A DNA stretch of 64,000 bases from Naegleria gruberi (lineage: Eukaryota). The notes below the pieces were generated by a model. It made no database searches. It worked only from the letters and a program-made list of their open reading frames with translations, and was not told the origin of the DNA. Below are positions 1 to 64,000 of the stretch, piece by piece. The stretch lies in NCBI GenBank assembly GCA_000004985.1, contig GG738870.1; one strand, given 5' to 3'. The position numbers were made by a program, and so were the translations under genes. How positions within the stretch are numbered: position 1 is the first letter of the stretch; every line of letters starts with the position of its first letter.

Positions 1-3000
1 TAGCAACCCAAGCATCACTTATTTTCCCTAATAATTTTCCGTTCTCTAATATTTTGCTCAAAACTTCTGAGTGCTCAGTTGTAGACTCCATTGGCTCATT
101 ATCATGTGTCAAGGGAGACAAATTAGAGACCTGATCAGGTATCAATCTAGAATCCCAACAAACAAAAACTCGATCACCATCAAAATCACAAATCTTGATC
201 GATGTGTATCCTTGTGTTGGGAAGATAATTGCTGCATTGCTTGGTCTGTACTTGCTTCTCAGTAAGCTGTTATCTCTACAAGTGAAGGTTTGAATATCTG
301 AAGGGTGCAAACAGGGATTTCTACAAATAAATACCTGCGTACCATCCTCTATATAATTTCCATCGCCAAGTTGCACCATAACTTCATTCTCCTTCAGTTG
401 TTTATACTCATCAACAATACTCATAGCAATTACAGCTTTTTCAATTGGGATCATTGCCTTTGTTTGTACTTTCTTGATTTCGTCATAAATCAAGTATCTT
501 GCCAGATATTGCAGGAACTCATCGTCAGGCATTTCATTCAGAGATTGAATGGCTGGTAAAGTATCCATACAATTTTCTTTGAGAACTTTTAAAAAGTATT
601 TAGGAGACGTAATTTTTTCTGAGAGATCTTTGAAATAATCTAAGAATATAGAAAGGAAGGTTTCTTTGGTAATACCCAAAGTAGTAAGCAATAAAATAAT
701 TTGCTTATTTAGGTATGCTGGTTTTCGAGCAGTTGTGCAACTAACCAGTTCAATCTTGTTAAGCTCCTCTTTTCCATTAAATTTACACATTGATTCTCTA
801 AGAATGACATCCATTCCATCTCCCAAGTCTTCATCAGGTAGTACTGACAGTACTCCTTTGAATCCTAAGAATCTGATTTGCAAGGCTGTTGGCACTGAAA
901 CAAGCCCTAACTGGTTGGAAATTTGTTGCGCTATACTTTGTGAAATTTTTCCTATTCCATCAGTCATTTCAGAACCATCAATTGCCAATTCATCCTTAAC
1001 ACATTTCCACTTATTGATGGTACAAGTTTCTTTTGTAGTTGTAAAATTAAGAGCATGTCTGGAAACAAGTTTGAAGGGGTTGAGATTCGAGTCATATGTA
1101 CCAAATATTTGCATTAATTCATCGACTTCGCTACACGCTGGCATGGCAGTTGTGTCAAAGAAATAGACATAGTCACTACGGAGCATACTTAAAGAGCCAC
1201 CAACAGGACGATATTCTTTTCCACAACATTCAATACTGGCGGGAACTACATCAATAATTTTCACTTTTACAAAGTTGTCTGGGTGTAACTTTCTGAAAAA
1301 TCTCTTATCATCCATAAGTTGTGGAAGTCCATAGGTTATTTTTTGTTTGTAAGTAACAGATCTAATGAATCTACTCTCCTTTGTATCATTTGATTGCTGA
1401 GATATTTTCAATTTCTCAATGTACTCTAACATTTTTGATTCAGGTGCAAAGGTGCATTTCTTGAATAAACTACATATTTCAGCAGTAAATAACGACATGG
1501 AAAGAGCATTGGATGAAAAGCTGTCATTATTGATAAGAGCTTTCAATCTTTCACTGATAGATGATATTATTTGAGGGGAAATGTAAAGCATTGGATGTCT
1601 ATCTTGAATATACGACAGGTAATAGGAAATCGTGCTGTTTTCATGGAAGATTGATTCGTATGGAATAAGTTCTTTAACATTTAACTTGACAAAATAAACC
1701 TTGAAACCGTCAAACGTATTTGGAATGGAAGTGGTTCCTGGCTCAATATTTCCAATGCAAGAGTACTTGTTCAATTCTTCACTGTTAACCACATTAAAGA
1801 CATATTTACCACTCCTCTCATCAATTAATATGTATCTACCAACTGCCCTCAGGATTTCATTATGGAAATCCATTTCTGGAGATAACTGAATAGGTCCACC
1901 TTCTTCCATGTAGATTTCGAATCCTTTTTCAGCAGAAAAAGTCATTGCACCTGGGCAGATTTCGATATTGTTGGAATGGTAGGAATGTAAACTCTCTGTT
2001 GGCTCAATAAACAATGCTGCATGCTTATCGAGAAGTGTGTTGAAAATCATTTTGCGAACACTCTCGAATTGGGTCTCTTCCAATGTAATTTCAATGTAGG
2101 CACTCTGTTTATCCCATTCAATCATTCTAAAAGAGCGTTTAAACACTTGCATAGTATTCCTAATATCATCTAAAGTGATACTATCAAAGTGGTGAATGGT
2201 GAATGATAAAATTTTGGTCTTGATAGGCTCAATTGTTTTTCTGAACTCAAAGTAATCTTCAAGCAAGGGCTGGATTTTGTTTGAGCTTTCCTCAGATCTA
2301 TACAATTAGATTTCCTCCAAATCACAAAGAATACTTACTTTAGTGAAATTTTTGTAATCATTTCCTTCTCTTCCTTTTCAATTTGTTCATAGTAATTTTG
2401 TTCTTCTTCTTCAATCAATAAATGGAAGGTACTCTTTTTCTGACGTGCTCTTCCTCTAGCTTGAATAATTCTTCTCAAAGAAAGATTACCATCAAAGAGA
2501 ACAACAATATTACAATCAGAAATATCAATACCTTCTTCTAAAACACTAGTAGAAACTAAGAGCTTGCATTCATGATTTTTAAATTCTTCTATCAAGACTC
2601 TTTGTTCATTTTCATAATTCATTCCACCTGCTCCATATTGGCCGACTATTCTTTGAGGATAAAATTGCTTGAATTTTCTTTCCAACATTCTTGTCAACCT
2701 GAAAGACATTTCTTTGGTTTTTACAAAAACTAGAATACGTGAATCATCTTTAGTCTTGTTTAAGATGGACTCCAACACTCCAAATCTTTCTGAAAATGAA
2801 CGGGTGATATTTGAAAACTTTTCTTTTGAATATTCCAAATCTTTTGATGATTCTAGATATTCTAAAGCTTCTTTGGTTCCAAGAATATTAGTCATTTCCA
2901 TTAATCCTATAAATTTGAGCATTTTCTGTGAAATACTTTCGTATTGTGGTGGTATGTGAAGTCTTAAATAACCAATAATTGATATAAAACTCCCAAAGTG

Positions 3001-4284
3001 CCATAAATTATTAATCTTGTACTCTAGTAATTGTTCATTCAGTAAGCATACTTCTTCCTTAAATTTAGAGATCAGTTGTATTTGTTCTTGCTTCATTGAT
3101 GTTTTCCTAATTTTAGTTGATGCAGTATTTTCCATTTCTCGCATCTTTTCTCTTGTTAGAAAAGGATAGGAAACAGAATCAATTTTGAAGGAAACTTCTA
3201 ACTGTTGAAAATCTAGTGGTGATGCTGTGAGACCAGTAATTTTAACACGTGATTGTGAATTGCGAAAAGCAGCACCCAATAAATTATATCTACTATTTGG
3301 ACTAATTCCATGGTGTATCTCATCAAATACCACCATTGAAAAATCTTCAGGTCTTAACATTCTATTTTCGAACAAGTTCAATAACAAGCCATCAGTGAAG
3401 AAGCAAACTTGAACCTCTCTTTTACGTAACCTTTCAATCGACTCTGCAGTTCTCGTTTGACTACACAATACCAAGGATTTATCTTCGGTCTCTGTTATAT
3501 AATAATCAGATTGTTGAAAAGCAAGTGGAATTTTGTTCACTACAAATGCCACCAACTTTTCTGGATTGAGTACACTCATCTTTTTCATCAATAGAACAGA
3601 CACTAGAGTTTTACCTAATCCTGTTGGAAGACAAATCAGAGAGTTTGTAAACAAGCTCTGAAAGTACATCTCCACTTGATAATCTCTAGGAGTGGAATGA
3701 AGCAATGAAGGAGGATAGTACTGTTCTTGATTCTTCTCATCAAGAAAGTTTGGCAACACTGTCTGCACAATAGGCTCAACAACTTGATTTGTCAAATCAT
3801 TATTATCATTATGTGAAGGAAGGTAACTCTTGATATCCTCATAAATCATATGAAAAGGAAGTTTCCTATCGGGCCACTTTTTCTTTGCTATTGTAGTTGT
3901 TGGATCTTCCAAGCCTTTCACAAAAGTTGCTTCTGGTCTAAAGCAAACAAAGCCTTCACTCAATTGTACAACTTTGGTACCAATGGTGAATTCATCTTTA
4001 ATTTTAATAACAGTTGCGACCTTTTCATTGCACTTTCTACAATGTAATGTATGGAGAACAATCTTCTTCTTTGGTGATTCTTGAACATCCATATTAATCA
4101 TCAATTTTTGATTGTTGGAATGATTAGTATCAATTTGATCATCGGAAGTGTATTTAATTTGATGATCATAGGTTAGTGTACAGTGATTGGCATTGTTATA
4201 CTTGCATAGACACATCCAATCGAAGGAAATTAATGCATGGCCACACTTTAAACAAGAGAGAAGATGTGATGGTTGTGGAAGCAT
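1..4284 (-). CDS. Fusion gene: N-terminal DExH (Dicer/RIG-I/FANCM-like) helicase joined to a C-terminal RNA-dependent RNA polymerase. Exon 1 is 4284..2339, the intron is 2298..2338 (GTAAGT...CTAATTGTATAG, 41 nt), exon 2 is 2297..<1. The C-terminus lies beyond the window start.
   Basis: The 649-aa ORF 2335..4284 carries helicase motifs I (LPTGLGKT), II (VFDEIHH), III (TASP) and VI (QARGRARQ). Its stop codon TAA is the first three bases of a GTAAGT donor. Splicing to the AG at 2298 continues in frame (…ISLK|K|SEESSNKIQPLLEDYFEF…) into an unlisted minus-strand ORF that reaches position 1. That ORF carries RdRP hallmarks RNPCLHPSDIQ and the catalytic DFDGD (174..188). The track omitted it because it is open at the window edge. 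Confidence 0.8.
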
Positions 4285-4548
4285 TTTGTTGATCGGATTG
4301 GTTGATCGGAAACTATTGTGATAAGCCTGTGAAATTAATACTAAATGATATTATTAGGTTGGGAATTCATAAGTGATTTTTTTAAATTTATTAAATAATT
4401 TTTCAAAAATAAAATATAATTGTTTTTTCCAAATTTATTGAATTTAATCCTTAAACAAAATGTAGTATCTGAATTTTATATATGTCCAGAGCTTTGGAAC
4501 AGTAATGTATCAAATAGCTGGAACAATACTTTTCAAGCAAATACATGA

Positions 4549-4619
4549 AGGGAGATAGTTCAGTGGTAGAACATGGGATTGTGGTTCCTAAGATCAGGGT
4601 TCGATTCCCTGTCTTCCTA
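4549..4619 (+). tRNA. tRNA-His (anticodon GUG), 71 nt, no intron
   Basis: Cloverleaf folds by hand: acceptor AGGGAGA/TCTTCCT with 2 G-U pairs, D-arm GTTC-AGTGGTA-GAAC, anticodon arm TGGGA-TTGTGGT-TCCTA (U33, GUG, G37), T-arm CAGGG-TTCGATT-CCCTG, discriminator A. A T5 run follows. Confidence 0.8.
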
Positions 4620-4889
4620 CACCTTTTTGACTTTTACTTATTCTAGAATTAAGCCTGTTTATGTAGGAGTTTACAGTATTTAAGAGACAAGAAATAATTT
4701 CAAACTCTGGTTACCAGCTTTTATTTATTTAATTATACGAAATAACAATGAATTTCCTCTCCTTCCCATTCCTCTCCAAAAACTTCCTTTGTTCTGAATC
4801 AACAATAATCCACTTCAAAATCAAATACAGCATTATTCCACTTTCGATCATAGTCCAAAAGTTCAAATACACCAAAATAGTAATGGCGT

Positions 4890-7832
4890 TTGACAAGAAT
4901 TCAAAAAAAAATGATAGATTCATTAAACAATGAATTCGTTTGCAACAATGACTTGAACAAGCACCTTCGAAAATGCATACCAGTCACCGAATACAATCGT
5001 CAACTCAGAGAATTGAGACTAAACGCCTCCATTGGAAGTATTTCAGTTCTCGGTATTATGAGAATTGTCATTTTCGTCTTGTTGTTCATTGGATTAATTC
5101 TCTTTCTTCTATTCAAGAGATCGAAATATTTGAAATTCAATAGAATTGGATTTGCTTTTGGAGTTTTGATTTTTTCCTTGTTAGTTGTCTTGAATGGAAT
5201 TTTGCTAATTGACTTGATCCCTTCGAGAGTAATTGATTTTAATCCGACAGCAGCAGTGGTGGCAGCAATTAATTCTACAAAGAATTCGACTCGGCAAATT
5301 TCATTTGATTATCAACAGGTTTTGGTTGACCAAATCATTTCTCCATTAATTTTAATTCCCATTCAAACTTTTGAACAATTTGCTCAATTGGCCACAAATG
5401 CAACCACAAATCAAACTCTAGTTGACTATTCAAAAGTCAATCTTAGAACCATTCCTCTCATCCAGAGAACAAGAGCCATGTGGGTATCTCAACCTCAAGA
5501 ATTACTATCCGAAACCATATGTTTCATCCACCTTTCGACCACATCCTTGCTTCACTGGCTCATGATCTTGTGCATCCCAAACTTTATCTTTTTCAATTAT
5601 GTGATCAGATCTTACATGGAGAGAAAGAAATTGCGATTGGTAAAATTCTTGGAAAAGGAACAAGAAAAATTACATCGAGAATTTTTGAAACGTTTGCCAG
5701 AGGAAGATTCTTCTGAGAATTTAACACCTCAATCGAATGAAATTCATGTTGGAAATAGAGTTTTGAGAGGATATGCCAGTCAAAGATTGACAGATGAAAG
5801 GTCATTTATTTCTGAGAGTGATTCCTCAATTGTTTTGATGGATCAACCTAGAAAAGCTTCAATTCCACAGAGAGAAAGTTTCTTATTTGGTGATTCTCAA
5901 AGGGAACATCGATTCATGTCTAGTGTGTCAACTGAGCCATCTTTCTTTGCAAGTGTTTCACAACATGCTGGTCAACCAGGAAATAATTCTGGAAGAGTTA
6001 GAAGAGATTCAGCTGCTTCAGATACTTCTGAAAATGTGCAAACAGATGGAAGTGATCCAACTAATTTGTCAAGTTTCGGTACAAGTTTCCTTAAACCACC
6101 TCAATCGAATTATGATTCGAATGATGGTCCTCCTCAATTGCCAAATCCAAATGCGAGAAATGGAAAGGACCCGTTCAATCCTAATTATAATCCGAGAGGA
6201 ACTGAAGTTTCGTATATTTCCACCACTACTGGAATGATGACTCCAAGAGCAACAGTTGAAGACAACTTGGAAAGTGGAAGTGTTATTAAACATTCCTATT
6301 TAAGGCAAACTCATGGTGAGAGTGATACTCTTTCACAGACAGATTCCAAGTTTTTGAATAATTTTTCAATGACTCCATCGAGAACCACTCCAATGAATGA
6401 TGTCACTAATCAGTCAACTCAATTGTCAACAACTGCTTTTTCATCCACTGAAAATAGACAATTAAGATCTCAATTTGAGAATGAAAAGATGATTCTCATT
6501 CTCAATTTCTTCATTAATCATCCAAAAACCTTTCAAGCTTTGACATTTTGTTTCACAACCATCAGTTGGGCTATCGTTCAAGGAGTTTTCATAGCAATCA
6601 TGTTAGTTCCACAATCTGTCACCAGTTGTGATGCCATCTGGTATGTAGTTCAGAGAGTTTGGTACAGTTGCGTGTTAATCCTAAGTACCTGCTTTATGAT
6701 TGGACTATTTCTCTTTGATATGTTGGTCAATGAGAAAAATTCCTTATTGAAAAAGAATGTCAATTCTCCAAATTCACAAAAGAAATCCAAGTTTGCCTTC
6801 TTCAGATTCTTATCAAATTATTGGATTCATCATGATTTGATGTGGTTCAGGAGGGAGGCACTCTTATTTGTGTTGATTTTCATTGTCACTTGTTTGGGAT
6901 TGACATTAACTGACATTCTTGTTCATGTGACTAGATCTGAAGAGTTGGTGATTAGAGTTTACATGATTAAGATTGTAGCTTCATTCCTGTTTGAATTACC
7001 TTTCGTATTGGTGACTCCATTTCTTGTGGGAATGTTTGCATTGAAGAGACAATATCATGTAAGCAAGTTACAAAATGATTTTGTAAAGAATCAAGATGAT
7101 TATATTAGAAAGAGTATTAGACGAAATGAAAATAATCAAACCTTGACTCAATCAACTTTCCATCAACAATCCACCAATAATCAAGATACTCTCATTGAGC
7201 AACATTACAATTTATCAATTTATCATCCAACTGAGAATATTATGAGACAAATTCTCAAACATTCGAAACTCAATCGATTGTTCCAAGAATTTCTCCAAAG
7301 AGAATTATCAATCAGCAACTTGCTACTCTACAAGGCAGTCAATGAATACTTTATCTTGAAAGAGAAGGAAAAGATTCTCGAGCAGAGACAAAAGCTCTTC
7401 CACATTTACTACAATTTCATCAATTCCAATGATATTAATCAATCTCGTTTCAGTAACTTGTTGAATCGTTCCATTCTCTTGGTGAGTAAGAGTGAGAATA
7501 GATGGATTTCCAAATCCACAATCAAGAGATTTGATGAATTAATGAAAGCTTTCCATTCCAATCCAGTCAATGCCAAGGAATTCCACATCACCGTTGGAAG
7601 ACATCAACAATCCACTGAAGTTGAATTGGGAGACTTGATGATTCAACTCAAGGAAGAAATCCTATTCAATTTGTTGGATTCCTACACTCGATTCTTTATA
7701 GAATGCAAGGAATTCCACATGTTCCTCTCCTCCAACTCCAATTCGACTCAATTTGGTGTTGCCAATTCTTCTACTACAACTTCCAATAATCATAACAATA
7801 ACAATACTTCAAGTACCATTACTTATCAATAA
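4890..7832 (+). CDS. Polytopic membrane protein with a C-terminal RGS (regulator of G-protein signalling) domain. The N-terminal and middle regions have multiple TM helices and a Ser/Asn-rich loop.
   Basis: The 980-aa ORF has hydrophobic helices in two blocks. The C-terminal ~130 aa (LFQEFLQRELSISNLLLYKAVNEYF…LLDSYTRFF) matches the RGS-box pattern. Confidence 0.65.
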   Translation: MTRIQKKMIDSLNNEFVCNNDLNKHLRKCIPVTEYNRQLRELRLNASIGSISVLGIMRIVIFVLLFIGLILFLLFKRSKYLKFNRIGFAFGVLIFSLLVVLNGILLIDLIPSRVIDFNPTAAVVAAINSTKNSTRQISFDYQQVLVDQIISPLILIPIQTFEQFAQLATNATTNQTLVDYSKVNLRTIPLIQRTRAMWVSQPQELLSETICFIHLSTTSLLHWLMILCIPNFIFFNYVIRSYMERKKLRLVKFLEKEQEKLHREFLKRLPEEDSSENLTPQSNEIHVGNRVLRGYASQRLTDERSFISESDSSIVLMDQPRKASIPQRESFLFGDSQREHRFMSSVSTEPSFFASVSQHAGQPGNNSGRVRRDSAASDTSENVQTDGSDPTNLSSFGTSFLKPPQSNYDSNDGPPQLPNPNARNGKDPFNPNYNPRGTEVSYISTTTGMMTPRATVEDNLESGSVIKHSYLRQTHGESDTLSQTDSKFLNNFSMTPSRTTPMNDVTNQSTQLSTTAFSSTENRQLRSQFENEKMILILNFFINHPKTFQALTFCFTTISWAIVQGVFIAIMLVPQSVTSCDAIWYVVQRVWYSCVLILSTCFMIGLFLFDMLVNEKNSLLKKNVNSPNSQKKSKFAFFRFLSNYWIHHDLMWFRREALLFVLIFIVTCLGLTLTDILVHVTRSEELVIRVYMIKIVASFLFELPFVLVTPFLVGMFALKRQYHVSKLQNDFVKNQDDYIRKSIRRNENNQTLTQSTFHQQSTNNQDTLIEQHYNLSIYHPTENIMRQILKHSKLNRLFQEFLQRELSISNLLLYKAVNEYFILKEKEKILEQRQKLFHIYYNFINSNDINQSRFSNLLNRSILLVSKSENRWISKSTIKRFDELMKAFHSNPVNAKEFHITVGRHQQSTEVELGDLMIQLKEEILFNLLDSYTRFFIECKEFHMFLSSNSNSTQFGVANSSTTTSNNHNNNNTSSTITYQ

Positions 7833-8313
7833 AAATTCCGATCCAATATAATTACTTATTGCAATCATCAAATTCATCGAATTGAACCTTCCTCCGATAT
7901 ATATTATATTATTAATCATATCATCATCATTAATAACTATTTATATACAATTTAATTTATTTAATGGAGAGGTTCAATCGGATGTTCCTTCAACTTGTTG
8001 ATTGCTTTTGATCTAATTGTCAGAATGGCACTCACAATTTCAAATTGATATGGATTAGGAACAGTATTATCACAATTAACTCTTGGGTCGACACTCAATT
8101 TTTCTAACAAGTGTTCTAATTGTTCTAATTCTTGCAAGCTGATTCTTTGGGTGTTGTGTTGGAGGTGATGTTGTTGAGTGTGTGGCATCTTTTTTTTGTA
8201 TTTTGTTTTAATTTAAAATTGGACAGAAATTGGGTTTTAATTTGGTAATTAACATTTTTCAAGGTACTTTTATGGAAATTTTTGATAATTGATAAAATTG
8301 GAAACAAGAAACT

Positions 8314-10050
8314 TTATTCAGGTTGTGGATTAGTTGCATTGTAAAATTGTATAGATGTACTGCTAGTAGTGGTAGTATTGGATCGTTGTAATTCTTGAGG
8401 TGAAATCATTAACTTTGGATATTGCACTAATATGTGACAGTATTCTTTCGAATATCGTTCATAGAATTGGACATACTCTTCAAAAGGCATAATTTTAGCA
8501 ATATTTTCAAAGATTGGTTGTAGAGCTGCATCTACTATTTCCTGTTCCAGATGAACATCTTGTGTGAAGAGGAAGAGATGTTTGATTAATTCCTGTCTCT
8601 GAATGATATGTTCATAGCTTTTTGGGTCTTTTGTTGATAACATGTTAGATAGGACCCATGTTGCTTCCTTCTTTAGAGAATATCCATTCCTATTATGAAA
8701 ATCAGCACTGTAAACTAGTAAAAGTATTGAGGCAATGTCAATATCGACTAATCTGGCTGATTGAGCTGGTGTTCCTGCTGCAATATTGCTCATGACGTAG
8801 AGAGCTTCCTTTTTCATGGAAAACTTGTCTGATTGCATGCTCCTACTGAGACATTTGAAAAACTCGGGTTGGTCTATCACTTGTTGTGTAACTGCATCAT
8901 ATTCCATTCTTGTGAAATTTCCCAAGATTCTCAGAGATGGCAATTCTATATTTCGTACATCCTTTTCGTTAATTACATTATCAATGAGTTTGCATATTAA
9001 TTTATCATCCAAAAAGCTTTCAAATATTTTTGGAATGTTTGACTCGGTTCCATATGTTATTCCCCACAAGGTGTCTGATAAAACATCGACATCTTCAGAG
9101 GTGAGAGCCAATTCCTTCATTACATCAGTAATCATTTCTAGAGAATCCTCATCCATATTAATTGGTTTAGCTCTGAAAAAGTTAGAAAAAGTCCAAGAAA
9201 TAATTCTAATCATTGAAATGATACCATTATTCTTGACTGATTGATAGACATTATAAATTAGCTTGAGAGAGGAAATCTTTTCACTTTCTCCAACTTTGTC
9301 CAAATTATCACAATCCTCTTTTAAACAAGGAAAATAATTCTTGGCTCCTTGCATTGTAATTGGCACCAAGGTATGCAATACTAAATCTCTCGATTCTGTA
9401 TTATCTCCTGTAATATTGGCCAAATTCCACAATGCTTGTTGCTTAATTTCTGGAGGTTCACAATGCAGTAACATTAAAAGAGTCTGAACTGCATTGAGTG
9501 AGGTAATTTCTTCATCCTTATACGATATCACAGAAATCGTGTGTTCATATGATCCAGATGCTATATTTGTTAAAATCCAAGATGATTCAAATACCAAATT
9601 ACGCCACAATGCCACAATCTTTAAAGGATCTTGTCTATTCTTATATTCTCTCAAATACTCTCTCACTATTCCAAAATAGAGTATTTGAAATGAGAATGGA
9701 ACCAATCCACCCTTTACAACTTCATCAAGAGGTGGATTATTTTCGAATGAAACTAATTTACGAATAATGACCATCAGTTCCAGAACATGTTCAAAAACAG
9801 AGGAAGAATCCGTCAGATCAGCCATCAAATCTCTAAATATTGGTCGAAATCTATTAATCTTTTCAGCAATGCTCATGATTTTAGGACGGTATTCAGTGAT
9901 CGGAATTGCTCTTCTCCTAGTTGATGAAGTTTTATGACGAGTCTTGTTGATACGGAGAGAGGCAATTAATTGACGAGTTAATTGATCCTTCTTGAATGAT
10001 TTATCATCATCATTGTCATCTTCATTATTATTGTTTGGTAATGATTTCAT
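8314..10050 (-). CDS. Importin-alpha-like armadillo-repeat protein (divergent)
   Basis: The N-terminus has a basic IBB-like stretch (RHKTSSTRRRA). ARM repeat signatures WILTNIASGSYEHT and QALWNLANITGDNTESRDLVL parallel importin-alpha WALTNIASGTSEQT and QAVWALGNIAGD. Confidence 0.65.
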   Translation of the reverse strand: MKSLPNNNNEDDNDDDKSFKKDQLTRQLIASLRINKTRHKTSSTRRRAIPITEYRPKIMSIAEKINRFRPIFRDLMADLTDSSSVFEHVLELMVIIRKLVSFENNPPLDEVVKGGLVPFSFQILYFGIVREYLREYKNRQDPLKIVALWRNLVFESSWILTNIASGSYEHTISVISYKDEEITSLNAVQTLLMLLHCEPPEIKQQALWNLANITGDNTESRDLVLHTLVPITMQGAKNYFPCLKEDCDNLDKVGESEKISSLKLIYNVYQSVKNNGIISMIRIISWTFSNFFRAKPINMDEDSLEMITDVMKELALTSEDVDVLSDTLWGITYGTESNIPKIFESFLDDKLICKLIDNVINEKDVRNIELPSLRILGNFTRMEYDAVTQQVIDQPEFFKCLSRSMQSDKFSMKKEALYVMSNIAAGTPAQSARLVDIDIASILLLVYSADFHNRNGYSLKKEATWVLSNMLSTKDPKSYEHIIQRQELIKHLFLFTQDVHLEQEIVDAALQPIFENIAKIMPFEEYVQFYERYSKEYCHILVQYPKLMISPQELQRSNTTTTSSTSIQFYNATNPQPE

Positions 10051-10389
10051 ACTTGATGATAATTATTTGATGATGACGATGACTAAGAAAATATACACTA
10101 AATAATAATAATACAATGGACTAATTTACAACAGCAAAGAGATGTTTTGTTCTATTGGTGGTTGTCTCTTGAGGGAGAGATGCAGAAAAGTGTAACAAAC
10201 AGAACTTCCAACACTTTGAAAAATTTGGTCGAGGTTGTGCTGATGGATGATGATTGGTTGTTTTTTTTGAAAATAGTTTAAAGTTGACGATGGGTGTGAT
10301 TGAAAATTACGCTGAGACCTGTCTTATTCCTTAAATAATTTATCAACTTCAAGTTAAGGTCAATTAAAGAATGAAAATTTTAAGGTTTT

Positions 10390-12012
10390 TTAATAGGACT
10401 TGATATGGTGCTGCTGCTGCGAAGAAGAAGAAGAGGAATGGTATTGGTGTGAAATGATTGGTCTTGGGTGTCTTGGTGTTGAACTGAAAACATTGGAAAA
10501 ATCCCAACTACTTAAAGTTGTCTTGAAACAGAATGGGGCTAACAGTGACAATAAAACAAAAACTGTACCAGGGAAGTAAATGTAAATGACAAATTGAACA
10601 AAATCAATGTCAGGGAAGAAGACGTACATTAAGAAGAAGGCTAACCAAATGACAACGAGCTGGACAACACAGGCATATCTAAATACCAAATCCCAATCAT
10701 CTTCAGAGGCATTCCATAACTCTAATATAAAATCTTTGAGAGATAAATTCTTCAAATGATTCCATAAATTGATAAAAGTATTGTGTGGTTCTTCAATTTC
10801 CTTTGGTTGTTTTGAATTTTGATCTATTGGCTTGGCTTCCTTAATTTCTTTTTGGGCCTTCATTTGTTTTTCCATATTTCTCTTTGTACAACTTCTGTAG
10901 AAAATAATGGCCAAGTAGAATAACACTTCAGAGGAGTGATCAATAGTCATGATGAGTTTTTGTACCATTGGTGGATACTTGAAATTGTCCAAGAGATATA
11001 ACCAAGGTACTTCTACGAAAATTTCTTCAGTATAAATTGGCCAGAACATTTTCACACCCTTCATATAGATTACATCCAATAGAGTGTGGAAAATAAAACC
11101 AACCAATAATCCAATTGCAAATGGAATGTTAAGCCATTCGTGGTCCTGTTGAAGTTTTTCCCAGAATGACAACGATGTTTTTTCTTCCGATAATTGTTGT
11201 GAAATATTCTTTTGTGGTGCTGCTGCTGAAAATTCAGAATCTGTTGGGAGGGATTCATCCTCTTCCTCTTGAACTTTCACTTGTTCGGTTTGCATCTTCA
11301 TTTTAGCTACTAATTTTCTATCCTTCTCATTGTACAAATAGACAAAGTAAAGTAAAAGTGGTAAAAAGAATACTAGAGAGTGAGTGGCACCTCTGTGTAA
11401 TGTTTCAGCAACTTCCTTATGTTGATCAGGACCCCAACCCAAGAATAAGAAAGAAAGTATAATTGTAAGAATAACAACACACAAGTCAATGTCTGGTAAT
11501 ATGGAACCAACAAGAAGACCATATTGGAACCATTCTCGGTCGCTCTTTCTATAGTAAATTCTATGAAGAATTGGTGTGAGTCCATCTTCTCCTCCAATAG
11601 AGAAGGCAGGTTTAGAGGCGTACGTACTCGTACTTGCTGCTGTTTTTTCATAGCAACACTCGGAATGATGAGGAAGAGAGGTAGACGAAGACTTGATACT
11701 AGTCTCACAACAAGGGTCTACTTCTAATGATGAGGACAAGGTTTTGCAAACTTTGGAAGGATTCTCAACAGTTGAGGTTATGGAAGAATCGGCAATTTTG
11801 GAGAGGGATGATGAAGATGAGCTATTAGAGTTGGACTTGGCAAGTTGTTGTTGTTGTTGTTGGACAGTGGAGGTAGTGGTGGCGTTATTGTTAATAGCTA
11901 TCGATGATGAAAGGGATCGTTTCCTTCTTCTCGTAGCATCCACCAGGAAGGCTATCCATTGAAATATATAGAATAATAAGAGACCAAACAGAAAATGTAT
12001 TCCTCCAGGCAT
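10390..12012 (-). CDS. Multi-pass membrane protein with YdjM/DUF457-like motifs (HRGATHS…HTLLD), a possible membrane-bound metal-dependent hydrolase. It has an N-terminal Ser/Thr/Gln-rich region.
   Basis: The 540-aa ORF has several predicted TM helices and the HRGxTHS motif. Family assignment is from memory and is tentative. Confidence 0.5.
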   Translation of the reverse strand: MPGGIHFLFGLLLFYIFQWIAFLVDATRRRKRSLSSSIAINNNATTTSTVQQQQQQLAKSNSNSSSSSSLSKIADSSITSTVENPSKVCKTLSSSLEVDPCCETSIKSSSTSLPHHSECCYEKTAASTSTYASKPAFSIGGEDGLTPILHRIYYRKSDREWFQYGLLVGSILPDIDLCVVILTIILSFLFLGWGPDQHKEVAETLHRGATHSLVFFLPLLLYFVYLYNEKDRKLVAKMKMQTEQVKVQEEEDESLPTDSEFSAAAPQKNISQQLSEEKTSLSFWEKLQQDHEWLNIPFAIGLLVGFIFHTLLDVIYMKGVKMFWPIYTEEIFVEVPWLYLLDNFKYPPMVQKLIMTIDHSSEVLFYLAIIFYRSCTKRNMEKQMKAQKEIKEAKPIDQNSKQPKEIEEPHNTFINLWNHLKNLSLKDFILELWNASEDDWDLVFRYACVVQLVVIWLAFFLMYVFFPDIDFVQFVIYIYFPGTVFVLLSLLAPFCFKTTLSSWDFSNVFSSTPRHPRPIISHQYHSSSSSSQQQHHIKSY

Positions 12013-13173
12013 AGTGTTACAATGTTGTTGTTATATAGGTTTGTTGTTGTTGTTTTAAAGAGAGTGAAAATATCTTTTGATATTAATTCAATATAATAAA
12101 TTGATGAATAAATAACAAGAATGATGATGTGTAAGTCCACAAAGAAGCTTATTACCTAGTTGTTTTTTGTAGTAATATAATTGTAGTAAAAACTTGAGTG
12201 AATATTCTTATTATACACTCCTCGATAGTAGAGAGAGAGAATTTTGTATTCTTGATGATGATTGAAATGACTCAACAAGACAATACAGTGGAATGGAAAC
12301 TCTTGCAAAATCTTTCCACTCTATTTCCACTCCAGAAATACACAAAGTGAAATAACAACACTTGATGAAGGACAATAAGTTCACACACACTACTAGTAGT
12401 ATATCGTATTGTCTTTCCTGCAACTAAACAAAAGTACTGCTTGTGCTGATACCAGGGAATGGATCGTTTTTTTCAATAAAATTCAAAAAGATTCGGGCTG
12501 CGAGAGCATGATTTTACGTTGGGTACCCTTCAGCGTCATCACAGCAAAGATGAAATTTTTTCAAATGCTTATTCTCAACGTTAGTGGACGTGAGAATTTA
12601 TTACTCGATTAAGAAGCACAACTTTTATGATTTGCAAATTGCCGAAGGGAAATCGAGCTTGTGATGGTAAGCTGTTCGATATTTATTTTGCTTATGAGGG
12701 TATCTTTATCAATTTATTATCAAGTAATGTAATTAAATAATATATTCAATATAGAATAATATTTCATATGAAAATTGTTGTTGCATGGGTAAAAATGTTG
12801 TTATCGGACATGGAAATAAGTTTCTAATTTGAAGCAAAAGTACAGTCCTGATAACTCAGATTCTATTTTAACAAGTAAGATGATGTGCATGTTTCTAATT
12901 AAAAAGCAAAGCTAGTAACACAACTATTAGCACTAACAATTCAAAATTTTCCTCAATGTCGTTCAAGAAGGAATTACGGCAACAGCTGTCGTATGAGCAA
13001 TGTGAAAATTGTTAAGCTTGTAATCATTGCTTTACAAATTGGAAACACAACTCATATGACAAGTCATGAATTTGAGCAAATGGCTCCAATTAATAGAAAG
13101 ATTGACGTGACAGATGAAAAACTTTACACAAAGTTCTAGTATCTTTGTTTTTGATCAAGCTTAAATCGTAACA

Positions 13174-14601
13174 ATGCTTCCAAATGATACAACGTGTTCA
13201 TCAACACTGTCAACATGTCACATCCACCTTCAAAAAAAATACAACACCATGAAAAAGGAACGTAAATCTTTACTTTCAGGTTTGAGACCACAAATCCTCA
13301 AAATTCTAGAGGTAGACGAATGTTTGCAACATTTTAAAGAATTCTGTGTAAAAGCTCACACCATAGAAAGTTTAGATTGCATATTAGAGATCAAGAATTT
13401 TATGGAATCAGATGAAATTCTCTCTGTGAAGCAGAATAGATTGAATACCATATGTAAAACCTATGTACTGGGCAATTCGGATGTCAATATAAACGCAGAG
13501 ATGAGGAATAATTTACTTCGATACAACAATGAGACCATTGAAATCTTTACTGAACAATACGAAACAATTAGGAAAGCTCTAGAAAGTATTAGAGATGAAT
13601 TGATTGGCATTCTAGGTTGGAGAGTACCCCATTTTGTTGAAAGTAAGCATTGGCACGAATTTACATTGGAATATCCCCAATTGTTGTCGTTGTGTCTTTC
13701 TGAGATGGATCAGAAAAAATACGAAAGCATCAGATATAGAAAGGAAGACTTCCTCAGAGATAGATTTTCAGAGAAGGAAGTACTGCTGTGTGAATTTATG
13801 AAAGACGATCAATCAATGTTCAAACTTGAGAAGTCAGATCTGGATGGATGTTTGTCAGTTTTTTCATGTGATGGTTCTGTTTTATTAGATGAAAAAGATA
13901 TTGGAATGGGCAAATTTCAGGGTTTTAAGGTTGCTGGATCACTACCTTATCCTTCATGGTTGATTATATTGGCCTTATCTAGCAGTAAATTCCATGCAGG
14001 TACTTGGGAAGGATATCGATTTGATAGAGAGTATGATTTCAGATTTATTCCTTCCTCTGAAGAGAATGGTCAACTATTTTATGACACCCACATTTCAAAG
14101 CTTGTTGTGAAGTATACTAAATTAGCAGAGCACCGTTCTTGTTATTGTATGACTGAAAATTTGTACAAGTCTAACAGAACGTATATGGTTAATAAGTCAA
14201 TTACACCACAAGCTGGTAGATATGTGCCTAATTATTATGAAGAGGATATTAATCAAGATATATTTGGAGAATATGAAACACTGCATTCACCACTTGGTGA
14301 TAATCAATCCTTATTCTCCTATGGCAATCTTACTAATCCAGGTGGTATGTTACTATCCAAACTAGGCACTCCTCAAAAGAGATTATTAGATATTGCCACC
14401 ACTTACAGAGAAAATATAATAGGTAATATTAAGAAAATATTGGAAAATGATGGACGTATCTTGAAAACTATGGAATCTGTGTATAGTACAGTTAAAACCA
14501 GATTGGACAGATACAAAATTGCTTCTAAATCTACTGATCCTCATATATTTGAATTATCATTCGAAGAACAATTAAAAAATTTAGTGATTCCAAAAGAATA
14601 A
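13174..14601 (+). CDS. Soluble protein with an N-terminal RGS-like domain and a C-terminal region of unknown function
   Basis: The 475-aa ORF has an RGS-box-like pattern at its N-terminus (FKEFCVKAHTIESLDCILEIKNF…YVLGNSDVNINAEMRNNLL). Confidence 0.5.
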   Translation: MLPNDTTCSSTLSTCHIHLQKKYNTMKKERKSLLSGLRPQILKILEVDECLQHFKEFCVKAHTIESLDCILEIKNFMESDEILSVKQNRLNTICKTYVLGNSDVNINAEMRNNLLRYNNETIEIFTEQYETIRKALESIRDELIGILGWRVPHFVESKHWHEFTLEYPQLLSLCLSEMDQKKYESIRYRKEDFLRDRFSEKEVLLCEFMKDDQSMFKLEKSDLDGCLSVFSCDGSVLLDEKDIGMGKFQGFKVAGSLPYPSWLIILALSSSKFHAGTWEGYRFDREYDFRFIPSSEENGQLFYDTHISKLVVKYTKLAEHRSCYCMTENLYKSNRTYMVNKSITPQAGRYVPNYYEEDINQDIFGEYETLHSPLGDNQSLFSYGNLTNPGGMLLSKLGTPQKRLLDIATTYRENIIGNIKKILENDGRILKTMESVYSTVKTRLDRYKIASKSTDPHIFELSFEEQLKNLVIPKE

Positions 14602-14794
14602 AATTTCCAGTTTCTCTAAAAGGAATTGTAATATCGTATGTACTGTTAGTACTGTTATCAAGAGAAGTCAATTGAGATTGCATCGAGTCGAGCATTGAAT
14701 CCTTACTGGATATGCAACTAGATGGATTTTAGAGTCCTGGATATTTTGTGGAGAATTGTGGAAAATGAAGGTTGTTATTATGTACATTGGAAAT

Positions 14795-15874
14795 TTACAA
14801 TTTGCTTGGTTTTTGACCATCCTCAACAAGATTGGCAGGAACCATAACCTTGGCTTGTCCTTGCATAATGAGAATATCTCCTTGTTTTTCATCATTTCTG
14901 TAGCAATTGGTCTTGAGTGTGATAATTTTTCTTTGTAGGTCAATATCCTCAATTTCAACACGAGCTTTGACTTTCTCTCCAACTGGAAGTGGTTGTTTGT
15001 ATTTGTAAGTTTGTTCTAGGTAAACTGTGCCGTCTCCAGGAAGATGAGCTCCCAAAATTCCTGAGATTAGGGAAGTCAGCAATTGTCCATGAACAATTGG
15101 TTTCTTAAATCTTGTCTTACTAGCAAATTCAGCATTCAAGTGAATTGGATTGAAATCTTCACTCAACTCGGCAAATTTCTTAACATGTTCATGAGTGTAC
15201 TTTTTGGAAATCTCTGCAAACATTCCAACCTTCAATGGAAGAGTCTTATTAGTTGTAACATTACTAGTCACTGGATGAAATTGATAACTTTCATATTTAG
15301 TAATGGCTTCTCTCCAAAAATCTGGAATTGGTTCCTTAGTTTTCTTTGCAAAATCATAATATACAATTACTGTTAATTTGAATTTTCAAAATGAGTGGAT
15401 TATGAAACAGAGTTCAGTTAGAGGAAGGACATTTGAATGTACATACCTGCTTCTGCTTCACACCAAACTTGTCCCTCATAGGAAACTCTATAGTGTTGAG
15501 TGAATGAAGAGCTGCCAACTTGTGAGGTACGAATGAATACATCACATTGTTTAAATCCCTTTCCTGGTGCAATACATCTCATATCACACTGTTAAACACA
15601 TTAATTGTTTCAAATAATATTAGAAGAATTAGCTTACCTTCAATAATACGAAAGGATAGGTCAATGATTCTGGATCCAACAAATTCAATGTATTTGGTCC
15701 AAAATAATCAGTTCTAGCCTCTTCAAACAATGTCAAATAAATAGCATTATTCAAAACCTTCTGATTGTCTTCATCACTCCATCTAGTTGCCAATGTAACT
15801 CGATGTCTAAAGACTGTTCCTGCAGGAATAACTCCCTTCTCTCTTGGTGCTTGTGATGATGATGATGCAGACAT
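14795..15874 (-). CDS. Double hotdog-fold protein: an N-terminal 4HBT-type thioesterase-like hotdog plus a C-terminal MaoC-like (R)-specific enoyl-CoA hydratase domain. It has 3 exons: 15874..15638, 15588..15447 and 15369..14795.
   Basis: Intron 1 is 15589..15637 (GTAAGC…TTTAACAG, 49 nt). Intron 2 is 15370..15446 (GTATGT…ATTAACAG, 77 nt). Splicing joins …YPFVLLK|CDMRCIAPGKGF…EAEA|VIVYYDFAKK… in frame into the MaoC ORF (DFNPIHLNAEFA, IVHGQLL). Confidence 0.75.
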
Positions 15875-16213
15875 TTTAAATCTCGATTCTGATGATGGTT
15901 TGAATTGAAAAAAACAATTTCCGAACTTGAGTAAAAATACAACGATCAGCAAGAGTTTTGTTGTTGATCTTTTTTTTGTGTGCTTTAATTTTCCTGATTA
16001 CATTTAATTTTTTAATTTGGATTCTTTGATGGATTCTTGTAGCATTGAAAGTTGTTAATTTTCCGGTAAATCTTGTAGTTGGATTTTGTAAACTTTGTAT
16101 CATTGTTAATAAGGGAGTGAAAGAGAATGTGCATTGTGAATGGCAAATCCTCTCTAATGGATGAATTTTCTGAAAGAAATGAATATGTAAATAAAAGAAT
16201 CAATTAGAATATA

Positions 16214-16286
16214 GCCCGTCTAGCTCAGTCGGTAGAGCGCAAGGCTCTTAACCTTGTGGTCGTGGGTTCGACCCCCACGGTGGGCG
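16214..16286 (+). tRNA. tRNA-Lys (anticodon CUU), 73 nt
   Basis: Acceptor GCCCGTC/GGTGGGC, D-arm GCTC-AGTCGGTA-GAGC, anticodon loop CTCTTAA, T-arm GTGGG-TTCGACC-CCCAC. A T-rich terminator follows. Confidence 0.9.
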
Positions 16287-16418
16287 TTTCATATTTTATT
16301 TTTTACCTATTCGAAAGGAAGTGAATCTTTTTGATTTTCTATTTTGTTTAAAACAAGTTCAATACTTTCCGATCGTTTACAATTTTTAAATATTAAAAAA
16401 AAGAAAATTACAAAAAAA

Positions 16419-17348
16419 ATGTCATTGCTGAATCAAGATGAGGAGTGCTGTACAGTGGAATTGATTGATTTCTCCAGTTGTTGCAATAGTGACTCATATC
16501 AAGATCCAATGATCGGAATGTTGAAACAAAAACTTAGATCACCAAAGCGAATCGCCTTCTCCAACAAATTTGAAGAATTCAAAAGTATTGAATTTGATGA
16601 TGATGTGTATGATGTTAGGATTTCTAGATCCTGCTCATTGATAGTTGTTGTTAAGAGTAACTGTTTTGTTTTTATTGATTATGAAACATTGGAAATCAAG
16701 CAACAAGTAGAAACTGCATGCATATATTTCGAACTTGAGGAAGATTATGATAATTGTGGAAATGATGCCTTGTTGATGAATCATAATAGGATTATTTCGA
16801 AATATGATTTGAAACAATTTATAATTACAGAAGGGAGTTGTCAACCCATTTGGACCTATCGTACTGAGACAGATATAACTATTACTAGCAAACCAATTAA
16901 TGCTATGATTTTGGATGGAAAAAAAGTTGTGATCTTTAATGAGGATAATTGTATGACTTTTCTTGATGCCAAGACAGGAACAAAGCTAATGGAGTACACA
17001 ATCAAATTGGAGAGCTCTGTTTCTGGATGCTTTGAACCTGATCGTAGGAAACCAAATACTCTGTATCTCTTCATGAAGGAAATGATGAAATTTGAATATG
17101 AGAATGGGAATTGGAAATGTACCTCATTTGCTACCGGTCATAGTAATATTGATGGATTAGGCATGGATAGAGTATCTGGTATTCTTTATTTTAGTGGATA
17201 TTGTGAGAGCAAATGGAGCATTTCTGCATATACAACTTGTGGAACTTTTATTGGAACACATTCTGTCACTTGCTCTGGTTTTTACATTGACGAGAGAACA
17301 GGGTTAATGTACATGGCAGAAACGGGCAAGATTTCAATTGTGAAATAA
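16419..17348 (+). CDS. Hypothetical protein of about 310 aa with no recognised domain
   Basis: The long ORF has a compositionally normal translation. The likely ATG at 16419 sits in an A-rich context. Confidence 0.45.
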   Translation: MSLLNQDEECCTVELIDFSSCCNSDSYQDPMIGMLKQKLRSPKRIAFSNKFEEFKSIEFDDDVYDVRISRSCSLIVVVKSNCFVFIDYETLEIKQQVETACIYFELEEDYDNCGNDALLMNHNRIISKYDLKQFIITEGSCQPIWTYRTETDITITSKPINAMILDGKKVVIFNEDNCMTFLDAKTGTKLMEYTIKLESSVSGCFEPDRRKPNTLYLFMKEMMKFEYENGNWKCTSFATGHSNIDGLGMDRVSGILYFSGYCESKWSISAYTTCGTFIGTHSVTCSGFYIDERTGLMYMAETGKISIVK

Positions 17349-17989
17349 TGAATTAACATTTGGTTTTTTCGATTTGGTAATCTTCTTATTAGTGTTGATT
17401 TACACGACCATAGTTTTCATGGAGGATTTATGCAGTATCCATCAACTTGCTGTTTGTTCAGGATTCAAATTCCAATTTGTTTTGGAGTATCTAATTAATG
17501 GCAATAATCAAAAAAGAAAAGACTACAGCACCACAGGTTCCCAAGTTGTCTCCAACCTCAGTACTGATGTGGCTCGACGATGCTTAACTTCTCAAATCGG
17601 ACGGGATGAGGTGCATTCATCGTGATATGGCCGTAGCCATTCAATTCTTTAAATTGTTCAATATTAATGTGTCTACTCATGGGAAATTCAAATATCAATA
17701 TATAACAGCTCACAAAGTTCATTCTTAATTTTAATCAACACTAAAATCTACAAATAGAGAGAAAGATACTAAGCAATAATGAGTTAAAACAAAATTAAAG
17801 AATCAATGGTTGAATTATCCAAGACTATTTTCGGAGTCAGTTAACAAGCAAAATAAATGAAGTTCCTCTAACTTCCTCAAAATGTTACCACCATAACCAT
17901 GTCCTCCCATTTAAAGCAAGTCTACACGGAGTTAACAAGCAAAATAAATTTTCGCTTGGATTTTCCACATAGTTTCTCCCACAAAAAAA

Positions 17990-18592
17990 ATGATCCTCCA
18001 ACGAATCCTTTTCGTCTGCATTCTTTTAACTTGGATTGGACTTTCTCTTGCATTGTCCATCCACAAGCCAAAACTTGTCTCCACCCTTTCCAAAACCTCA
18101 CAAAAAGAACAATTCCTCATCACAACATACTTTGATTACTTTAATTGCAAAAGTATGGACTATTTGAAATCAATAACCATTGAGCCAGTCACCTCAAGCA
18201 ATAAATTTTACTGTCAAAACACCCAATGTTACACCACCAGTCATTGGGATATAACCATGAATTATAGATGTGTCTATTCTGAATTGAGTGATCTCTTCAA
18301 GAACTATTCCATGCCACTTGCAATCGAATATCAATACGATACTGAAAATGGAGGCAACACATGCAAAGATGATTTATTGCAAGAAATTACAGCCTATCCA
18401 GCAGCAGATTGTATTGAGAGAAATCACATTCCAATCACTTATGAATGTAAGAATGGTTATTATATTGAAACTCTTTACAATGCATCAACCCCAACTACTG
18501 AACCATGTCAATCTAATAATATTATTAAGCAAACAAAGATTCCAATCAATACTTGCACCACTGATGGTTACATGTATAATTGTAATCAATAA
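17990..18592 (+). CDS. Secreted Cys-rich hypothetical protein with a signal peptide and about 14 Cys
   Basis: The ORF has an N-terminal hydrophobic signal-like segment (ILFVCILLTWIGLSLALS) and many cysteines and N-glycosylation sequons. Confidence 0.45.
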   Translation: MILQRILFVCILLTWIGLSLALSIHKPKLVSTLSKTSQKEQFLITTYFDYFNCKSMDYLKSITIEPVTSSNKFYCQNTQCYTTSHWDITMNYRCVYSELSDLFKNYSMPLAIEYQYDTENGGNTCKDDLLQEITAYPAADCIERNHIPITYECKNGYYIETLYNASTPTTEPCQSNNIIKQTKIPINTCTTDGYMYNCNQ

Positions 18593-18624
18593 AGTAAATA
18601 ATCAAAATTAAAAGTTAAAAGGTG

Positions 18625-18695
18625 TAGGAAGACAGGGAATCGAACCCTGATCTTAGGAACCACAATCCCATGTTCTACCACTGAACTATCTCCCT
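18625..18695 (-). tRNA. tRNA-His (GUG), second copy, identical to 4549..4619 but inverted
   Basis: It is the exact reverse complement of the first copy. The 3' flank ACACCTTTT(T/A)… is also conserved. Confidence 0.8.
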
Positions 18696-18820
18696 TCTTC
18701 TTGCCTTAAGATTAATTTTATAATTATTGTACAATTCTTCTCCCATTGCTAATAATTTACATTTATTGCTACAATCAATTTTATCCACATTCATTTCCTT
18801 CAATGTTATATTGTGCACAA

Positions 18821-19642
18821 TCAGTGGTGAGTGTGCTCTTCTTCCTTTCCTTCATGTTTCTTTGCTAATTTATCCAATACACCTTGAGCATTGGTCAAGG
18901 TTTCGTTCACGAGAGCATGAGCTCCACCAATCTTTACTCCCACATGGGCACAACAAGCATTATCAAAGTCCCAATCATGTAACAAATTCTCAAGCCATTC
19001 CTTAAATAATTGAGGAGCAGTTTCAGTCTTATTCAAACCACCATTAGTCATTGAAGGATGGAAATCCATTTGACCTGACTTTTTTCCCAAAACCTTGAAC
19101 AACAATGAAGGATTATCAAAGTAATTAATAGTATCATCTACGTGAATGGTCTTGGCAACAGGTGAGAAGACCCAAACAGAATTGAAATGGTTAGTAGATT
19201 CAGGAACTGGTGCAACAAATTCAGCACCAGCTGGAATTCTCATTTCTACATCTGGAGACCATTTGTTGAGATGATCCATAATATTACCAGCCCATGGAAT
19301 ATCCTTCTGATTACGAATATGTCTTGGAGTTCCATAATAAGATGCACTGGAATAGTTTTTATAAAAATCAGGGAAAGCAAGTGTATGGAACGGATGAGTT
19401 GCAACAACAGCTTCAATATCAACTCCATTATTTGTCAATTCATCAATTTCCTTTTTCAATTCTTCATCCAATGGTACTGTATCAATGACCAAATATTTTC
19501 CATTCGATAATCTAATCAATGACATGTGTGTACCAATATTAATCAAGCCTTTAATCTTGAATGATGCTCTAATATTGAAAAAGTTTTTTCCGATCTCCTT
19601 GATTCTCTTCTCGACCACAACTGCTGATGATTGATTGCCCAT
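18821..19642 (-). CDS. Hypothetical protein with an N-terminal myristoylation signal (MGNQSS)
   Basis: The 273-aa ORF begins Met-Gly-x-x-x-Ser. It has an acidic His-rich C-terminus and no confident family assignment. Confidence 0.55.
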   Translation of the reverse strand: MGNQSSAVVVEKRIKEIGKNFFNIRASFKIKGLINIGTHMSLIRLSNGKYLVIDTVPLDEELKKEIDELTNNGVDIEAVVATHPFHTLAFPDFYKNYSSASYYGTPRHIRNQKDIPWAGNIMDHLNKWSPDVEMRIPAGAEFVAPVPESTNHFNSVWVFSPVAKTIHVDDTINYFDNPSLLFKVLGKKSGQMDFHPSMTNGGLNKTETAPQLFKEWLENLLHDWDFDNACCAHVGVKIGGAHALVNETLTNAQGVLDKLAKKHEGKEEEHTHH

Positions 19643-20218
19643 TTTTTTGTGTTTTTGTTGTATTTTTAAAATCTTGAATTGTCGTTGTATTTAAAGTATT
19701 CATTGGAACCATTCGAGTACGTCCTTCCACACCATCATGTACTTCCACTAGCTGATCAGTAAGCTAATATAACAAAAACAATTGGAGTTGAATTTCTTAT
19801 TCAGAAAGTAGAGATGATTAAGAAATTGGACATACTAGGAAAATAACAATTTGGCAAGAGATGATTATGGAGTACTTTTCGTTTGGTTGATTCTGGAGTT
19901 TGCTAAGTTATTGGAACGGATGCAAAGCATAAGAAGTTTCAGATGAACAGTGTAAATGGTTGAATGTTGTTATATTGCAAAATCAATCCTTTTTTTCTAA
20001 TAGAAATCAATAATTGAAACAGGACATTAGTAAAGTATGCGTTGCACATTAAAATATTATCCTGTAGTTCAAGAAAATATGTTGCGTTTCCAATTCGATT
20101 AGACCCTTCTAATTGATCATGTCCTTGGAGTAGATTCTCCGCCAAACTATTTAAACAAATTCCAATGAAATATTGTCAATTAAAAACAGTTCAAAAAAAG
20201 TACTTTCAATTAATTACA

Positions 20219-21133
20219 ATGCTCTCCACCAACAGTACCATTACAAACAATATAATGAAAAGAATTGTCATTTTGACAGGAGCCAGTGATGGAATCGGAA
20301 AAGCAGCTGTTCACCATTTAGTCAAGGCAAATTGTCATGTAATTTTGGCATGTAGATCCAAGGAAAAAGCTGAGCTTGTCATACAACAAGTAAGAGAGAA
20401 TTATAAGGATGCATCTATGGAATTCGCAAAACTTGATTTGGCAGACTTGGAAAGTGTTTCTCAATTCTCAAAGAATTTTCTCCAAAGAAATATTCCACTC
20501 CATTCTCTAATTTGTAATGCTGGTGTTTGGACTGATAATCAGAGGAAAACAACAGTACAAGGTTGGGAATTAACGTATGGAACTAACCACTTGGGCCACT
20601 TTGTATTGGTCAACTTGTTGTTGAACAAGTTGAGGGAGACCTTGTCTTCTAGAGTTTTGATTGTCAGCTCTGGACTTCATCCAAAAGGAAATGTCAAACA
20701 ATTATTGAAAGATCCAAATTATGAAAGTGGCAAGTTCTCTGGAAAGACTGCTTATTGTAATAGTAAATTGGCAAACGTATTGTTCGGTTATGGTTTGGCC
20801 AATAGATTGGCAGAAATGAATGGACAATCATCCAATTCGAATGGTAAGGTGAGTGTCATGGTATGGGAACCTGGTGTTGTGAGAACTAGCTTATTTGATG
20901 AGGCATTTGGATTTTTGGCATATCCAATTGGTGCCTTGTTTTTCCAAAAACCTGAAAAGGCCAGTGAACCAGAAGTGCATTATGCTATTGATTTTGAACA
21001 TCCTGTTGAGGGCATGAAGTATTTTGCCCAGTGGAAGGAAACGGAGAGTTGTACTGATAGTTATAACAAAACCTATCAGGATGAATTGTGGAATATGAGT
21101 TTGGAACAAACAAGAAAGTACCTTGACATGTAA
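20219..21133 (+). CDS. Short-chain dehydrogenase/reductase (SDR), retinol-dehydrogenase-like
   Basis: The N-terminus carries TGASDGIGKAAV (Rossmann fold), followed by NAGV and the catalytic YCNSK (YxxxK) motif. The upstream in-frame Met at 20165 is probably 5'UTR. Confidence 0.8.
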   Translation: MLSTNSTITNNIMKRIVILTGASDGIGKAAVHHLVKANCHVILACRSKEKAELVIQQVRENYKDASMEFAKLDLADLESVSQFSKNFLQRNIPLHSLICNAGVWTDNQRKTTVQGWELTYGTNHLGHFVLVNLLLNKLRETLSSRVLIVSSGLHPKGNVKQLLKDPNYESGKFSGKTAYCNSKLANVLFGYGLANRLAEMNGQSSNSNGKVSVMVWEPGVVRTSLFDEAFGFLAYPIGALFFQKPEKASEPEVHYAIDFEHPVEGMKYFAQWKETESCTDSYNKTYQDELWNMSLEQTRKYLDM

Positions 21134-21387
21134 ATTCACATCTTTTCCAATCAATAAATTGTAAATATTTTGAATGAAATTTTTCAATCACATTTTGTAA
21201 CATTTCCATAGTATTATTATTTCCATTCATGGAAATTTACATACATGTTCACAGCATGCATGATTGAAATATGTAAATAGTACAATAATAAAGCTGAACA
21301 TAATCATGAAATATTCCAAATTAGAGCATTAGCAACGATAACTATAAAACCAGTTATCTTGTCTTGCTAATTAACATATTTTTGAAA

Positions 21388-22529
21388 ATGAATCCACGTA
21401 CTACATTTCTTTGCATTACATTCCTCATTGTTTCCTTTTTGCTACACTACTCCCATCAGCAGCTTCCACTCTCTCGTCAATATCAATACAATACTACCCT
21501 AGCTAAGGATGGTAGCTTTGATTTGTTTTGGTCAATTCAGGATGGTGAATTGTACATGGCCATGTCTGCACAAACTAATGGGTGGTTGGCTGTGGGATTC
21601 AACTCATTTGTTGAAAATAATGCTGAAGATAAGGATGTAGATATGAGACTCACTGACATGATTCTTGGATGGAGAGATTCGAGTGGTAATACCTATTTGT
21701 ATGATAGTTATGCCATGAGCAATTCAATTCCAAGTATGGATACTCAATTGTAAGTATGCTTTTGAACATTATAAGTATGAAATATTCTTTCTTTGAATAT
21801 TAACATAATAGAGGAGGAACTGATAATTCAATTCTCATTCAATCTTGGGAAACAACAGGTAGAACCATTATTGAATTCAAAAGAGCACTCGATACCAAAG
21901 ATTCCTATGATGTGGCCATTCTCCCAAATAGAAAACTCATTCTCCTCTATGCCCTATCAGCACAAGATCCAAGCAATAATCAGTACAATTCCTTATCAAT
22001 CCATACCAAGAGAGGTTCAGTAGCAATTCCAAACTTTTGGCCATTACAACAGAATGAAACTCTCTCCGAAAAACAATCCAATATTACCATTTCCAATCAA
22101 ACTAGCACTTCTTCATCTGGTAGTACTTTCAATAGTACTGCTAGCAGTGGAAGTAGTAGTATTACTAATCAAACATCTATTATCTTTCCTCCAATTACTT
22201 TTCCTCCTCAAAACAACAACAATAATAATACTGCTGCTACTACTGGTGGCACAACAACAACACCTCCTCCTCCACCACAACATAATCAAACAATCATTGT
22301 CATTCCACCCTTCTTCCCATCAAGTTCTTCTCCAGTTATTGGAAATAATAATAATAATGGAAATCATAACAACAATGGATCTACACCATCATCATCGGGA
22401 AAGCCTGGCAAAGAAAAACCAATAATTTCCATTCAAATTGCAAGAGCCAACCAATTAGGTGCATCGGGTCCATTATTCATTGTTGTGGCCAATCTTTTCA
22501 TTATGCAAATGTTACTCGCCTACTTGTGA
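21388..22529 (+). CDS. DOMON-domain secreted/GPI-anchored protein with a Ser/Thr/Pro/Asn-rich stalk. It has two exons, 21388..21758 and 21821..22529.
   Basis: The intron is 21759..21820 (GTAAGT…TTAACATAATAG). It joins …SMDTQ|L|GGTDNS… in frame. The protein has a signal peptide, a DOMON-like core (GWLAVGFN, DMILGW) and a hydrophobic C-terminal GPI-signal-like tail. Confidence 0.7.
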
Positions 22530-22846
22530 TAATTTTTTTTTAAATTTTAAAAATTTTAAATACATAACAATAAAAAGTGGCGCGAACAATTTTTCACCAC
22601 ATTTTGATATTCAACGGAAATTAATCTTTGTGCAATTCAAAGTTGCATTTTCACTGCAATTCAAAGATCAAGAGGTGGACCTCGTTGTACAGGATGCCCA
22701 TTCGGAAGCGAAATCGTGTCTATTCCGTAGGTAACCTCCAATTTTTCTGTAACACTCAAAAGCTCATATTTAAAAATCACTCAATTTCTCAAATATAAAA
22801 AAAACAATTCAACAGTTTCGAACAAAACCTGCCGCAAAATTTTAAA

Positions 22847-24040
22847 ATGACAGAAATTATTTACTTTGGTGATTATCAAATGTTTAGAAAATTGAAAGAA
22901 CTTTACAATGTTTCTTCCAATTCTTCCAATAATTCAGAAAAGAAATTGATGATGAAAAGAAAGAAGAAAACATGTTTGGAGAATATTTCATTCATGTTCA
23001 AGGAAAATCACTTTCAATTTCCTCCAAGATTGAACAATAACAATACAAATTATCATGGTTCAAAAAGTCAGAGAATTGTTGATTTTCAATTGGGAGATGA
23101 TTTTGTAATTTGTCAAACTGAATCTACTCAATTATATTTCATTGGATTGTATTCCAATAAGGGAGGAATCAATTATCTTTGTGAACAAATGCCATGTGAA
23201 AAAATTGGAAAGACTGAACTAATCAAATGTTGTTCCAATAAGATTCTTATCAAATCATTGGCTGGAAAGTTTTACATTGCTGAAGTTAAGAAATTAGATC
23301 AGGTACCAATTTTCAAACCAGTTGAAGCTTTTGTAAATACAGTAGTCAATGAAACCGTTAAGGGAGTTCATTTTGGAGAGAATTTCAATTCAGTCTTGAC
23401 TGAGAAGAGTCAAGTTTTCTCTGAGGGAAGATTCATCATTACCAATGACAGATATGGATACGATTGGATTTATCCAGCACCTGCAGATTTGCTCTTACCA
23501 ACAAGTGTCACTACTATTGAAAAGATCTTTGGAGATAATCACTCATTCATGGTTAAGGATGCAAATCCAAATGCTTTGAAAAAGTACTACTTGTATCAGC
23601 AACATTGGAAAAATCAAAATCCCTCACTCGAAGATTGGATTCTCAAATATTTCCCAGAGGAGCATTCGATTACAATTGAGGATGTTATTCCAAATGGATG
23701 TGGAGTTGGATATTTAGTGTTGGTTTCGTTTGGAGATTCTGACTTGAAACGTATTGTCATGATTGGACATAAGGGTGAATTTTGTCAATTCAGCCAATAT
23801 TTGGAAGTATTGGATGAAAGAAATGATTTTTATCACACATTCGATTTTCCTTCCTATTTCTATTCAGTAACAGGTTTTAATGAGGAATTTTCATTTGAAA
23901 ATTGTCATTTCACCACAAATTTCGCCTTATTTGAAATGAAACAAACTGAAAAGTTAAATTTCCATTCTAAACTCTACAAGAATAGTCAATATTCAGATAT
24001 TGAGTTTGTCACACAATCTGAAGGAGAACCATTATTGTAA
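22847..24040 (+). CDS. Hypothetical protein; member of a local two-gene family (paralog of 28419..29717)
   Basis: The 397-aa ORF shares a nearly identical N-terminal 75 aa and a similar C-terminal FPSYFYSVTGF…CH(F/L)T motif with the inverted paralog. Confidence 0.55.
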   Translation: MTEIIYFGDYQMFRKLKELYNVSSNSSNNSEKKLMMKRKKKTCLENISFMFKENHFQFPPRLNNNNTNYHGSKSQRIVDFQLGDDFVICQTESTQLYFIGLYSNKGGINYLCEQMPCEKIGKTELIKCCSNKILIKSLAGKFYIAEVKKLDQVPIFKPVEAFVNTVVNETVKGVHFGENFNSVLTEKSQVFSEGRFIITNDRYGYDWIYPAPADLLLPTSVTTIEKIFGDNHSFMVKDANPNALKKYYLYQQHWKNQNPSLEDWILKYFPEEHSITIEDVIPNGCGVGYLVLVSFGDSDLKRIVMIGHKGEFCQFSQYLEVLDERNDFYHTFDFPSYFYSVTGFNEEFSFENCHFTTNFALFEMKQTEKLNFHSKLYKNSQYSDIEFVTQSEGEPLL

Positions 24041-24078
24041 ATATTGTAATGAATGTATTAAATGTATTAACATTTCAA

Positions 24079-26178
24079 TTAATCTTTCTTCTTTTTGGAT
24101 AGTGAACTGGAGGACTGTGTTGAACTCTTTCTCTTGGATTTCGTTTTTGGTGTGGAAGGCGGCAAATCAACATCCATGTACGCATTGGAAGAGGATGGAT
24201 TATTCGAAAGTAAATTCTCTAATTCAATTTGACTATTTTTTGTTCTTTCAATGATATCGAATATGGAAGAATCGAATATTAAGGAAGTTGAACAACTGTC
24301 AAATGAAGAATTGAGAGAAATTTGATCGAATGAAGTATTATGATGTGCTTGATCGTCTGCAGAACAACCTTCTCCAATACTATTAACATTCTCGGTGGTG
24401 TCATCTAACAAGGAGACAATACAGAGATTTCCAAATTGATCACTCGATGCCAATAAAGTATCCGAAATGGCCAAGGATCGAATAGAACTGGGATGAATCT
24501 TTTCAAATTTGTGAGAATAGTTAGTTTTCTTGTTAGAATTCTCAATGGAGTGAATGGAATTCCACATGTACAAATGTCCATCTCTACAACCAGTGAGCAT
24601 CATGTCATTTCCATAAAATGCTGGAACTATTTGAGTATCCATACATGGATTTGATGAATATTTGTGAATTAGTGATGAAATACCTGTTGGCTTACAATTA
24701 TTTCCTAAATTCCACAATTTACTTCCAAGTTGGGAAGTTGAAATGAGAATTGGTTCGTTTCTAGAATTTTGTAAACAATGTAAATCGAAAATCTTTTCCT
24801 GTGATTTACAATGTGAAATGAAAGGTTCAATATAACGTTGGGACTTGCTATCGAAATATGAATTTTCACTTGTAATGCATGCTTCGCTTCCAAAAGTAAA
24901 TTCTGGTTCTTGTTTTGGAAATTTTCTTTTCTGAGAATTATTTGTCCAATTTCCAAATAAAGTATTTGAAGAATATTGACTATTAGAGTTGGTATCACAT
25001 TCATCATCATCTTCTAATGAATATGCCAAATCAGCTTGAAATTCTACCAAATTATCGTTTTGAATAATCTCAGTAACATAATTCGACATTTTTCTAATGT
25101 CCCACCACTTGATAGAACACGGAAGATCAGTAATAATCGAATCCTTAGATGAAGATGTGAATAATGAAAATTCAGAGTTTGGCATCCAACAGCACGAATG
25201 AACAAACTCTTTCAAATTCACGCTATATATTGGTCGACTCAATTGATTAGACCAAATTTTCAAAGTCTTATCAAGGGAAGTTGAGGCAATTAAATTCTCC
25301 CTCCAATTAGTTTTAACATCTGTAATGTAATTGACATGTTCATTGAAAGTCAATTGTGGTCCAATAATTTGTTTCGAATTGTGTTGTGAAAGGTCATAAC
25401 AGAATAGTGTGGAATCGTCTGAGGCAACATAACAATGTCCATCACTGGTTGTACAAATTCTATTGATAAAAGGTCGTGAAGGAAGTGGAATGAGAGTTGG
25501 TGAAGTGAGTGTGAAATTTGTTGAGCTAGAGTTTACAATGGAATAATCATCTGGAATTTTGTAAAGTTGAATACAACCATCTACATCTCCTCCTAGCAAT
25601 ATTTGATTGGAGAATTGATAATTTCCATTCAAAGACTTGGGAATAAATTTCATGGTAGTCATTGTTCCACAGCTCTTATATTGAAACACTTTGGATTGGA
25701 CATTTGACAGTTTTTCCTTCTTTTTCTTCTTTGTGGTAGCACTTTTAGGTGTCCTAGGCGAAATATCCTCAAGATTCATCAATAAAGAGTCGTGACTTTG
25801 TCTCATTTGTGAAATTCTTTCCAATTGATTCACCATTCTTCCTCTCAAATGATTCCAACAAATTTTCGTATAACTCTCTTCCAAACATTGTGAAGATATC
25901 TGCTTCCCCTTTGATCCGTTCAATATAAACCTATTAAACATGCACACATTTAACAGGGAATGATTCCTTCCACAATTTTCACTAAACTTGTTAAGAAAAT
26001 TCGTTCGGAGTTGATGAGAAGAAGAGATGAAGTCTTCATCCGTTGGTGGAAAGAGCTTTTTGAGTGAGGGATGCTGCTGTTCAATTTTCTTCCTCCTATG
26101 TTGCTCCAATCGTTTGGGAATCACGACTGGCTTGAGAGGTGAATTGAACATTTTTTTAAATAAATTAAAAAAATTCAA
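24079..26178 (-). CDS. WD40-repeat protein
   Basis: The 699-aa ORF has WD-like repeats (…SLDKTLKIWS…, …DGHLYMWNS…). Confidence 0.55.
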   Translation of the reverse strand: MNFFNLFKKMFNSPLKPVVIPKRLEQHRRKKIEQQHPSLKKLFPPTDEDFISSSHQLRTNFLNKFSENCGRNHSLLNVCMFNRFILNGSKGKQISSQCLEESYTKICWNHLRGRMVNQLERISQMRQSHDSLLMNLEDISPRTPKSATTKKKKKEKLSNVQSKVFQYKSCGTMTTMKFIPKSLNGNYQFSNQILLGGDVDGCIQLYKIPDDYSIVNSSSTNFTLTSPTLIPLPSRPFINRICTTSDGHCYVASDDSTLFCYDLSQHNSKQIIGPQLTFNEHVNYITDVKTNWRENLIASTSLDKTLKIWSNQLSRPIYSVNLKEFVHSCCWMPNSEFSLFTSSSKDSIITDLPCSIKWWDIRKMSNYVTEIIQNDNLVEFQADLAYSLEDDDECDTNSNSQYSSNTLFGNWTNNSQKRKFPKQEPEFTFGSEACITSENSYFDSKSQRYIEPFISHCKSQEKIFDLHCLQNSRNEPILISTSQLGSKLWNLGNNCKPTGISSLIHKYSSNPCMDTQIVPAFYGNDMMLTGCRDGHLYMWNSIHSIENSNKKTNYSHKFEKIHPSSIRSLAISDTLLASSDQFGNLCIVSLLDDTTENVNSIGEGCSADDQAHHNTSFDQISLNSSFDSCSTSLIFDSSIFDIIERTKNSQIELENLLSNNPSSSNAYMDVDLPPSTPKTKSKRKSSTQSSSSLSKKKKD

Positions 26179-26393
26179 ATTAGAAATCGTAACGGTAAAA
26201 TTTTTTAAAATGGAACTCTAATAGAAAAAATTGATAGAAATTTGAAATATGAAGTAACACAACAAGTAAGCAATACAACAAGCTGCTTCCAAAACATAAA
26301 AGTACTTTCAAGATAATTTTTCATTAAGATTTTTAATCCATTCAACCACCATCGGAGTGCAGAAGGAATTAAAATAAAAAAAAAATTCTCATC

Positions 26394-26846
26394 ATGAAAT
26401 CCTTCTTAGCCACCTTGTTGGTTTGTCTCTTGATTGCCTACACTGTTAGTGCTCAAAATATGCAATGGAACGTTTGCAAGCGTTTCTCCTCTCAAACTTT
26501 GCAAATTTCTTCCCTCTCAATTTCTCCAGATCCACCACAAGCTGGCAATAATTTGCAAGTCAATCTCCAAGGTACTTTAACCTCACCAATGGGCACAGGA
26601 GCCACTGGTACTGTTGAAGTTCAATATGCTGGTACTCCAATGTATTCCGGTCCTTTTGATCCATGTCAATTCTTGCAAGGATCTAATACTCCATGTCCAC
26701 TTGCTAAGGGTCCAACTACTCTTTCTGTTTCTCAACAAATTACTCCAATGGCTCCTGCTGGAGGTCCATATCAAGGAACTATTATCATCAATGATGAAAA
26801 TAAGAATGTTGTTACTTGTATTGATTTTAATTTCATGATGAATTAA
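26394..26846 (+). CDS. Secreted ML-domain (MD-2-related lipid-recognition, NPC2/Der p 2-like) protein
   Basis: The protein has a signal peptide and the conserved Cys spacing and Ig-like beta-sandwich pattern typical of ML domains, at about 150 aa. Confidence 0.65.
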   Translation: MKSFLATLLVCLLIAYTVSAQNMQWNVCKRFSSQTLQISSLSISPDPPQAGNNLQVNLQGTLTSPMGTGATGTVEVQYAGTPMYSGPFDPCQFLQGSNTPCPLAKGPTTLSVSQQITPMAPAGGPYQGTIIINDENKNVVTCIDFNFMMN

Positions 26847-26995
26847 ATTGTTATTATTAATTGATGAATATGATCAAATATGATATACGGAAGAAATGAA
26901 TATAAATATTATTAATTTATTATTATTATAATTTATAATTGGTATTATGACTGGTTGAGCAATGCAATAATATAACAGTGAGAGTAGCAAAGTAT

Positions 26996-28280
26996 TTATG
27001 GAGATTCATCCACGTCCATTTCTTCTAAATTCTTATTCTTTCTCCTCTCTTGTGAGAATTTAATTTGTCTCTCGAACAAGGCTTTTTCTGGATCATAGGC
27101 ATGTTTGCAAGCATGTTGCATGGTACAGAATTTACATTTAATCATGTCTGGTTTTGCTACAAATTCCTTATCTTCCACAACTAGAGATATTCCACATTTC
27201 AAAAAGTATTGTAAAGTCAAGTTCAGTTAAAGAAAATTAAAATATCGACAACATACTCTTAGTTGCATACTCGAGAATCATATTCTCAGTGGCAGAATGA
27301 TCAAATTTATCATCTGTGAATGAATAGACTTCTCCTGTTGTGAGACAGGTGAGGTTACTCTTTGAAATTGTTTCTCCAAATAATTGTTGGAAAGCATAGT
27401 GATAGATTGATAATTGTTTTTCAAATCCACTCAAATATTTTGGTTTGATAGAGCTCTTATATTCCACTACGACGTATTTAGATTGATCATTTTCATCCTT
27501 CTCAATATCAACTCTATCAAAGATTACAACCAAATCAACGTCTGACGAACCTCCAACACCAGTCAGTACAAAACTTTCTTCGATCAAGACAGGTCTTCTA
27601 TTACCATTCATGCCAAAATGCTGAGCTGCACTATGGCTTTGGAATAGAGATGATGGTGGCAGTAGTATATTGGTCAATTCTCTCTTAATTTGATTCCTAA
27701 GCATTTCTTTGGATTCCTGAACGACATCTTTTGGTACATAGATAGATTCAGCCTTTGCAGATCCAACAACATGTCTATTAAATGTCTTGACAGCTCTCTC
27801 GGTTATGAAATCCAAAAATTCTGGATTTTCAGTCCTATTTGTTCCATCAATCAATTCATTACTCTGTTGTAAAATTCTATTCAATTCCACATCATTTTTG
27901 ATTTTCTTAACAATCTCAGAGGCTATAATCTTGTTATATCCAATGTTTTTAGCAAAATCCACTTCCAAATCCACTCCTTTTGCTGGTCTATAATGAGAAT
28001 AGGCCAGTTTTGCTTTATGATTTGCCTCAGTCAAGAATAATCCAGACTCTTCTTCTACCTTCTCAATTTCCTGATAGACCAAATTATATAATTTAGAAAA
28101 GTGAGCCAAAGATTCATGAAGTGATGATCCCCTAATAATTGGAACTGTTGGTTTCCCCTTTACCTCTTTATCAAGATAACTCAAATAATACCGATGAGGA
28201 CAAGTCATATAAGTGTCCAATTTACTATTATTTCCGATATAATAATTCAGCACAACATTCCGTATCAAATATACTATCAA
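26996..28280 (-). CDS. EXO5/Cas4-family PD-(D/E)xK nuclease with a 4-Cys iron-sulfur cluster. It has two exons, 28280..27257 and 27180..26996.
   Basis: The N-terminus has CPHRYYLSYL (first cluster Cys, Cas4/Exo5-like). A VVEYK (E-x-K) core is present. The C-terminal exon carries CKFCTMQHAC (CxxCx5C). Intron 27181..27256 (GTATGT…CTCTAG, 76 nt) joins …YATK|I|VEDKEF… in frame. Confidence 0.65.
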
Positions 28281-28418
28281 TATATAAATTTACCTATAAC
28301 TCATCATTAACTTCTTTCCTAGTTTTCGCGACATTTTTTTTAAATCAAGTTTTTCTTTTTTCGAATTGGCGCCAAAATTATCCAACCTAATTTCATTCGT
28401 GGATTGAAATGTTATTGT

Positions 28419-29717
28419 TTATTCACTAACACCACTTTGTGTAACAATGTTAATATCCAAATATTGAGTATTCTTTGTCAATGTAGTGAAAAATCTGTTT
28501 TTTTGAATGGATTCCTTTTCGAATAGAATAAAATCATTGGTCAAGTGACACTTTTCCAATGTGAAATCTTCATCAAATCCAGTAACTGAGTAAAAGTATG
28601 AAGGAAAATGATAAATGTGGGCTTTCCAATAGAAACCTCCCTCTGAGGCAACCAAATTCAAGTGTTCACCCAAAGAGTTGTTTTCATTGGTACTAAGCAT
28701 GATGAGAGCATTCTTTCCACTTTCAAAAGAAAGCAAAAACAAATATCCATCACCTGATGGGTTTCCAATAATATTCTTAATGGTGACGGTTTCCTCTGGA
28801 AAAGATCTGTAAATTGCATTATCAATGGCGTCACTGACACAACCCCAACCATTACTGAGATAGTGCTTATTGTTTTCCTTAAATAATAATGTATGATTAT
28901 CAGCAAGTAGCTTTTCCTTATTGAGAAACAAATGGACACAATTATTATCTATAGAATGAGATCCAGTTGGTGCTACTCCTATGAATCCAACAAAATCTTC
29001 TCCAATAACTCCATCAAATATGTCTGGATATTTGAATAAATGATCTACAGGTTTTGGATTTGGGGTTGAATTCAATTTCTCCACATCAGCCACGTAGAAA
29101 TTTTGGGAAAGAGTTTTGATAAGGATTGTTTTCAAACCACATTTCACCCATTCTATTTGTCCCATTTTTTGACATGGTAGTGGTCTACAGTAGTATTTGA
29201 TATCAGCACGACGATTGTTGCTGTTAGATGACTGATTTGAATACAATCCAATGAAATATAATTGAGTAGATTCAGTTTGACAAATTACAAAATCATCTCC
29301 CAATTGAAAATCAATAATTCTCTCATTAATCATTTCATCTTCACTCAATTCCAAAACATGAACAATTGAATCACTTCTATTCAAATCAAATAATGTCAAG
29401 GTTTGACTTGGAAAGAATTCATCTCCATTCCATGTCAATACTCCAATTACATTCTTGAAAACTTTCAATTTTTCAAACAAGACATTGGTTCCGAATTGAC
29501 TTTTTGATCCATGATAATTTGCATTGTTATTGTTCAATCTTGGAGGAAATTGAAAGTGATTTTCCTTGAACATGAATGAAATATTTTCCAAACATGTTTT
29601 CTTCTTTCTTTTCATCAATTTCTTTTCTGAATTATTGGAAGAATTGGAAGAAACATTGTAAAGTTCTTTCAATTTTCTAAACATTTGATAATCACCAAAG
29701 TAAATAATTTCTGTCAT
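28419..29717 (-). CDS. Hypothetical protein; inverted paralog of 22847..24040 with an extra internal segment of about 55 aa
   Basis: The 432-aa ORF is about 97% identical at the nucleotide level over the first ~220 nt to the paralog, then diverges. Confidence 0.55.
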   Translation of the reverse strand: MTEIIYFGDYQMFRKLKELYNVSSNSSNNSEKKLMKRKKKTCLENISFMFKENHFQFPPRLNNNNANYHGSKSQFGTNVLFEKLKVFKNVIGVLTWNGDEFFPSQTLTLFDLNRSDSIVHVLELSEDEMINERIIDFQLGDDFVICQTESTQLYFIGLYSNQSSNSNNRRADIKYYCRPLPCQKMGQIEWVKCGLKTILIKTLSQNFYVADVEKLNSTPNPKPVDHLFKYPDIFDGVIGEDFVGFIGVAPTGSHSIDNNCVHLFLNKEKLLADNHTLLFKENNKHYLSNGWGCVSDAIDNAIYRSFPEETVTIKNIIGNPSGDGYLFLLSFESGKNALIMLSTNENNSLGEHLNLVASEGGFYWKAHIYHFPSYFYSVTGFDEDFTLEKCHLTNDFILFEKESIQKNRFFTTLTKNTQYLDINIVTQSGVSE

Positions 29718-29939
29718 TTCAAGTTTGATTTGATGATGATTGCAATTTCCAAGTGAATTGTTTTTCTTTTAAATTTAAACTATTAAAGGTGTTACACTTT
29801 TTCTTAAATATGTAAATAAGTGAGGTTACACACGGAATAGACACGAGTGTCGATTTGCTTCCGATAACTGCAACTTTGAATTACCTGTAAAACGTTGATC
29901 TGCATTGTGTCTGTCTACTCTAAGTAACCGAACAACATT

Positions 29940-31070
29940 TCAATAGAATTTTCTATGAACAATGCTTGGACCCTCTTCTTGATATTCAAAATCAGTAAGC
30001 CACAAATTCTGAGATGATGAAAAACTAGCCATCAGACTGCCACCAAGCCAAACTGATTCATCACCCAAAGGAGGCGCAACTTTGATCTTGTATTTGTATT
30101 CAGGAAATAGTGAAATCAATTCTTTGGAAATTCTCTTATCCATTCCAGAAAACATCGTTCCACCTCCTGAAAGAATAATATTTGCTCTGAAATCAGCTCT
30201 AATATCAAGATCACTTTTGGTAATTGTGTTACATATTGTTTCAATGATGTTCTCTGATTCAATGTTGAACAGTTTTGGTTGGAAGAATATTTCAGGACAC
30301 TGATATCTTTCACAGTCCAAATTGATGTGATTTCCATCTGGTAATTCAAATATCTTTTCAACAGACTCTTGAGATTCAGAGACTTTTCGATATTCTTCTT
30401 CATAATTGAGAGCTACATAACAAACATTTTCCTTAATATCCCTTGCAATTTCCTTATCTACAAGTCCCTTTTTCGTTACCATCTCCATCATGTAATTAGT
30501 CAACTCTCTACCACCAAAATCCATTCTCAAAGTAGCATGAGGTAATGCACTTCCCTCATACACAGGAACTGAATGAGTTACATCATCACCAGAGTCCAAA
30601 ACTAATCCAGTAGTTCTGCCAGATGCAAATACAGACAAGGCAGCTTGACTAGTCGAATACAAACCCTGTACTCTAAACTTTTCAAACATTATTTCAGTCA
30701 TTTGTTCTCTATCCTTCTTCCGATAGTTTTCTGGAACTCAATAGAACGCCTCTCTGTAAAGAAGGATCCACCTTCATCTCTTCAAATACAAAATTCCAAA
30801 TCATTTCCATATCATCCCAACTTGATATTTTCCTCCCTTCTATTGGCTTTCTCAATATTAAATCTTCTCTCTTTAATTTGGCTACCTCTCCAACAAAATA
30901 ATCAATTCCCAAACAATGTTCTTCTCGTTGATGATTTATTATGTTGTATTCCTAACTTGGCCAATAATTGAAGGAAAAACAAGTCTCGGACCATCCTCAC
31001 CAGAAAATCCAGCTCTTGTCCTATAACCTCCATTGTCTATTACTATTGCTTCGTTATCTCCTGCTATCAT
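29940..31070 (-). CDS. Actin-family protein (Arp1/centractin-like, 50-60% identical to actin). The reading frame is interrupted twice, so it is a possible pseudogene or carries assembly indels.
   Basis: Three collinear actin-homologous ORF pieces sit in three different frames. 31070..30939 encodes [15 protein letters not shown]…FPSIIGQ. About 30905..30760 encodes …GIDYFVGE…WDDMEMIW…VLL. 30790..29940 encodes [18 protein letters not shown]…IVHRKFY. No canonical GT-AG intron of suitable phase fits either junction. Confidence 0.55.
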
Positions 31071-31212
31071 TGTTGATTTTAATTTTTGAAATAAAATTCC
31101 GTTCTGTTTATTGGAACTTTTCATGAGCATGATGAACTTTAGGTATAATTGATTTGGAACAGCTTTGGATTGTTAATAGTTACAAACCATAGCAAATTTT
31201 GCATTTCCAATG

Positions 31213-32258
31213 TTAAAAATCATCTTCGTCCTCATCTTCTTCCTCCTCGTCCTCATCCTCATTATCCTCATCATCCTCATCTTCATATCCATGAATATAA
31301 GTGTCAAAATCAACAAAGTCTCTTCGTCTTGATACTCCTGGCTGATAATCAGACAAATTCACATATCCTTCATTCATTCTTACAGTTGCCTTATTTTGCA
31401 CCATTCCAAGTTGTGGAGCTCTGCAAACAGGACAAGGGAATTTAGAATTATGCGATTTCCACATGTTCAAACATTCGTTGTGAATGTTATTTCCACAAAC
31501 TCTACAGAATTTTGCTGATTTCTGTTCAGCTCCATTAAAACATTCATAACAAATTGGACAATGTGTTTCATCATCAAATGGTCGTCTCTTTTTTTCATCA
31601 GATTTGTCTTCATCATCGTCATTTTCTCCCTTCTCAAAAACTTTGTAAGTTTTTACAACACGTTCATCAGCAGTAGACATGATAGCAGGAGCATGTTCAA
31701 ATATTTGTCTCAATTCAGAAGAAAGAAGAGCATTTTGATAAATCAAATTAGATTTTGGATCAACACGAAGAACTTTCAAGTAAACAAATAGCTATGTCGT
31801 GGACACTTAGTTGACCAAAACTCAAAAATCATTTAAAAACTTACAATATGTTTACACAAATAGCCACCTGCAAAATCAGGGCATGAACAATTTGGTTCCT
31901 TACAAATATTTACAGTGTAAACATTACCAGTAGATCCAAGAACCAAGAATTTTTCCGATAATTCTGTTTTATCCTTTCTCTCAATCAGAAACAATCTAAT
32001 AATAATAATATGAATTCCATATCAATTTAATATTAAATTTGATGACATAGCATTGAATGCATACCTCTGATTCTTGGCTCTCGATATTCTTTCCTTTGTT
32101 TTTCTGCAACAAGTTGATACAAAGGGATGGATTCTCTTCTCCTCAACTTTTCTTTGTTTTATTTCCAAAGATGATGACGATACACTTTCCATCTCTTTCC
32201 TCTTCCTAGTATTGGCAGAGGGTGGAGAAGATGAAGAATTGGTTTCAACTTTTTTCAT
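31213..32258 (-). CDS. SWIM zinc-finger plus RING-H2 E3 ubiquitin-ligase-like protein with an acidic C-terminus. It has three exons: 32258..32065, 31995..31845 and 31791..31213.
   Basis: Intron 1 is 31996..32064 (GTATGC…TTATTAG). Intron 2 is 31792..31844 (GTAAGT…ACATAG). Exon 2 encodes the SWIM motif (CKEPNCSCPDFAGGYLCKH). Exon 3 encodes the RING (CPICYECF…CRVCGNNIHNEC…CPVCR). All junctions are in frame. Confidence 0.7.
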
Positions 32259-32337
32259 TTTTTTTTAAATTTAAAATATTATTAGATTTTATTCACTACA
32301 TTTCAAAACTCTCCTGAAGAGTTTAGGTAACTTTATA

Positions 32338-33069
32338 TTGGAATATTTTCCAAACCAATCCGATGCTGGAAAATTGGTACATGCTTTTATAAAGTTATCC
32401 AATCAAGCTTTGGAAATTGTAGAGAAGAAGGAAGTAATTACCATTGAAGATTCAGATAATGATGATGATTCGGAAGAGGATGAGAATACGGCATTGGTGA
32501 AACAAAAAATCACGCAGTCGGGTTTTTCTGCTTTGCTTGACCATTATTTTGGAAATACTGTATTGGTTGAGGAATCAAGCTCCAATACAGATACAGGATA
32601 TAGTTCAGAAACGGTGGAGGATGAAATAACTATTAAATTTGGTACTGCTTCGAAAAATATGACCATTTCGTTTACATCCAATATGAGGTATGATCCAATG
32701 GAAGAAGGATCTGATGGAGAATTCAGCGCCTCATGTGTTCTGGAACCTGGCTCAATATCATTGCAACTATTTTCAAACGAAGAGGAAGTTGATTATTGTA
32801 CTGGTTACGGTGGTGGAGATATTAATATGAAATCAGTGTTGAAACTGAAACAACATTTTGGAATGAGTAGTCAAATTTTGGTTAATGTTTGGAAAATGAT
32901 TATTACAGCTTTTAATGCTCTTGGTTCTGAGCATGTTCGTGGCATGTTGGAAAATGTTGAGGATTTAGATATTCCAGCTTCAGATTCTAGAGTTGTAGCA
33001 AGTGGTGGTAGTGCAGTGAGTGGGAAACAAACCACAAAAACGGTCAGTAAAAGAAAAGGTCCCTATTAA
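32338..33069 (+). CDS. Hypothetical acidic protein; start codon unresolved (no upstream ATG)
   Basis: The 243-aa ORF has an acidic DSDNDDDSEEDE stretch. The first in-frame ATG is internal and the intergenic region has no ATG, so the call is weak. Confidence 0.3.
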   Translation: MEYFPNQSDAGKLVHAFIKLSNQALEIVEKKEVITIEDSDNDDDSEEDENTALVKQKITQSGFSALLDHYFGNTVLVEESSSNTDTGYSSETVEDEITIKFGTASKNMTISFTSNMRYDPMEEGSDGEFSASCVLEPGSISLQLFSNEEEVDYCTGYGGGDINMKSVLKLKQHFGMSSQILVNVWKMIITAFNALGSEHVRGMLENVEDLDIPASDSRVVASGGSAVSGKQTTKTVSKRKGPY

Positions 33070-33093
33070 CATGATGAATGCTTTTTATTTACT

Positions 33094-34284
33094 TTACAAA
33101 AATTTTCTTTGAACAATACTTGCTCCATATTCTCTATATTCAGTACTTGTCAAACACAGGGATGGGAATGTCGAAAGTGAGGCCATCATCATTCCGCCTG
33201 TACAAGCTGCAGTTGATCCCAATGGCTCACTAACTTTACATTCATTACCAGAATTTAATTTCACAAGTTCCTTAGTTAATCTTTGAGAAATTCCCTTAAA
33301 TTGAGAGCTGCCACCAACAAGAACAATGTTATTAAACAAGGTATTTCTCACACCTTCATCACATGACATGATTGAGTTGTAGATGGCACTGTGAATACCA
33401 GTACTAGATTGAACAGTGGTAGGATCAAATTGTGGAGAATCACGTAAACATGAAGGGCTTCCACAATCCCAACCATTTTCAATAGCATTTGGATTGAAAA
33501 GAGCTTCTGGACATCTGATACACTCACCATCCAAACTAATCATACTGCCATCTGGTGTTTCATAATATTGTTCAGTTGGTGCTTTGATTTCAGATTCATA
33601 ATCTTGAGAAACGAAACAGATTCTCTCCTTAATATCTCTCAACATTTCCCAATCAACAGTAGAATAGATCAATCCCTTTTCTGCCATCAATCTGAGGAAA
33701 TACTGATCTAAATTGTGTCCACCAAAATCTAAAGACATAATTCCTTCCTTCAATACCTTTCCATTGATGATTGGAACAATTGAAGTAACTGTATGTCCAA
33801 TATCCAACACAATTCCACTTTCTCTTCCAGAAGCTCGTATAGAAAGGCAAGCTTGATTTTCCAAACACAATTCATCTACCTGGAGTTTTTCAATCAACAC
33901 TTCAACCATCTTTTCTCTATTTTCCAAAGTATTTAACGGAGAATCAGTCATTAATACGGATTTTCCAATTTCCTCATTAATTCTCTTCAAATCATCCAAA
34001 GAATATTTCCAAATCTTTTCAGCATCATCCCAATTACTAACAATTCCCTTACTAATAGGATAGGTTAGTTTCAACATTCCTCTCTTTGAAACAGCTTCAT
34101 CTCCAAAATATTCACTCTTTGATCCGATCATGACTCCTGCTAAGTGTGGTCTTCCAACTGTTGCGGGAAAGCACATCCTAAATTCTTCTTTTTCCTCTGA
34201 TGATGATAATGATGGAGTAAGACCAACCTTCATCCTAAAGGAACCACTATCAATCACTACTGTTTGTTTTTGGGCCATCGACAT
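33094..34284 (-). CDS. Divergent actin-related protein (ARP), single exon
   Basis: The 396-aa ORF has an actin fold signature throughout (VIDSGS, KRG(I/M)L, WDDAEKIW, LDIGHTVTS, GECIRCPEALF, IVLVGGSS). Confidence 0.75.
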   Translation of the reverse strand: MSMAQKQTVVIDSGSFRMKVGLTPSLSSSEEKEEFRMCFPATVGRPHLAGVMIGSKSEYFGDEAVSKRGMLKLTYPISKGIVSNWDDAEKIWKYSLDDLKRINEEIGKSVLMTDSPLNTLENREKMVEVLIEKLQVDELCLENQACLSIRASGRESGIVLDIGHTVTSIVPIINGKVLKEGIMSLDFGGHNLDQYFLRLMAEKGLIYSTVDWEMLRDIKERICFVSQDYESEIKAPTEQYYETPDGSMISLDGECIRCPEALFNPNAIENGWDCGSPSCLRDSPQFDPTTVQSSTGIHSAIYNSIMSCDEGVRNTLFNNIVLVGGSSQFKGISQRLTKELVKLNSGNECKVSEPLGSTAACTGGMMMASLSTFPSLCLTSTEYREYGASIVQRKFL

Positions 34285-34553
34285 GAGTTGTTGTATTTTT
34301 TTTTAAAGTTGTAAATTTTATTAAGTTCATCTACGATAATACCCAATTCAAAAAAGAATTTCAAAATAATGTTCATTGTCTTTCGTATTGTTGAATGAGT
34401 GGATATATGCTGTAATGGTTATTATTTAAAATGTATTAATACTGAAAAGTATCAATGTTCATTGATTCAATGAACTCTGAACTGCAGTTTAATCTTACGA
34501 CTATTTAATGCTCTAGTTCATTTATTATCTCAAATATTCAATTTAAAAAAAAC

Positions 34554-35231
34554 ATGTCTAATACCACTACTAAGACCCTACAACCAGAAGTTGAAGTTAT
34601 TGATTCGAATAACATTTGGTTGATTAAGAATGCTTTCACTCCAGAAGAATGTGCTCAACTTTTAAAAGAAAGTGAAGAAATTGGTTATGGAGAAGCCCCA
34701 CTCACAACTGGACTAAATACCTTCACATTGGACAAGGAAGTGCGAAATAATTCGAGAGCCATGATTGATAATAACAAATATTCAAATATGTTATTCGAAA
34801 GGTTGGCTCAATATCTTCCACAAGATGTTTCAGAATTGAAAATATGTGCTCAGGATGGTTTTTCATTATGTGGTATGAATGAAAGAATTAGATTTTACAA
34901 GTATGCAGCAGGAGAATACTTTGCTCCTCACTACGATGGCTGTTATCAGAAACCTTTATTCCATCTTGAAGTGAATGGTGAGAAGAAAGTTTGTGTCGAG
35001 AGATCATTCATCACCGTGCTTCTCTATCTGAATGATGTCCACTCGGGAGGTGAAACAAACTTTCTCACATCGAGATATGACATATTGCACAGTGTGAAAC
35101 CAAGAACTGGTCAAGTTTTAATGTTCGTTCATGCTAATTATCATGAGGGTTGTTTATTGAATGATCCAAATGAGTTTAAATATGTCATGAGAAGTGATGT
35201 CATGTATAGAAAATTGAGAGATGAATTGTAA
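34554..35231 (+). CDS. 2-oxoglutarate/Fe(II)-dependent oxygenase, prolyl-4-hydroxylase-like
   Basis: The HxD…H iron triad is present (HYDG… then FVHANYHEG). A P4Hc-like jelly-roll pattern is also present. Confidence 0.65.
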   Translation: MSNTTTKTLQPEVEVIDSNNIWLIKNAFTPEECAQLLKESEEIGYGEAPLTTGLNTFTLDKEVRNNSRAMIDNNKYSNMLFERLAQYLPQDVSELKICAQDGFSLCGMNERIRFYKYAAGEYFAPHYDGCYQKPLFHLEVNGEKKVCVERSFITVLLYLNDVHSGGETNFLTSRYDILHSVKPRTGQVLMFVHANYHEGCLLNDPNEFKYVMRSDVMYRKLRDEL

Positions 35232-35313
35232 ATTAAATTATAGTAGGATGTGAATTATTTTCATGCCAATTTTCAATCCTTGAATGAAAAATGTTCTGTC
35301 AATAGTTATACAA

Positions 35314-36624
35314 TTAATTGAAATGAACATGAATGACCTTTCCATAGCCAATGATTTTTCCATTCTCCCTTAATAGAAATCTTCCTAAAAATCCACCCTT
35401 TTCCGTATAATTTTCCATAAATAAAATGTTATGGATTGGTGTCATGGTTACAATTTTCACCTTCTTTTGTTCTTGAATGGAATTGATACGACAAGAGATG
35501 TGCTGAAGGGAACAACTAACTATAGGAATGGCACCAACTCTAAATCCCTTGACTCCTGCCCTCAGAACAACTTCGGCCTCGAACGAAACGACAGGTTTCA
35601 ATTGATCTAGTTCATCACTTACAATAAAACCTGTTCTGACTAGATTATGTGGAATATCTCCAAGATACACTCCACAAATTGTATTACTATCTACTTGTTC
35701 TACTTTTTCATGATTAATCTCAAGGTCAATAACCTGTCTAGTTACAAATGAACTATTATTAAGTGGAAGTAAAACAGTTTGTCCTTTTCTTAGTTGACCA
35801 CATTGAACTTTTCCACAAATAATTTTTCCAACTCCAGAAATGAACATCTCCTTAATGATAATAAATCTTAAACCAGAGTATTTTTCAAAAACCATCGATT
35901 GAGATATCATCTCAAGGCTTTCGTATAGTGTTGGTCCCTTATACCAATTTAATTGTTGCGAATGACAGAGTAAATTATCCTCTGTAAATATACTGGTTGG
36001 TATTATTTGGTAATCTGTTAGCGATTTTTCGAAAATCTCTTTGAAAATTGGTTCAATCCTCTCAATTGATCTTTTAAATTCATTCTCATCATAATTACAC
36101 AAATCCATTCCATTCACACAAACAACAAACTCCCTAACTTGATTAACTCTCGCAGCAATCAATTGATTTTTCAACTCTTCAACATACTCGTCGTGTGAAT
36201 CCATCATGAAATGAGTATTAATTATGAGAATTGCCACATTTGCCATCGAAATGGCTCCCAACTGATTCTTTATATACATGGACAAAGCTCCAGAATCAAT
36301 AAATTGCAGCAAGGAAGAGTTTTCATCCTTCTCGAAAGAAACAAAGGCCATATTAGCAGAGACATAATAATCTCTACTGCAACGTGTAGCAATAAAGTAT
36401 GGTGAATACTTTCTCGGATAGTATCGATCGGTTCGTGTGGGACACGGATAGGAATTTCGATTTGGATTTTGATGAAAGTGTCGGAAGAGTCCTGCAACCT
36501 CAGATTTTCCACTATCAGTACAACCCATGAGTGCAATGTTTAGAATCTTTTCAGTAGTTTTGGTGGTTGTTGATTGGAGCATTTTTTTTTTGCAAAGTTC
36601 ATCATCACTTTTGATCTGGGACAT
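35314..36624 (-). CDS. eEF1A/HBS1-family translational-GTPase-like protein with degenerate G motifs (possible pseudo-GTPase)
   Basis: A P-loop (GCTDSGKS) and an NKxD-like VNGMD are present, but the switch motifs are degenerate (DSGAL in place of DxxG). Clear EF-Tu domain II and III beta-barrel patterns are present (GKVQCGQLRKGQTVLL…, FEAEVVL…). Confidence 0.6.
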   Translation of the reverse strand: MSQIKSDDELCKKKMLQSTTTKTTEKILNIALMGCTDSGKSEVAGLFRHFHQNPNRNSYPCPTRTDRYYPRKYSPYFIATRCSRDYYVSANMAFVSFEKDENSSLLQFIDSGALSMYIKNQLGAISMANVAILIINTHFMMDSHDEYVEELKNQLIAARVNQVREFVVCVNGMDLCNYDENEFKRSIERIEPIFKEIFEKSLTDYQIIPTSIFTEDNLLCHSQQLNWYKGPTLYESLEMISQSMVFEKYSGLRFIIIKEMFISGVGKIICGKVQCGQLRKGQTVLLPLNNSSFVTRQVIDLEINHEKVEQVDSNTICGVYLGDIPHNLVRTGFIVSDELDQLKPVVSFEAEVVLRAGVKGFRVGAIPIVSCSLQHISCRINSIQEQKKVKIVTMTPIHNILFMENYTEKGGFLGRFLLRENGKIIGYGKVIHVHFN

Positions 36625-36798
36625 TTTTATTATTAAGGGCTATCAAATACTTGTACATGAAATATTCAGTGAGGATAGCATTGATGGAATAGTCTTCTTA
36701 TTACTGTTGAATGCCGAATGTTAATCGATTCGCATCAACTGCAATTTCTTCAACTCTTTCGCAATTAATTTCACATTAAGGCATTCTCTAGCAACTAG

Positions 36799-39408
36799 TT
36801 GATTTGCTTGAGTAAATTGGAAACTTGGTTTCTAATATATTACTCAAAGGGGAGTTCTGATATTTCCGTAAAGGCCTTAATTATAACGTTTAAATTTGAA
36901 AAGTCAGATAAGAAAGGTATTGACTTACTTGATGTGACGTGTGGCATCTTTAGGAAAAATTCATTTTTAATATTTGACCCTTTGAAAAAAGCAAAACAAA
37001 TTATCCTGTCTGTTCGACAAGACAAAATGCCAACAATTTATTTCTTCATCTTTTCCTGTATTGTGGCTACCACACAGATGTTTAGTTTAGTTTCGGCTCT
37101 TTCGTTAGAAACAACAATGAAAATAGATGCTAGTCAATCATCATCTTTGAATTATCTATCATCCAATAACAGTTCATCCAATGATAACAGTATTATTAAT
37201 AATTTAACGCCACCCATTGGAGTAATTTTGAATAATTATAACACTTCGGATTTTATAAATCTTATTCTAAACATTACAACAAATATAACAGCCGCACAGG
37301 ACGAATTAGTCATGACTGAAGCAATGCGAACGAATCCAACAATCACAATCATTATCAGAGTGTTACTAACTTTATTTAATTTCTTTCTAATAATTTTGAT
37401 ACTTTCGTTTAGAAAGAAGGAACCAATCAAATCAAAATTTTATATTTCTATGGCGTTGGTATTGGTTAATATCATTGGACACATTCAGGGAATTATTGAA
37501 ATTCTTCCAGGTGCACCTTTATTCTTTCAAAGTTATTGGAATCAGTTTATTTCAGAAAAGTTGACGAAACAAGTTGATGCTCAAACATTTTACAGAAATA
37601 ATTTGAATTCGTATGGTGTTCCAACGTGGCTGGAAAGTTTTGCACTCTTTGAAAACATTTATTGTTTCATTGATGCCTATTTTATTTATGGATGTACTGT
37701 TATTGGATTGGCAATGTATTCGATTCAGATAATTAAACTAATGTTATTGTTGCTGTTGAAAGATAGAAAACAGGCAGTGGCTAGATCATTGGAAGAATTC
37801 AAAAAGAGACAAGTTGAAAAGTTTAAAGATCTCAAATTGAAAGAAGTTTCTTCAGAGACGAATCTTCAAGATCAGAAACCAATTAGTTTGATGAAACGAC
37901 TCTCAAGGAAGATTCTTTTTGTGGAAACAAACACGTCTTCTGAAAATTTGACGAAACAATCAGGTGAATCTTCACCAACCACTAGTGCTAGCTCAGTATC
38001 TAGTGCTCCTTCCACTTCCAATTTATTAGAATCTAATAATTCACAACAATCACAACAACAATTGCAACAAGAATCCTCAGAAGTATCAACTCCAAGATTA
38101 TCTAAAACTGGAGAGAATGATGATTCGTCCAGTTTAGCCTACGAAGATATTGCCCTCGATTTAACAACTGATGAAGATGCACTTTCAACTAGTTACGAAG
38201 AAATTTCAAAAAAGGGAAAATTTGTTAATTTCCTTAAAAAGATTTTAAAATATCAAATTATTGAGCTGAGCTACATTGGATTCTGGTTGACTGTGTGGTA
38301 TATTCTCGTTACAATTGTAATTATTATTCGTACAGAAGACACTTGGAGTAATTTTTTCATTTCTTGGGATTCGTATAGTGGATATTGTCGACATAATGAT
38401 AGAGTTCAGATTGGATATTATTCGATTGCCATCTTGTTCCTAATTTTTGTTTTCATTCCCATTACTTTAATATTCGATTTTGTAACTAGTTTAATCAAAT
38501 ATAGAAAAATTATTCGAATCAATAGAGAAAAGAATAGAAAGACAGAAAACTTTCTCATTTACTATTTTTATGAAACTGATCCTTTCGTTTACAGAACCGA
38601 AGTATTGGGAGTATTAATATTGGACTTTATAGTGGTCCTTACCTTTTTAATTGTGCTTCCAATTGGAGTTAACGCAAATTATTCTCAACAATTGGCGAGT
38701 TCAATACTCCTTTCCATTGGATTGAATTTTATTGGAGGTGTACTTTGTAATCCTGGAATTACAATTTCAAGAACTGTGTGGAATTATTTGGTTGAGTTCA
38801 AGACCAAAAGGGCAAATAAGAAAGATTCAAATGATTCTGATACTATATTTTCATTACAGCAATTGATTTCTTCACCAATTTGTTCTGAATCAATTGATTA
38901 TGTACTTTCCCACAAAACTGAAAGAGGTTTATTCTATCAATATCTGAAAGAAGAATATTCTGTGGAAAATCTACTATTCACAGAAGATCTTATCAAATTG
39001 AGAAAGATCCACAACGCACATATCAGAGCCAAAGTAATGAAAATTAAGGAAATGATCAAACTATACCTTTCCAATAGTGATTCAGTGTTTGAACTCAACG
39101 TTCCAACAAAAGTGATTCAACAAGAGTTGACTAATTTTAGGGAATTGATGGCTTTGTTGGATGAATTGAATTTAAAGGCTACTCAACTTCCTCGTGTATT
39201 TAAGGCTGATTCGAATACTAGATATTTTCCAAATATTGATTCGAATAAGGAAGAAAAGTTGAAACAATTAATTTCACAATTGGGTAGTGGTCGAATATTC
39301 ACAAATATTCAATCAGAGGTTTACAAAAACTTGATGGATTCATATTATCGATTCAATAACTCTAGAAAGTGGAAGGACTATATTAAGACTTCTTCTTCGT
39401 CAGCTTAA
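36799..39408 (+). CDS. Polytopic membrane protein with a C-terminal RGS domain (second member). It has a Ser-rich loop. The true start may be the internal Met at about 37026, which precedes a signal-like segment.
   Basis: The 869-aa ORF has multiple TM helices. The C-terminal RGS box is SIDYVLSHKTERGLFYQYLKEEYSVENLLFTEDL…NLMDSYYRF. Confidence 0.6.
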   Translation: MICLSKLETWFLIYYSKGSSDISVKALIITFKFEKSDKKGIDLLDVTCGIFRKNSFLIFDPLKKAKQIILSVRQDKMPTIYFFIFSCIVATTQMFSLVSALSLETTMKIDASQSSSLNYLSSNNSSSNDNSIINNLTPPIGVILNNYNTSDFINLILNITTNITAAQDELVMTEAMRTNPTITIIIRVLLTLFNFFLIILILSFRKKEPIKSKFYISMALVLVNIIGHIQGIIEILPGAPLFFQSYWNQFISEKLTKQVDAQTFYRNNLNSYGVPTWLESFALFENIYCFIDAYFIYGCTVIGLAMYSIQIIKLMLLLLLKDRKQAVARSLEEFKKRQVEKFKDLKLKEVSSETNLQDQKPISLMKRLSRKILFVETNTSSENLTKQSGESSPTTSASSVSSAPSTSNLLESNNSQQSQQQLQQESSEVSTPRLSKTGENDDSSSLAYEDIALDLTTDEDALSTSYEEISKKGKFVNFLKKILKYQIIELSYIGFWLTVWYILVTIVIIIRTEDTWSNFFISWDSYSGYCRHNDRVQIGYYSIAILFLIFVFIPITLIFDFVTSLIKYRKIIRINREKNRKTENFLIYYFYETDPFVYRTEVLGVLILDFIVVLTFLIVLPIGVNANYSQQLASSILLSIGLNFIGGVLCNPGITISRTVWNYLVEFKTKRANKKDSNDSDTIFSLQQLISSPICSESIDYVLSHKTERGLFYQYLKEEYSVENLLFTEDLIKLRKIHNAHIRAKVMKIKEMIKLYLSNSDSVFELNVPTKVIQQELTNFRELMALLDELNLKATQLPRVFKADSNTRYFPNIDSNKEEKLKQLISQLGSGRIFTNIQSEVYKNLMDSYYRFNNSRKWKDYIKTSSSSA

Positions 39409-39617
39409 CATCTTTGACAAATATTTTTTCAAAAATTATAATTAACGAGACGAAGAATAAGATGAATTTAATTTCACGGCACTTACATCCATACATCCAC
39501 ACGGAAGTGAAGTTACATTTTGAAGACCTGCAACAAAAAGGAGCTCCAAAACAAATTACAGCTCAAATAGAATAAAAACAAGTTGTTTTCAAATAAAAAG
39601 TGCAAAAACAAAAGGGC

Positions 39618-39706
39618 AGGGTGGTACGTGGATCGAACACGTGACCATCGGATGTCTGCTGCAAATAACTTTGCAATCCGGTGCTCTACCGCTGAGCTAA
39701 CCACCC
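39618..39706 (-). tRNA. tRNA-Cys (anticodon GCA) with a ~17-nt intron, 89 nt
   Basis: Acceptor GGGTGGT/ACCACCC, discriminator U73 (a Cys identity element), D-arm GCTC-AGCGGTA-GAGC. The anticodon stem CCGGA is followed by loop TTGCAA, then the intron inserted after position 37, then TCCGA. T-arm ACGTG-TTCGATC-CACGT. Confidence 0.75.
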
Positions 39707-39980
39707 ATTCAATATTCTTCAAAACTTAATCTAATACGACAATAGAAAACAGCAAATTTTTATAATACATACTTAAATGAAAGTAAGTAAGGAAAGTAAT
39801 ACTTACTCAGCTGAGTCTAAGTTTCAAATATAAGGAAAATTCAAAAAGTAATTATGTCTCATTGAATCTCACCGTTTATTTGTATCAACTCCCTGCCAAA
39901 ATCTGTGAGAAATTTGTAGTGTTACTCAACTTTCGTTCAATGAACTGTGAAGAAGAACCAAATCCAATAAATTTGAAAAA

Positions 39981-41168
39981 ATGAACAAAAGTCTACCACC
40001 ACCACTCTCTACCAAGAATTATCAACCTGTTCTCTGTGAACCCAGTCAAAATCCAACATTAATCATTGACAATGGTTCTTCCAATTCCAGAGTTGGTTTC
40101 TCATTTGAAGACATTCCTGGTTCTGTATTTCCTACAGTGTTTGGCAGAGTAGGAGGTAGACCGATTTATATAGGACCAGGTATCGCTAGGGAAGGATATG
40201 TTGGCCATGAAGCATTGTCCAAAAGGGGAATTGCTTCATTGAAATATCCTATTAAGAGAGGAATTGTAACTGATTGGCAATTTATGGAAAAGATATGGAG
40301 CCATAATCTTATTTTGGAAATGAACATTGCTATGGAGGAGCATTGTGTTTTATTGACAGAAACTCCATTGAATCCAACAGCAAATCGTGAAAAGATGTGC
40401 CAATTAATGTTCGAAAGGTTTCGTGTACCAGCAATGTGTGTTGCTGTTCAAGCTGTGTTGTCTTTGTTCGCTTCAGGTAGAAGTAGTGGAATAGTGTTAG
40501 ATTCAGGAGGTGGAGTTTCAAATGTTGTTCCAGTTTATGAAGGTCTTGCCTTGCCACATGCCATTTCTAGACAAGAATTGGCAGGTAGCGATGTGACTGA
40601 TCATTTGATGACATTGTTGATGGATCGTGGTTATAGTTTTATAAGTGCTGAACGAGATATTGTGAATGATATTAAGGAAAAGATGTGTTTTGTAGCTTTA
40701 GATTGTGATTCTGAAAAGAAATTATTCGAAAGTTCGATTCCAACAGCAGATTCCTCATATGAGTTGCCTGATGGAAATGTTATCAATCTAGGTTGCGAAA
40801 GATTCATTTGTCCAGAACTGTTATTCCAACCAAACATGGTGGAAATGGAAGAAATAGGTCTTCATGAATCCATACACAACTCTATCCGAAAGTGTGACCT
40901 CGATATTCGAAAGCAATTGTATTCCAACATTCTTCTCGCAGGAGGGTCTACTCAAATTAAAGGATTTTCTGAGAGATTGTTTAAGGAGTTGAAAGAAATT
41001 ACTTCTTCCTCTGTGGAATTCAATATTGTCACCCCACCAGATAGAAATAATTCTTCTTGGATTGGTGGAAGAATTCTTTCGTCCATGTCAACTTTTGGAT
41101 CAATGTGCATGTCCAAAGCCGAATATGAAGAGATTGGACCTGGAATAGTTCATAAAAAATGTTTCTAA
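39981..41168 (+). CDS. Divergent actin-related protein (ARP), single exon
   Basis: The 395-aa ORF shows actin signatures (IIDNGSS, KRGI…LKYPI, TDWQFMEKIW, MFERFRVPAM, IVLDSGGGVS, LAGGSTQ, IVHKKCF). Confidence 0.75.
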   Translation: MNKSLPPPLSTKNYQPVLCEPSQNPTLIIDNGSSNSRVGFSFEDIPGSVFPTVFGRVGGRPIYIGPGIAREGYVGHEALSKRGIASLKYPIKRGIVTDWQFMEKIWSHNLILEMNIAMEEHCVLLTETPLNPTANREKMCQLMFERFRVPAMCVAVQAVLSLFASGRSSGIVLDSGGGVSNVVPVYEGLALPHAISRQELAGSDVTDHLMTLLMDRGYSFISAERDIVNDIKEKMCFVALDCDSEKKLFESSIPTADSSYELPDGNVINLGCERFICPELLFQPNMVEMEEIGLHESIHNSIRKCDLDIRKQLYSNILLAGGSTQIKGFSERLFKELKEITSSSVEFNIVTPPDRNNSSWIGGRILSSMSTFGSMCMSKAEYEEIGPGIVHKKCF

Positions 41169-41307
41169 TAAATACCTGAGTGTTTTATTATTGGGAAAGT
41201 ATCAATTCAATTAATCTTAATTGAAATGATTCAAATCGTTCACATTTTAAAAACTTAAAGTTTCACTTTGAAATAAATTTATGATGATGTACCAACTAGA
41301 ATTTTTC

Positions 41308-42417
41308 CTAATAATATTGTTCCAATATTTTTCTAAGTTCTTGTTTTGCAAATATTTTTATAAATTTAATTGAGGACAAAAACCAAATTTGCAAAGGATT
41401 GTTATTTAAAGAGTTAATAAGAAATCTTAGCAACCAGTGTGTCAAAATCAAATGTTGAATCTCTATTCTTGGCACAACTAACATATAAGCAATCACCATC
41501 TGCAAATCCAAACCTATCCCCAAATAAAGAGGCAAATAAACTTTTCTCTTTGGGAACATACTCTGCATCACCATATCCAAACAGGTAATTTTTAGTGTCC
41601 GTGTTAAATGCCATGGATTTATAATAGAAATCAAAATCTCCATCTGTAACGTCATACCAAAACAATAGGGGTGTCTTTGGAATATCCAACCATGTGATGG
41701 AATCTTCAATTCTGAATTCGTTGGCAATATTCTATTCAATTCTTCACAATTCAATTGTAAAATCAGGGAATGATCTGATAATTGACCACACCATTCTTTT
41801 GGAATGTCTGCACTTCCTCCAAGCTTTGACATTCCTTTAGTTATTTCCTTAGTTTCATCCCTATCCAATCCAATACTCCACTTTGTTTTTTCCAATATAT
41901 TAATCCAAGTTCTATGATGAATTCTAAAAGAATCTTCCAAATCCCTCTCAGAATGGAATGAATAATATGTTGATCTATTTTCAGGATTTTCCCATACCTT
42001 GTTCAATTTTTCCAATTCATCGACCGTTCGTCTAATACCTCTAGAAGAGCAATTAATAAATTTAATTAAATAACTATCGAAACCAGTGAGTAATGGAAAG
42101 TACCCTGACAAACAAAAAACTTTCCACTTTTCACTCAATTGAATAAATAATCGAAACAAGCATACAGTATTCTTTCTAAATTTTTTACATTCAGCCTTCA
42201 ACATGATCTGTAATCCCTTCAATGATTTATCTCTTTTAATCATTACTTCCATTCGATTTGAATAAATTTCATCAGAATATGTTTGCATAATTTCATTCCA
42301 TTCTTGAGAAATTAATTTACAATTTTCCAAATCTTTTACATTGGCAAGCATGGATAGAAAGTAACAAATAAATTCCTGATCCGATGAGTGAAAGAGTGGC
42401 GCTAGATCTTGAGACAT
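41308..42417 (-). CDS. F-box-like protein. The reading frame changes near 41700..41760, so it is a possible pseudogene or has an indel.
   Basis: An N-terminal F-box-like helix is present (LFHSSDQEFICYFLSMLANVKDLENCKLISQEWN). The 3' third of the listed 369-aa ORF reads like out-of-frame sequence. A better C-terminus (…DIPKTPLLFWYDVTDGDFDFYYKSMAFNT…LVAKISY*) is in another frame ending at 41414. No canonical intron reconciles the two frames. Confidence 0.45.
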   Translation of the reverse strand: MSQDLAPLFHSSDQEFICYFLSMLANVKDLENCKLISQEWNEIMQTYSDEIYSNRMEVMIKRDKSLKGLQIMLKAECKKFRKNTVCLFRLFIQLSEKWKVFCLSGYFPLLTGFDSYLIKFINCSSRGIRRTVDELEKLNKVWENPENRSTYYSFHSERDLEDSFRIHHRTWINILEKTKWSIGLDRDETKEITKGMSKLGGSADIPKEWCGQLSDHSLILQLNCEELNRILPTNSELKIPSHGWIFQRHPYCFGMTLQMEILISIINPWHLTRTLKITCLDMVMQSMFPKRKVYLPLYLGIGLDLQMVIAYMLVVPRIEIQHLILTHWLLRFLINSLNNNPLQIWFLSSIKFIKIFAKQELRKILEQYY

Positions 42418-42533
42418 TTTTTTTAATGTTCAATTTTGCATTTGCACCCTTACATCCAAAGTTGATTGAAATTCGAATATGCATTAGAAAGAAATAGTTT
42501 GATACACACAATGTGTATTTCTCCTTAGAATTT

Positions 42534-43997
42534 CTAATTGGTTGGTATTTCTGTAGTTTTTCCAAACAAGGCCAATAAAATACATCCTGGCACTAAAAGC
42601 ACCAAAACACTTATAAAGAATTGAAGAATTGCCTTCCATCCTCTTAATTCTCTGAAAAATACTAATCCACATATTCCTGTAATGACCATTGCTGTTTCAG
42701 TAAGTGGCATACCAATGGTCAATCCAAGTGGAGAAACTGAAACATAATAGGCAAAGAAATTTCCAGTTTGCCACAAGAATGCTGTTAATGCAGGAAATAT
42801 TGAAAGTTTGAGATGGAATGGAACTCTCTTTTTAAATCTAATCAAGTAATAAACGTAGTAAACAATTAAAATTGCTGTTGTAATGACAAACGATCCAATT
42901 CCAAAGGCGACCATATAGACAAGTCCTGTATCTTCATCTAAACGAGATGGTACGAACATACTTCCACCAGTTATTCCACATAATACCGAGGCTACTAATC
43001 CAATGAAATATCGTTTAGAATTTTTCAAAATCTTGATAAACTTTTGAGATTTGGTTTCATAAACTCCAATTGTTGATTCAATCTCTGATAATTCAGAATA
43101 TAGTGTTGGATCATTCACAGAAGGATAAATAGGAACATCACTACTAATATTCTCCTGTTGATTTGTGGAATTTTCTTGTTGATAAAGTGGTGTTGTTTCA
43201 GTATTATTTTCCTGTCCAGACTCTTCAACACTTGCATTGATTGAAGTTTCAGATTGTTTTTCAGCAACAGGTTCTGGATTATTCCACTTACTGCAAGTGG
43301 CAGTTCCAAAAATACCAATAATCATAATAACCAATCCAAAAACAGTCAAATAAATATTTCCAATTTTAGATTGAAACAATGTAACACCCCAAATGAAATT
43401 GGTAATAATCACACAACCGGCCCAAGTTGATTGAGCAACAGCAGCTCCAAGATACTCCACAGCCACAATGGAAAACAATGAAGAAGGAACCCAAATTCCA
43501 CTTCCTGCCACAGCCCACCAACTCCATTTAAACTCATTCCAAGCTAGAACAATTAAACTCATCAATCCAACCACAAGAGAAAAGTAAAATTGAAATACAA
43601 TCGGATCAAATTCAACATTTCTAACCCATTTAACTTTCATCGGCAAGACAAAAGTTCCCCATGTCAAAATACTGAAATGTGTCATCAATAATGATAATGA
43701 TGATACCTACCAAACAGAAACTCCAACCCATCCAAACCATTCCGGAACCTTATCTCCACCATTCGTTCCATTAGTATTATTATTGGAATTATTTTGCAAA
43801 AGTGTGTAGGATGAAATTTCATTAATTATTGATGGGATGGGATAGAGAGAATTTAGCATCGGAGGAAATGCACTCATCACTGATGATGACGCTTGTTGCG
43901 TTATTGGTGGTGCAACCATAATGATGTGAGACAAAAGTTGTCGTGTATTTTTTTTGTTAAAATTCCCAAGAATCTGGGAGGATTCTGCTTTATTCAA
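42534..43997 (-). CDS. 10-TM transporter-like membrane protein (DMT-superfamily/TMEM144-like guess), probably with a short 5' exon
   Basis: The 384-aa core ORF is 42534..43688. The upstream ORF 43707..43997 is in the same frame, separated by one TAG. A candidate 39-nt intron (GTAGGT…TTTCAG, 43689..43727) would remove it. Confidence 0.5.
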
Positions 43998-44214
43998 AGG
44001 ATTTGGTGAATTCTGCTTGATATTCTCGAATAATCATATATTTAATCCAATTATTGAATGGAATGTTACAGTCAATGTTGCTATTCTACCTAGCTATAAC
44101 TAATACACATGTGGTTCAACTCTCATTTGAAGTTGGTGCATATTAATATCGGCTTTAAATTGTAAAGCCTTAAGTACTTTAAAAAAAATAACAAACTACT
44201 TAATAAAAATACTA

Positions 44215-46126
44215 ATGGCCTCATCACCAACGAGAATTTTTGAAGCCTACGAGATGGTAAGCTATATTGGTGAAATTGAGAACCAACGCACACAATCAAT
44301 ACAAGAACTTGTACCTCTAAAATCAAAAGATCATAACATTTACCTTATGAACGACAGATATGAAATTGATTGTTTCCCTATCGATTATTCTATTCATATT
44401 AAAACGCATCCATTCAAATTTTCCCAACTAAAGAACTCCTCTGAAGCAGATATTTGGAAATTGATCAAGAGGATTGCTCTTCAACAAAGTATATTTAAAG
44501 GTAGATTTATTGGTTTGAAAGGAAAAGACGGCAAGGTTAAAACTGTATCCGAATTTAAGGCTTTTATAGATCAAGTTGATATTCAGACAGATTTAAAGTT
44601 CGTTATTGTTAAAGAGAGGTTTGAGAATGTATTTTCTACCATTGAATCAAGGCTAAACCAATTAAATTCCTTAGAAAGGAACACTTGTTCTATTATCACC
44701 CTGGCAAAGGACGCTTCCTTTAACTCAAGTGCATTGGAAGGGAATATTCACAGCAACAAAGGACGAATTTGAGGCATCCGAAAGTGAGGATGAAGATTCA
44801 CTCACTCCTGATACTAAAGAAATACGAGTACTGAGAAAGATGCATGAAAGATTCCAAACCGATATAATTAATGGAAAGGTTTATACACTCGATGAAGAGC
44901 TACTGTTGACAGAACACAAAGAAATGGCCATTGGTCTTGGAGAGGGTGCAGGAAGATTCAGAAGTGTAAATGTTTATGTTAAAGGATCTTCCCACAAGTT
45001 TGCACCTTATGATACAATAAGAAGCAAGTTGGCATCTGTTTTAATGATTTTCTACTCCAAAATCACCAGCGCCAATTCGTTGGAAGAACGAATTAAGGCT
45101 GCAATTTACATCCATTATGAAATTGTTAACATTCACCCATTCAGAGATTACAACGGAAGAATGGCAAGATATATCATGAACTTAGTTTTATTTCAGTATT
45201 GTAGAATTCCTCCGGTATCAATATTGCCAGGAATTAAGGATGAATACTTTGCTTCTGTTCGCGAAGTTGATAAGAATAATGATTATAGATTTATTACTAC
45301 CATCATTACAGAATCAATTATTAGGTCTATCGAAAAAGCATTTTATTATACTCACATACAGGATGGAATGGGACTATTGTTGAATAGATTTACATTGGAT
45401 CAGCTTGCAGAATATTGTAAATCTAACAACATTACCACTGACGAAAGTTCCAAGTCTAAAATGATAAGAGATATTTTGAGACTCTCTAATAGAATTGGAG
45501 AATTTGCTTTTGTGTTGGAGTTGGAAAAACAAGATTTACAATCAATAGTTCTGGACAATAATCTATCCACTTTTTCTCAATTGCAAACATGTTTAATAGA
45601 GATTTTATTTTCTAATCCAAACACCAACCTGAAACAATTTCTCAATTTATTCAACACTGAAGGTTTAGACAGATTCTTGGAATTATTAAGAATGAAAGAT
45701 GAGTCCTCTAAGGAAGGAAAAATTACAGCTATCATGGAAGAAGTATTAATATTAGGTATGAGAATCGGATTTGGTAATATGAAGGAAGAGAACATCTCTT
45801 CTTTATGCAATGAACTGAAGATCTCTTCATTTGGTTCCAAACTTGAAAACATTCATTCAATGTTTGGTGTTATTTATCCTCATTACTCTAGATTTAAACA
45901 TTTATTATTTAAAGAATACATTTGGGATATTAAGAAAGGTATTTCTTTGGAACAATTATATCAATTTCATTACTATGACTTACTCGTTTATGCAAAAAAA
46001 CAACAATTGAATTTAAAACATAAATCCAAGAAGAGCATTTGTAAGAATATTTTAACCAGTGGTCATATTAAGAGACTTAATGAGAATGACGATTTGTTGC
46101 AAAATCTCAAGAAAAAGAAGTTATAA
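44215..46126 (+). CDS. Fic (filamentation induced by cAMP) domain protein, class-II layout (N-terminal inhibitory helix then Fic core), interrupted by a +1 frame change at about 44745
   Basis: The canonical Fic motif HPFRDYNGRMAR lies at 45134..45169 in the 465-aa ORF. The inhibitory-helix motif SSALEGN (44725..44745) is encoded at the end of the upstream 185-aa ORF in a different frame, about 130 aa upstream, as in FICD. No intron-sized GT-AG interval fits. Confidence 0.65.
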
Positions 46127-46255
46127 CCAAATATATTAGGTTTCATTTCACTTATGAATTTGACTCTTTCCAAATTTGCAAACCAAAATATTTAACATAA
46201 AGCAAATTGTCATTATAAATTGTCGTATTAGATTTAGTTTTGAAGAATATTGAAT

Positions 46256-46344
46256 GGGTGGTTAGCTCAGCGGTAGAGCACCGGATTGCAAAGTTATTTG
46301 CAGCAGACATCCGATGGTCACGTGTTCGATCCACGTACCACCCT
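46256..46344 (+). tRNA. tRNA-Cys (GCA) with intron, second copy; identical to 39618..39706 but inverted
   Basis: The copy is identical across the mature tRNA and the intron. About 40 nt of 5' flank are also nearly identical. Confidence 0.75.
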
Positions 46345-46739
46345 ACCTTTTGACTGTGCAATTTACTTAAAGGGTAAGATTTTTTTAACATGTTTACAGT
46401 AAAAACATAACGAAATTGATAACTTTACTAATGAGACAAACTTCTTCTCCATTGGACTGTTCATGAATTCATGAAAGTTAAATGTCAACATTGTTGATAA
46501 GTTTGAAATGTAACTTCTAAAGTGGAATGAAAAATAATATTTTGGTAATATTGCGAAAACAGAAGTTTCCCTTATCGTCCATTCATTACTCTAACTTTCG
46601 TCTCATTTCCAATAAGGAGCAGTAAATTTCGAAGAGTCTTTTAATTGCATTGTAATGATGTCAATTAAACATTTAAATATTTGATCACTGATTCTATTCT
46701 TAATTATTCACATTTAAAAAACTACAAACACAATTAACA

Positions 46740-47710
46740 ATGCAATCTCCACAATTCTGGCTTCAAGATGTCAAACCAAAATGGTTACCTGAAGGTTTCC
46801 AAGTTGTAAGTATTGTTGACTTCTTGATTCTTATTAACATTGAAAAGCCAACTGAAATGATGGATCAAATTGAACAATTAACTCAAGAAGCACAGAATGC
46901 CTATTATTCTGTAGATAAAGAACGTAATGGATTCTTGAGAAGAAGAGAATTCAAGAAGGCAATGAAGAAATTGGGTATTAACAAGTTTGAAGCAAAGTAA
47001 GTTTATTTGTGGTATTTTGATTCATCCAAATCTAAAGACATATGTTAATCTTGGTTGATCAAGAACGTCTCAAGGTTGTTAGCATTAAGAACTATGTCAA
47101 TGCCTACTTGTTTATTAAGAGTGGTGGTTTGAATCATGAACACACTGATTATCAAGGTCCAATTACAACTGGTGTTGACAAGAGAGAGCACTTACTCAAA
47201 AATCAATCCCAATTAATCAAAGTTGACTTTAAAACTTTCGTTAACAATCAAGGAACAGCCAACGTTTCAGCAGCATTCATTACCCAAAATGGTTTCACAA
47301 GAATTCCACGTGGTATTTTCATTTGGTTAATAGTCAACTTGAAGAATGCAGCCACTGGCATGTTCTTATGTTCTGAGAATGGAAAAATTGTTGCCAATCG
47401 TCCAGCTGCTGGCACTTGGGAAACTTTCACATTTTACAACCATACCGATTGGGCAGATAGTTTCCTTCGTGCCTTTAAAACAGTTTGGAACACTTACTTG
47501 TGTTGTGAAGATACTAATATCCTCGTTGATAATAGAGCTAACATTGGAGATTGGGAAAAGTTTGAAGCTTTCCCATGTCCTGGTGGTTATTATTTCAAAT
47601 CTTGGACAGGAAAGTATATTTCTGGTGATGCTTCTGGAAATGTTTCAATGGCAAACTCTGTTGGTCTAAATGAAGCATGGGATATTACAATTCTTGGATC
47701 ATATCCATAG
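46740..47710 (+). CDS. EF-hand plus beta-trefoil (fascin/hisactophilin-like) domain protein. It has two exons, 46740..46996 and 47038..47710.
   Basis: The intron is 46997..47037 (GTAAGT…TCTAAAG, 41 nt) and joins …NKFEA|K|HMLILVDQ… in frame. Exon 1 has an EF-hand loop (DKERNGFLRRREF). Exon 2 has three WE-x-F trefoil repeats (TWETFTF, IGDWEKFEAF, EAWDITI). Confidence 0.65.
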
Positions 47711-47862
47711 ATGTTAGATGTTGCATTGATTAAGGACTATTGTATATTATATTATTGTATTATTATTGTATTTAAAGACTCAGTAAAAAGTGAATTCCCA
47801 ACTCAAGTTTATTTTTATATTTAATAAGAATCTGTGGAAACTAAGAGAAACGATCGAAAAAA

Positions 47863-48693
47863 ATGTTAAATTTCGACTTGATACAATCCACTGACGAAGA
47901 GTTTGATATTGCGATCAATCAAGGTTTTCTTTATGAACATGAACGAGATGGAAGGCAAATTCTTGTACATCGAAACATGGAAAATCAAATATTGTTCTAC
48001 ATTTGCACAACCCATCATGAAGAAGAAGAAACATTAGATTTGGTGAGAGAGGCATGTCTTTTGTTAAAGGAGGATAAAGTAAAAGGATATGGCACCAGCA
48101 ACTCACCAATTATTGATCAAGGAATTACCAAATCAACCACATTACAAGAAATGATAGAACTCTTAAAAAATGGACTATCACCAAGAATTATCATGAAAAA
48201 GAGTTGCATTATTAATCGCGTTGATTTTGTGCAATATTTGATTGAGAATAATTTGTTTCAAATCAATGAAATCTGTGACAAACATAATAGATACTCAATC
48301 TTACACTTTGCTTGTTATTTCTATTGTCCAGAAATTGTAAAATATGCACTTGATATGGGAATCGACACAAATTTGAAAGATGCCAGAGATTGTATCACTG
48401 CCTATACAGATCTTGTGTGGAGAATACTTAAACAATTAGTTTACAAATCTAGCAATCAAGAAGAAGTCAGTTCAATGCTTTCTAAGAATGGTCTTCCTAC
48501 TAATCTGAAAAGTAATTCTCAAGTTGGTGATGTTGATGTGAATCTGTTGGAGAGTGTCATGTTGGAGACGAAGGGGCTCACTATCACATCCATTGTTAGA
48601 TTAGGATATGAATTGGCCATGTTAAGAATGTTAAGGAAGGCAATTTATAATGTAGATTCACCAAGCAGTAGAGTTAGTTCAGTATTTCAATGA
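47863..48693 (+). CDS. Ankyrin-repeat-containing hypothetical protein
   Basis: The 276-aa ORF contains at least one ANK-like repeat (YSILHFACYFYCPEIVKYALDMGIDTNLKD). Confidence 0.5.
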   Translation: MLNFDLIQSTDEEFDIAINQGFLYEHERDGRQILVHRNMENQILFYICTTHHEEEETLDLVREACLLLKEDKVKGYGTSNSPIIDQGITKSTTLQEMIELLKNGLSPRIIMKKSCIINRVDFVQYLIENNLFQINEICDKHNRYSILHFACYFYCPEIVKYALDMGIDTNLKDARDCITAYTDLVWRILKQLVYKSSNQEEVSSMLSKNGLPTNLKSNSQVGDVDVNLLESVMLETKGLTITSIVRLGYELAMLRMLRKAIYNVDSPSSRVSSVFQ

Positions 48694-48701
48694 CTCAAAC
48701 G

Positions 48702-50207
48702 TTACTGATTTGAAAATTTAAATCTATTAATTAAATCAGCCAAGTCATTCACACAATGAGTTTCAATCTCCTCAAATAAATCATTTCCAAAATAATATTC
48801 CTCAGATTCAATTTTTGAAATGATTAATCGTTTCCTCAATTCAACATTTTCAATATTCAATTCTGCAGGAGCACCAATTGTTAGAAATTGTTCCAAAATA
48901 AACTCTGCTGCCATTTTCTTATTGTGATAATTCTCCTTCTTGTATTGTTGAATAGATTTCCAGCAGAGAAGTGATTCTGGACAGTAACATCGTCTGGCAA
49001 AGTCCAACAATTTCTGATAATAATTCTCATCTTCCAAATTGCTTGCTACTTGCGAATCTTTGTTATTGGATAGATTACCTGTTGAATCTAGACGTGCTGA
49101 CCTATTCTTCTTGAAACGGTCCAAATAAATCTCCCAAGCAATTGGTCTCAATACTGTAATGATAATTTCCAAACTTGCAAAAGCGAATAGGAATAAACTA
49201 TATGGAATAATATAATCAACCAATGTAATATATCCATTAATATTACCCAAAATTACAAATAGCGCCAATCCAATTACTTGCGTAATGATAATTACAATAG
49301 ATTCAGTCTTGATATTCCAGGCATCTCTATCTGCCATTAGTAATAGAATTATTGAACCAATTTCAAAAATGAGATAGATCAGCGTAAGGCAAGACACCAA
49401 TATTAGCCCATTAATTGTTAAAACACATCCAAATCTGAATTCAAACATTCCAGGGTAGACAAATAATTGAGAAGCTCCATTCTCAAACTTTTTCCCAGTC
49501 TTGTCAATTCCAAATTCAATACCAGCCATCAAGAGCCATAACAGTGTATTGAATAGAAAGCAAGTAATGTACACAACCGCCACAAATTTGTAACTGGTCA
49601 AGAATTGTAATGTTTTGATTTTAAACTTCATGGAAAAATTAGTTTTCATCAAGGAATAATCCATCTTGTTGGCAACAGCTGCATTACTTGGTATTTCATC
49701 AGGTATTTCCATATTATAAGTATCCACAACACTCTGATCAGATAAACTCTTAGAAGATTCCACCTTTTCCACTGGCACACTTTCCAAATTGTTATCATTC
49801 ACTTCATTTTCCAGAGCTATCTCTTGCTTCACTTCCATCTCAATATTGGAAGATTTACTTTCCAATACTTTCTGTTGTAATTGATTCTCAAATAGTTTCA
49901 TCTTGACCTTATTCAATTTATAACTCGAAAATACACGAATGCATCGACACGTCGAGGGAAGTGTCATTATTGGACCCAGACAGAAGCACCACGAGTAGAT
50001 TGCACATGGAAATAACTTTCTTCCAATTAAAGTCCTAATACAGAATATTGTGATGAAGAAAAAACTTGAAAGTAGAGTTAGAATGGAATGCGAAAGGTTT
50101 CGTGCTCGGATACTTTTCGAATTTTGTTTAAATATTAGTCCAATAATCGAGAGAATGATGAGTGAGAAGTAGTAGAGAAGAAAGAGAGAAGTAATTCCTA
50201 CAGACAC
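48702..50207 (-). CDS. Polytopic membrane protein with a C-terminal RGS domain (third member)
   Basis: The 501-aa ORF has about 7 TM helices. It ends in an RGS box (YYQKLLDFARRCYCPESLLCWKSIQQYK…FGNDLFEEI…LADLINRF). Confidence 0.6.
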   Translation of the reverse strand: MSVGITSLFLLYYFSLIILSIIGLIFKQNSKSIRARNLSHSILTLLSSFFFITIFCIRTLIGRKLFPCAIYSWCFCLGPIMTLPSTCRCIRVFSSYKLNKVKMKLFENQLQQKVLESKSSNIEMEVKQEIALENEVNDNNLESVPVEKVESSKSLSDQSVVDTYNMEIPDEIPSNAAVANKMDYSLMKTNFSMKFKIKTLQFLTSYKFVAVVYITCFLFNTLLWLLMAGIEFGIDKTGKKFENGASQLFVYPGMFEFRFGCVLTINGLILVSCLTLIYLIFEIGSIILLLMADRDAWNIKTESIVIIITQVIGLALFVILGNINGYITLVDYIIPYSLFLFAFASLEIIITVLRPIAWEIYLDRFKKNRSARLDSTGNLSNNKDSQVASNLEDENYYQKLLDFARRCYCPESLLCWKSIQQYKKENYHNKKMAAEFILEQFLTIGAPAELNIENVELRKRLIISKIESEEYYFGNDLFEEIETHCVNDLADLINRFKFSNQ

Positions 50208-50649
50208 TGTTTCCGATCGATATTAATAAATACATTCGAATAAAAGAACAAATTCTAAATAAACAATTGGCTACTACATACTATAAGTATCTGGACATAT
50301 TAAATGTTCCATCTTGGGATACTTTTCAATGCTGTACATTCCTTGAAATAACATTGAATCGCACACGGTATTGTTTAATCCATCTTCGTTAGAAAGTTGG
50401 GCGTGGACATTGTTTAGGTTCATTTCGTGTCAATTTTTTGTTGCCTTTTTAATCATGTGATAGTCAATGAAGTGAAATAATCAATAATCACATCCTATTG
50501 ATCTATATGTTTAATAATTTCTCAGATTTTTCAACAATTTCCAAAAATTGCTCGAGTATTAAATAAATTAAACACGTGGAACAAGATTCAAACTAGTTGT
50601 CAAATAAATTTCTTACTTCTTATTGACTTGTTTTGGGTTGTTGTTGTTG

Positions 50650-52488
50650 TGGAGTGTGGTGATGGAGTGAAAATCCATTAAATACATAACCTCTATCTCT
50701 ATTGCCATCCAAGAAACGAATTCCACAATTGTTTGGATTAACTTCTGCATCGAACCATTCAGGTTTCAAATCCAACCACTGGTGTTTAAATATTATTATT
50801 AGAAATATGGGATAATGAATTATAATTTACAATTATTTTGAAAGTTCTGATAAAAACTTACCACTGAAAATTGTTAGCAAAATGTAATTTAATTAGAAAA
50901 CTTACTCTGAGTAAAGGCACGAACAGTAACACCGTGAGAAACAATAATGATATCATTAATACCCTCTGTTTCACTATCTGAAATGAGTTTCTCAAATAAT
51001 AATTTCACTCTCTTTGAAACATCAACTGTGTGAAAGAATTATGAATATTAAAAATTACTTGAAAACCTACATCTTGATTCTCCTAATGGAGGACGAGCAT
51101 AAAATCTTCCAAAAAATCCAATGTGCTTTTCAAAATGTTGAAATTCTTGTGGGAATCTCTTATTCAATTCATCTAATGGAACTCCTTCAAATAAACCAAA
51201 TTGTTGCTCCACCAGAAGAATGCTCTCTCTGAATGGTTGTTCTTGTGTTAAAAATTCTTTCAATAAATAACTATTTACCTTTGATCTTGAATTACGTTAG
51301 AGGCCTCAGACATGATAATATTGGCAGTTTCTCTAGCTCTATTGTAGGTCGAATTCCACATTCTAACTCTCAATGGATAGGTAACACTTTCCAATTTTTC
51401 TGATTCATCCTCATCCTCACTCAAATCATTATCAAATTTGAAGTCTGTTGTTTCATTTGAAACAAATTTCAATTCTCTCGAGAATTTCTTTTTTGAAATG
51501 TCTGTATATTTCAGATTTTCTTTTTGAATCTTTTCCCATAATCTCCTATTCATGTCTTCATAGAATCGTTTAATATATACACCAGCCTGTACATATTATG
51601 ATATTTGTGAATAAACACCACTTGACTACTTACAGCTTTTGCTTGTTCTTCACCAGCTTTACTCAATGGAATGGAGTGATCTGATTTCTCTTGTAAAATT
51701 GTCTTGTGTACATTGGTGACACATTGACCGTGTCTCACCAAAAGTATTCTGATATGTCTGGCTTTTTTCTTCAAATGTAAAATGTTCAATTTAATATCCT
51801 TTGGTTCAATTTCCTTACAAATAGGCAGAGAAATGATTGAATTTCTATGTGTATTTCTAGGAGATTCACAAATAGATTGTTTTCTAGTTGGAGAAGTTAA
51901 TTCTGCATTTTGTAATCTCACTGCAGTTGGTGCATTCTCAACATTTTGAGAATTTTCACAATCTACCATAATATTATTATTATTAGTATTTGTATCAGAA
52001 TTAGAGTCGTCCATTTCCACACACTCTGTAAAACTCTCCAAAGATACACTCTTCGGAACTTCGTCATCCTCCAGAGAATCGTAAAACATTTCCTTCAACA
52101 CAATAAATGCAGGTGATTGAGTTATTGAATACTCATCCCATTCCGATCGACCAGATGATGGAATATATAAATTGGACATGATTTCATTCTTTGAATTTTT
52201 ACCACCATCATGCTGTTGATTACTACTAGGTAGTGATAAGGAAGAATGACTTGATGAACTATAGTTTAGGGCTTGTTGTGATGATGAATTATTTGTGGGT
52301 GATGATGATGAAATAACCTCATCATTTAACGATAGAATTGGAATTTCCGATAACGTTGGTGCACTGTTGGTTGTAGGATGATGACTCGGAGTTGATGAAA
52401 CTTCATTGTTTTTCATGTTTTTTTTTGGTGGTTCAACAAATTCAAAATTTTCATCGTTTTGCTTGTTGCTGTTTGCTCGTTTCTTCAT
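50650..52488 (-). CDS. Histidine-phosphatase (phosphoglycerate-mutase family) protein with a long Ser/Asn-rich N-terminal region. It is multi-exon and the 3' exon structure is unresolved.
   Basis: The RHG motif (LLVRHGQCVTN) ends the 312-aa ORF. Downstream exons connect through GTAAGT…GTACAG (49 nt) and GTAAAT…CCATTCAG (50 nt) introns. They encode …RPPLGES… and …IIIVSHGVTVRAFTQ…. A probable terminal exon (WLDLKPEWF…NPNNCGIRF…) cannot be joined in frame with canonical sites. Confidence 0.55.
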
Positions 52489-52544
52489 TTTTTATAATAA
52501 ATATTTAATTTTATTCGAAATCAAGTTGGATATCACTTGACTTG

Positions 52545-55500
52545 TTACTTTTTGATACCAATGAGGGCACTGTTGAGTTTGCTACTGTCAATGTTACCAC
52601 CTCCATCGAGATCATCACCTCCAGCTCCTCCTCTTGCTCCACCTCTACGGAGAGCAACTGATTTGGCAGCTGTGGCAAGTTTTAATTGTTGCATCTTTTC
52701 ATCCATAGCTCCTCTTCCTTCACCTCCACCAACTGTGGATTTGTTCTTAAGTACATCAAGTTTTTGCTTGGCTGAATTGATCTTAAGTTGTTGTTTGGCA
52801 GCTTCCTTCTTAACCTTTTCTTCTTCGGCCTTCTTTTTCTTTTCTTCTGCCTTTTTGGCTTGTTCATTCTTTTCATTGGCCTGTTTGAATTGTTGCATGA
52901 ATAGATCGATGAGAGCCAAGAATTTATCAGGTTCCTTTTGTAAATCTTCTGGTCTTTCATCAAATGACTTGGCAAGAGAATCAATTTCAGTTTTCATAAT
53001 CTTGAATTTAGCTTCAATACCTTCCAATTCATCCTTAACTTTTTGTTCAAAGCTTTCCATTGTTGAAACGAACTTGTCTTCTTCAGAGGTATTTTCCCTA
53101 GCTTTTGTAATTTGTTGTGAAAGTTGAGTGAGACACTTCTTCAATTCGTTGATATCATCTTCAACTGATCCAACCAAAACACGTGTAGCTGGTTGAATAT
53201 GAGTTAATTGAGTATCAAAGTCCATCAAGTGTTTCTTCTTTTCTCCAATGAAATCGACAATGTACTGGAGTAAACTAGTTTTACCATCACCTGATTTGGT
53301 GTCAGCAAGTTTTTGCAATGATTTGAGCTTGAAACCAAATGATATTTTCTTCTTTTGTTGACCGTTCAAAAAGTTACCAAATGTAAGAATGACAGCAAGA
53401 ATTTCCATGAATTTTTCACTTTCTCTAGCTTCCTTACATCCCAAAATCATATTTTCAATATCTGGCTTAATTTTTGAAATCATTTCATTGAAACGGAACT
53501 TGAATGACCAAGCATCCAATCTTCCAATCAAGTTAGGTATACCGTTCATGACACGGAAGAATTTATCTGGTTCAGCCAATTCATCCATCGGTCCATCATA
53601 TCCCATCACAGTATCAACTTCTTCTTGTTCTGGAGCAATTTGCTTAATAGTTCCAATATTATCAGCAGTCACAACTGCTTCATCCATAGCAATAATAGCT
53701 TTTCTGAGCATATCATATGATACACCTCTGATACTACCTAATTGGAGTGATACAGAGTAACTACGCTTAGCATCAAGCAATGATTTAACTTCCTTCTTCT
53801 TTTCCTTTGGTTCTGCTTTTTCACCTTCTTTTTCTTTCTTTGCTGTAGAGAATACAGTTGACAATTCATCAAGATTCAGCTTGGAAATAATAGAATTGGT
53901 TTCTTGAGCAATATTCTTCTTAATGAAAATTGTTTTTGCGACATTGTTCTTGTTGATAGCATCAAAGTGAACTTGACGAGTTGTTTCAGTTGGTGCCTTA
54001 GTTGGCAATGTTGGTAAACCATCACCAACACCAACACCTCTTCCACGGCCCATCATTGGCATACCAGGTACACCAGGTACTCCTGGAATACCAGGAACAC
54101 TTGGCACTCCTGGAATACCCATACCAGGTGGCATAGGAACACCTCCCATACCAGGTGGCATTGGTACTCCACCACCCATTCCAGGTGGCATTGGAATACC
54201 ACTACCAGGAGGCATTGGAATACCACCAGGTGGAGGAGGAATACCACCCATTCCTGGAGGCATTGGAATACCACCCATTCCAGGTGGCATTGGAATACCA
54301 CTACCAGGAGGAGGAGGAATACCAGTTCCAATAGGAGGAGGAGGAATACCCATTCCAGGAGGTGTTGGAATACCTACACCAATTGGTGGTGGAGGAATAC
54401 CCATTCCAGGAGGTGTTGGTATATCACCACCACCCAAAATTGGAGGTGGAGGAACACCAACTCCAGGAGGAAGAGGAATATTACTAGTTGTAGGTGCAAG
54501 TGAAGGATCTTCTTGTGTTGGTGGATTCTTCTTTAATTGATCCCTTTCTGTTTCCAATTCTTTCTCCTTCTTTTTCAAAGTTTCAATCTTGGTATTACAT
54601 TCAGAAATTAATTTCTTAACATTGTCCTCCTCTTTGGTCCAGTGTTTTTTCTTATCATCGAGTACCTTCTTTGCATGTTGGACTTGTTCATTGTTTGCCT
54701 TCTTTGAAAAGACTTCATTCTTAAGTTTTTCAATTTCTTGGTGGAGTTGAGTGAGTTCAGCCTTAATGTGGGAGTGCTTTTCTTGTTGAGTAGCCTTTTC
54801 CTTCTCAGTTTCAGAAAGCTCACTTCTAGTTTGAGCTGTTTGTTCTTCAATTTCTTTCAAGAACTTTTCCTTTTCTTCAGAAAGGGAATTCTTCTTCTTT
54901 TCAATTTCTTCCAAAGTTTTGGAAATTTCAACAATTTTAGTCTCGTACTCTTGAAGAATAGATTCGCGTTCTGATTGCAAGTTATTAAGTTGATATTGTT
55001 GGGTTTTGACTCTGTCAGCAAGTTGTTTTTCCTTCTCTGTTTTGATTTTCATGTCTTCTTCTGCTCTCTTTGGTGCCAATCCAGCATCAACCAAAAGTTT
55101 AATCTTGCTCCAATTTTGAGCTGATTGTTGTTCGGTAAGAGACTTGTCAATAGCCACCGAGTTGTAAATGATCAATTCAGTTAACAATTCATAGAGCATA
55201 TTTTTCAAAGGTTCATCATCGGAAACTTCATTCAATTTTTGTTTAAGAAGCTTGACAACATTTACAGAATCTGATAAATCATTTTCCAAAAATTCTTTTT
55301 GACAAACTTCCAGTTCACCAGCTAAAACTTCCATTTGACTGTTCAAATCAGTAATAAATTCTTGAGCTTCCTCATCTTCCATAGATTGAACAGATTTTTC
55401 CAAGCTTTGATTCTTGAGCTCTGTAATTACTTCCAAACATTTCAAATTTCTAAATTCCTTCTTGAACAAGGATTTGGTACCTTCATCAGGAGATTGATCC

Positions 55501-56658
55501 AATAATGTATTGAACAAGAACAATGCATAGTATGCATAGTCGAGATTAGATTTTGTCATTCTTTGAATAATATCATAAAATCTGGTCTTTTCTCTCTTGA
55601 CAAGTCTATAGTGACTCAATGCACTGACAACCAAACTAAAACCATGACTTGCCCAACTGGCCATGACAATCAAAATTTGTAAAATATCACAAGCTGCTTC
55701 AATATTTGGAGTATCTAAAATGAGAACCAAGTTTTTCATGGCATCTTTTTCTGCCAAAAATTCTTCAATACCCACATTGGTATTCAACAAGGCCTTCAAG
55801 GCAGCAATACAGAGGGATTGTTTTTCCAAATCCTCTACAGTAGCAACCATATTTGTGGATGTGAGTGTTCCACTTTCGTGCTCAGAGACAGCAGTTGATG
55901 TACCGCCTTGCTCAGAGTTGGATTGGTGATGTTGATGGAAATTTGGTGTATAATCTTCAGAGTCAGAATATTCTCCTTGATCGATTTCCATATTATCGGA
56001 GGCAGGTGTTACATCTTCCTCAGATTGTTGTTTTCTAGAAAGAACATTGGTCATATTCAAACAATGGATCAAATGTTTGATACCTCCTTGCATAATAAAT
56101 TGGTTGACCCATCGAATTGGCTTGTCAACCAAAAGTTCAGCAATACGAGCCAAACGTGCAGAATCATAATTGTGTTTTTCCCATTGAGAAAGGAGTACGA
56201 AAGGAGTATCCTCATCAGCAGTTTGATCATTATCGTTTTTAAAGTAATACAAACGTCTATTGATTATATTGTATTAACATGATTGATTATATTGTAATGA
56301 AACATTTTAAACATAACATCCAAAGAGTTACATACCTGACTTTTTCCTGTACAGTTTTAGTTGCCAATTGTTTTCTTCTGATACTATCTGGTACTCCCAT
56401 TTCCACTAACATTTCATTGAAATTTCCATTGACATCATCGTCATTCCATTGTAATTGTTGTTGGTAGGCAAGAGCATTAAAAGGTTCTCTATTAAAACCT
56501 CCATTATTACTACCACCAATGTTTGATGATGAGTGGGATGGGGAATTATTTGGTGAGTGATGAAGCGCCGAAGATGATGAAGAAGCAGCCTGAATCGTCA
56601 GTTGCTGCGAGTGAGAGAGCGCGGAAGTACTCTTTGATGTATTCTTTTTTGGCGCCAT
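52545..56658 (-). CDS. Diaphanous-related formin (GBD/FH3, coiled coil, poly-Pro FH1, FH2). It has two exons, 56658..56336 and 56256..52545.
   Basis: The intron is 56257..56335 (GTATGT…ATCAATAG, 79 nt) and joins …TVQEKV|R|LYYFKND… in frame. FH1 has more than 12 repeats of PPGMGIPPPPIG. The FH2 region follows and a basic C-terminal tail ends the protein. Confidence 0.8.
54040..54480 (-). repeat. Tandem imperfect about 30-36-nt repeats encoding the formin FH1 polyproline tract
   Basis: The units ccaggtggcattggaatacc[a/c]cc… are repeated. The translation is (M)GIPPPPG/IG repeated. Confidence 0.7.
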
Positions 56659-56985
56659 AATTTCAAAGAGAGAAAATTTGTAGAGTTACTGTTGTTGTTT
56701 GTAGGTGGTTTGTATCACACACTAAATTTTTAATTGATTGTTGTGTGAAGGGAATGGTAGGATGAGTGGAATGGTTAGATTGATTTTTTTTTAAATTTTT
56801 GTGATTTTGGATGTCGTTTGTCATGTGATTGACAAGTGAATTTGGAACCACAAAAAAATTAGCACCACACTAACATTTAATGATAATTACTCATATAAAC
56901 ATGGAAGCGTATCATAATCGCAAATAAAATAGTGCTTCTCTATATTCATTAAGATTTACTAAGACAATTTTCATTATGAATGTAA

Positions 56986-57059
56986 GCAGCGATAGATCAG
57001 TTGGTTAGATCGTAAGCCTAACACGCTTAAGGTCGCGGGTTCAAGCCCCGCTCGCTGTA
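56986..57059 (+). tRNA. tRNA-Val (anticodon AAC, presumably I34), 74 nt
   Basis: Acceptor GCAGCGA/TCGCTGT (G1-U72), D-arm GATC-AGTTGGTTA-GATC, anticodon loop CTAACAC, T-arm GCGGG-TTCAAGC-CCCGC, discriminator A. Confidence 0.8.
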
Positions 57060-57428
57060 TCATTTTGTTACACAATGTTAAATCTTTGAACTTGTTTAAA
57101 TTAAAGAACTTTGAATTGTTAGGTTTTACTTTGACAAACTTTATTTTATGAAATTTGTTGAAATAAAAACGCAAAGAAGATGGTGCATTTTTAGATACTA
57201 ATTGTAAGACAAAGCATGATAGAGGACACATATGGTGCTCTTCTCTTGTGAGCTAAACTCGCTGGTGTAATTTGTAGGCATCCTTGAGGATTTGGAAGTA
57301 ATAGCTTGGTCTATTATTAACACCCTTCACATTCCTAGCGTGGCTGTGAATCAAAGTTGGGTTTTATTGGAAATGTTGATTAGGTATTAAGTACCCAAAC
57401 AAAAGGTGTTGGTGAACTAAAAACGTAA

Positions 57429-57517
57429 GGCGGCTTAGCACAGTGGCAGTGCATCAGTCTTGTAGACAGAAATGCTGAGATAACTGAGGGTCGAGGGTTC
57501 AATTCCCTCAGTCGCCT
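57429..57517 (+). tRNA. Intron-containing tRNA, most likely tRNA-Thr (UGU), 89 nt with a ~17-nt intron after position 37
   Basis: Acceptor GGCGGCT/AGTCGCC, D-arm GCAC-AGTGGCA-GTGC. The anticodon stem is TCAGT/ACTGA with loop CTTGTA|intron|A. T-arm GAGGG-TTCAATT-CCCTC. A T4 run follows. The anticodon assignment depends on intron placement; Tyr(GUA) was considered and is less consistent. Confidence 0.6.
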
Positions 57518-57538
57518 TTTGTTAATTGATAATCAAGT

Positions 57539-58684
57539 TTATGCTAATTTTTTTAATGTTTCTACTGATCCATCCCATGGCAATATTGAGACTACCATTC
57601 TTGAAACAATCGAAACAGCAGGTTGGAAACCTACAACATCCTTAGCCAACGAATATTGATAATCTACAATGCTATCTCCAAAACAAGTATAGAATTTCAT
57701 ATTCACATCCAGACCTTTTTGATAAAATTCCACACCAATAACATCTCCCTCTCGATTATTATTATTTGCCCTGGAGTATTCGCACTGCCCCCTATAAGAT
57801 TTAGAGTGAGAATGAACGCAATATCCCACTCCATTAGAGGTTTCCTTTCCGATATAATAATGGATTGCAGAGCTGGTTGAATTTCTGCTTTGATTCTCCT
57901 TATCATCAATTCCAATAACAATTCCCCAGGCATTTGAACCTTCATTGTGATAATTTGTCAAATGAATAGCCCAGAAATATCTGAATTCTTGTATCAATTT
58001 TTTTCCAACTATACAAGTTTCCCAATCACCATTCAAATTTTTATGACATGAATGAAAACAATGGTCATTATTAGTAAAATCAACACACGAATGATGAGCT
58101 TCATGCTCATAACTGTTAATAAAAGAAGGAATTGATAGTGGAAATCCCGATCTATCAAATGAAAAAGCCTTAAACAAGCAAATCAAGAAAAAATAGGCAT
58201 TCTCTTGATGATCGTCATACACTTTACGAAACTCTTCCTCTTGCAAATAGTTCATAATTCCACTCATAGTATCCTTCTCCTTAAATTCTTTAATTTGCAA
58301 TGAAAATTCATCAAATAATTTTCTCATCACTCGTCCAACATTTAGCTCCTTCTCCGATAATTTAAATTCATCCTCCTGATGCTTAATCATTGATCGGAGA
58401 GAATTTTCCCAAACACTTGACGAAGATAAGAGAATACTTCTCAATGATCGGTTGATTTTCAATAGAGAGAATAAAGACTTTACATCCAAAAAGGAGCACA
58501 CAACATCCTCCAACACTTCTGTTGGAATTGCATTGATCAGACTTTCCATTTTTTTGTAATATTGTTGTGCTAATAATAGTAACGTTACAAGTTCTGATAA
58601 TGTCAAACGAGAACTCTTTGTTCGAATTTTTAGTCCTTCCACTTTATTACTGAGCTCTTTAAATGTTCCTAAATCAGTAATCAA
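57539..58684 (-). CDS. F-box plus SPRY (B30.2) domain protein (FBXO45-like architecture)
   Basis: The N-terminal F-box is IPTEVLEDVVCSFLDVKSLFSLLKINRSLRSIL. The C-terminal SPRY signature is WGIVIGID…GVGYCVHSHSKSY…GDVIGVEF. Confidence 0.65.
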   Translation of the reverse strand: MITDLGTFKELSNKVEGLKIRTKSSRLTLSELVTLLLLAQQYYKKMESLINAIPTEVLEDVVCSFLDVKSLFSLLKINRSLRSILLSSSSVWENSLRSMIKHQEDEFKLSEKELNVGRVMRKLFDEFSLQIKEFKEKDTMSGIMNYLQEEEFRKVYDDHQENAYFFLICLFKAFSFDRSGFPLSIPSFINSYEHEAHHSCVDFTNNDHCFHSCHKNLNGDWETCIVGKKLIQEFRYFWAIHLTNYHNEGSNAWGIVIGIDDKENQSRNSTSSAIHYYIGKETSNGVGYCVHSHSKSYRGQCEYSRANNNNREGDVIGVEFYQKGLDVNMKFYTCFGDSIVDYQYSLAKDVVGFQPAVSIVSRMVVSILPWDGSVETLKKLA

Positions 58685-58942
58685 CCAATTCCAATATTAA
58701 TATTAGGAATGTTTGCAAATGTGTATTTCAAGTCTTGAGAAATGAAGATATTTTTTTGAAGATTTTGTGCTTGGATCTGGAAAAGGAAACAGATGGCGCA
58801 GAGCTTCTAAGAAGGAATGAGATTAAATATAAAGAAAATATAAATGAGAATAAATCAATTCTCAACGATTATCAAATTAAGCTTATAATCTCCAACAGTT
58901 TAATATATTAATATTAAATATACAATCTCTAAATTTCTAAAA

Positions 58943-59716
58943 TTACAATGTTTCTTCCGAGTCAGCAAATGCAAATTTGCTCACAGTAAAATAGTTCAAA
59001 ATTCCAACAAGAATTAATGATAAAATCCAAGCATAAGTATGCCCCACTTTGAAATATCCAACTAACATGTAATTCAAAATTGTTGAAAATACCATTGAAA
59101 TTCCATAAACAAAATAAGTTCTAATCAAAGATCGCCAATATTCAGAATTTGACCTCTTTCCAAAAACTATTCTACAATGCAATTCATATTGACACCATAT
59201 CGAAAGTGAATATGACAATAACCAACACAAACTCGATTTTGTCGATTCATCCTCTGAAGTTATGAATTGATATAAAAAGTGATAAAACAAGAAGAAGATA
59301 AACGTTCCAATTATTGTAGAAACTTGAAACAAGAATACCTTTCTTCCTTCTGTCATTCTTGATGGCCCATTATTATAAAAGAAGGAATCTACAAGAGCAG
59401 AAATATCATCGGGTGATGAAGTCGTTACTTCCTGAAGGCTTTGTGAAGTGTCTTTAATTTCCACTATTGAAGATGACAATAATGCATCACTCTGATGATG
59501 TATTGGTGATGAAGGTGATTCACTTCGGTGATGATGAATCAAATCTTCCAAATCTTGAGGTGAAGTTACAACACTTGAATCCTTTGAAGGAGGAAGAGAA
59601 CCCACCACACTGCTACTACTGCTACCAATCACATTATTTATACCACCCCCACTAGCATTGCTATTCGTTTGCAATAGAGAGGAAACATTGGTTCGGAGGG
59701 TTGGTGGTTGTAACAT
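58943..59716 (-). CDS. Small multi-TM membrane protein (GtrA-like guess) with a Ser-rich N-terminus
   Basis: The 257-aa ORF has about 4 TM helices in its C-terminal half. Confidence 0.45.
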   Translation of the reverse strand: MLQPPTLRTNVSSLLQTNSNASGGGINNVIGSSSSSVVGSLPPSKDSSVVTSPQDLEDLIHHHRSESPSSPIHHQSDALLSSSIVEIKDTSQSLQEVTTSSPDDISALVDSFFYNNGPSRMTEGRKVFLFQVSTIIGTFIFFLFYHFLYQFITSEDESTKSSLCWLLSYSLSIWCQYELHCRIVFGKRSNSEYWRSLIRTYFVYGISMVFSTILNYMLVGYFKVGHTYAWILSLILVGILNYFTVSKFAFADSEETL

Positions 59717-59991
59717 TTTTTATCAAAGCGATGACGAAGACAAGAGGATGATGGTTGTGTGATGAAGAATTGAAATTCTCTTTCTGTGGATGACGATTGG
59801 TTTTACATGATGAATGAGCATGAAAGGAGAATGAATGGAATTGGGAATTTGATTTTTTTCATTGTGAAAGAACTGGAGAACAATGATTGGCGCTCATTTG
59901 CATGGAGGAGTACCTTGTCTTGTTCTATTATGAAAAGTGCATGCCGTTAAATTTCCTGTTAATGCTGATAATTTAATTTTAAAATTAAAAA

Positions 59992-60648
59992 ATGTCCTTC
60001 TTTTTAAAGCTGTTCGGAGGCTCATCAAATTCTGTTGAGAAGGATTTGAAAAAGAAGAGAAGAATGCTAGAATTAACAGAAAATCAAATGCAAGTTCAAG
60101 AGGAAACATATGAAACACTAACGGAAACAATTAATACAATGAAAAAACATTTAGAATCGATAAAATTGAGAGAACAGGAGATGATTCTTCTTCATGTACA
60201 AACGGAACAAGAATTAAAGGAAGATTATGAATTATATTTAGCAAAACAAGTTAAGGATGAAGATTACGAAAGAAAGTATGAATATTCTAGAAAGTTTCTC
60301 GAAGAAACAATTATTGAAAAGAAGAGGGTAATTAAACTCAAAATGGATGAATACATTGAAAGGATAGAATCATTGGAGAAGAAAGCAGAGGATATTTTGA
60401 AAACTAAAAAACTGACACAAGAGAGTAATATTAAACTTGCCGAAGATATTTCAAATTTGGAGGAAGCTAGAAGAAAAGAATTCCATGCCTCCGATGACTA
60501 TAACCATCTACATGATGATGATTTGGAAGCAGGATCCTCCTCTACTCACGTTCCTCTCACTACCAATACCAGTGAGATTCAACCACATCAAGAACCATTA
60601 GATCACAAAGGAGATTTGTGGACTAGACAGGAGGAAGATCTCACCTAA
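59992..60648 (+). CDS. Coiled-coil protein (charged, heptad-rich; Snf7/ESCRT-III-like start MSFFLKLFG is a weak guess)
   Basis: The 218-aa ORF is highly charged with K/E heptads and has an acidic C-terminus. Confidence 0.45.
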   Translation: MSFFLKLFGGSSNSVEKDLKKKRRMLELTENQMQVQEETYETLTETINTMKKHLESIKLREQEMILLHVQTEQELKEDYELYLAKQVKDEDYERKYEYSRKFLEETIIEKKRVIKLKMDEYIERIESLEKKAEDILKTKKLTQESNIKLAEDISNLEEARRKEFHASDDYNHLHDDDLEAGSSSTHVPLTTNTSEIQPHQEPLDHKGDLWTRQEEDLT

Positions 60649-60782
60649 TCTGTTTACCACCACACTGATTTTATCATTAGAAAAATCTGAAATGATCTAG
60701 TTAAGATTACAAATTTAGAAAATTGTCAATATTTCAATTGAAATATTGAAAGTGTACATAAAAATTCGAATAAATTAGTGAC

Positions 60783-61649
60783 TTATTTATTAGATGTTTC
60801 TTTGAGCTTCTTTTGTAACTTGTTTCGTATTTTCCTCAAATATTCCTTTTGATTTTTCTTTGTTTTCTTTGAAATCTTTGATGAATCACCACGAGCAAGG
60901 TTACAGATAAGTTTTTGTTGTTTCTTCAATTGGGCAGCAACACCATTTTCAAGAATAGAGCTATGAGCATCTTCCTTCTTGAATTTGAAAATTTGCTTTT
61001 GTCTAGCCAATGGATTGTCACCATCTAACATGGAAACACGAATAACTCTATCATTCAGCAGATAATAATCAAAAGTTTCTACAATCATTTTAGCAATTTC
61101 AGGATCTTCCATTTGGACATAGGCCTTGTTGAGTGGATGACCAGTATTCTTACTTCTTGGTACTCTGACATTGATAACAGTTCCGACTTGAGAGAAGAAT
61201 TTTGTAACTTCTTCTTCATAGAATCCGTGTGGAAGTTTTCTAATTACAAATGTTCTAATAGTATTTGAAAAATCGACACCTTGTTTGGCATCACCCGATT
61301 GTTTACCATCCTTGTTATTTTCTTGTCCAATATTACGTGAGGACTTTAAGTTTTCAAAGAGGGCTGCAATTTTAGTAACAGCTTCTTCCTTTCTATTTTG
61401 GAAAAATGGTTTCTTATCTTCTTCTTCTTCTTCGTTTATGTCTGTCATATCTTCAGATGTTACTTCAGTTGTGGTTGCTTCTACTCCGGAAGTTTCATCT
61501 TCTTCATCCTCAGAATCTGATTCATACAATGCTTGAACATCCTTTGTAAATTCCTCGTTCTTATCTTTATATTCTTGTTCCTTTACTTGGATTACTTGTT
61601 GTTGTTGTTTTAATTCACGAAGTCTACTCTTTAAATCTGTTGAAGACAT
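60783..61649 (-). CDS. RRM-domain nucleolar protein (NIFK/Nop15-like) with a Lys-rich C-terminal tail
   Basis: An RRM is present with RNP-like segments (TFVIRKLPHGFYEEEVTKFF…KAYVQMEDPEIA). An N-terminal acidic/Ser patch and a basic C-terminus flank it. Confidence 0.65.
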   Translation of the reverse strand: MSSTDLKSRLRELKQQQQVIQVKEQEYKDKNEEFTKDVQALYESDSEDEEDETSGVEATTTEVTSEDMTDINEEEEEDKKPFFQNRKEEAVTKIAALFENLKSSRNIGQENNKDGKQSGDAKQGVDFSNTIRTFVIRKLPHGFYEEEVTKFFSQVGTVINVRVPRSKNTGHPLNKAYVQMEDPEIAKMIVETFDYYLLNDRVIRVSMLDGDNPLARQKQIFKFKKEDAHSSILENGVAAQLKKQQKLICNLARGDSSKISKKTKKNQKEYLRKIRNKLQKKLKETSNK

Positions 61650-61943
61650 TTTTTATTCAATTCAAAAAACGAGAAATTTACTTCATTTTTCATCATCAGA
61701 AATTTATTTGAACTGAATTTCACCATCACACAAAGCAAAGAAGAAGCACAAGTCTTTGGTATCATGTTGCTTTCATAAGAAATCATCTTCGGAACCATCA
61801 TCAATAAATTATGTTGCGATAAATCAAAATTAACGTTAATTTATCATCAAAACAGATATTAATATATCAATCCAATCAATTTATGATATATTTTCAAGCA
61901 ACATGAAGATTTTCAAAGCCTTTTAAAACACAAAAAGAATAAA

Positions 61944-64000
61944 ATGACCAAAGGCTTTAAAAGTACCAACAAGTTTCCTGCCGATTCGGAAGGAAACCAT
62001 CATCAGCAACAAGAGGAACATCTTTTGGATCAGCAGGCGTCAATTTCTAACATGATGGTCAAACAACATGAATATCATGTCTATCAACAACAAGAATTTG
62101 AAAAGACTGTTTTTAATAAGCCTACATTAACAATAGTGGAGGAGGAGAAGACTTCACTTCTCGAGAATCAACAACAGGATGGAAGGGAAAATTTGGAATT
62201 TGATAAGGAGGATACTCTGAGTACCTTTCTGTTGAATAAAAAGAAACAAGAAGTATCGGATTTAATAGATTTGGGAATTAGTCATGATGAAAGATTGCAT
62301 ATTGAAGTATCTAAATTGAAACAATTAATAGAATGGTTTTTAAAGGCAACAAAGGAAGAAACATTTGTGGGAAGTCACAAGATTTTGTCAATCATTGGAA
62401 CAATTTCAAGTATTGTTGGACTCTTTTCAATATTTGAAAATTATAATTTATCAGAAAGTGCCATGTATCACTTGACATCTAATGCTGCCATCTATACTGC
62501 AGTACCTGCTGGAAGTGCCACTATTTATTTATTATTGGAAGATTTATTTCAATCTCTGAAGGATGTAAATCATGTGGAGGATTTACCACAACTTGAAATT
62601 CTCTCCATTCTTGTCAAGTCTCATGCTTGCTTGTGTTTATTCTTATTAATGATTGATGATATTGCTCTGCACAAAAAGACAATTTTTGGTGTTGATTTGA
62701 AACAATTTGGTTTGATTGAGAATATTGAAATTATCAAAGCTGCCTTTTACTTTACCAGTTCGATAGCCATGTTCAGTAAGATTGAAAGTATTAATCCACA
62801 TATTATCGAATTATTCTTAGAGAATGGAACCAAAATTATTCCTGGATTGGCATTGATGACACTTTCTCTGAGAAGTTATGGTTACTATTTCAATGAGCCA
62901 GTACTGTATAATATTCTTTCGACCATGTATTATTATTTGCTACTGATTAACGGTGTAGCTTCTGTAGTGGCAGGTTTTGGTTTCTTGACAATGGATTCAG
63001 AGAGATTCTTTGAATTGCTTCCACTGGTTGGGAAATCCTTGACCTCTGACCATCCACTTATTGCCAACACTTACCAGACCATTGTTTCAGCAGTCATTAC
63101 ACTATTTGGTATTCAATCCATTCAAAAGCATTGTAACATGGAGGAGAGAACATTTGAGAGTGTACTTTCTTATGTATCCTCAACCAAGTTTGGAGCCTTC
63201 TTGATTAGTTTGGGATTAATGTACTATGGCAAGAGAGCTTTACAATATTCATATACTGGTCTTCCAATTCACGACATGAATCATAGTAATCTTATGGATG
63301 AATTTATCAATATTTGTATCAACTCGGTTGGTTTATTGAGCATCAGTGGAGGTATTTCATTGTTTGGTAATGTTTTTGATATTGAACCATTTAAGAACAT
63401 GCTGGAATCATCAAGTTCTCTTGTTGGAGCTCTTGCATTGACCTTCTCTGGTTTCGCAATCACAAAACACGAAGTTTCCATCTATAGAGAAAGTGAAATT
63501 ATTGGACTACCATCCTATAAGGATACACTCTTTGCAATTTCAGCCTCTCTATTCGCATTGAAGGGAGTTTCTATCATTTTCGAAAAGATTTCAACAAGAA
63601 AGATTGCTAACACAATCTACAGAATGGGTTACAACATTCTAGTGAGCTCTAGTTGTTTCTATTTTGGATTCAAACTTTGTTATGATTTTTGGTTCCCAAA
63701 TATTGAAGCCCTATCACTAAAAGCATCTTTTGATCCAATGATTAACTTGGGAATGATTACTATTGGTAGTGCCTTCCTCTTCTCATCAGGAGGTAAACTC
63801 ATTGGTGACATGTTCGATTGTAGACACATCCAATTGAAACTGAATCAAAAACCACTTTCATGGAGTGAAAAGATGAAATATTACCTGAAGAATGGTCTCA
63901 AATTTGTGCATCAGACAACATGCAATGCCATCAATACTATTTTCCATTGGGGATATTATGATGTGATCAAGAAAATTCTCTATCGTTCTTCAAGCAAACC
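61944..64000 (+). CDS. Large multi-pass membrane protein of unknown family; partial, with the C-terminus beyond the window end
   Basis: An uninterrupted plus-strand reading frame runs from ATG 61944 to the window edge (more than 680 codons). It has many hydrophobic helices. The track omitted it because it is open at the edge. Confidence 0.5.
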   Translation, partial: MTKGFKSTNKFPADSEGNHHQQQEEHLLDQQASISNMMVKQHEYHVYQQQEFEKTVFNKPTLTIVEEEKTSLLENQQQDGRENLEFDKEDTLSTFLLNKKKQEVSDLIDLGISHDERLHIEVSKLKQLIEWFLKATKEETFVGSHKILSIIGTISSIVGLFSIFENYNLSESAMYHLTSNAAIYTAVPAGSATIYLLLEDLFQSLKDVNHVEDLPQLEILSILVKSHACLCLFLLMIDDIALHKKTIFGVDLKQFGLIENIEIIKAAFYFTSSIAMFSKIESINPHIIELFLENGTKIIPGLALMTLSLRSYGYYFNEPVLYNILSTMYYYLLLINGVASVVAGFGFLTMDSERFFELLPLVGKSLTSDHPLIANTYQTIVSAVITLFGIQSIQKHCNMEERTFESVLSYVSSTKFGAFLISLGLMYYGKRALQYSYTGLPIHDMNHSNLMDEFINICINSVGLLSISGGISLFGNVFDIEPFKNMLESSSSLVGALALTFSGFAITKHEVSIYRESEIIGLPSYKDTLFAISASLFALKGVSIIFEKISTRKIANTIYRMGYNILVSSSCFYFGFKLCYDFWFPNIEALSLKASFDPMINLGMITIGSAFLFSSGGKLIGDMFDCRHIQLKLNQKPLSWSEKMKYYLKNGLKFVHQTTCNAINTIFHWGYYDVIKKILYRSSSK

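Follow-up and report, generated by a model that had tools for sequence, protein, structure and literature searches.

Two adjacent minus-strand reading frames at the start of a 64,000-nt stretch of Naegleria gruberi DNA (contig GG738870.1; hereafter the window), one for a helicase and the other for an RNA-dependent RNA polymerase, or RdRP, are almost certainly one gene. We put at about 0.8 the probability that this gene has two or more exons, spliced over a 41-nt intron, and encodes one large, 2347-aa multidomain protein of the helicase-RdRP family, working by the mechanism proposed below. The window covers the first 1414 residues; the public model EFC44057 supplies the remaining 933 codons past the window edge, with no stop or frameshift. 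Its sequence makes the protein a member of an ancient family of helicase-RdRPs, for which Dictyostelium RrpA/B/C serve as the type.

Gene structure and proposed splice junction

2339..4284, minus strand: exon 1, 1946 nt, ending in phase 2; carries the start codon, the zinc domain and the whole SF2 helicase
2298..2338, minus strand: proposed intron, 41 nt, GTAAGT...TCTAAT...TATAG; frames rejoin, with homology across the junction
1..2297, minus strand: exon 2, window part, aa 649-1414; open frame, continuing past position 1
2150..2152, minus strand: internal ATG (M698), the start codon used by EFC44057

The ORF list and its translation give a contiguous minus-strand ORF of 649 aa at 4284..2335, whose TAA (2337..2335) falls within the GTAAGT donor (2338..2333). 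Exon 1 encodes aa 1-648 and two bases of K649, and its N-terminus aligns to the start of Willaertia P0002, MSKPCLLCCKCG, in a four-way homologue alignment. Joining 4284..2339 to 2297..1 yields 1414 aa with 0 stops, open at the window edge, and the translation across the junction reads ISLK/SEESSNK. A single BLASTP HSP against N. lovaniensis P0001 spans the junction (query 1-124, subject 461-580, E=5e-20, 2-aa gap), and the four-way alignment agrees with it in being colinear over this region. The sequence-only reading of this DNA, which had proposed that the two frames are joined in frame by 2298..2338 and that the helicase stop is part of the donor, is thus borne out at the sequence level on both points. 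Further candidate GTAAGT introns of 47-86 nt are present in the window.

The locus could instead hold two independent genes, a 649-aa helicase ending at the TAA and an RdRP, EFC44057, starting from the ATG at 2152..2150, the GTAAGT…TATAG arrangement being coincidental; we consider this very unlikely. The public model does start at M698, and the GTAAGT-N-TATAG pattern has at least one match in 34 of 100 window shuffles and is therefore, taken alone, not beyond chance. However, the donor coincides exactly with the end of the ORF and phase is restored; the stretch of 48 codons that separates the acceptor from exon 2's first ATG is open, Met-free and conserved, and aligns to N. lovaniensis within the same HSP as the helicase end. 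These observations carry the support for splicing, and the 41-nt intron is accordingly read as probably removed. The homologues in N. lovaniensis and Willaertia are, moreover, single chains, as are at least 61 other cluster representatives. Chance juxtaposition of ORFs is rejected on account of the junction homology. An alternative splice of the same fused gene would pair the donor at 2338 with a second in-frame acceptor at 2241, giving a 98-nt intron (2241..2338), likewise GT…(T)CAG, and removing 19 more residues; these (SEESSNKIQPLLEDYFEFR) have an aligned counterpart in N. lovaniensis, S--SDEIEPLFREFLKTK, so that the 41-nt version is the one that keeps conserved sequence, and the longer intron is hardly credible.

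Recent fission or decay, in which a genuine stop interrupts an ancestral fusion and the downstream part either depends for its expression on a new start within it or is turning into a pseudogene, appears to us extremely improbable. The roughly 10 RDR paralogues of N. gruberi (Bollmann et al. 2016 supplement, PMC4791657) mean that redundancy could tolerate such a loss, and the RdRP active-site context is atypical (KICDFDGD versus SG(G/S)DLDGD). Against this, there are 0 stops or frameshifts in the 1414 codons here and the 933 remaining codons of EFC44057; the helicase motifs, the DxDGD and the nucleotidyltransferase carboxylates are all intact; and the sole 'stop' lies inside a consensus donor that is followed 41 nt on by a consensus acceptor, a CTAAT resembling a branch site being present too.

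A single spliced gene implies a correction of the public annotation. EFC44057 ('NaegRDR3'; P0076 = EFC44057.1/XP_002676801.1) is a 1650-aa model that opens MQVFKRSF and is without the helicase; its residues 1-717 are 100% identical to aa 698-1414 of our reconstruction, so the model is short of ~700 N-terminal residues, the whole helicase included. A gap in the accession numbering hints that the helicase ORF may be annotated separately, as EFC44058. Bollmann et al. 2016 (PMC4791657) included the gene as 'NaegRDR3' in this truncated form, starting MQVFKR (supplement), and it is for this reason that Naegleria is absent from their helicase-RDR organisms. On the corrected model the reach of the known helicase-RdRP family takes in Heterolobosea, where that survey had overlooked it.

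Domain architecture

3835..4284, minus strand: zinc 'beta-tent' domain, aa 1-150 (profiles, AF2, Foldseek)
3217..3690, minus strand: helicase core domain 1, aa 199-356 (Pfam ResIII 1e-13, DEAD 8.9e-13)
3627..3607, minus strand: motif I PTGLGKT, in core domain 1
3324..3313, minus strand: motif II DEIH, in core domain 1
2782..3216, minus strand: interdomain insertion of ~145 aa, aa 357-501, at the Hel2i position of RIG-I/Dicer/Hef-type helicases
2446..2781, minus strand: helicase core domain 2, aa 502-613 (Pfam Helicase_C 9.5e-18)
2463..2440, minus strand: motif VI QARGRARQ, assigned to core domain 2
1346..2296, minus strand: linker/pre-RdRP region, aa 650-966, weakly conserved
8..1345, minus strand: eukaryotic cellular RdRP domain, aa 967-1412 (PF05183, E=1.7e-82)
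322..290, minus strand: RNPCLHPSDIQ, in the RdRP domain
187..173, minus strand: catalytic DFDGD, an intact DxDGD, in the RdRP domain

Residues 1-150 are modelled as a zinc beta-tent domain whose closest likeness is to the domain that binds RNA ends at the C-terminus (CTD) of RIG-I-like receptors (RLRs). The likely zinc ligands are C11 (4254..4252), C14 (4245..4243), C82 (4041..4039) and C85 (4032..4030); among 35 family members C11, C14 and C85 never vary, and H34 (4185..4183) and C82 hardly do, a basic patch K72-K74 and K134-K136/W137 (3876..3874) being conserved as well. A family profile searched against the PDB found the CTDs of MDA5 (1.6e-4) and DRH-3 (7.9e-4), and a second found DRH-3 (4.9e-5), RIG-I (2.6e-3) and LGP2 (6e-3). 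The AF2 model of the domain (pLDDT 84, pTM 0.80) gave RLR/DRH CTDs as all of its top 19 PDB matches in Foldseek, and PF11648 is matched individually by 24 of the 35 family members, at best with 3.5e-7. The N. gruberi domain alone gave only spurious weak matches in Pfam (CagZ, Eapp_C), so that the assignment rests on the family profiles and the predicted structure; the 35-member profile gave 0 matches in a word-indexed protein database. In the profile searches Yippee/Mis18 scored nearly equal to the RIG-I CTD, and the term 'RNA-end sensor' is therefore an analogy with the RLRs. For a putative recognition of 5'-tri/diphosphate or blunt dsRNA ends, the candidates are the conserved basic and aromatic positions K72-74, K134-136 and W137.

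The helicase can be classed, from its motifs and tree position, as an SF2 DExH enzyme of the RIG-I/Dicer/Hef superfamily, in the RdRP-linked branch. Each of the motifs named in the sequence-only reading (GKT, DEIH, TASP, QARGRARQ) is located in the ORF 4284..2335, motif III (TAS) lying within LTASP in core domain 1. The interdomain insertion is flanked by two stretches of phmmer matches to solved structures, its likeness to Hel2i being one of position only. In matches to solved structures the helicase stands at almost the same distance from Dicer (90-113 bits), from RIG-I/MDA5 (85-88) and from Hef/FANCM (84), the best scores going to AncD1D2 (1.3e-31), DCL1 (1.5e-26) and human Dicer (1.1e-24).

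The RdRP frame at the window edge contains both of the motifs that had been read from it, RNPCLHPSDIQ and DFDGD, and PF05183, DEAD and Helicase_C are all found on the spliced product. The PF05183 match (278 bits, the curated threshold being 23.8) covers profile positions 37-501 of 582, and the domain is therefore cut by the window edge. The closest PDB entries are the RDR 7w84 (1.1e-29), Arabidopsis RDR2 7eu0 (6e-28) and QDE-1 (1.1e-16). The active-site context, KICDFDGD in place of the usual SG(G/S)DLDGD, is an unusual feature of this copy.

Beyond the window edge, the continuation in EFC44057 carries, C-terminal to the RdRP, the nucleotidyltransferase motifs MFGS...SDCDTF...IDFT (GS, DxD, D). 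The family profile matches TUT7 (6.9e-17), TUT4, GLD-2 (1.2e-13), Trf4, URT1 and Cid1, and PF22600 is found in family member P0003 (1.2e-10). The RdRP is thus followed by a predicted Cid1/GLD-2/TUTase-type nucleotidyltransferase and a conserved C-terminal region. The helicase, RdRP and nucleotidyltransferase activities are all predictions from these sequence matches.

Origin of the helicase and breadth of the family

In a neighbour-joining (NJ) tree of Hel1 (159 columns, 200 bootstraps, RLRs left out), the sister of the Naegleria/Willaertia trio consists exclusively of RdRP-linked helicases in 198 of 200 bootstraps and of Dicer in 1. RdRP-linked and Dicer helicases form one group, with Hef/FANCM outside it, in 191 of 200, and the Naegleria helicase is not nested within the Dicer group. 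Mean Hel1 identity is highest with RdRP-linked helicases (34.9%), lower with Dicers (28.8%) and lowest with Hef/FANCM (26.4%). A split between RdRP-linked and Dicer helicases was likewise recovered, with 100% support, by Bollmann et al. 2016 (PMC4791657). The gene itself is no Dicer: Pfam searches of the 1414 aa and the 933-aa remainder found no RNase III domain, and hence no tandem pair, nor any PAZ, DUF283 or dsRBD.

A search of cluster representatives, with the two exon products entered as separate rows, turned up at least 61, among the best 150, in which helicase and RdRP motifs occur together. These fused proteins come from Amoebozoa, oomycetes, a dinoflagellate, streptophytes, a chytrid, Preaxostyla and cnidarians. 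The architecture had been called unusual in the sequence-only reading; a distribution over many eukaryotic supergroups shows that it is no slime-mould oddity. In a BLAST search with the RdRP core against the collected proteins, fused and unfused RdRPs did not fall apart, so that this comparison does not show helicase-RdRP co-inheritance.

The Dictyostelium RrpA/RrpB/RrpC (DosA) proteins (Martens et al. 2002; Wiegand & Hammann 2013, PMC3661229), which genetics implicates in siRNA production and spreading, have the same order of an SF2 helicase and then a PF05183 RdRP in one chain of ~2300-2400 aa. In the Hel1 tree no helicases lie closer to the Naegleria/Willaertia group than theirs, although N. 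gruberi is a heterolobosean and not a dictyostelid, Dictyostelium belongs to a different eukaryotic supergroup and the helicase cores share only ~30-40% identity. A Dictyostelium-like domain shuffle had been suggested for the present gene, and as far as domain order goes the suggestion holds. A helicase transferred from Dicer to the RdRP fits the data poorly. The Dictyostelium Dicers DrnA/B are without a helicase, whereas the N. gruberi Dicer, NaegDCR2, has one, intact in the alignment of Bollmann et al. 2016 (PMC4791657), so the rationale for a swap does not extend to Naegleria. Because Naegleria has both, the textbook-style account of a helicase that moved from Dicer to the RdRP is weakened. 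With the family widespread and the helicase grouping with RdRP-linked ones, such a swap is unsupported. The helicase-RDRs of peronosporomycete oomycetes, Hydra and Nematostella (PMC4791657) are alike in architecture, with a helicase clade apart from Dicer.

Several of these relatives share the CxxC…H…CxxC zinc domain that precedes the helicase in Naegleria: it is visible at the N-termini of Dictyostelium RDR2a/b (RrpA/B-type), of Hydra HydmRDR1/2, of Nematostella NemvRDR1 and of Phytophthora PhysRDR, whereas DicdRDR1 is without it. Slime moulds already provide known examples of the helicase-RdRP type. The literature found on Dictyostelium RrpA/B/C names only helicase and RdRP domains; the zinc domain and the Cid1-type nucleotidyltransferase are two further modules, the first overlooked in the sequence-only reading and the second lying past the letters open to it. 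Our literature search found no mention of a RIG-I CTD or a Cid1-type domain in helicase-RdRPs, an earlier description being possible, likeliest in Burroughs, Ando & Aravind 2014. We advance only tentatively, at somewhat less than even odds, the view that a RIG-I-CTD-like sensor, a RIG-I/Dicer-type helicase, an RdRP and a Cid1-type nucleotidyltransferase together form an ancient pan-eukaryotic family architecture that is undescribed in the literature found.

Comparison with RIG-I-like receptors

RLRs, like the C. elegans Dicer-related helicases DRH-1 and DRH-3, also combine a helicase of this superfamily with a zinc beta-tent RNA-end-binding domain, and RLRs are generally held to be metazoan-specific (PMC8476169). 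The Naegleria protein differs from them in that its zinc domain is N-terminal and not C-terminal to the helicase, in having no CARDs, in the fused RdRP and in a helicase core that scores slightly higher with Dicers than with RLRs. In place of a helicase followed by a C-terminal PF11648 domain, it has an N-terminal look-alike that itself falls below PF11648. On these features it resembles the RLR/DRH family but does not belong to it.

Proposed mechanism

Based on this domain set, we propose that the zinc domain and helicase would recognise an RNA end or duplex and keep hold of it, spending ATP to translocate along or remodel it, that the RdRP would serve small-RNA amplification by making a complementary RNA copy of the template, and that the nucleotidyltransferase may tail the 3' ends of template or product. 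A helicase, an RdRP and a Cid1-family nucleotidyltransferase are likewise associated in the RDRCs of small-RNA amplification: the S. pombe RDRC is made up of the Rdp1 RdRP, the Hrr1 helicase and the Cid12 nucleotidyltransferase, and the Tetrahymena RDRCs of Rdr1 and Rdn nucleotidyltransferases. What fission yeast spreads over the subunits Rdp1, Hrr1 and Cid12 would in Naegleria be three predicted domains of one polypeptide; the association is trivial in this sense and does not imply orthology to Hrr1 or Cid12. In C. elegans, DRH-3 acts with RdRPs in 22G-RNA synthesis.

That these modules are naturally fused suggests joint action of end-sensing, unwinding or translocation, RNA copying and 3' tailing in small-RNA amplification, and also a deep evolutionary connection of RIG-I-like sensing with RNAi amplification. 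If the four-part architecture is indeed ancient and pan-eukaryotic, the 'sensor + helicase' module, thought specific to metazoan RLRs, was already present in early eukaryotic RNA-silencing amplification, and a complete RDRC would exist as a single chain, which would open a direct way to learn how templates are selected by cellular RdRPs. The earlier placement of this locus in the core RNAi/small-RNA machinery is plausible in the form of a predicted role in RNAi.

The linker, aa 650-966, gave no Pfam match and no PDB sequence match before aa 917, and an AF2 model of aa 650-965 built from 4 sequences was unusable (pLDDT 34.8). There is a hint of an RRM-like β-α-β-β-α pattern within it.

A helicase and an RdRP probably joined across a short intron

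The explanation we favor, at a probability of about 80%, is that one N. gruberi polypeptide chain unites a helicase with an RdRP (RNA-dependent RNA polymerase). Region 1..5200, read with its open reading frames listed, contains a 649-residue ORF on the minus strand (4284..2335) with a complete set of SF2 motifs (PTGLGKT, DEIH, TAS, and QARGRARQ). Its TAA stop codon (2337..2335) lies inside a GTAAGT donor (2338..2333), and TCTAATTGTATAG, the sequence 41 bases downstream of this donor, ends at 2298. When 4284..2339 (1946 nt, phase 2) is spliced onto 2297..1, the result is 1414 codons devoid of stops, in a frame that continues past the window edge. ORF listing and translation thus bear out in every detail the sequence-only reading of two frames, a 41-nt intron, and a stop codon within the donor. 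Its proposal of an RdRP frame reaching the window edge is also upheld, by a Pfam match of the spliced product to PF05183 (residues 967-1412, E=1.7e-82) and by two motifs:

322..290, minus strand: RNPCLHPSDIQ, exon 2 frame
187..173, minus strand: DFDGD, exon 2 frame

The match covers positions 37-501 of the 582 in the profile, so the RdRP domain is cut by the window edge. The helicase half of the same product matches Helicase_C (9.5e-18), ResIII (1e-13), and DEAD (8.9e-13). Before the catalytic loop, the polymerase reads KICDFDGD (window 173-190, minus strand; residues 1350-1357) where its relatives have SG(G/S)DLDGD; the three aspartates are intact and the customary glycine-rich lead-in is absent.

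The intron motif taken alone, GTAAGT-N(25-55)-TATAG, is statistically unremarkable, because its single occurrence in the window compares with at least one match in 34 of 100 window shuffles. Splicing across the 41 nt is nevertheless highly likely on comparative evidence. The top homologues, from N. lovaniensis (P0001, 2234 aa) and Willaertia magna (P0002, 2397 aa), are each one long chain that aligns colinearly with the spliced product, and a 184-residue query straddling the junction gave one BLASTP HSP to P0001 (query 1-124, subject 461-580, E=5e-20), which extends from helicase motif VI over the junction to exon 2 sequence and contains a 2-residue gap. The 48 codons from the acceptor to the first ATG of exon 2 are conserved and Met-free; translation must therefore come from upstream. 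Another acceptor, at 2241, would also keep the frame, but its use is less likely, as it would remove 19 conserved residues. The intron ending at 2298 is short, yet in keeping with the other candidate ORF-joining introns of the window (47-86 nt, with GTAAGT or GTATGT donors).

Proposed correction of the public gene model

An exhaustive representative search showed that residues 1-717 of P0076 (1650 aa), a public N. gruberi entry named 'predicted protein' (EFC44057.1 / XP_002676801.1 / D2VGF8), are 100% identical to residues 698-1414 of the spliced product. The neighboring ORFs of the window correspond by exact look-up to N. gruberi EFC44059, EFC44060, EFC44062, EFC43964, and EFC43968. EFC44057 starts at an internal ATG (2152..2150), so that the N-terminal zinc domain and the helicase are missing from it, along with 48 more codons. 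Together with the spliced product it makes up a reconstructed 2347-aa protein, within the 2300-2700 aa of the family. The survey of Bollmann et al. 2016 (PMC4791657) counted 10 RDRs in N. gruberi, and its 'NaegRDR3' is the same truncated sequence as EFC44057, which explains why Naegleria is absent from its list of organisms with helicase-RDRs. The present reconstruction corrects this gene model and adds a further member to a known helicase-RdRP family.

The N. lovaniensis homologue P0001 (C9374_010521; residues 1-30) has its annotated start about 57 residues ahead of the helicase domain and lacks the zinc domain found in Willaertia and N. gruberi. The 5' end of this gene model is probably truncated.

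An N-terminal zinc domain resembling the C-terminal domains of RIG-I-like receptors

Residues 1-150 contain a CxxC…H…CxxC pattern that the fused homologues P0002, P0003, P0005, P0045, and P0046 also retain. Across 35 aligned members, C11, C14, and C85 never vary, and H34 and C82 hardly do. A 6-sequence profile matched the C-terminal domains (CTDs) of MDA5 (3ga3, E=1.6e-4, nearly full length), DRH-3 (7.9e-4), and RIG-I (0.074). The 35-member profile matched DRH-3 (4.9e-5), RIG-I (2.6e-3), MDA5 (about 3e-3), and LGP2 and DRH-1 (6e-3) and, outside the RIG-I-like receptors (RLRs), Mis18 (1.6e-3) and more weakly MsrB, YPEL5, and cereblon. Scanned singly, 24 of the 35 members matched PF11648 RIG-I_C-RD (best 3.5e-7) and 24 matched Yippee-Mis18 (best 1.2e-5); the N. 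gruberi domain scanned alone against Pfam matched neither. Its AlphaFold2 model (pLDDT 84.1, pTM 0.80) retrieved with Foldseek RLR/DRH C-terminal domains as all of the top 19 PDB matches, including LGP2 at 2.9e-4, with target-normalized TM-scores of 0.5-0.62 and other beta-tent proteins next. In the supplement of Bollmann et al., the zinc pattern is present at the N-termini of Dictyostelium RDR2a/b, Hydra RDR1/2, Nematostella RDR1, and Phytophthora RDR, and absent from that of DicdRDR1. We conclude that the family has an N-terminal zinc beta-tent domain whose closest characterized relatives are the RLR C-terminal domains. A conserved basic patch (K72-74) and a KKKW motif (134-137) align with basic and aromatic positions of the RLR CTDs, and the domain may bind RNA ends.

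Placement of the helicase

Against solved structures, the helicase scored 1.3e-31 with a reconstructed ancestral Dicer helicase, 1.5e-26 with DCL1, 1.1e-24 with human Dicer, 4e-24 with RIG-I, 2.9e-23 with MDA5, and 1.1e-22 with both Hef and FANCM. Given such similar scores, it is nearly equidistant within the RIG-I/Dicer/Hef superfamily. We took the published Hel1 alignment, which comprises Dicers and RDR-linked helicases, added the spliced product, 8 more fused proteins, and Hef/FANCM outgroups, and built neighbor-joining trees (200 bootstraps) that cover these groups. The Naegleria/Willaertia trio was monophyletic in 199 of 200 replicates, and its sister consisted of RDR-linked helicases only in 198 and of Dicers in 1. 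RDR-linked and Dicer helicases together stood apart from Hef/FANCM in 191 of 200, with weak monophyly for the Dicers (90/200) and the RDR-linked set (35/200); Bollmann et al. 2016 (PMC4791657) separated these two with 100% Bayesian support. In Hel1, the spliced product averaged 34.9% identity with RDR-linked helicases, 28.8% with Dicers, and 26.4% with Hef/FANCM.

The sequence-only reading had called this helicase Dicer-type and identified it with the one that Dicer normally carries. 'Dicer-related' is fair, given the superfamily and the scores with Dicer structures; the identification is not supported, since the N. gruberi Dicer NaegDCR2 keeps motif I and DEAH in the published Hel1 alignment and the trio groups with RDR-linked helicases.

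The best non-RdRP match to the helicase (34% identity, E=1.8e-24) is a mollusc protein, Dreissena polymorpha LOC127845174 (P0007, 2116 aa), which combines several C2H2 zinc-finger Pfam families (PF12756, PF12171, PF12874) with a helicase of the RdRP-linked branch; it is a relative of the RdRP-linked helicases that lacks an RdRP.

A nucleotidyltransferase beyond the window edge

Beyond the window, P0076 continues through the end of the RdRP domain into MFGS…SDCDTF…IDFT and a PAP-associated-like segment. A 9-member profile of the post-RdRP region matched TUT7 (6.9e-17) and GLD-2 (1.2e-13), as well as TUT4, trypanosome TUTases, CutA, Trf4, URT1, Tailor, and Cid1, and Pfam detected PF22600 in the fused homologue P0003 (E=1.2e-10). 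The G-S, the DxD, and the third acidic position are conserved in heterolobosean, amoebozoan, oomycete, and streptophyte members. The whole reconstructed protein thus combines helicase, RdRP, and Cid1-family nucleotidyltransferase domains. In predicted activities it resembles the fission-yeast complex RDRC (Rdp1-Hrr1-Cid12), which brings the same three together. The linker at residues 650-966 gave no Pfam match, and no PDB match before residue 917.

Breadth of the family

An exhaustive HMMER search (E<=1e-30), run with a profile that extends from the zinc domain into the first part of the RdRP, retrieved 3248 proteins. Most of the best 150 are 2300-2700 aa long and match from about profile position 6-10 on; among the 150, a motif scan found both GxGKT and DxDGD in at least 61, the zinc pattern in at least 35, and the transferase motif in at least 28. 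Members occur in Pelomyxa, Endostelium, Dictyostelium, Heterostelium, Plasmopara, Effrenium (a dinoflagellate), Riccia (a liverwort), Mesotaenium, Cladochytrium (a chytrid), and Paratrimastix, and also in Hydra and Nematostella. The architecture is thus of ancient date and has undergone repeated loss, and the view of it as a slime-mold peculiarity was rejected, given members from a dinoflagellate to Nematostella.

Proposed mechanism

The motifs for ATP hydrolysis, RNA polymerization, and nucleotidyl transfer are all intact and are accompanied by an RLR-CTD-type zinc domain. The zinc domain and helicase would make contact with RNA ends or duplexes and translocate. From aberrant or targeted transcripts, the RdRP would synthesize complementary strands, and the transferase could tail the template or the product at its 3' end. 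The dsRNA would then be processed by Dicers, which carry a helicase of their own in Naegleria. Precedents are DRH-3 with RRF-1/EGO-1 and the RDRC of S. pombe and Tetrahymena. Dictyostelium RrpA/RrpC genetics offers another (PMC3661229). The zinc and transferase domains may have been reported before; full-text searching of the literature outside the review PMC4066877 found no such account. Tentatively, the protein could represent an ancient single-chain 'sensor-helicase-RdRP-tailing' enzyme, which would imply a pre-metazoan root of the RLR module.

Other features of the window

4549-4620, plus strand: tRNA-His(GTG), on the strand opposite the helicase-RdRP gene and 265 nt upstream of its start codon
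4890-7832, plus strand: large ORF ending in an RGS domain, Pfam 3.2e-4, below the curated cut-off
17520-17638, minus strand: dispersed 5S rRNA gene amid protein-coding genes and tRNAs, Rfam 105 bits
18624-18695, minus strand: second tRNA-His(GTG) copy, identical score
36799-39408, plus strand: large ORF ending in an RGS domain, Pfam 1.4e-8
39618-39706, minus strand: tRNA gene, 89-91 nt class
44215-46126, plus strand: Fic/DOC-domain ORF, E=1.1e-13
46256-46344, plus strand: tRNA gene, 89-91 nt class
48702-50207, minus strand: large ORF ending in an RGS domain, Pfam 5.8e-4, below the curated cut-off
52545-56252, minus strand: formin gene, Pfam FH2 1.9e-77, GBD/FH3
57428-57518, plus strand: tRNA gene, 89-91 nt class

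The tRNA-His(GTG) gene at 4549-4620 bounds the 5' end of the helicase-RdRP gene, and an RGS ORF (4890-7832) lies just upstream. All three RGS ORFs are large, and a cluster of genes for receptor-like RGS proteins may be present here; in at least the 4890-7832 translation, hydrophobic stretches resemble membrane spans by eye. The three tRNA genes of 89-91 nt probably contain introns, and ARAGORN missed two of them, which Rfam detected. A candidate 79-nt GTATGT…AATAG intron (56257-56335) would link the long formin ORF to a 133-codon ORF upstream. The Fic/DOC ORF overlaps an upstream ORF in a different frame, which suggests an unrecognized intron or a frameshift.

Follow-up and report, generated by a model that had tools for sequence, protein, structure and literature searches.

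A divergent actin-family gene on the minus strand of Naegleria gruberi contig GG738870.1 (assembly GCA_000004985.1) is interrupted by two frame switches. On balance, we take it to be a young non-processed pseudogene or a null allele. In the 64,000-nt stretch of DNA that was analyzed (the window), the gene runs from 31070 to 29940 as three collinear pieces, each of which matches actin. The finding is an ordinary one: large actin families can include broken members, and another amoeba offers a direct precedent. The break exists in the reference assembly, and the annotation pipeline could build no intact model of the gene.

Piece 1 (30942..31070, minus strand) begins at the ATG at 31068-31070, comprises 43 codons and is closed in its own frame by a double premature stop, TAA TAA, at 30936..30941. 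Starting instead from an in-frame ATG further upstream, at 31130, would lengthen the protein by 20 residues without homology to actin. Piece 2 (30712..30951, minus strand) provides 80 open codons in a displaced frame, including the motif WDDMEMIW, before it meets a TAG; its actin-homologous core lies at 30739..30909 on the same strand. Piece 3 (29940..30737, minus strand) contains 265 codons followed by the stop TGA at 29940-29942. Its first ATG, at 30701, opens a 253-aa ORF (MTEIMFEKF...).

An earlier note on this DNA had reported an actin-family gene here, quoted three peptide strings from it and described a collinear alignment to actin. The gene is present, on the minus strand, all three strings are found in the sequence, and the profile positions of Pfam family PF00022 are successive across the three pieces. 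The same note placed each piece in a different frame, and this has to be corrected. Only two frames are occupied: pieces 1 and 3 share one (the ORF ends 31130 and 30701 differ by 429 = 3 × 143), and piece 2 alone is displaced, with its ORF end at 30912 off that frame. Read in the frame that pieces 1 and 3 share, the region of piece 2 holds 10 stops. No single frame is open across the gene. The net shifts, +2/-1 and then +1/-2, cancel each other, and the distance from the ATG at 31070 to the stop at 29940 is 1131 nt, or 3 × 377.

The homology of the three pieces to actin is far above chance. PF00022 matched piece 1 (30939..31070) over profile positions 3-40 (E = 1.8e-11), piece 2 (30709..30912) over positions 45-93 (E = 1.6e-4) and piece 3 (29940..30701) through to the end of the profile at 409/410 (E = 6.3e-69). 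When the pieces were joined, the resulting protein scored 326 bits (E = 3.7e-97; cut-off, 27 bits), which places it in the actin family.

Both switches can be confined to short intervals by the stops on either side. Junction 1 (30942..30951, minus strand; net frame change -1/+2) is the 10-nt sequence GAATACAACA, limited by TAG 30952-30954 in the frame of piece 2 and TAA 30939-30941 in the frame of piece 1. It falls in the region of the D-loop, which is longer here than in actin, and the stretch that spans it reads CCTTCAATTATTGGCCAAG...CATCAACGAGAAGAACATTG. Junction 2 (30712..30737, minus strand; net frame change +1/-2) is 26 nt long and lies between TGA 30738-30740 in the frame of piece 3 and TAG 30709-30711 in the frame of piece 2, within the stretch GGCGTTCTATTGAG...CCAGAAAACTATCGG. 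These stops do not allow the position of about 30760 previously given for the second switch, which is 25-45 nt away from the permitted interval. Within junction 2, the shift most likely occurred at the 5' edge, in AGTT 30735..30738, between the conserved LL and the P of PEN; this placement, drawn from the alignment, presumes that PEN is the invariant P109-x-N111 of actin. On that presumption LL and P are separated by 4 nt where 9 would be expected, and an additional codon comes after. The earlier statement that joining the frames here reproduces actin spacing exactly is thus correct as a net count, but it fails when PEN is aligned with P109-x-N111. The two indels are about 210-230 nt apart.

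The joined protein was 48% identical to human beta-actin (ACTB; 361 bits), 37% identical to human Arp1 (ACTR1A; 265 bits) and 51% identical to two conventional-type protist actins. The ACTB and ACTR1A sequences used are 53% identical to each other, which fits the known value. The best 60 PDB sequence matches listed were all conventional actins, at about 370 bits, with no Arp1 chain among those 60. The description of the gene as centractin-like is therefore not one we can keep: the pairwise scores, the PDB matches and the motifs FPSIIG, WDDME and GPSIVHRK are all of the actin type, and by these comparisons the protein would be a divergent actin.

Nor does it behave like a conventional actin. 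Conventional actins are typically more than 80% identical among eukaryotes, and the joined protein reaches 48-51% and carries S14G, G15Y, G158D, T303G and K336D. The substitutions H73G and Y306F relative to beta-actin complete the set that we noted, together with the longer D-loop and the loss of 5 residues after residue 196. On the basis of established actin structure, we take most of the altered positions (S14, G15, G158, T303 and K336 among them) to be nucleotide contacts. However, these changes mark a divergent paralog and are not in themselves a sign of decay, since the nucleotide site also departs from the canonical residues in the intact neighbouring paralogs. Invariant actin-family positions are kept in all three pieces. 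Judged by its sequence, the locus is probably a lineage-specific divergent actin paralog of N. gruberi.

Two small frame-shifting indels, one in the D-loop region and the other between the VLL strand and the P-x-N motif, would have inactivated the gene, and translation from the ATG at 31070 would end after 43 codons at TAA TAA. The result would be a young non-processed pseudogene, or else a null allele that the assembly happened to capture. We infer that the indels arose by mutation and not through faulty base calls or assembly, and that inactivation was recent. The locus has one mark of a non-processed pseudogene: family homology extends along its whole length and the genomic frame is disrupted, by two shifts and by TAA TAA after codon 43. 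A processed pseudogene was rejected on the grounds that there is no poly(A) after the stop (29800..29940) and no close parent within the window. The earlier note had left the choice between assembly indels and a very young pseudogene, and that framing was right: introns are excluded, and recoding signals and RNA families are absent.

The serious competitor is that the gene is intact and functional, and that base calling or consensus building introduced both indels by mistake where the draft assembly is locally thin or of low quality. We regard this as quite possible, though short of an even chance. Several features of the locus suit it: none of the three pieces has an in-frame stop, each shows normal codon-position GC (GC1 > GC2 > GC3) in its own frame, and invariant actin-family positions survive from piece to piece. 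The two shifts also cancel, give a total length of 3 × 377 and lie within about 230 nt of each other, as one low-quality patch of draft Sanger sequence would produce. All of these except the invariant positions were counted against a pseudogene. However, the explanation needs two independent errors in one gene. N runs and contig gaps are absent from the window, and its other ORFs of at least 150 aa add up to 44,361 nt, none of it visibly broken; for that reason we do not consider the assembly to be generally indel-prone here. Junction 1 (GAATACAACA, 10 nt) contains no homopolymer run, the usual cause of indel miscalls. To these points for real mutation we added the large size of the family, the orphan status of this member, the failure of the annotation pipeline to build an intact model and the case of act30_ps in Dictyostelium.

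The intact state of the pieces limits the age of any inactivation. There are no in-frame stops across the approximately 376 codons when each piece is read in its own frame. A stop would arise from about 5.4% of all possible substitutions, and the probability of seeing none is 0.035 at 60 neutral substitutions. Neutral divergence since any inactivation is thus under about 5%, and if the gene is a pseudogene, it is a young one. By a rough calculation, the chance that two indels would cluster in this way is about 0.37, and the chance that they would cancel is about 0.5; statistically, neither feature carries weight. Sequence searches of protein sets and metagenome contigs brought up nothing closer than about 55% identity, and the gene has the look of a dispensable, fast-evolving one.

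It is improbable, in our estimation, that the break is real and the locus is still in use through the 253-aa ORF from ATG 30701, which would yield an actin-fold fragment without its N-terminal part, equivalent to actin residues of about 123-375. An ATG-initiated ORF with strong actin homology does survive, and the public model keeps exactly that part, from the D at 30713. However, an internal start has no promoter evidence behind it, and both upstream pieces are still actin-like in their own frames, which would not be expected if the truncation were long-standing. The phosphate-1 loop is also missing from the fragment, as is most of subdomains 1 and 2; judged by the established structure of actin, the fragment therefore could not form a nucleotide cleft.

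We give very little credence to a full-length protein made from the sequence as it stands, whether by successive -1 and +1 ribosomal frameshifts, by indel editing of the transcript or by micro-introns. All that speaks for the idea is the mutual cancelling of the shifts and the open state of each piece when read in its own frame. For splicing, all GT-AG, GC-AG and AT-AC pairs of the needed phase were enumerated at both junctions, and there was no intron of realistic length that spared the conserved flanks. This exhaustive search bears out the earlier remark that no suitable GT-AG intron exists. The only candidates that keep the flanks are GTTAG (5 nt), GTTCCAG (7 nt) and AT..AC pairs of 23 and 32 nt, the latter two with no U12 donor, so that these "introns" of 5-32 nt all lack a consensus. 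Longer candidates cut into the conserved core; a 34-nt GT..AG intron at 30747..30714, for instance, was rejected because it would remove the conserved VLL...P-x-N block.

Signals for recoding were likewise missing. Junction 1 (GAATACAACA) has no slippery heptamer of the form X XXY YYZ, junction 2 has no known +1 frameshift motif, and the context of its frame-0 stop, GGA-TAG-A, is not a known shifty stop. Rfam found no elements in 29800..31300. We therefore rejected programmed ribosomal frameshifting, and the searched collections hold no homologous gene that could show conservation of the sites. We know of no report of indel editing of nuclear mRNA in Heterolobosea. An alternative genetic code in which TAA and TAG are sense codons does not rescue the gene, because the homology itself switches frame. 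That the genome is correct and a 376-aa divergent actin is nevertheless produced through two compensating recoding events is thus highly unlikely; if true, it would be without precedent among heterolobosean nuclear genes.

The public model at the locus (NAEGRDRAFT_33917 = EFC44065.1 = XP_002676809.1 = UniProt D2VGH4), named "Actin", is not the product of the broken gene. It is a homology-driven chimera of two genes and an annotation artefact. Its residues 125-381 (257 aa) are identical to piece 3 from the D at 30713 to the stop (29943..30713), and its residues 1-124 are identical to residues 3-126 (34278..33907) of the neighbouring gene at 33094..34284. The two parts are connected by an "intron" of 3193 nt, from a GT at 33906 to an AG at 30714. 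This false intron spans the rest of the neighbouring gene, pieces 1 and 2 of the broken gene and two other ORFs, one for a RING-finger protein (31213..31779) and a further one at 32338..33069.

The neighbour itself is an intact actin-family gene (33094..34284, minus strand) encoding 396 aa (PF00022, E = 3.6e-86) and is 38% identical to the broken gene. Relative to the other actins that were aligned, it has a 22-residue insertion, and its phosphate-2 loop has the non-canonical sequence DIGHTVTS. The exact protein was absent from a collection of 15 billion proteins, and in public records this gene appears to be represented solely by the opening 124 aa of the chimera.

A third actin-family gene (39981..41168, plus strand) corresponds exactly to NAEGRDRAFT_33902 and shares 40% identity with the broken gene. 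The stretch 29940..41168, about 11 kb, thus contains three actin-family genes that diverge from one another, with the two intact ones at 38-40% identity to the broken copy. The N. gruberi family comprises 78 actins and Arps (PMC7594500). The cluster looks like the product of old local duplication, since genome-wide there is on average about one family member in every 500 kb. A recent tandem duplication of a neighbour was rejected, given 38-40% protein identity and negligible DNA similarity; the broken gene has only one DNA match within the window, at 64% identity (40402..40834). A formin of 1235 aa (52545..56252; FH2, E = 1.9e-77) is encoded 11 kb beyond the actin cluster.

Other features of the window were recorded in passing. 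An inverted repeat pair of ~147 nt (39597..39743 and 46219..46364) is 95% identical and contains an 89-nt tRNA gene at 39618..39706 on the minus strand (Rfam RF00005, 54.7 bits). This tRNA gene apparently contains an intron, has a GCA anticodon as read by eye and was not reported by ARAGORN. Two plus-strand ORFs, 44215..44772 and 44729..46126, overlap by 44 nt in different frames, and the downstream one has a Fic domain; they could represent an intron-containing gene or another frame break. The ORF at 26394..26843 is an exact match to NAEGRDRAFT_79887.

Searches for relatives returned little beyond conventional actins. Apart from the chimeric NAEGRDRAFT_33917, a set of 5.8 billion proteins contained nothing above about 55% identity, and a phmmer search of 1.84 billion cluster representatives gave, past the chimeric model, only conventional actins at ≤55% identity. 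The best identity in a scan of metagenome contigs was 52%. For the N-terminal 113 aa, the best match in the protein collection was 48% identical, and no protein in the 5.8-billion collection covered pieces 1 and 2. Look-ups of exact products (the 253-aa ORF, a 63-aa ORF, the RING neighbour in two versions and a 432-aa neighbour) led to no second assembly. We found no mention of NAEGRDRAFT_33917 or PRJEB11402 in the literature.

One metagenome assembly in ENA, ERZ929261 (run ERR1078381, PRJEB11402), contains contigs that are 96.8-98.8% identical to 26260..26881 and 37604..41316 of the window, with several small indels. This degree of similarity indicates a second, N. gruberi-like strain, either environmental or a contaminant. 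Compared with the contig of that strain, the window has 59 extra nt at 39745..39803. The strain could serve as a source of independent sequence for the broken locus.

The biological weight of the broken gene is small. One more decaying copy in a family of 78 actins and Arps would bear out gene turnover there and tell us little else. The practical value lies in curation: XP_002676809.1/D2VGH4, listed as "Actin", joins two genes, and the searched collection contains no separate model for the intact gene at 33094..34284. Actin counts, alignments and expression measures for Naegleria that use these identifiers inherit both errors.

Among known proteins, Arp1 (centractin, the filament subunit of dynactin) resembles the joined protein in belonging to the actin superfamily and in its similar length. 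They differ at the C-terminus, where the Naegleria gene has the actin-type GPSIVHRK and Arp1 has GARSIHRK, and we rejected Arp1 as an identity for the gene because the identity is 37% against 48% to actin and the best 60 PDB matches listed are all conventional actins. Conventional actin (human ACTB; PDB 7ju4, 8glv) is matched in the full-length PF00022 domain, in the length of about 376 aa and in the motifs FPSIIG, WDDMExIW, ASGRTTG, DSGD-VTH, LPDG and GPSIVHRK. Unlike conventional actin, the Naegleria locus has only 48-51% identity, a longer D-loop, the residue changes described above, the deletion after residue 196 and a broken frame.

The close precedent is act30_ps of Dictyostelium (DDB0237409; Joseph et al. 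2008, PMC2441452), also an amoebal actin copy from a large family. In that gene, the loss of 2 bases puts the sequence out of frame after codon 98 and leaves ORFs of 106 and 258 aa (PMC2441452). Both loci have a small frame-shifting indel near codon 100 that separates a short N-terminal ORF from a long C-terminal one, and both were originally listed as protein-coding. Against the 106 and 258 aa of act30_ps, the Naegleria locus has pieces of 43, 80 and 265 codons, with the 253-aa ATG-initiated ORF in the last. The two differ in origin and in lesion: act30_ps derives from a conventional actin and has a single 2-base deletion, whereas the Naegleria gene is a divergent actin with two shifts that cancel. 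The break in act30_ps was verified by resequencing, whereas the Naegleria break is known here from the assembly.

Follow-up and report, generated by a model that had tools for sequence, protein, structure and literature searches.

Two identical intron-containing tRNA-Cys genes of Naegleria gruberi and their shared 37-nt upstream block

The serine tRNA genes of S. pombe reportedly undergo intergenic conversion, which leads to concerted evolution of the dispersed copies, and the Dictyostelium discoideum genome is said to contain pairs of identical tRNA genes separated by a few kb. In S. pombe and plants a TATA box is located at -30 upstream of type 2 Pol III genes, and yeast tRNA genes display a composite upstream motif. 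The TSEN endonuclease excises canonical nuclear pre-tRNA introns, and a tRNA ligase joins the exons. For Naegleria, a literature search revealed no description of nuclear tRNA introns or of tRNA upstream elements.

The pair of tRNA-Cys(GCA) genes described here resembles the S. pombe serine and D. discoideum families in having identical, inverted copies within a few kb of each other, with unrelated distal flanks, next to a protein-gene pair with conversion-like patches; it differs in that the identical tract takes in 37 nt of 5' flank and in that the mechanism is one that we infer. Like the type 2 Pol III upstream elements of S. pombe, plants and yeast, the shared block is A/T-rich and overlaps the expected start-site/TFIIIB region, but it lacks a clear TATA consensus and is absent at the other six Pol III genes of the window. 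The intron of the Cys genes shares with those of yeast tRNA-Phe, tRNA-Tyr and tRNA-Ile(UAU) the 37/38 site, the short length, partial pairing with the anticodon and a single-stranded 3' splice site, although the isotype here is Cys(GCA) and splicing is predicted from sequence. The most likely explanation, to which we assign a probability of roughly 0.62, is that the two genes are functional copies of a nuclear Pol III type 2 gene and that their common flank reflects descent, a tract of ~135-150 bp having recently undergone either duplication or homogenisation through ectopic gene conversion.

Layout and identity of the gene pair

The window is a 64-kb stretch of N. gruberi nuclear DNA, as indicated by its formin ORF, which matches an N. 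gruberi protein at 100% identity, and comprises two tRNA-Cys(GCA) genes of 89 nt each, identical in sequence including a 17-nt intron (AGTTATTTGCAGCAGAC). The genes are divergent (head-to-head), with their upstream sides facing the ~6.4-6.5-kb interval that separates the copies. Strain L001, a ~97% identical relative known from a metagenome contig, covers copy 1 in context. The features are as follows.

39604..39617, (-): 3' trailer and oligo-T terminator of copy 1, GCCCTTTTGTTTTT
39618..39706, (-): tRNA-Cys(GCA) copy 1, from Rfam tRNA and ARAGORN with intron detection; exon 1 39706-39671, intron 39670-39654 (17 nt), exon 2 39653-39618
39707..39743, (-): 5' block of copy 1, -37..-1, A at -21; identical in strain L001
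39744..39804, (-): 61-nt segment distal to the copy-1 block, in the window and missing from L001
46219..46255, (+): 5' block of copy 2, -37..-1, T at -21
46256..46344, (+): tRNA-Cys(GCA) copy 2, from Rfam tRNA and ARAGORN with intron detection; exon 1 46256-46291, intron 46292-46308 (17 nt), exon 2 46309-46344
46345..46352, (+): 3' trailer and oligo-T terminator of copy 2, ACCTTTTG

Direct comparison of the two loci agrees with the original prediction, which had proposed identical copies, intron included, at these positions. The Rfam tRNA model (RF00005) returned 54.7 bits, where the gathering score is 29, and assigned the surplus bases to the anticodon loop, and ARAGORN with intron detection on reported both loci as Cys(gca) i(37,17); under its default settings neither gene was called. 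The covariance-model cloverleaf, the anticodon and the discriminator base (U73, the last base of exon 2) all fit isotype Cys, and the cloverleaf contains a single mismatch, C27-A43, which is also present in strain L001. The internal A box, TAGCTCAGCGG, matches 10 of the 11 positions of the consensus TRGCNNAGTGG, and the B box, GTTCGATCC, agrees at all 9 specified positions with GTTCGANTC(C), the 9-nt core of the consensus GGTTCGANTCC. The TTTT terminator starts 3-4 nt past the 3' end of the gene. Each copy would thus constitute a complete Pol III unit, comprising ~37 nt of 5' flank, a gene with A and B boxes, and a 3-4-nt trailer followed by TTTT. Leader, start site and the proximal portion of the DNA occupied by TFIIIB would all fall within the flank. 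From these sequence features, both copies are probably transcribed by Pol III and spliced.

The 17-nt intron

The intron is inserted at 37/38, one nucleotide 3' of the anticodon (ARAGORN, tgcaa-intron-atccg). The minimum-free-energy (MFE) fold of copy 2 combines the cloverleaf with an anticodon-intron helix (-31.3 kcal/mol, z = -3.05), and the predicted pre-tRNA fold retains the mature domain while exposing the 3' splice site in a single-stranded stretch. Rfam, ARAGORN and the MFE fold agree that the extra 17 nt form an anticodon-loop intron, as first proposed, which rules out their assignment to the variable arm. A strict bulge-helix-bulge of archaeal type, with two 3-nt bulges and a 4-bp helix, was rejected since the MFE fold displays a 6-nt 3' bulge and locates the 5' splice site within the helix. 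The modelled structure fits a eukaryotic ruler-type substrate, from which a protein tRNA-splicing endonuclease and a ligase would cut out the 17-nt intron to yield a 72-nt tRNA with U73.

Animals, plants and S. cerevisiae seldom have an intron in tRNA-Cys(GCA), and for these organisms the earlier claim that a Cys intron is uncommon stands. Across eukaryotes the same claim was overstated: in fungi around half of the tRNA genes, belonging to many isotypes, bear introns (PMC12168002), and the tRNA-Thr(UGU) gene of the same window also contains a 17-nt intron when ARAGORN is run with intron detection. Canonical introns are thereby described for both tRNA-Cys(GCA) and tRNA-Thr(UGU) of N. gruberi.

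Extent of the shared tract and comparison with strain L001

The block located directly 5' of both Cys genes, ATTGTCGTATTAGATT(A/T)AGTTTTGAAGAATATTGAAT, extends over 37 nt, of which 36 are identical, the sole mismatch being at -21, and contains TATTAGATTA at -30..-21. When the block was used as a 36-nt pattern (first base omitted) with up to 3 mismatches allowed, only two sites were found in the window, where shuffles expect 0. The block is absent from the flanks of the His, Lys, Val, Thr and 5S genes, and was found at both Cys copies and at copy 1 of strain L001. A repeat search of the window identified one inverted repeat, 39611-39758/46204-46351, of 148 nt and 93% identity. Similarity between the copies stops abruptly at -37, and when the 400-nt stretches distal to the block, or those beyond the terminator, are aligned, they do not outscore shuffled sequence. 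The flank alignments thus support a real block with a sharp distal edge and divergence beyond it, as anticipated, while the duplicated unit, originally put at ~155 nt, measures ~135 nt (-37 to ~+98), or 148 nt with its weaker edges.

Searches for the unit elsewhere revealed no further copies. A 30-mer from the 5' exon gave 0 matches in JGI metagenomes and IMG/VR, a 23-mer across the block/gene junction, joining 20 nt of block to the first 3 nt of the gene, was likewise without a match in IMG/VR, and short ORFs overlapping the unit, used as queries, retrieved no additional tRNA-Cys. No tRNA-Cys was present in the ~290 kb of N. fowleri, N. lovaniensis and Willaertia DNA sampled; N. lovaniensis has not preserved the gene order around formin, and the neighbouring Fic-domain gene retrieved no homologue besides the N. 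gruberi protein itself.

In strain L001, copy 1 and its 37-nt block are unchanged in relation to the window, and the copy-1 trailer is that of copy 2 in the window; the trailer changes in copy 1 of the window are thus derived and recent. Since the two trailers coincide, the ancestral copies differed at 1 of ~135 positions. Today the window copies present 3 events in ~63 non-tRNA positions (block, intron and trailer), compared with ~16 events that separate the window from L001 over ~400 nt of orthologous intergenic DNA. Divergence between the copies at non-tRNA sites is therefore similar to intergenic divergence between strains, and no selection on the block is needed. The block itself shows 0 changes in 37 nt between the window and L001, where ~1.5 are expected, a difference that is not significant (P ~0.2). 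The 61-nt segment missing from L001 is unique in the window and was rejected as a repeat or mobile remnant; it marks a rearrangement breakpoint at ~-38.

Origin of the shared block

It is possible, if doubtful, that the 37-nt block is a Cys-specific upstream Pol III element, either TATA-like or involved in TFIIIB positioning and start-site selection, kept by purifying selection since an older duplication whose neutral flanks have decayed. The block occupies the position where TFIIIB and the start site lie in other eukaryotes, as established in yeast, S. pombe and plants, and similarity is lost abruptly at its distal edge. It is 100% conserved in L001, in the vicinity of intergenic DNA with substitutions and indels, and the 61-nt indel halts at its edge, as expected if deletions into the block were disfavoured. 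In addition, the 5' flank of the 5S rRNA gene ends in GAATTGAAT and that of tRNA-Cys in GAATATTGAAT; a 9-mer common to both flanks, AATATTGAA, was discarded as a motif because its 12 occurrences in the window make it too common to be meaningful. Gene conversion requires homology at the tract ends, and thus the block would already have been shared beforehand, which leaves room for selection. These points are countered by the non-significant conservation between strains and the neutral level of divergence between the copies. Moreover, the tRNA-His pair of the window has identical genes with only 2 nt in common upstream, none of the other Pol III genes of the window bears the block, and the orthologous tRNA-Arg(TCT) genes of N. 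fowleri and N. lovaniensis are preceded by unrelated sequence. The original proposal of a promoter or positioning element is therefore not established, as recent copying alone accounts for the identity of the block, and a promoter role is possible but unproven. A broader version, in which tRNA-Cys genes at all Cys loci of N. gruberi depend on an isotype-specific upstream element of ~37 nt, seems unlikely; it would imply a hybrid internal/external Pol III promoter in this heterolobosean, with ~-38 perhaps a preferred breakpoint for rearrangement or insertion beside TFIIIB-protected DNA. Were the block conserved at every Cys locus, it would offer a starting point for studying the upstream promoter elements of Pol III genes in Heterolobosea, although the present data do not require this.

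Derivation of the unit from a generic dispersed repeat or mobile element, whether a tRNA-derived, SINE-like sequence or a cassette captured at sites of break repair, would explain a short, sharp-ended unit placed in inverted orientation in unrelated contexts, one 3' of the Fic-domain gene and the other 5' of an actin-like gene, and would suit a genome with an unusually high tRNA gene count (924; PMC2888827). This origin is improbable: the unit ends without target-site duplications and has no tail past the terminator, a Pol III retro-copy would not include 37 nt of upstream DNA, IMG/VR and JGI metagenomes contain no matches, and the six metagenome matches of a 20-mer from the block are chance hits with no tRNA. 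The many copies, 3' tail and target-site duplications that characterise tRNA-derived SINEs are lacking, with only two copies within 64 kb, a count that covers the window only. An assembly artefact representing a single tRNA-Cys locus twice would account for the identical gene sequences, but is highly improbable, as the flanks of the two copies are entirely different and unique, the copies differ at -21 and in the trailer, and copy 1 was recovered in context in an independent metagenome assembly.

Recent copying of a short tract, by duplication or by conversion between the inverted copies, would leave the surroundings unrelated because only the short tract was copied or homogenised. The Cys pair displays the near-identity within a sharply bounded tract and the unrelated surroundings characteristic of concerted evolution by ectopic gene conversion; a short de novo duplication would fit the pattern as well. 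A larger, ancient inverted segmental duplication was rejected: no close paralogy links the RGS genes on either side of the pair, and the flanks retain no residual similarity. Neither the A/T difference at -21 nor the recent trailer changes have been erased by homogenisation, which means that conversion is infrequent. Both the copying mechanism and any contribution of the block to promoter function are what we infer from the pattern of identity. The pair is an ordinary feature that matters little; it suggests that the large tRNA complement of N. gruberi includes very young short-tract duplicates or convertants carrying their immediate 5' flank. In the same window, two inverted protein-coding paralogues ~6 kb apart, 22847-24040 (+) and 28419-29717 (-), present patches of 95-98% identity in genes whose products are otherwise 35-40% identical, a pattern that fits what conversion, acting locally, would produce.

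Two identical intron-containing tRNA-Cys genes

The Pol III gene set of the window consists of seven tRNA genes and one dispersed 5S rRNA gene. It includes two tRNA-Cys(GCA) genes, divergently oriented with 6.4 kb in between.

Pol III genes of the window
4549-4620 (+): tRNA-His(GUG)
16214-16286 (+): tRNA-Lys(CUU), start of a Pol III cluster (16214-18695)
17520-17638 (-): 5S rRNA (105 bits), in the cluster
18624-18695 (-): tRNA-His(GUG), end of the cluster
39618-39706 (-): tRNA-Cys(GCA), copy 1 (Rfam tRNA; ARAGORN with intron detection)
46256-46344 (+): tRNA-Cys(GCA), copy 2 (Rfam tRNA; ARAGORN with intron detection)
56986-57059 (+): tRNA-Val(AAC), intronless, with tRNA-Thr(UGU) ~370 nt downstream
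57428-57518 (+): tRNA-Thr(UGU), 17-nt canonical intron

As first noted, the two tRNA-Cys copies are identical (89 of 89 nt), including the 17-nt intron. Each scores 54.7 bits against the Rfam tRNA model (gathering score 29). A default ARAGORN run calls neither gene; with intron detection both are tRNA-Cys(gca), with intron AGTTATTTGCAGCAGAC between tgcaa and atccg, at the canonical 37/38 site. The predicted MFE fold is a cloverleaf (-31.3 kcal/mol, z = -3.05) in which UUUGCA of the intron pairs with the anticodon region and the last six intron bases are single-stranded. Since the Rfam placement, the ARAGORN call and the fold all assign the additional 17 nt to the anticodon loop, these do not form part of the variable arm. 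The predicted spliced tRNA comprises 72 nt with U73; its A and B boxes can be recognised, and a TTTT run lies 3-4 nt past the end of the gene.

The intron is of the textbook canonical type, and the standard pathway of protein endonuclease and ligase would excise it; unlike archaeal introns, it does not form a strict bulge-helix-bulge motif in the predicted fold. The most conserved tRNA introns are those of Tyr, Ile(UAU) and Leu(CAA), and Cys is not known to be among the intron-carrying isotypes of animals, plants or baker's yeast. A Cys intron is therefore uncommon, as first described, relative to model animals and plants, but not beyond them, because about half of the tRNA genes predicted in fungi have introns (PMC12168002), tRNA-Cys introns are known from the Guillardia nucleomorph, at non-canonical sites (PMC4090602), and tRNA-Thr(UGU) of the window carries one.

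Extent of the shared unit and its conservation in a related strain

Directly 5' of the genes, the copies share a 37-nt block (39707-39743 for copy 1, 46219-46255 for copy 2) with a single mismatch at -21. With its first base dropped and up to three mismatches allowed, the resulting 36-nt pattern occurs nowhere else in the window, where shuffles expect 0 matches, and the block is absent from every other Pol III gene in the window. In gapped local alignments, both the 400 nt on the distal side of the block and the 400 nt past the terminators score within the range of shuffled sequences. A common upstream block followed by diverging flanks is thus confirmed, with 36 identical positions and nothing beyond. 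The repeated unit, spanning -37 to about +98, measures ~135 nt (148 nt at 93% when extended by repeat search) rather than the ~155 nt first given. Nothing indicates an older inverted duplication of larger extent, because the distal flanks align like shuffles and the outer flanking RGS-domain genes are not close paralogues. Unique flanks and an independent assembly exclude an assembly artefact.

The copy-1 region aligns with L001, a metagenome contig of a related strain (ENA ERZ929261) that encodes the neighbouring actin-like protein at 98% identity. L001 has the tRNA-Cys gene and the 37-nt block without any change, and its trailer, ACCTTTTG, is that of window copy 2, whereas window copy 1 has GCCCTTTTG. 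The two trailer changes of copy 1 are therefore recent, and it follows that the ancestral copies would have differed only at -21 in ~135 nt. In the same alignment (L001 1650-2360, window 39300-40000), a 61-nt indel lies at the edge of the block and one of ~25 nt immediately precedes the actin-like ATG; the stretch between the RGS stop codon and tRNA-Cys contains several small indels.

Origin of the shared upstream block

Judged from sequence comparison, the pair most likely represents two functional tRNA-Cys(GCA) genes with an intron, whose common block was inherited from a recent short-tract duplication or gene conversion. Each copy is a putative complete Pol III unit in which the gene is preceded by its proximal 5' flank and followed by a terminator. 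As the DNA on either side is unrelated, copying would have been limited to a short tract, either moved or homogenised. The copies differ today by 3 events over ~63 nt outside the mature tRNA (block, intron, trailer), and orthologous intergenic DNA of the window and L001 by ~16 events in ~400 nt. Since these rates are similar, copying at about the time when the strains separated would suffice to explain the block without selection. Dispersed tRNA genes of identical sequence that evolve in concert are familiar from organisms such as S. pombe and Dictyostelium, and the pair is an ordinary feature of this known kind. The window also contains a pair of convergent paralogous protein genes, ~6 kb from each other.

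22847-24040 (+): first paralogue
28419-29717 (-): second paralogue (gene b), with ~170 nt extra between the patches

Their DNA is 95-98% identical in patches (22842-23161 and 29232-29722; the first ~75 codons plus one internal 29-codon block), while protein identity elsewhere is 35-40%. Ectopic gene conversion typically leaves such patchiness, and the pattern resembles a partial conversion; conversion between inverted repeats at such a distance therefore plausibly operates in this region.

The original interpretation holds for the two genes, the 37/38 intron and the common block, but only possibly for the block as a promoter element, since recent copying suffices to explain its identity. Nonetheless, a selected, Cys-specific upstream promoter element, the main alternative, keeps perhaps a minor share of the probability. 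Conversion requires tract ends that are already homologous, and the 61-nt indel between the strains, whose segment is unique in the window, stops within 2 nt of the block's distal edge, which points to constraint. Against selection, the divergence between copies approximates that between strains, and the zero changes in the 37-nt block, where ~1.5 are expected, are not significant by themselves. Moreover, in the identical, inverted (convergent) tRNA-His genes, 14 kb apart, identity extends past the gene by just 2 nt on the 5' side and 7 nt (ACCTTTT) on the 3' side, unlike in the Cys pair; identical tRNA genes here therefore need no common 5' flank. In tRNA-Arg(UCU) orthologues of N. fowleri (L007) and N. 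lovaniensis (L021) with the same neighbour genes, the body is conserved and the 5' flank unalignable. Though one case of a different isotype, this speaks against a strong and general constraint on the sequences that precede tRNA genes in Naegleria. The last bases of the 5S 5' flank, GAATTGAAT, are similar to GAATATTGAAT preceding tRNA-Cys, but this likeness is only a lead because the window contains the common 9-mer AATATTGAA 12 times. The unit is unlikely to be a SINE-like or generic repeat, as it has neither target-site duplications nor a tail and includes upstream DNA not expected of a Pol III retro-copy.

The ~290 kb of N. fowleri, N. lovaniensis and Willaertia DNA surveyed contained no tRNA-Cys, and no further N. 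gruberi tRNA-Cys copies were recovered from JGI metagenomes or IMG/VR.

Gene content of the window

The window (G+C ~33%) is densely coding, with mostly uninterrupted ORFs for eukaryotic proteins (actin-like, formin, RGS-domain, Fic-domain, ankyrin, WD40 and others). The formin encoded at 52545-56252(-) matches a Naegleria gruberi FH2 protein at 100% identity (66% for N. lovaniensis, 57% for Willaertia magna), which identifies the window as N. gruberi nuclear DNA. The tDNA count given for N. gruberi is 924 (PMC2888827). At seven tRNA genes plus 5S per 64 kb, tRNA density is far higher than in the ~290 kb of N. fowleri, N. lovaniensis and Willaertia (L002, L004-L012, L019-L022), which hold six tRNA genes, four of them one repeated Arg gene. 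The N. fowleri locus L010 carries three tRNA-Arg(UCU) genes (15614-18494) at ~1.3-1.5-kb spacing with nearly identical immediate flanks, whereas the otherwise similar L007 has one (15616-15689); in the N. lovaniensis orthologue (L021 15478-15551) several acceptor-stem positions differ and the 5' flank is unrelated.

Three divergent actin-like genes lie inside 11 kb (29940-30701(-), 33094-34284(-) and 39981-41168(+)). The 396-aa and 395-aa proteins share 37% identity, the latter matches most conventional actins at 53-60% identity (one at 46%), and the 253-aa ORF matches the actin profile over its C-terminal half only. A C-terminal RGS domain is present in three long proteins (4890-7832(+), 36799-39408(+), 48702-50207(-)), which are very divergent among themselves and, judged by eye, look hydrophobic and possibly multi-pass membrane; two of the three genes directly adjoin a tRNA gene (His copy 1 and Cys copy 1). 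Within the formin, imperfect 24/27-nt periodic repeats (54112-54501(-)) encode the proline-rich FH1 region.

What the first reader, a model, noticed from the sequence alone, without database searches (positions are those of the whole stretch)
44215..46126. Eukaryotic class-II Fic-domain (AMPylase-like) gene split by a +1 frame change between the inhibitory helix and the Fic core
The ORF 44729..46126 has a canonical Fic active-site motif HPFRDYNGRMAR at 45134..45169. The upstream ORF 44215..44772, in another frame, ends with SSALEGN (44725..44745). That matches the [S/T]xxxE[G/N] auto-inhibitory helix about 130 aa before the Fic His, the same spacing as metazoan FICD. The frames differ by 1 nt right after the EGN codons. 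The only GT-AG interval that would fix this is 25 nt and would delete the motif. Fic proteins are sparse in eukaryotes outside animals. The apparent frameshift is either a pseudogenisation or an assembly error in an otherwise intact gene.
Basis: seen in the sequence. Interest (0 to 1): 0.6.

Follow-up and report, generated by a model that had tools for sequence, protein, structure and literature searches.

The report
Frameshifted Fic enzyme gene in Naegleria
A Naegleria gruberi gene for a self-inhibited Fic (AMP-transferring) enzyme fused to a SAP-like tail is broken in two by a 4-base insertion right after its inhibitory motif; it is most likely a very young pseudogene or null allele, less likely a sequence error.

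Summary
The window is Naegleria gruberi. ORF 44215..44772 ends in SSALEGN. ORF 44729..46126, in the next frame, carries a Pfam Fic domain (52 bits) and HPFRDYNGRMAR.

The two ORFs match the N- and C-terminal halves of intact 340-385 aa Fic proteins from uncultured eukaryotes. Joined, they align across the break to human FICD by sequence and by predicted fold.

A 629-nt metagenomic relative (78% nt identity) and all ten intact family members aligned across the break read through it in one frame. Against them the window has four extra bases (ATTC, 44746-44749). With the preceding GAAT these form the palindrome GAATATTC.

No canonical intron, frameshift signal or RNA structure rescues the frame. 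dN/dS against the relative is 0.21, and both window ORFs have no other lesion, so the break is young. The relative has two frame breaks of its own.

Best reading: a recent inactivating insertion in a class-II Fic gene whose C-terminus is a diverged copy of a Naegleria SAP-domain protein. A consensus error or an allele-specific lesion cannot be excluded without reads.

This is ordinary biology with a useful annotation fix: the public 428-aa model omits the inhibitory helix. Interest is low to moderate.

The parts
44215..44772 (+). ORF1 (185 aa, frame 1). It holds a low-confidence N-terminus, the family-specific N-terminal domain ('SIFKGRFIGL') and the inhibitory helix. It stops at TGA 44770-44772, eight codons after EGN.
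   Evidence: Matches P0002 residues 38-147 (E 1e-8). 69% aa identity to relative L001. dN/dS 0.21.
44725..44745 (+). Inhibitory-helix motif SSALEGN ([S/T]xxxE[G/N]; S171...E175-G-N in the repaired protein).
   Evidence: The column is nearly invariant (S171, E175, G176) in alignment A1. It aligns to FICD 'TVAIEGN'.
44746..44749 (+). The lesion: four extra bases, ATTC (placement ambiguous by one base; TTCA at 44747-44750 is equally parsimonious). They shift the reading frame by +1.
   Evidence: Nucleotide alignment with L001. None of the 10 intact family members aligned across this point has a gap here. Removing 44746-44749 gives one 635-codon ORF.
44742..44749 (.). 8-nt palindrome GAATATTC, formed by the insertion and the four bases before it.
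   Evidence: Reading it as a repair or excision footprint is inference only.
44750..46126 (+). Continuation of the gene in frame 2 (TATKDEF...), holding the Fic core and the SAP-like tail. Stop is TAA 46124-46126.
44840..46126 (+). Public gene model (P0001, 428 aa, 'predicted protein [Naegleria gruberi]'). It starts at the first ATG of frame 2 and lacks the inhibitory helix.
44888..45190 (+). Pfam Fic domain (PF02661), ORF2 residues 54-154.
   Evidence: E 1.1e-13, 52.2 bits, cut-off 24.
45134..45169 (+). Fic signature motif HPFRDYNGRMAR (catalytic His; Y replaces the usual first G).
45377..46054 (+). C-terminal region paralogous to the N. gruberi SAP DNA-binding domain protein XP_002680558.1. 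It is too diverged to reach the Pfam SAP threshold.
   Evidence: 36% identity over 233 aa, E 4e-36. (SAP domain at 212-253 of the paralogue; none called in the window copy)..

Best explanation
This locus was a single gene for a Fic-family enzyme of about 635 aa with intramolecular auto-inhibition (class II type). Its parts, in order, are a family-specific N-terminal domain, an inhibitory helix carrying S171xxxE175GN, a Fic catalytic core with His306, and a C-terminal module copied from a Naegleria SAP-domain (DNA/chromatin-binding type) protein.

In the sequenced N. gruberi DNA a 4-base insertion (ATTC, 44746-44749) directly after the EGN codons shifts the frame. Translation from the normal start therefore ends eight codons later (TGA 44770-44772). 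The Fic core and SAP-like tail are no longer made from that start. The locus is therefore most likely a very young unitary pseudogene or null allele.

Shown here:
- common origin of the two ORFs;
- position and size of the lesion;
- absence of a rescuing intron or recoding signal;
- past purifying selection;
- youth of the lesion.

Inferred:
- that the insertion is in the DNA and not only in the consensus;
- that the intact protein was an AMP-transferase held off by Glu175 (the mechanism established for class I-III Fic proteins, PMC3667792);
- that the SAP-like tail tethered it to DNA or chromatin.
For: Organism and model: P0001, N. gruberi, 100% identical.

Fic identity: Pfam Fic at 52 bits.

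Colinear halves: ORF1 matches P0002 residues 38-147 and the match ends at EGN (E 1e-8); ORF2 matches residues 187-341 (E 2e-26). The joined protein gives single-stretch hits across the break to intact 339-385 aa proteins and to FICD.

Fold: the AF2 model of the repaired protein has pLDDT above 90 from about residue 160 to 380, including the junction. The best PDB folds are human FICD (E 1e-9, TM 0.5-0.64).

Lesion: relative L001 reads ...SSVMEGNAVTKDQFEASKSE in one frame. The window has four extra bases there. The ten intact family members aligned across this point show no gap. A 4-base insertion is an unlikely base-calling slip.

No rescue: there is no GT donor between EGN and the stop. Every frame-restoring GT-AG or GC-AG interval deletes the motif or conserved residues that follow it. 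The N. gruberi mean intron is 203 bp (PMC8296547). Local RNA folding has z -0.95.

Selection and age: dN 0.17, dS 0.80, omega 0.21 over 121 codons. 5.9% of possible substitutions in ORF2 would create a stop, yet there is none in 465 codons. My estimate from this is under about 0.035 neutral substitutions per site since the break.

Decay in the clade: L001 has two frame breaks of its own plus an in-frame stop. No other close relative turned up in the protein searches, though one search also missed the known 69%-identical P0008.
Against: No reads, traces or transcripts could be inspected, so a consensus error or a heterozygous intact allele is not excluded.

Both ORFs are otherwise flawless. That is also what an intact gene with a sequence error, or a still-functional split gene, would look like.

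The call of a 4-nt insertion rests on one 629-nt metagenomic relative plus the family register. A real 3-nt insertion combined with a 1-nt error would look the same.

L001 is a short-read metagenome contig of unknown quality, so its own frame breaks could be artefacts.
Confidence: 0.6

Rival explanations
1. Sequence or assembly artefact, or an allele-specific lesion. The organism has an intact, continuous gene of about 635 aa (on at least one haplotype), and the extra bases are a consensus error or come from one haplotype only.
For: Apart from this one point the 636-codon reading frame is perfect, with no stops or other indels. The N-terminal part has evolved under purifying selection (omega 0.21). 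The repaired protein folds with high confidence across the junction.
Against: The discrepancy is 4 bases, not 1. That is unusual for a consensus error in a Sanger shotgun assembly (that the assembly is Sanger is from my own knowledge). The close relative L001 also carries disruptions, which suggests the gene is dispensable in this clade. No independent N. gruberi sequence of the locus was found.
Confidence: 0.2
2. Real lesion, but the split locus still functions. ORF2 would be expressed from Met 44840 (the annotated 428-aa model) as a Fic-SAP enzyme without its inhibitory helix. ORF1 (185 aa, ending just after the EGN motif) might act as a separate inhibitor. This would be a eukaryotic mimic of bacterial class I Fic toxin/antitoxin pairs.
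For: Both ORFs are intact. ORF1 ends 8 codons after the inhibitory motif and overlaps ORF2 by 44 nt, which resembles the layout of an antitoxin encoded upstream of the Fic gene (PMC3667792). The Fic core from Met38 onward contains the whole Pfam domain.
Against: The split is not conserved. L001 and all ten intact homologues aligned across this point are continuous there. Intactness is equally explained by the youth of the lesion. Eukaryotic mRNAs are normally monocistronic, and reinitiation after a 185-codon ORF is inefficient (general knowledge). Removing or mutating the inhibitory helix makes Fic enzymes hyperactive and harmful to growth (PMC3667792), so a free ORF2 product would probably be selected against. 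No expression data are available.
Confidence: 0.12
3. The frame is restored at the RNA or translation level, either by a 25-nt micro-intron (44729..44753) or by programmed +1 ribosomal frameshifting near ATT-C or at ATT-TGA.
For: Removing the 25-nt GT..AG interval restores the frame. The GT and AG are also present in L001, where the interval is 21 nt and in frame.
Against: Splicing there would delete ALEGNIH, which is the conserved inhibitory motif. 25 = 21 + the 4-nt insertion, so the frame restoration follows from an ancestral spacing divisible by three, which has a 1-in-3 chance. The donor GTGCAT is unlike the GTAAGT seen at likely introns nearby. The N. gruberi mean intron is 203 bp. There is no known slippery motif and no stimulatory structure (z -0.95). 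The relative needs no recoding at this site.
Confidence: 0.03

Closest known systems
Class II Fic proteins (N-terminal intramolecular inhibitory helix; e.g. SoFic of Shewanella, human FICD/HYPE)
   Same: The [S/T]xxxE[G/N] motif lies about 131 residues upstream of the Fic His. The Fic signature and fold are present. FICD is the best sequence match (E 3e-11) and the best fold match.
   Different: As assembled, the helix and the core are in different reading frames. The signature has Y in place of the first G. The N-terminal domain ('SIHKGKFLG' family) and the SAP-like tail are not found in SoFic or FICD.
Metazoan FICD/HYPE (ER-anchored BiP AMPylase/deAMPylase)
   Same: Fic core plus inhibitory helix, with nearly the same Glu-His spacing. 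About 250 residues superpose at roughly 3 A.
   Different: Pfam finds no TPR repeats. The N-terminus is not hydrophobic, and the first 66 residues are low-confidence in the model. There is an extra C-terminal SAP-like module. Sequence identity is only about 21%. It is not an orthologue.
Uncultured-eukaryote 'fido' proteins P0002, P0004-P0007, P0009, P0011 (339-385 aa)
   Same: The same N-terminal domain, inhibitory motif and Fic core are colinear over about 300 residues at 27-32% identity (E 8e-28 to 1e-15). These are the true family of the window gene.
   Different: They are intact single ORFs. They end after the Fic core with no SAP-like tail. Most have HPFxDGNGR. The three examined (P0009, P0151, P0004) lie on contigs with eukaryote-type neighbours: an ATR-type kinase, a Ulp1-type peptidase and DUF4116 repeat proteins.
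Class I Fic toxin-antitoxin modules (VbhA/VbhT, FicA/FicT)
   Same: As assembled, a small upstream ORF carries the inhibitory motif and overlaps a downstream Fic ORF.
   Different: The arrangement arose from a recent frameshift of a fused gene and is not conserved in relatives. It sits in a eukaryotic nuclear context with no operon.
N. gruberi SAP DNA-binding domain-containing protein XP_002680558.1
   Same: The C-terminal 233 aa of ORF2 are 36% identical to it (E 4e-36).
   Different: The window copy is fused to a Fic domain and no longer reaches the Pfam SAP threshold.
Coxiella burnetii Fic protein 2 (DNA-binding-induced (de)AMPylation of histone H3, PMC10628234)
   Same: A Fic enzyme coupled to DNA binding. 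It is a functional analogy for a Fic + SAP-like fusion. It appears in the fold hits (8cil).
   Different: It is a bacterial effector with a different DNA-binding element. The analogy was not tested here.

Membership tests
Fic/Fido superfamily (Pfam PF02661) | Profile match above the curated threshold | tested here: met
   E 1.1e-13, 52.2 bits against a cut-off of 24.
Fic/Fido superfamily (AMPylating subset) | Signature HxFx(D/E)GNGRxxR (PMC3667792) | tested here: inconclusive
   HPFRDYNGRMAR keeps H, F, D, N, G, R and R but has Y for the first G. Y recurs in 4 of 147 homologue motifs. The effect on catalysis is unknown.
Fic/Fido superfamily | Fic fold | tested here: met
   AF2 model pLDDT is above 90 over residues 160-380. 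Foldseek hits FICD and bacterial Fic structures with probability 1.00.
Class II Fic | [S/T]xxxE[G/N] inhibitory motif N-terminal to the Fic core | tested here: met
   SSALEGN at 44725-44745, 131 residues before His. It aligns with the FICD and family motifs.
Class II Fic | Inhibitory helix and Fic core on one polypeptide | tested here: not met
   As assembled they are in frames 1 and 2, separated by a 4-nt insertion. The feature is met only after repair.
Class II Fic | Inhibitory Glu reaches the second Arg of the signature in the active site | not testable with these tools
Only the confidence and secondary-structure summary are returned.
Metazoan FICD/HYPE | N-terminal membrane anchor and two TPR motifs before the Fic domain | tested here: not met
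   No TPR family at E up to 1. The N-terminus MASSPTRIFEAYEM... is not hydrophobic. Residues 1-66 are low-confidence.
Class I Fic toxin-antitoxin | Separate inhibitor gene conserved upstream of the Fic gene | tested here: not met
   The ORFs are separate only in this assembly. The relative L001 and the 10 intact homologues aligned across the break are fused at this point.
Programmed +1 ribosomal frameshift | Conserved shift site with a slippery or stop-codon motif and a stimulator | tested here: not met
   The site is not shared by L001. No recognised motif was seen by inspection. RNA folding has z -0.95.
Spliceosomal intron | GT-AG interval of plausible size whose removal preserves conserved residues | tested here: not met
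   All frame-restoring intervals remove the EGN motif or the conserved residues after it. The 25-nt candidate is far below the 203-bp mean.
SAP domain proteins | Pfam SAP (PF02037) match | tested here: not met
   No SAP hit in the window C-terminus at E up to 1. The paralogue P0152 has it. Homology to P0152 itself is clear.

The most novel reading that the evidence does not exclude
The frameshift did not kill the gene. Instead it turned a eukaryotic class-II Fic enzyme into a two-polypeptide, class-I-like system: a free N-terminal inhibitor, and an uninhibited Fic-SAP enzyme made from the internal Met at 44840. A related version would be a rare 25-nt splice that removes the inhibitory motif and restores the frame at once, acting as an activation switch. 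Either would be a caught-in-the-act example of interconversion between Fic regulatory classes in a eukaryote.
Probability: 0.07. Interest if true: 0.6.

Novelty: new member of a known kind. Interest (0 to 1): 0.25.

Why it matters
Three modest points.

1. Annotation. The public N. gruberi model (428 aa) hides that this Fic protein has, or recently had, an inhibitory helix and a family-specific N-terminal domain. Anyone classifying eukaryotic Fic proteins from that model would misclassify it.

2. Distribution. The gene belongs to a clade of class-II-type Fic proteins. Three of its intact members were found on eukaryote-type metagenomic contigs. The clade is distinct from metazoan FICD, which adds to the 'sporadic' eukaryotic distribution described in the literature (PMC4454073).

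3. Architecture. The Fic + SAP-like fusion suggests an AMP-transferase tethered to DNA or chromatin. No other hit in the exhaustive search showed this fusion.

The frameshift itself is ordinary gene decay (or an error) and opens no long-standing question.

Tried and rejected
- Exact-product look-ups for P0001 and ORF1 in public assemblies found nothing on record. No independent N. gruberi copy of the locus was obtained.
- ORF1 alone against PDB gave no hit. Its homology only shows against the metagenomic family.
- Word-indexed protein searches returned only P0001 and one distant hit. They even missed the known 69%-identical P0008. Their silence on N. fowleri or N. lovaniensis orthologues is therefore weak evidence.
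- A metagenome scan with the protein and another with a junction DNA pattern both found nothing.
- The AFDB fold library was unavailable.
- Literature searches for 'Naegleria' + 'Fic domain' and for PRJEB11402 gave no papers. The N. gruberi genome paper is not held.
- The intron hypothesis was rejected after enumerating all GT/GC-AG intervals.
- The programmed-frameshift hypothesis was rejected: no structure and no conservation of the shift.
- Weak Rfam hits near the locus (sR35 at 21 bits, SECIS_5 at 26 bits) are far below their gathering scores and were treated as chance.
- No paralogue of the gene lies in the window.

Full report
**Identity of the window.** The downstream ORF is 100% identical to 'predicted protein [Naegleria gruberi]' (P0001, 428 aa, Pfam Fic). 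The window's G+C of about 33% matches the 33% reported for N. gruberi NEG-M (PMC8296547).

**Observation.** ORF1 (44215..44772, frame 1, 185 aa) ends ...DASFNSSALEGNIHSNKGRI*. ORF2 (listed as 44729..46126; frame 2 is open from 44675; 465 codons) reads ...GIFTATKDEFEASESEDEDS... and continues to TAA at 46124-46126. 44725..44745 encodes SSALEGN and 45134..45169 encodes HPFRDYNGRMAR. ORF2 matches Pfam Fic at E 1.1e-13, 52.2 bits, against a cut-off of 24. At local composition, open frames of 465 and 185 codons have probabilities of about 1e-17 and 2e-7. The alternative frames hold 11-48 stops.

**The two ORFs are halves of one gene.**
- An exhaustive HMMER search with the joined protein found 2234 proteins at E up to 0.001. 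The best non-self hits are intact proteins of 339-385 aa (P0002, P0004-P0007, P0009). Each aligns in a single stretch from about query residue 46-77 to about 351-379, straight across the break (E 8e-28 to 4e-19).
- ORF1 alone aligns to P0002 residues 38-147, ending exactly at EGN (E 1e-8). ORF2 aligns to P0002 residues 187-341 (E 2e-26).
- The family shares the N-terminal block 'SIHKGKFLG' (window: SIFKGRFIGL) and the motif [ST]S[ND]xxEG[NTS].
- The joined protein aligns to human FICD over residues 122-363, with 'SSALEGN' opposite 'TVAIEGN' (E 3e-11). ORF1 alone finds nothing in PDB.
- An AlphaFold2 model of the repaired residues 1-391, built with 55 sequences, has mean pLDDT 79 and pTM 0.77. 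pLDDT is above 90 from about residue 160 to 380, including the repaired junction. Residues 1-66 are low-confidence.
- Its nearest solved folds are human FICD structures (E about 1e-9, TM 0.5-0.64, about 255 columns, rmsd about 3 A). Bacterial class II Fic proteins follow.

**Nature of the lesion.**
- One hit, P0008 (82 aa), led to a 629-nt ENA metagenome contig (L001). L001 is 78% identical in nucleotides and about 69% in amino acids to window 44390-44790.
- At the break L001 reads in one frame...DASFNSSVMEGN-AVTKDQFEASKSE. The window reads GAA GGG AAT [ATTC] ACA GCA ACA AAG GAC..., so its T-A-T-K-D-E-F lines up with L001's A-V-T-K-D-Q-F. The window therefore has four extra bases.
- All ten intact family members aligned across this point have EG[NTS]-x-x-... 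with no gap there.
- Deleting 44746-44749 yields one ORF of 635 codons plus stop, with E175 and H306 131 residues apart.
- The inserted ATTC is the reverse complement of the preceding GAAT, giving the palindrome GAATATTC at 44742-44749. This looks like a snap-back or hairpin-type repair footprint. Placement of the insertion is ambiguous by one base and chance is roughly 1%, so I treat it as a curiosity.

**Can the frame be rescued?**
- I enumerated all GT/GC...AG intervals of length 3n+1 that give an open joined frame.
- No GT donor lies between EGN and the frame-1 stop. The only donors downstream of EGN are non-canonical GC sites, and these remove the conserved residues that follow the motif.
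- The same GT and AG exist in L001 as a 21-nt in-frame interval. So 25 = 21 + 4, and the frame restoration has no independent weight.
- The donor GTGCAT differs from the GTAAGT seen at likely introns nearby. The N. gruberi mean intron length is 203 bp.
- RNA folding of 44740-44860 is unremarkable (z -0.95). I saw no known +1 slippery motif. The relative needs no recoding at this site.

**Selective history.**
- Over 121 unambiguously aligned codons between the window and L001, dN = 0.17, dS = 0.80 and omega = 0.21. Differences by codon position are 22/18/40. The gene was under purifying selection for most of the divergence.
- In ORF2, 5.9% of possible single-base changes would create a stop, yet none is present in 465 codons. 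By my estimate, more than about 0.035 neutral substitutions per site since the break would leave under 5% chance of this. The lesion is young relative to dS 0.8.
- L001 has two frame breaks of its own relative to window ORF1: +2 nt near L001 228 and -8 nt near L001 500. One of these gives an in-frame TAA at 538-540. If these are real, the gene is decaying independently in a sister lineage. That fits a dispensable gene and raises the prior that the N. gruberi lesion is real.
- No other close relative, such as one from N. fowleri or N. lovaniensis, appeared. The word-indexed tool also missed the known P0008, so this is weak evidence.

**What the intact protein would be.**
- The inhibitory motif N-terminal to the core places it in class II as defined by Engel et al. 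and Goepfert et al. In that class the conserved Glu out-competes the ATP gamma-phosphate for the second Arg of the signature and keeps AMP transfer off (PMC3667792).
- The signature has Y for the first G. This variant recurs in 4 of 147 homologue motifs. It is not a sign of decay, but by the literature's criterion it could mean an altered activity.
- It is not an FICD orthologue: Pfam finds no TPR and the N-terminus is not hydrophobic.
- The last ~230 residues are 36% identical to the N. gruberi SAP DNA-binding domain protein XP_002680558.1 (E 4e-36). No other Fic hit extends into this region, so the Fic-SAP-like fusion looks lineage-specific.
- A DNA- or chromatin-tethered AMP-transferase is an inference. 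The Coxiella Fic enzyme whose activity is induced by DNA binding and targets histone H3 (PMC10628234) is an analogy only.

**Family context.** Three of the nearest intact homologues lie on eukaryote-type contigs:
- L005, next to an ATR-type kinase (UME/FAT/PI3K/FATC);
- L006, next to a Ulp1-type C48 peptidase and an RRM protein;
- L002, among DUF4116-repeat proteins, at 45% G+C.

So this is a protist Fic clade, not a fresh bacterial import into Naegleria. The literature calls eukaryotic Fic 'sporadic' with several independent groups (PMC4454073).

**Verdict.**
- Real, recent 4-nt insertion giving a young pseudogene or null allele: about 0.6.
- Consensus error or allele-specific lesion with an intact gene: about 0.2.
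- Real lesion with the split still functional, class-I-like or as an uninhibited ORF2 product: about 0.12. The main arguments against are the lack of conservation of the split and the known harm of uninhibited Fic enzymes.
- Splicing or recoding: about 0.03.

None of these can be settled without reads or transcripts, and the tools could not supply them.

Noticed in passing
window 46256..46344 (+): tRNA-Cys(GCA) gene with a 17-nt intron, 130 nt downstream of the Fic gene. Rfam finds it (54.7 bits) and so does ARAGORN with the intron option. The default ARAGORN run missed it.
   Followed up: yes
window 45377..46054 (+): The C-terminal ~230 aa of ORF2 are a diverged paralogue (36% identity, E 4e-36) of the N. 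gruberi SAP DNA-binding domain protein XP_002680558.1. This makes a Fic + SAP-like fusion that no other hit in the exhaustive protein search showed.
   Followed up: partly
window 44742..44749: The inserted ATTC plus the preceding GAAT form the perfect palindrome GAATATTC. This resembles a hairpin or snap-back repair or excision footprint. It could be chance (about 1%), and the placement is ambiguous by one base.
   Followed up: no
L001 1..629 (ENA ERZ929261, run ERR1078381, contig k127_35856): The closest relative (78% nt identity) is continuous at the window's break. It has two frame breaks of its own (+2 nt near 228, -8 nt near 500) and an in-frame TAA at 538-540. Together the two shifts return it to the original frame. 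It is either a pseudogene or a contig with errors.
   Followed up: partly
L005 2181..3212; L006 8001..9074; L002 7770..8927: Intact family members (P0151, P0004, P0009) lie on compact contigs with eukaryote-type neighbours: an ATR-type kinase, a Ulp1-type C48 peptidase, an RRM protein and DUF4116-repeat proteins. They share an uncharacterised N-terminal domain ('SIHKGKFLG') that matches no Pfam family.
   Followed up: partly
window 44840..46126 (+): The public model P0001 starts at the first ATG of frame 2. It therefore omits the inhibitory helix and the N-terminal domain, which gives a misleading picture of this Fic protein's class.
   Followed up: yes
window 45149..45151 (+): The Fic signature has Y where the consensus has G (HPFRDYNGR). 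The same variant occurs in three unrelated intact homologues (P0056, P0071, P0142), so it may mark a functional subtype.
   Followed up: partly
window 4549..4620, 16214..16286, 18624..18695, 56986..57059, 57428..57518: Five further tRNA genes are in the window (His x2, Lys, Val, Thr). The Thr gene is 91 nt long and may also contain an intron.
   Followed up: no
window 46740..47710 (+): An EF-hand-like ORF (46740..47000) and a DUF7910-like ORF (47042..47710) are separated by a stretch that begins GTAAGT at 46998. They are probably two exons of one gene.
   Followed up: no
window 42534..43688 (-): The upstream neighbour is a TMEM144-family transporter (Pfam E 1e-13).
   Followed up: no
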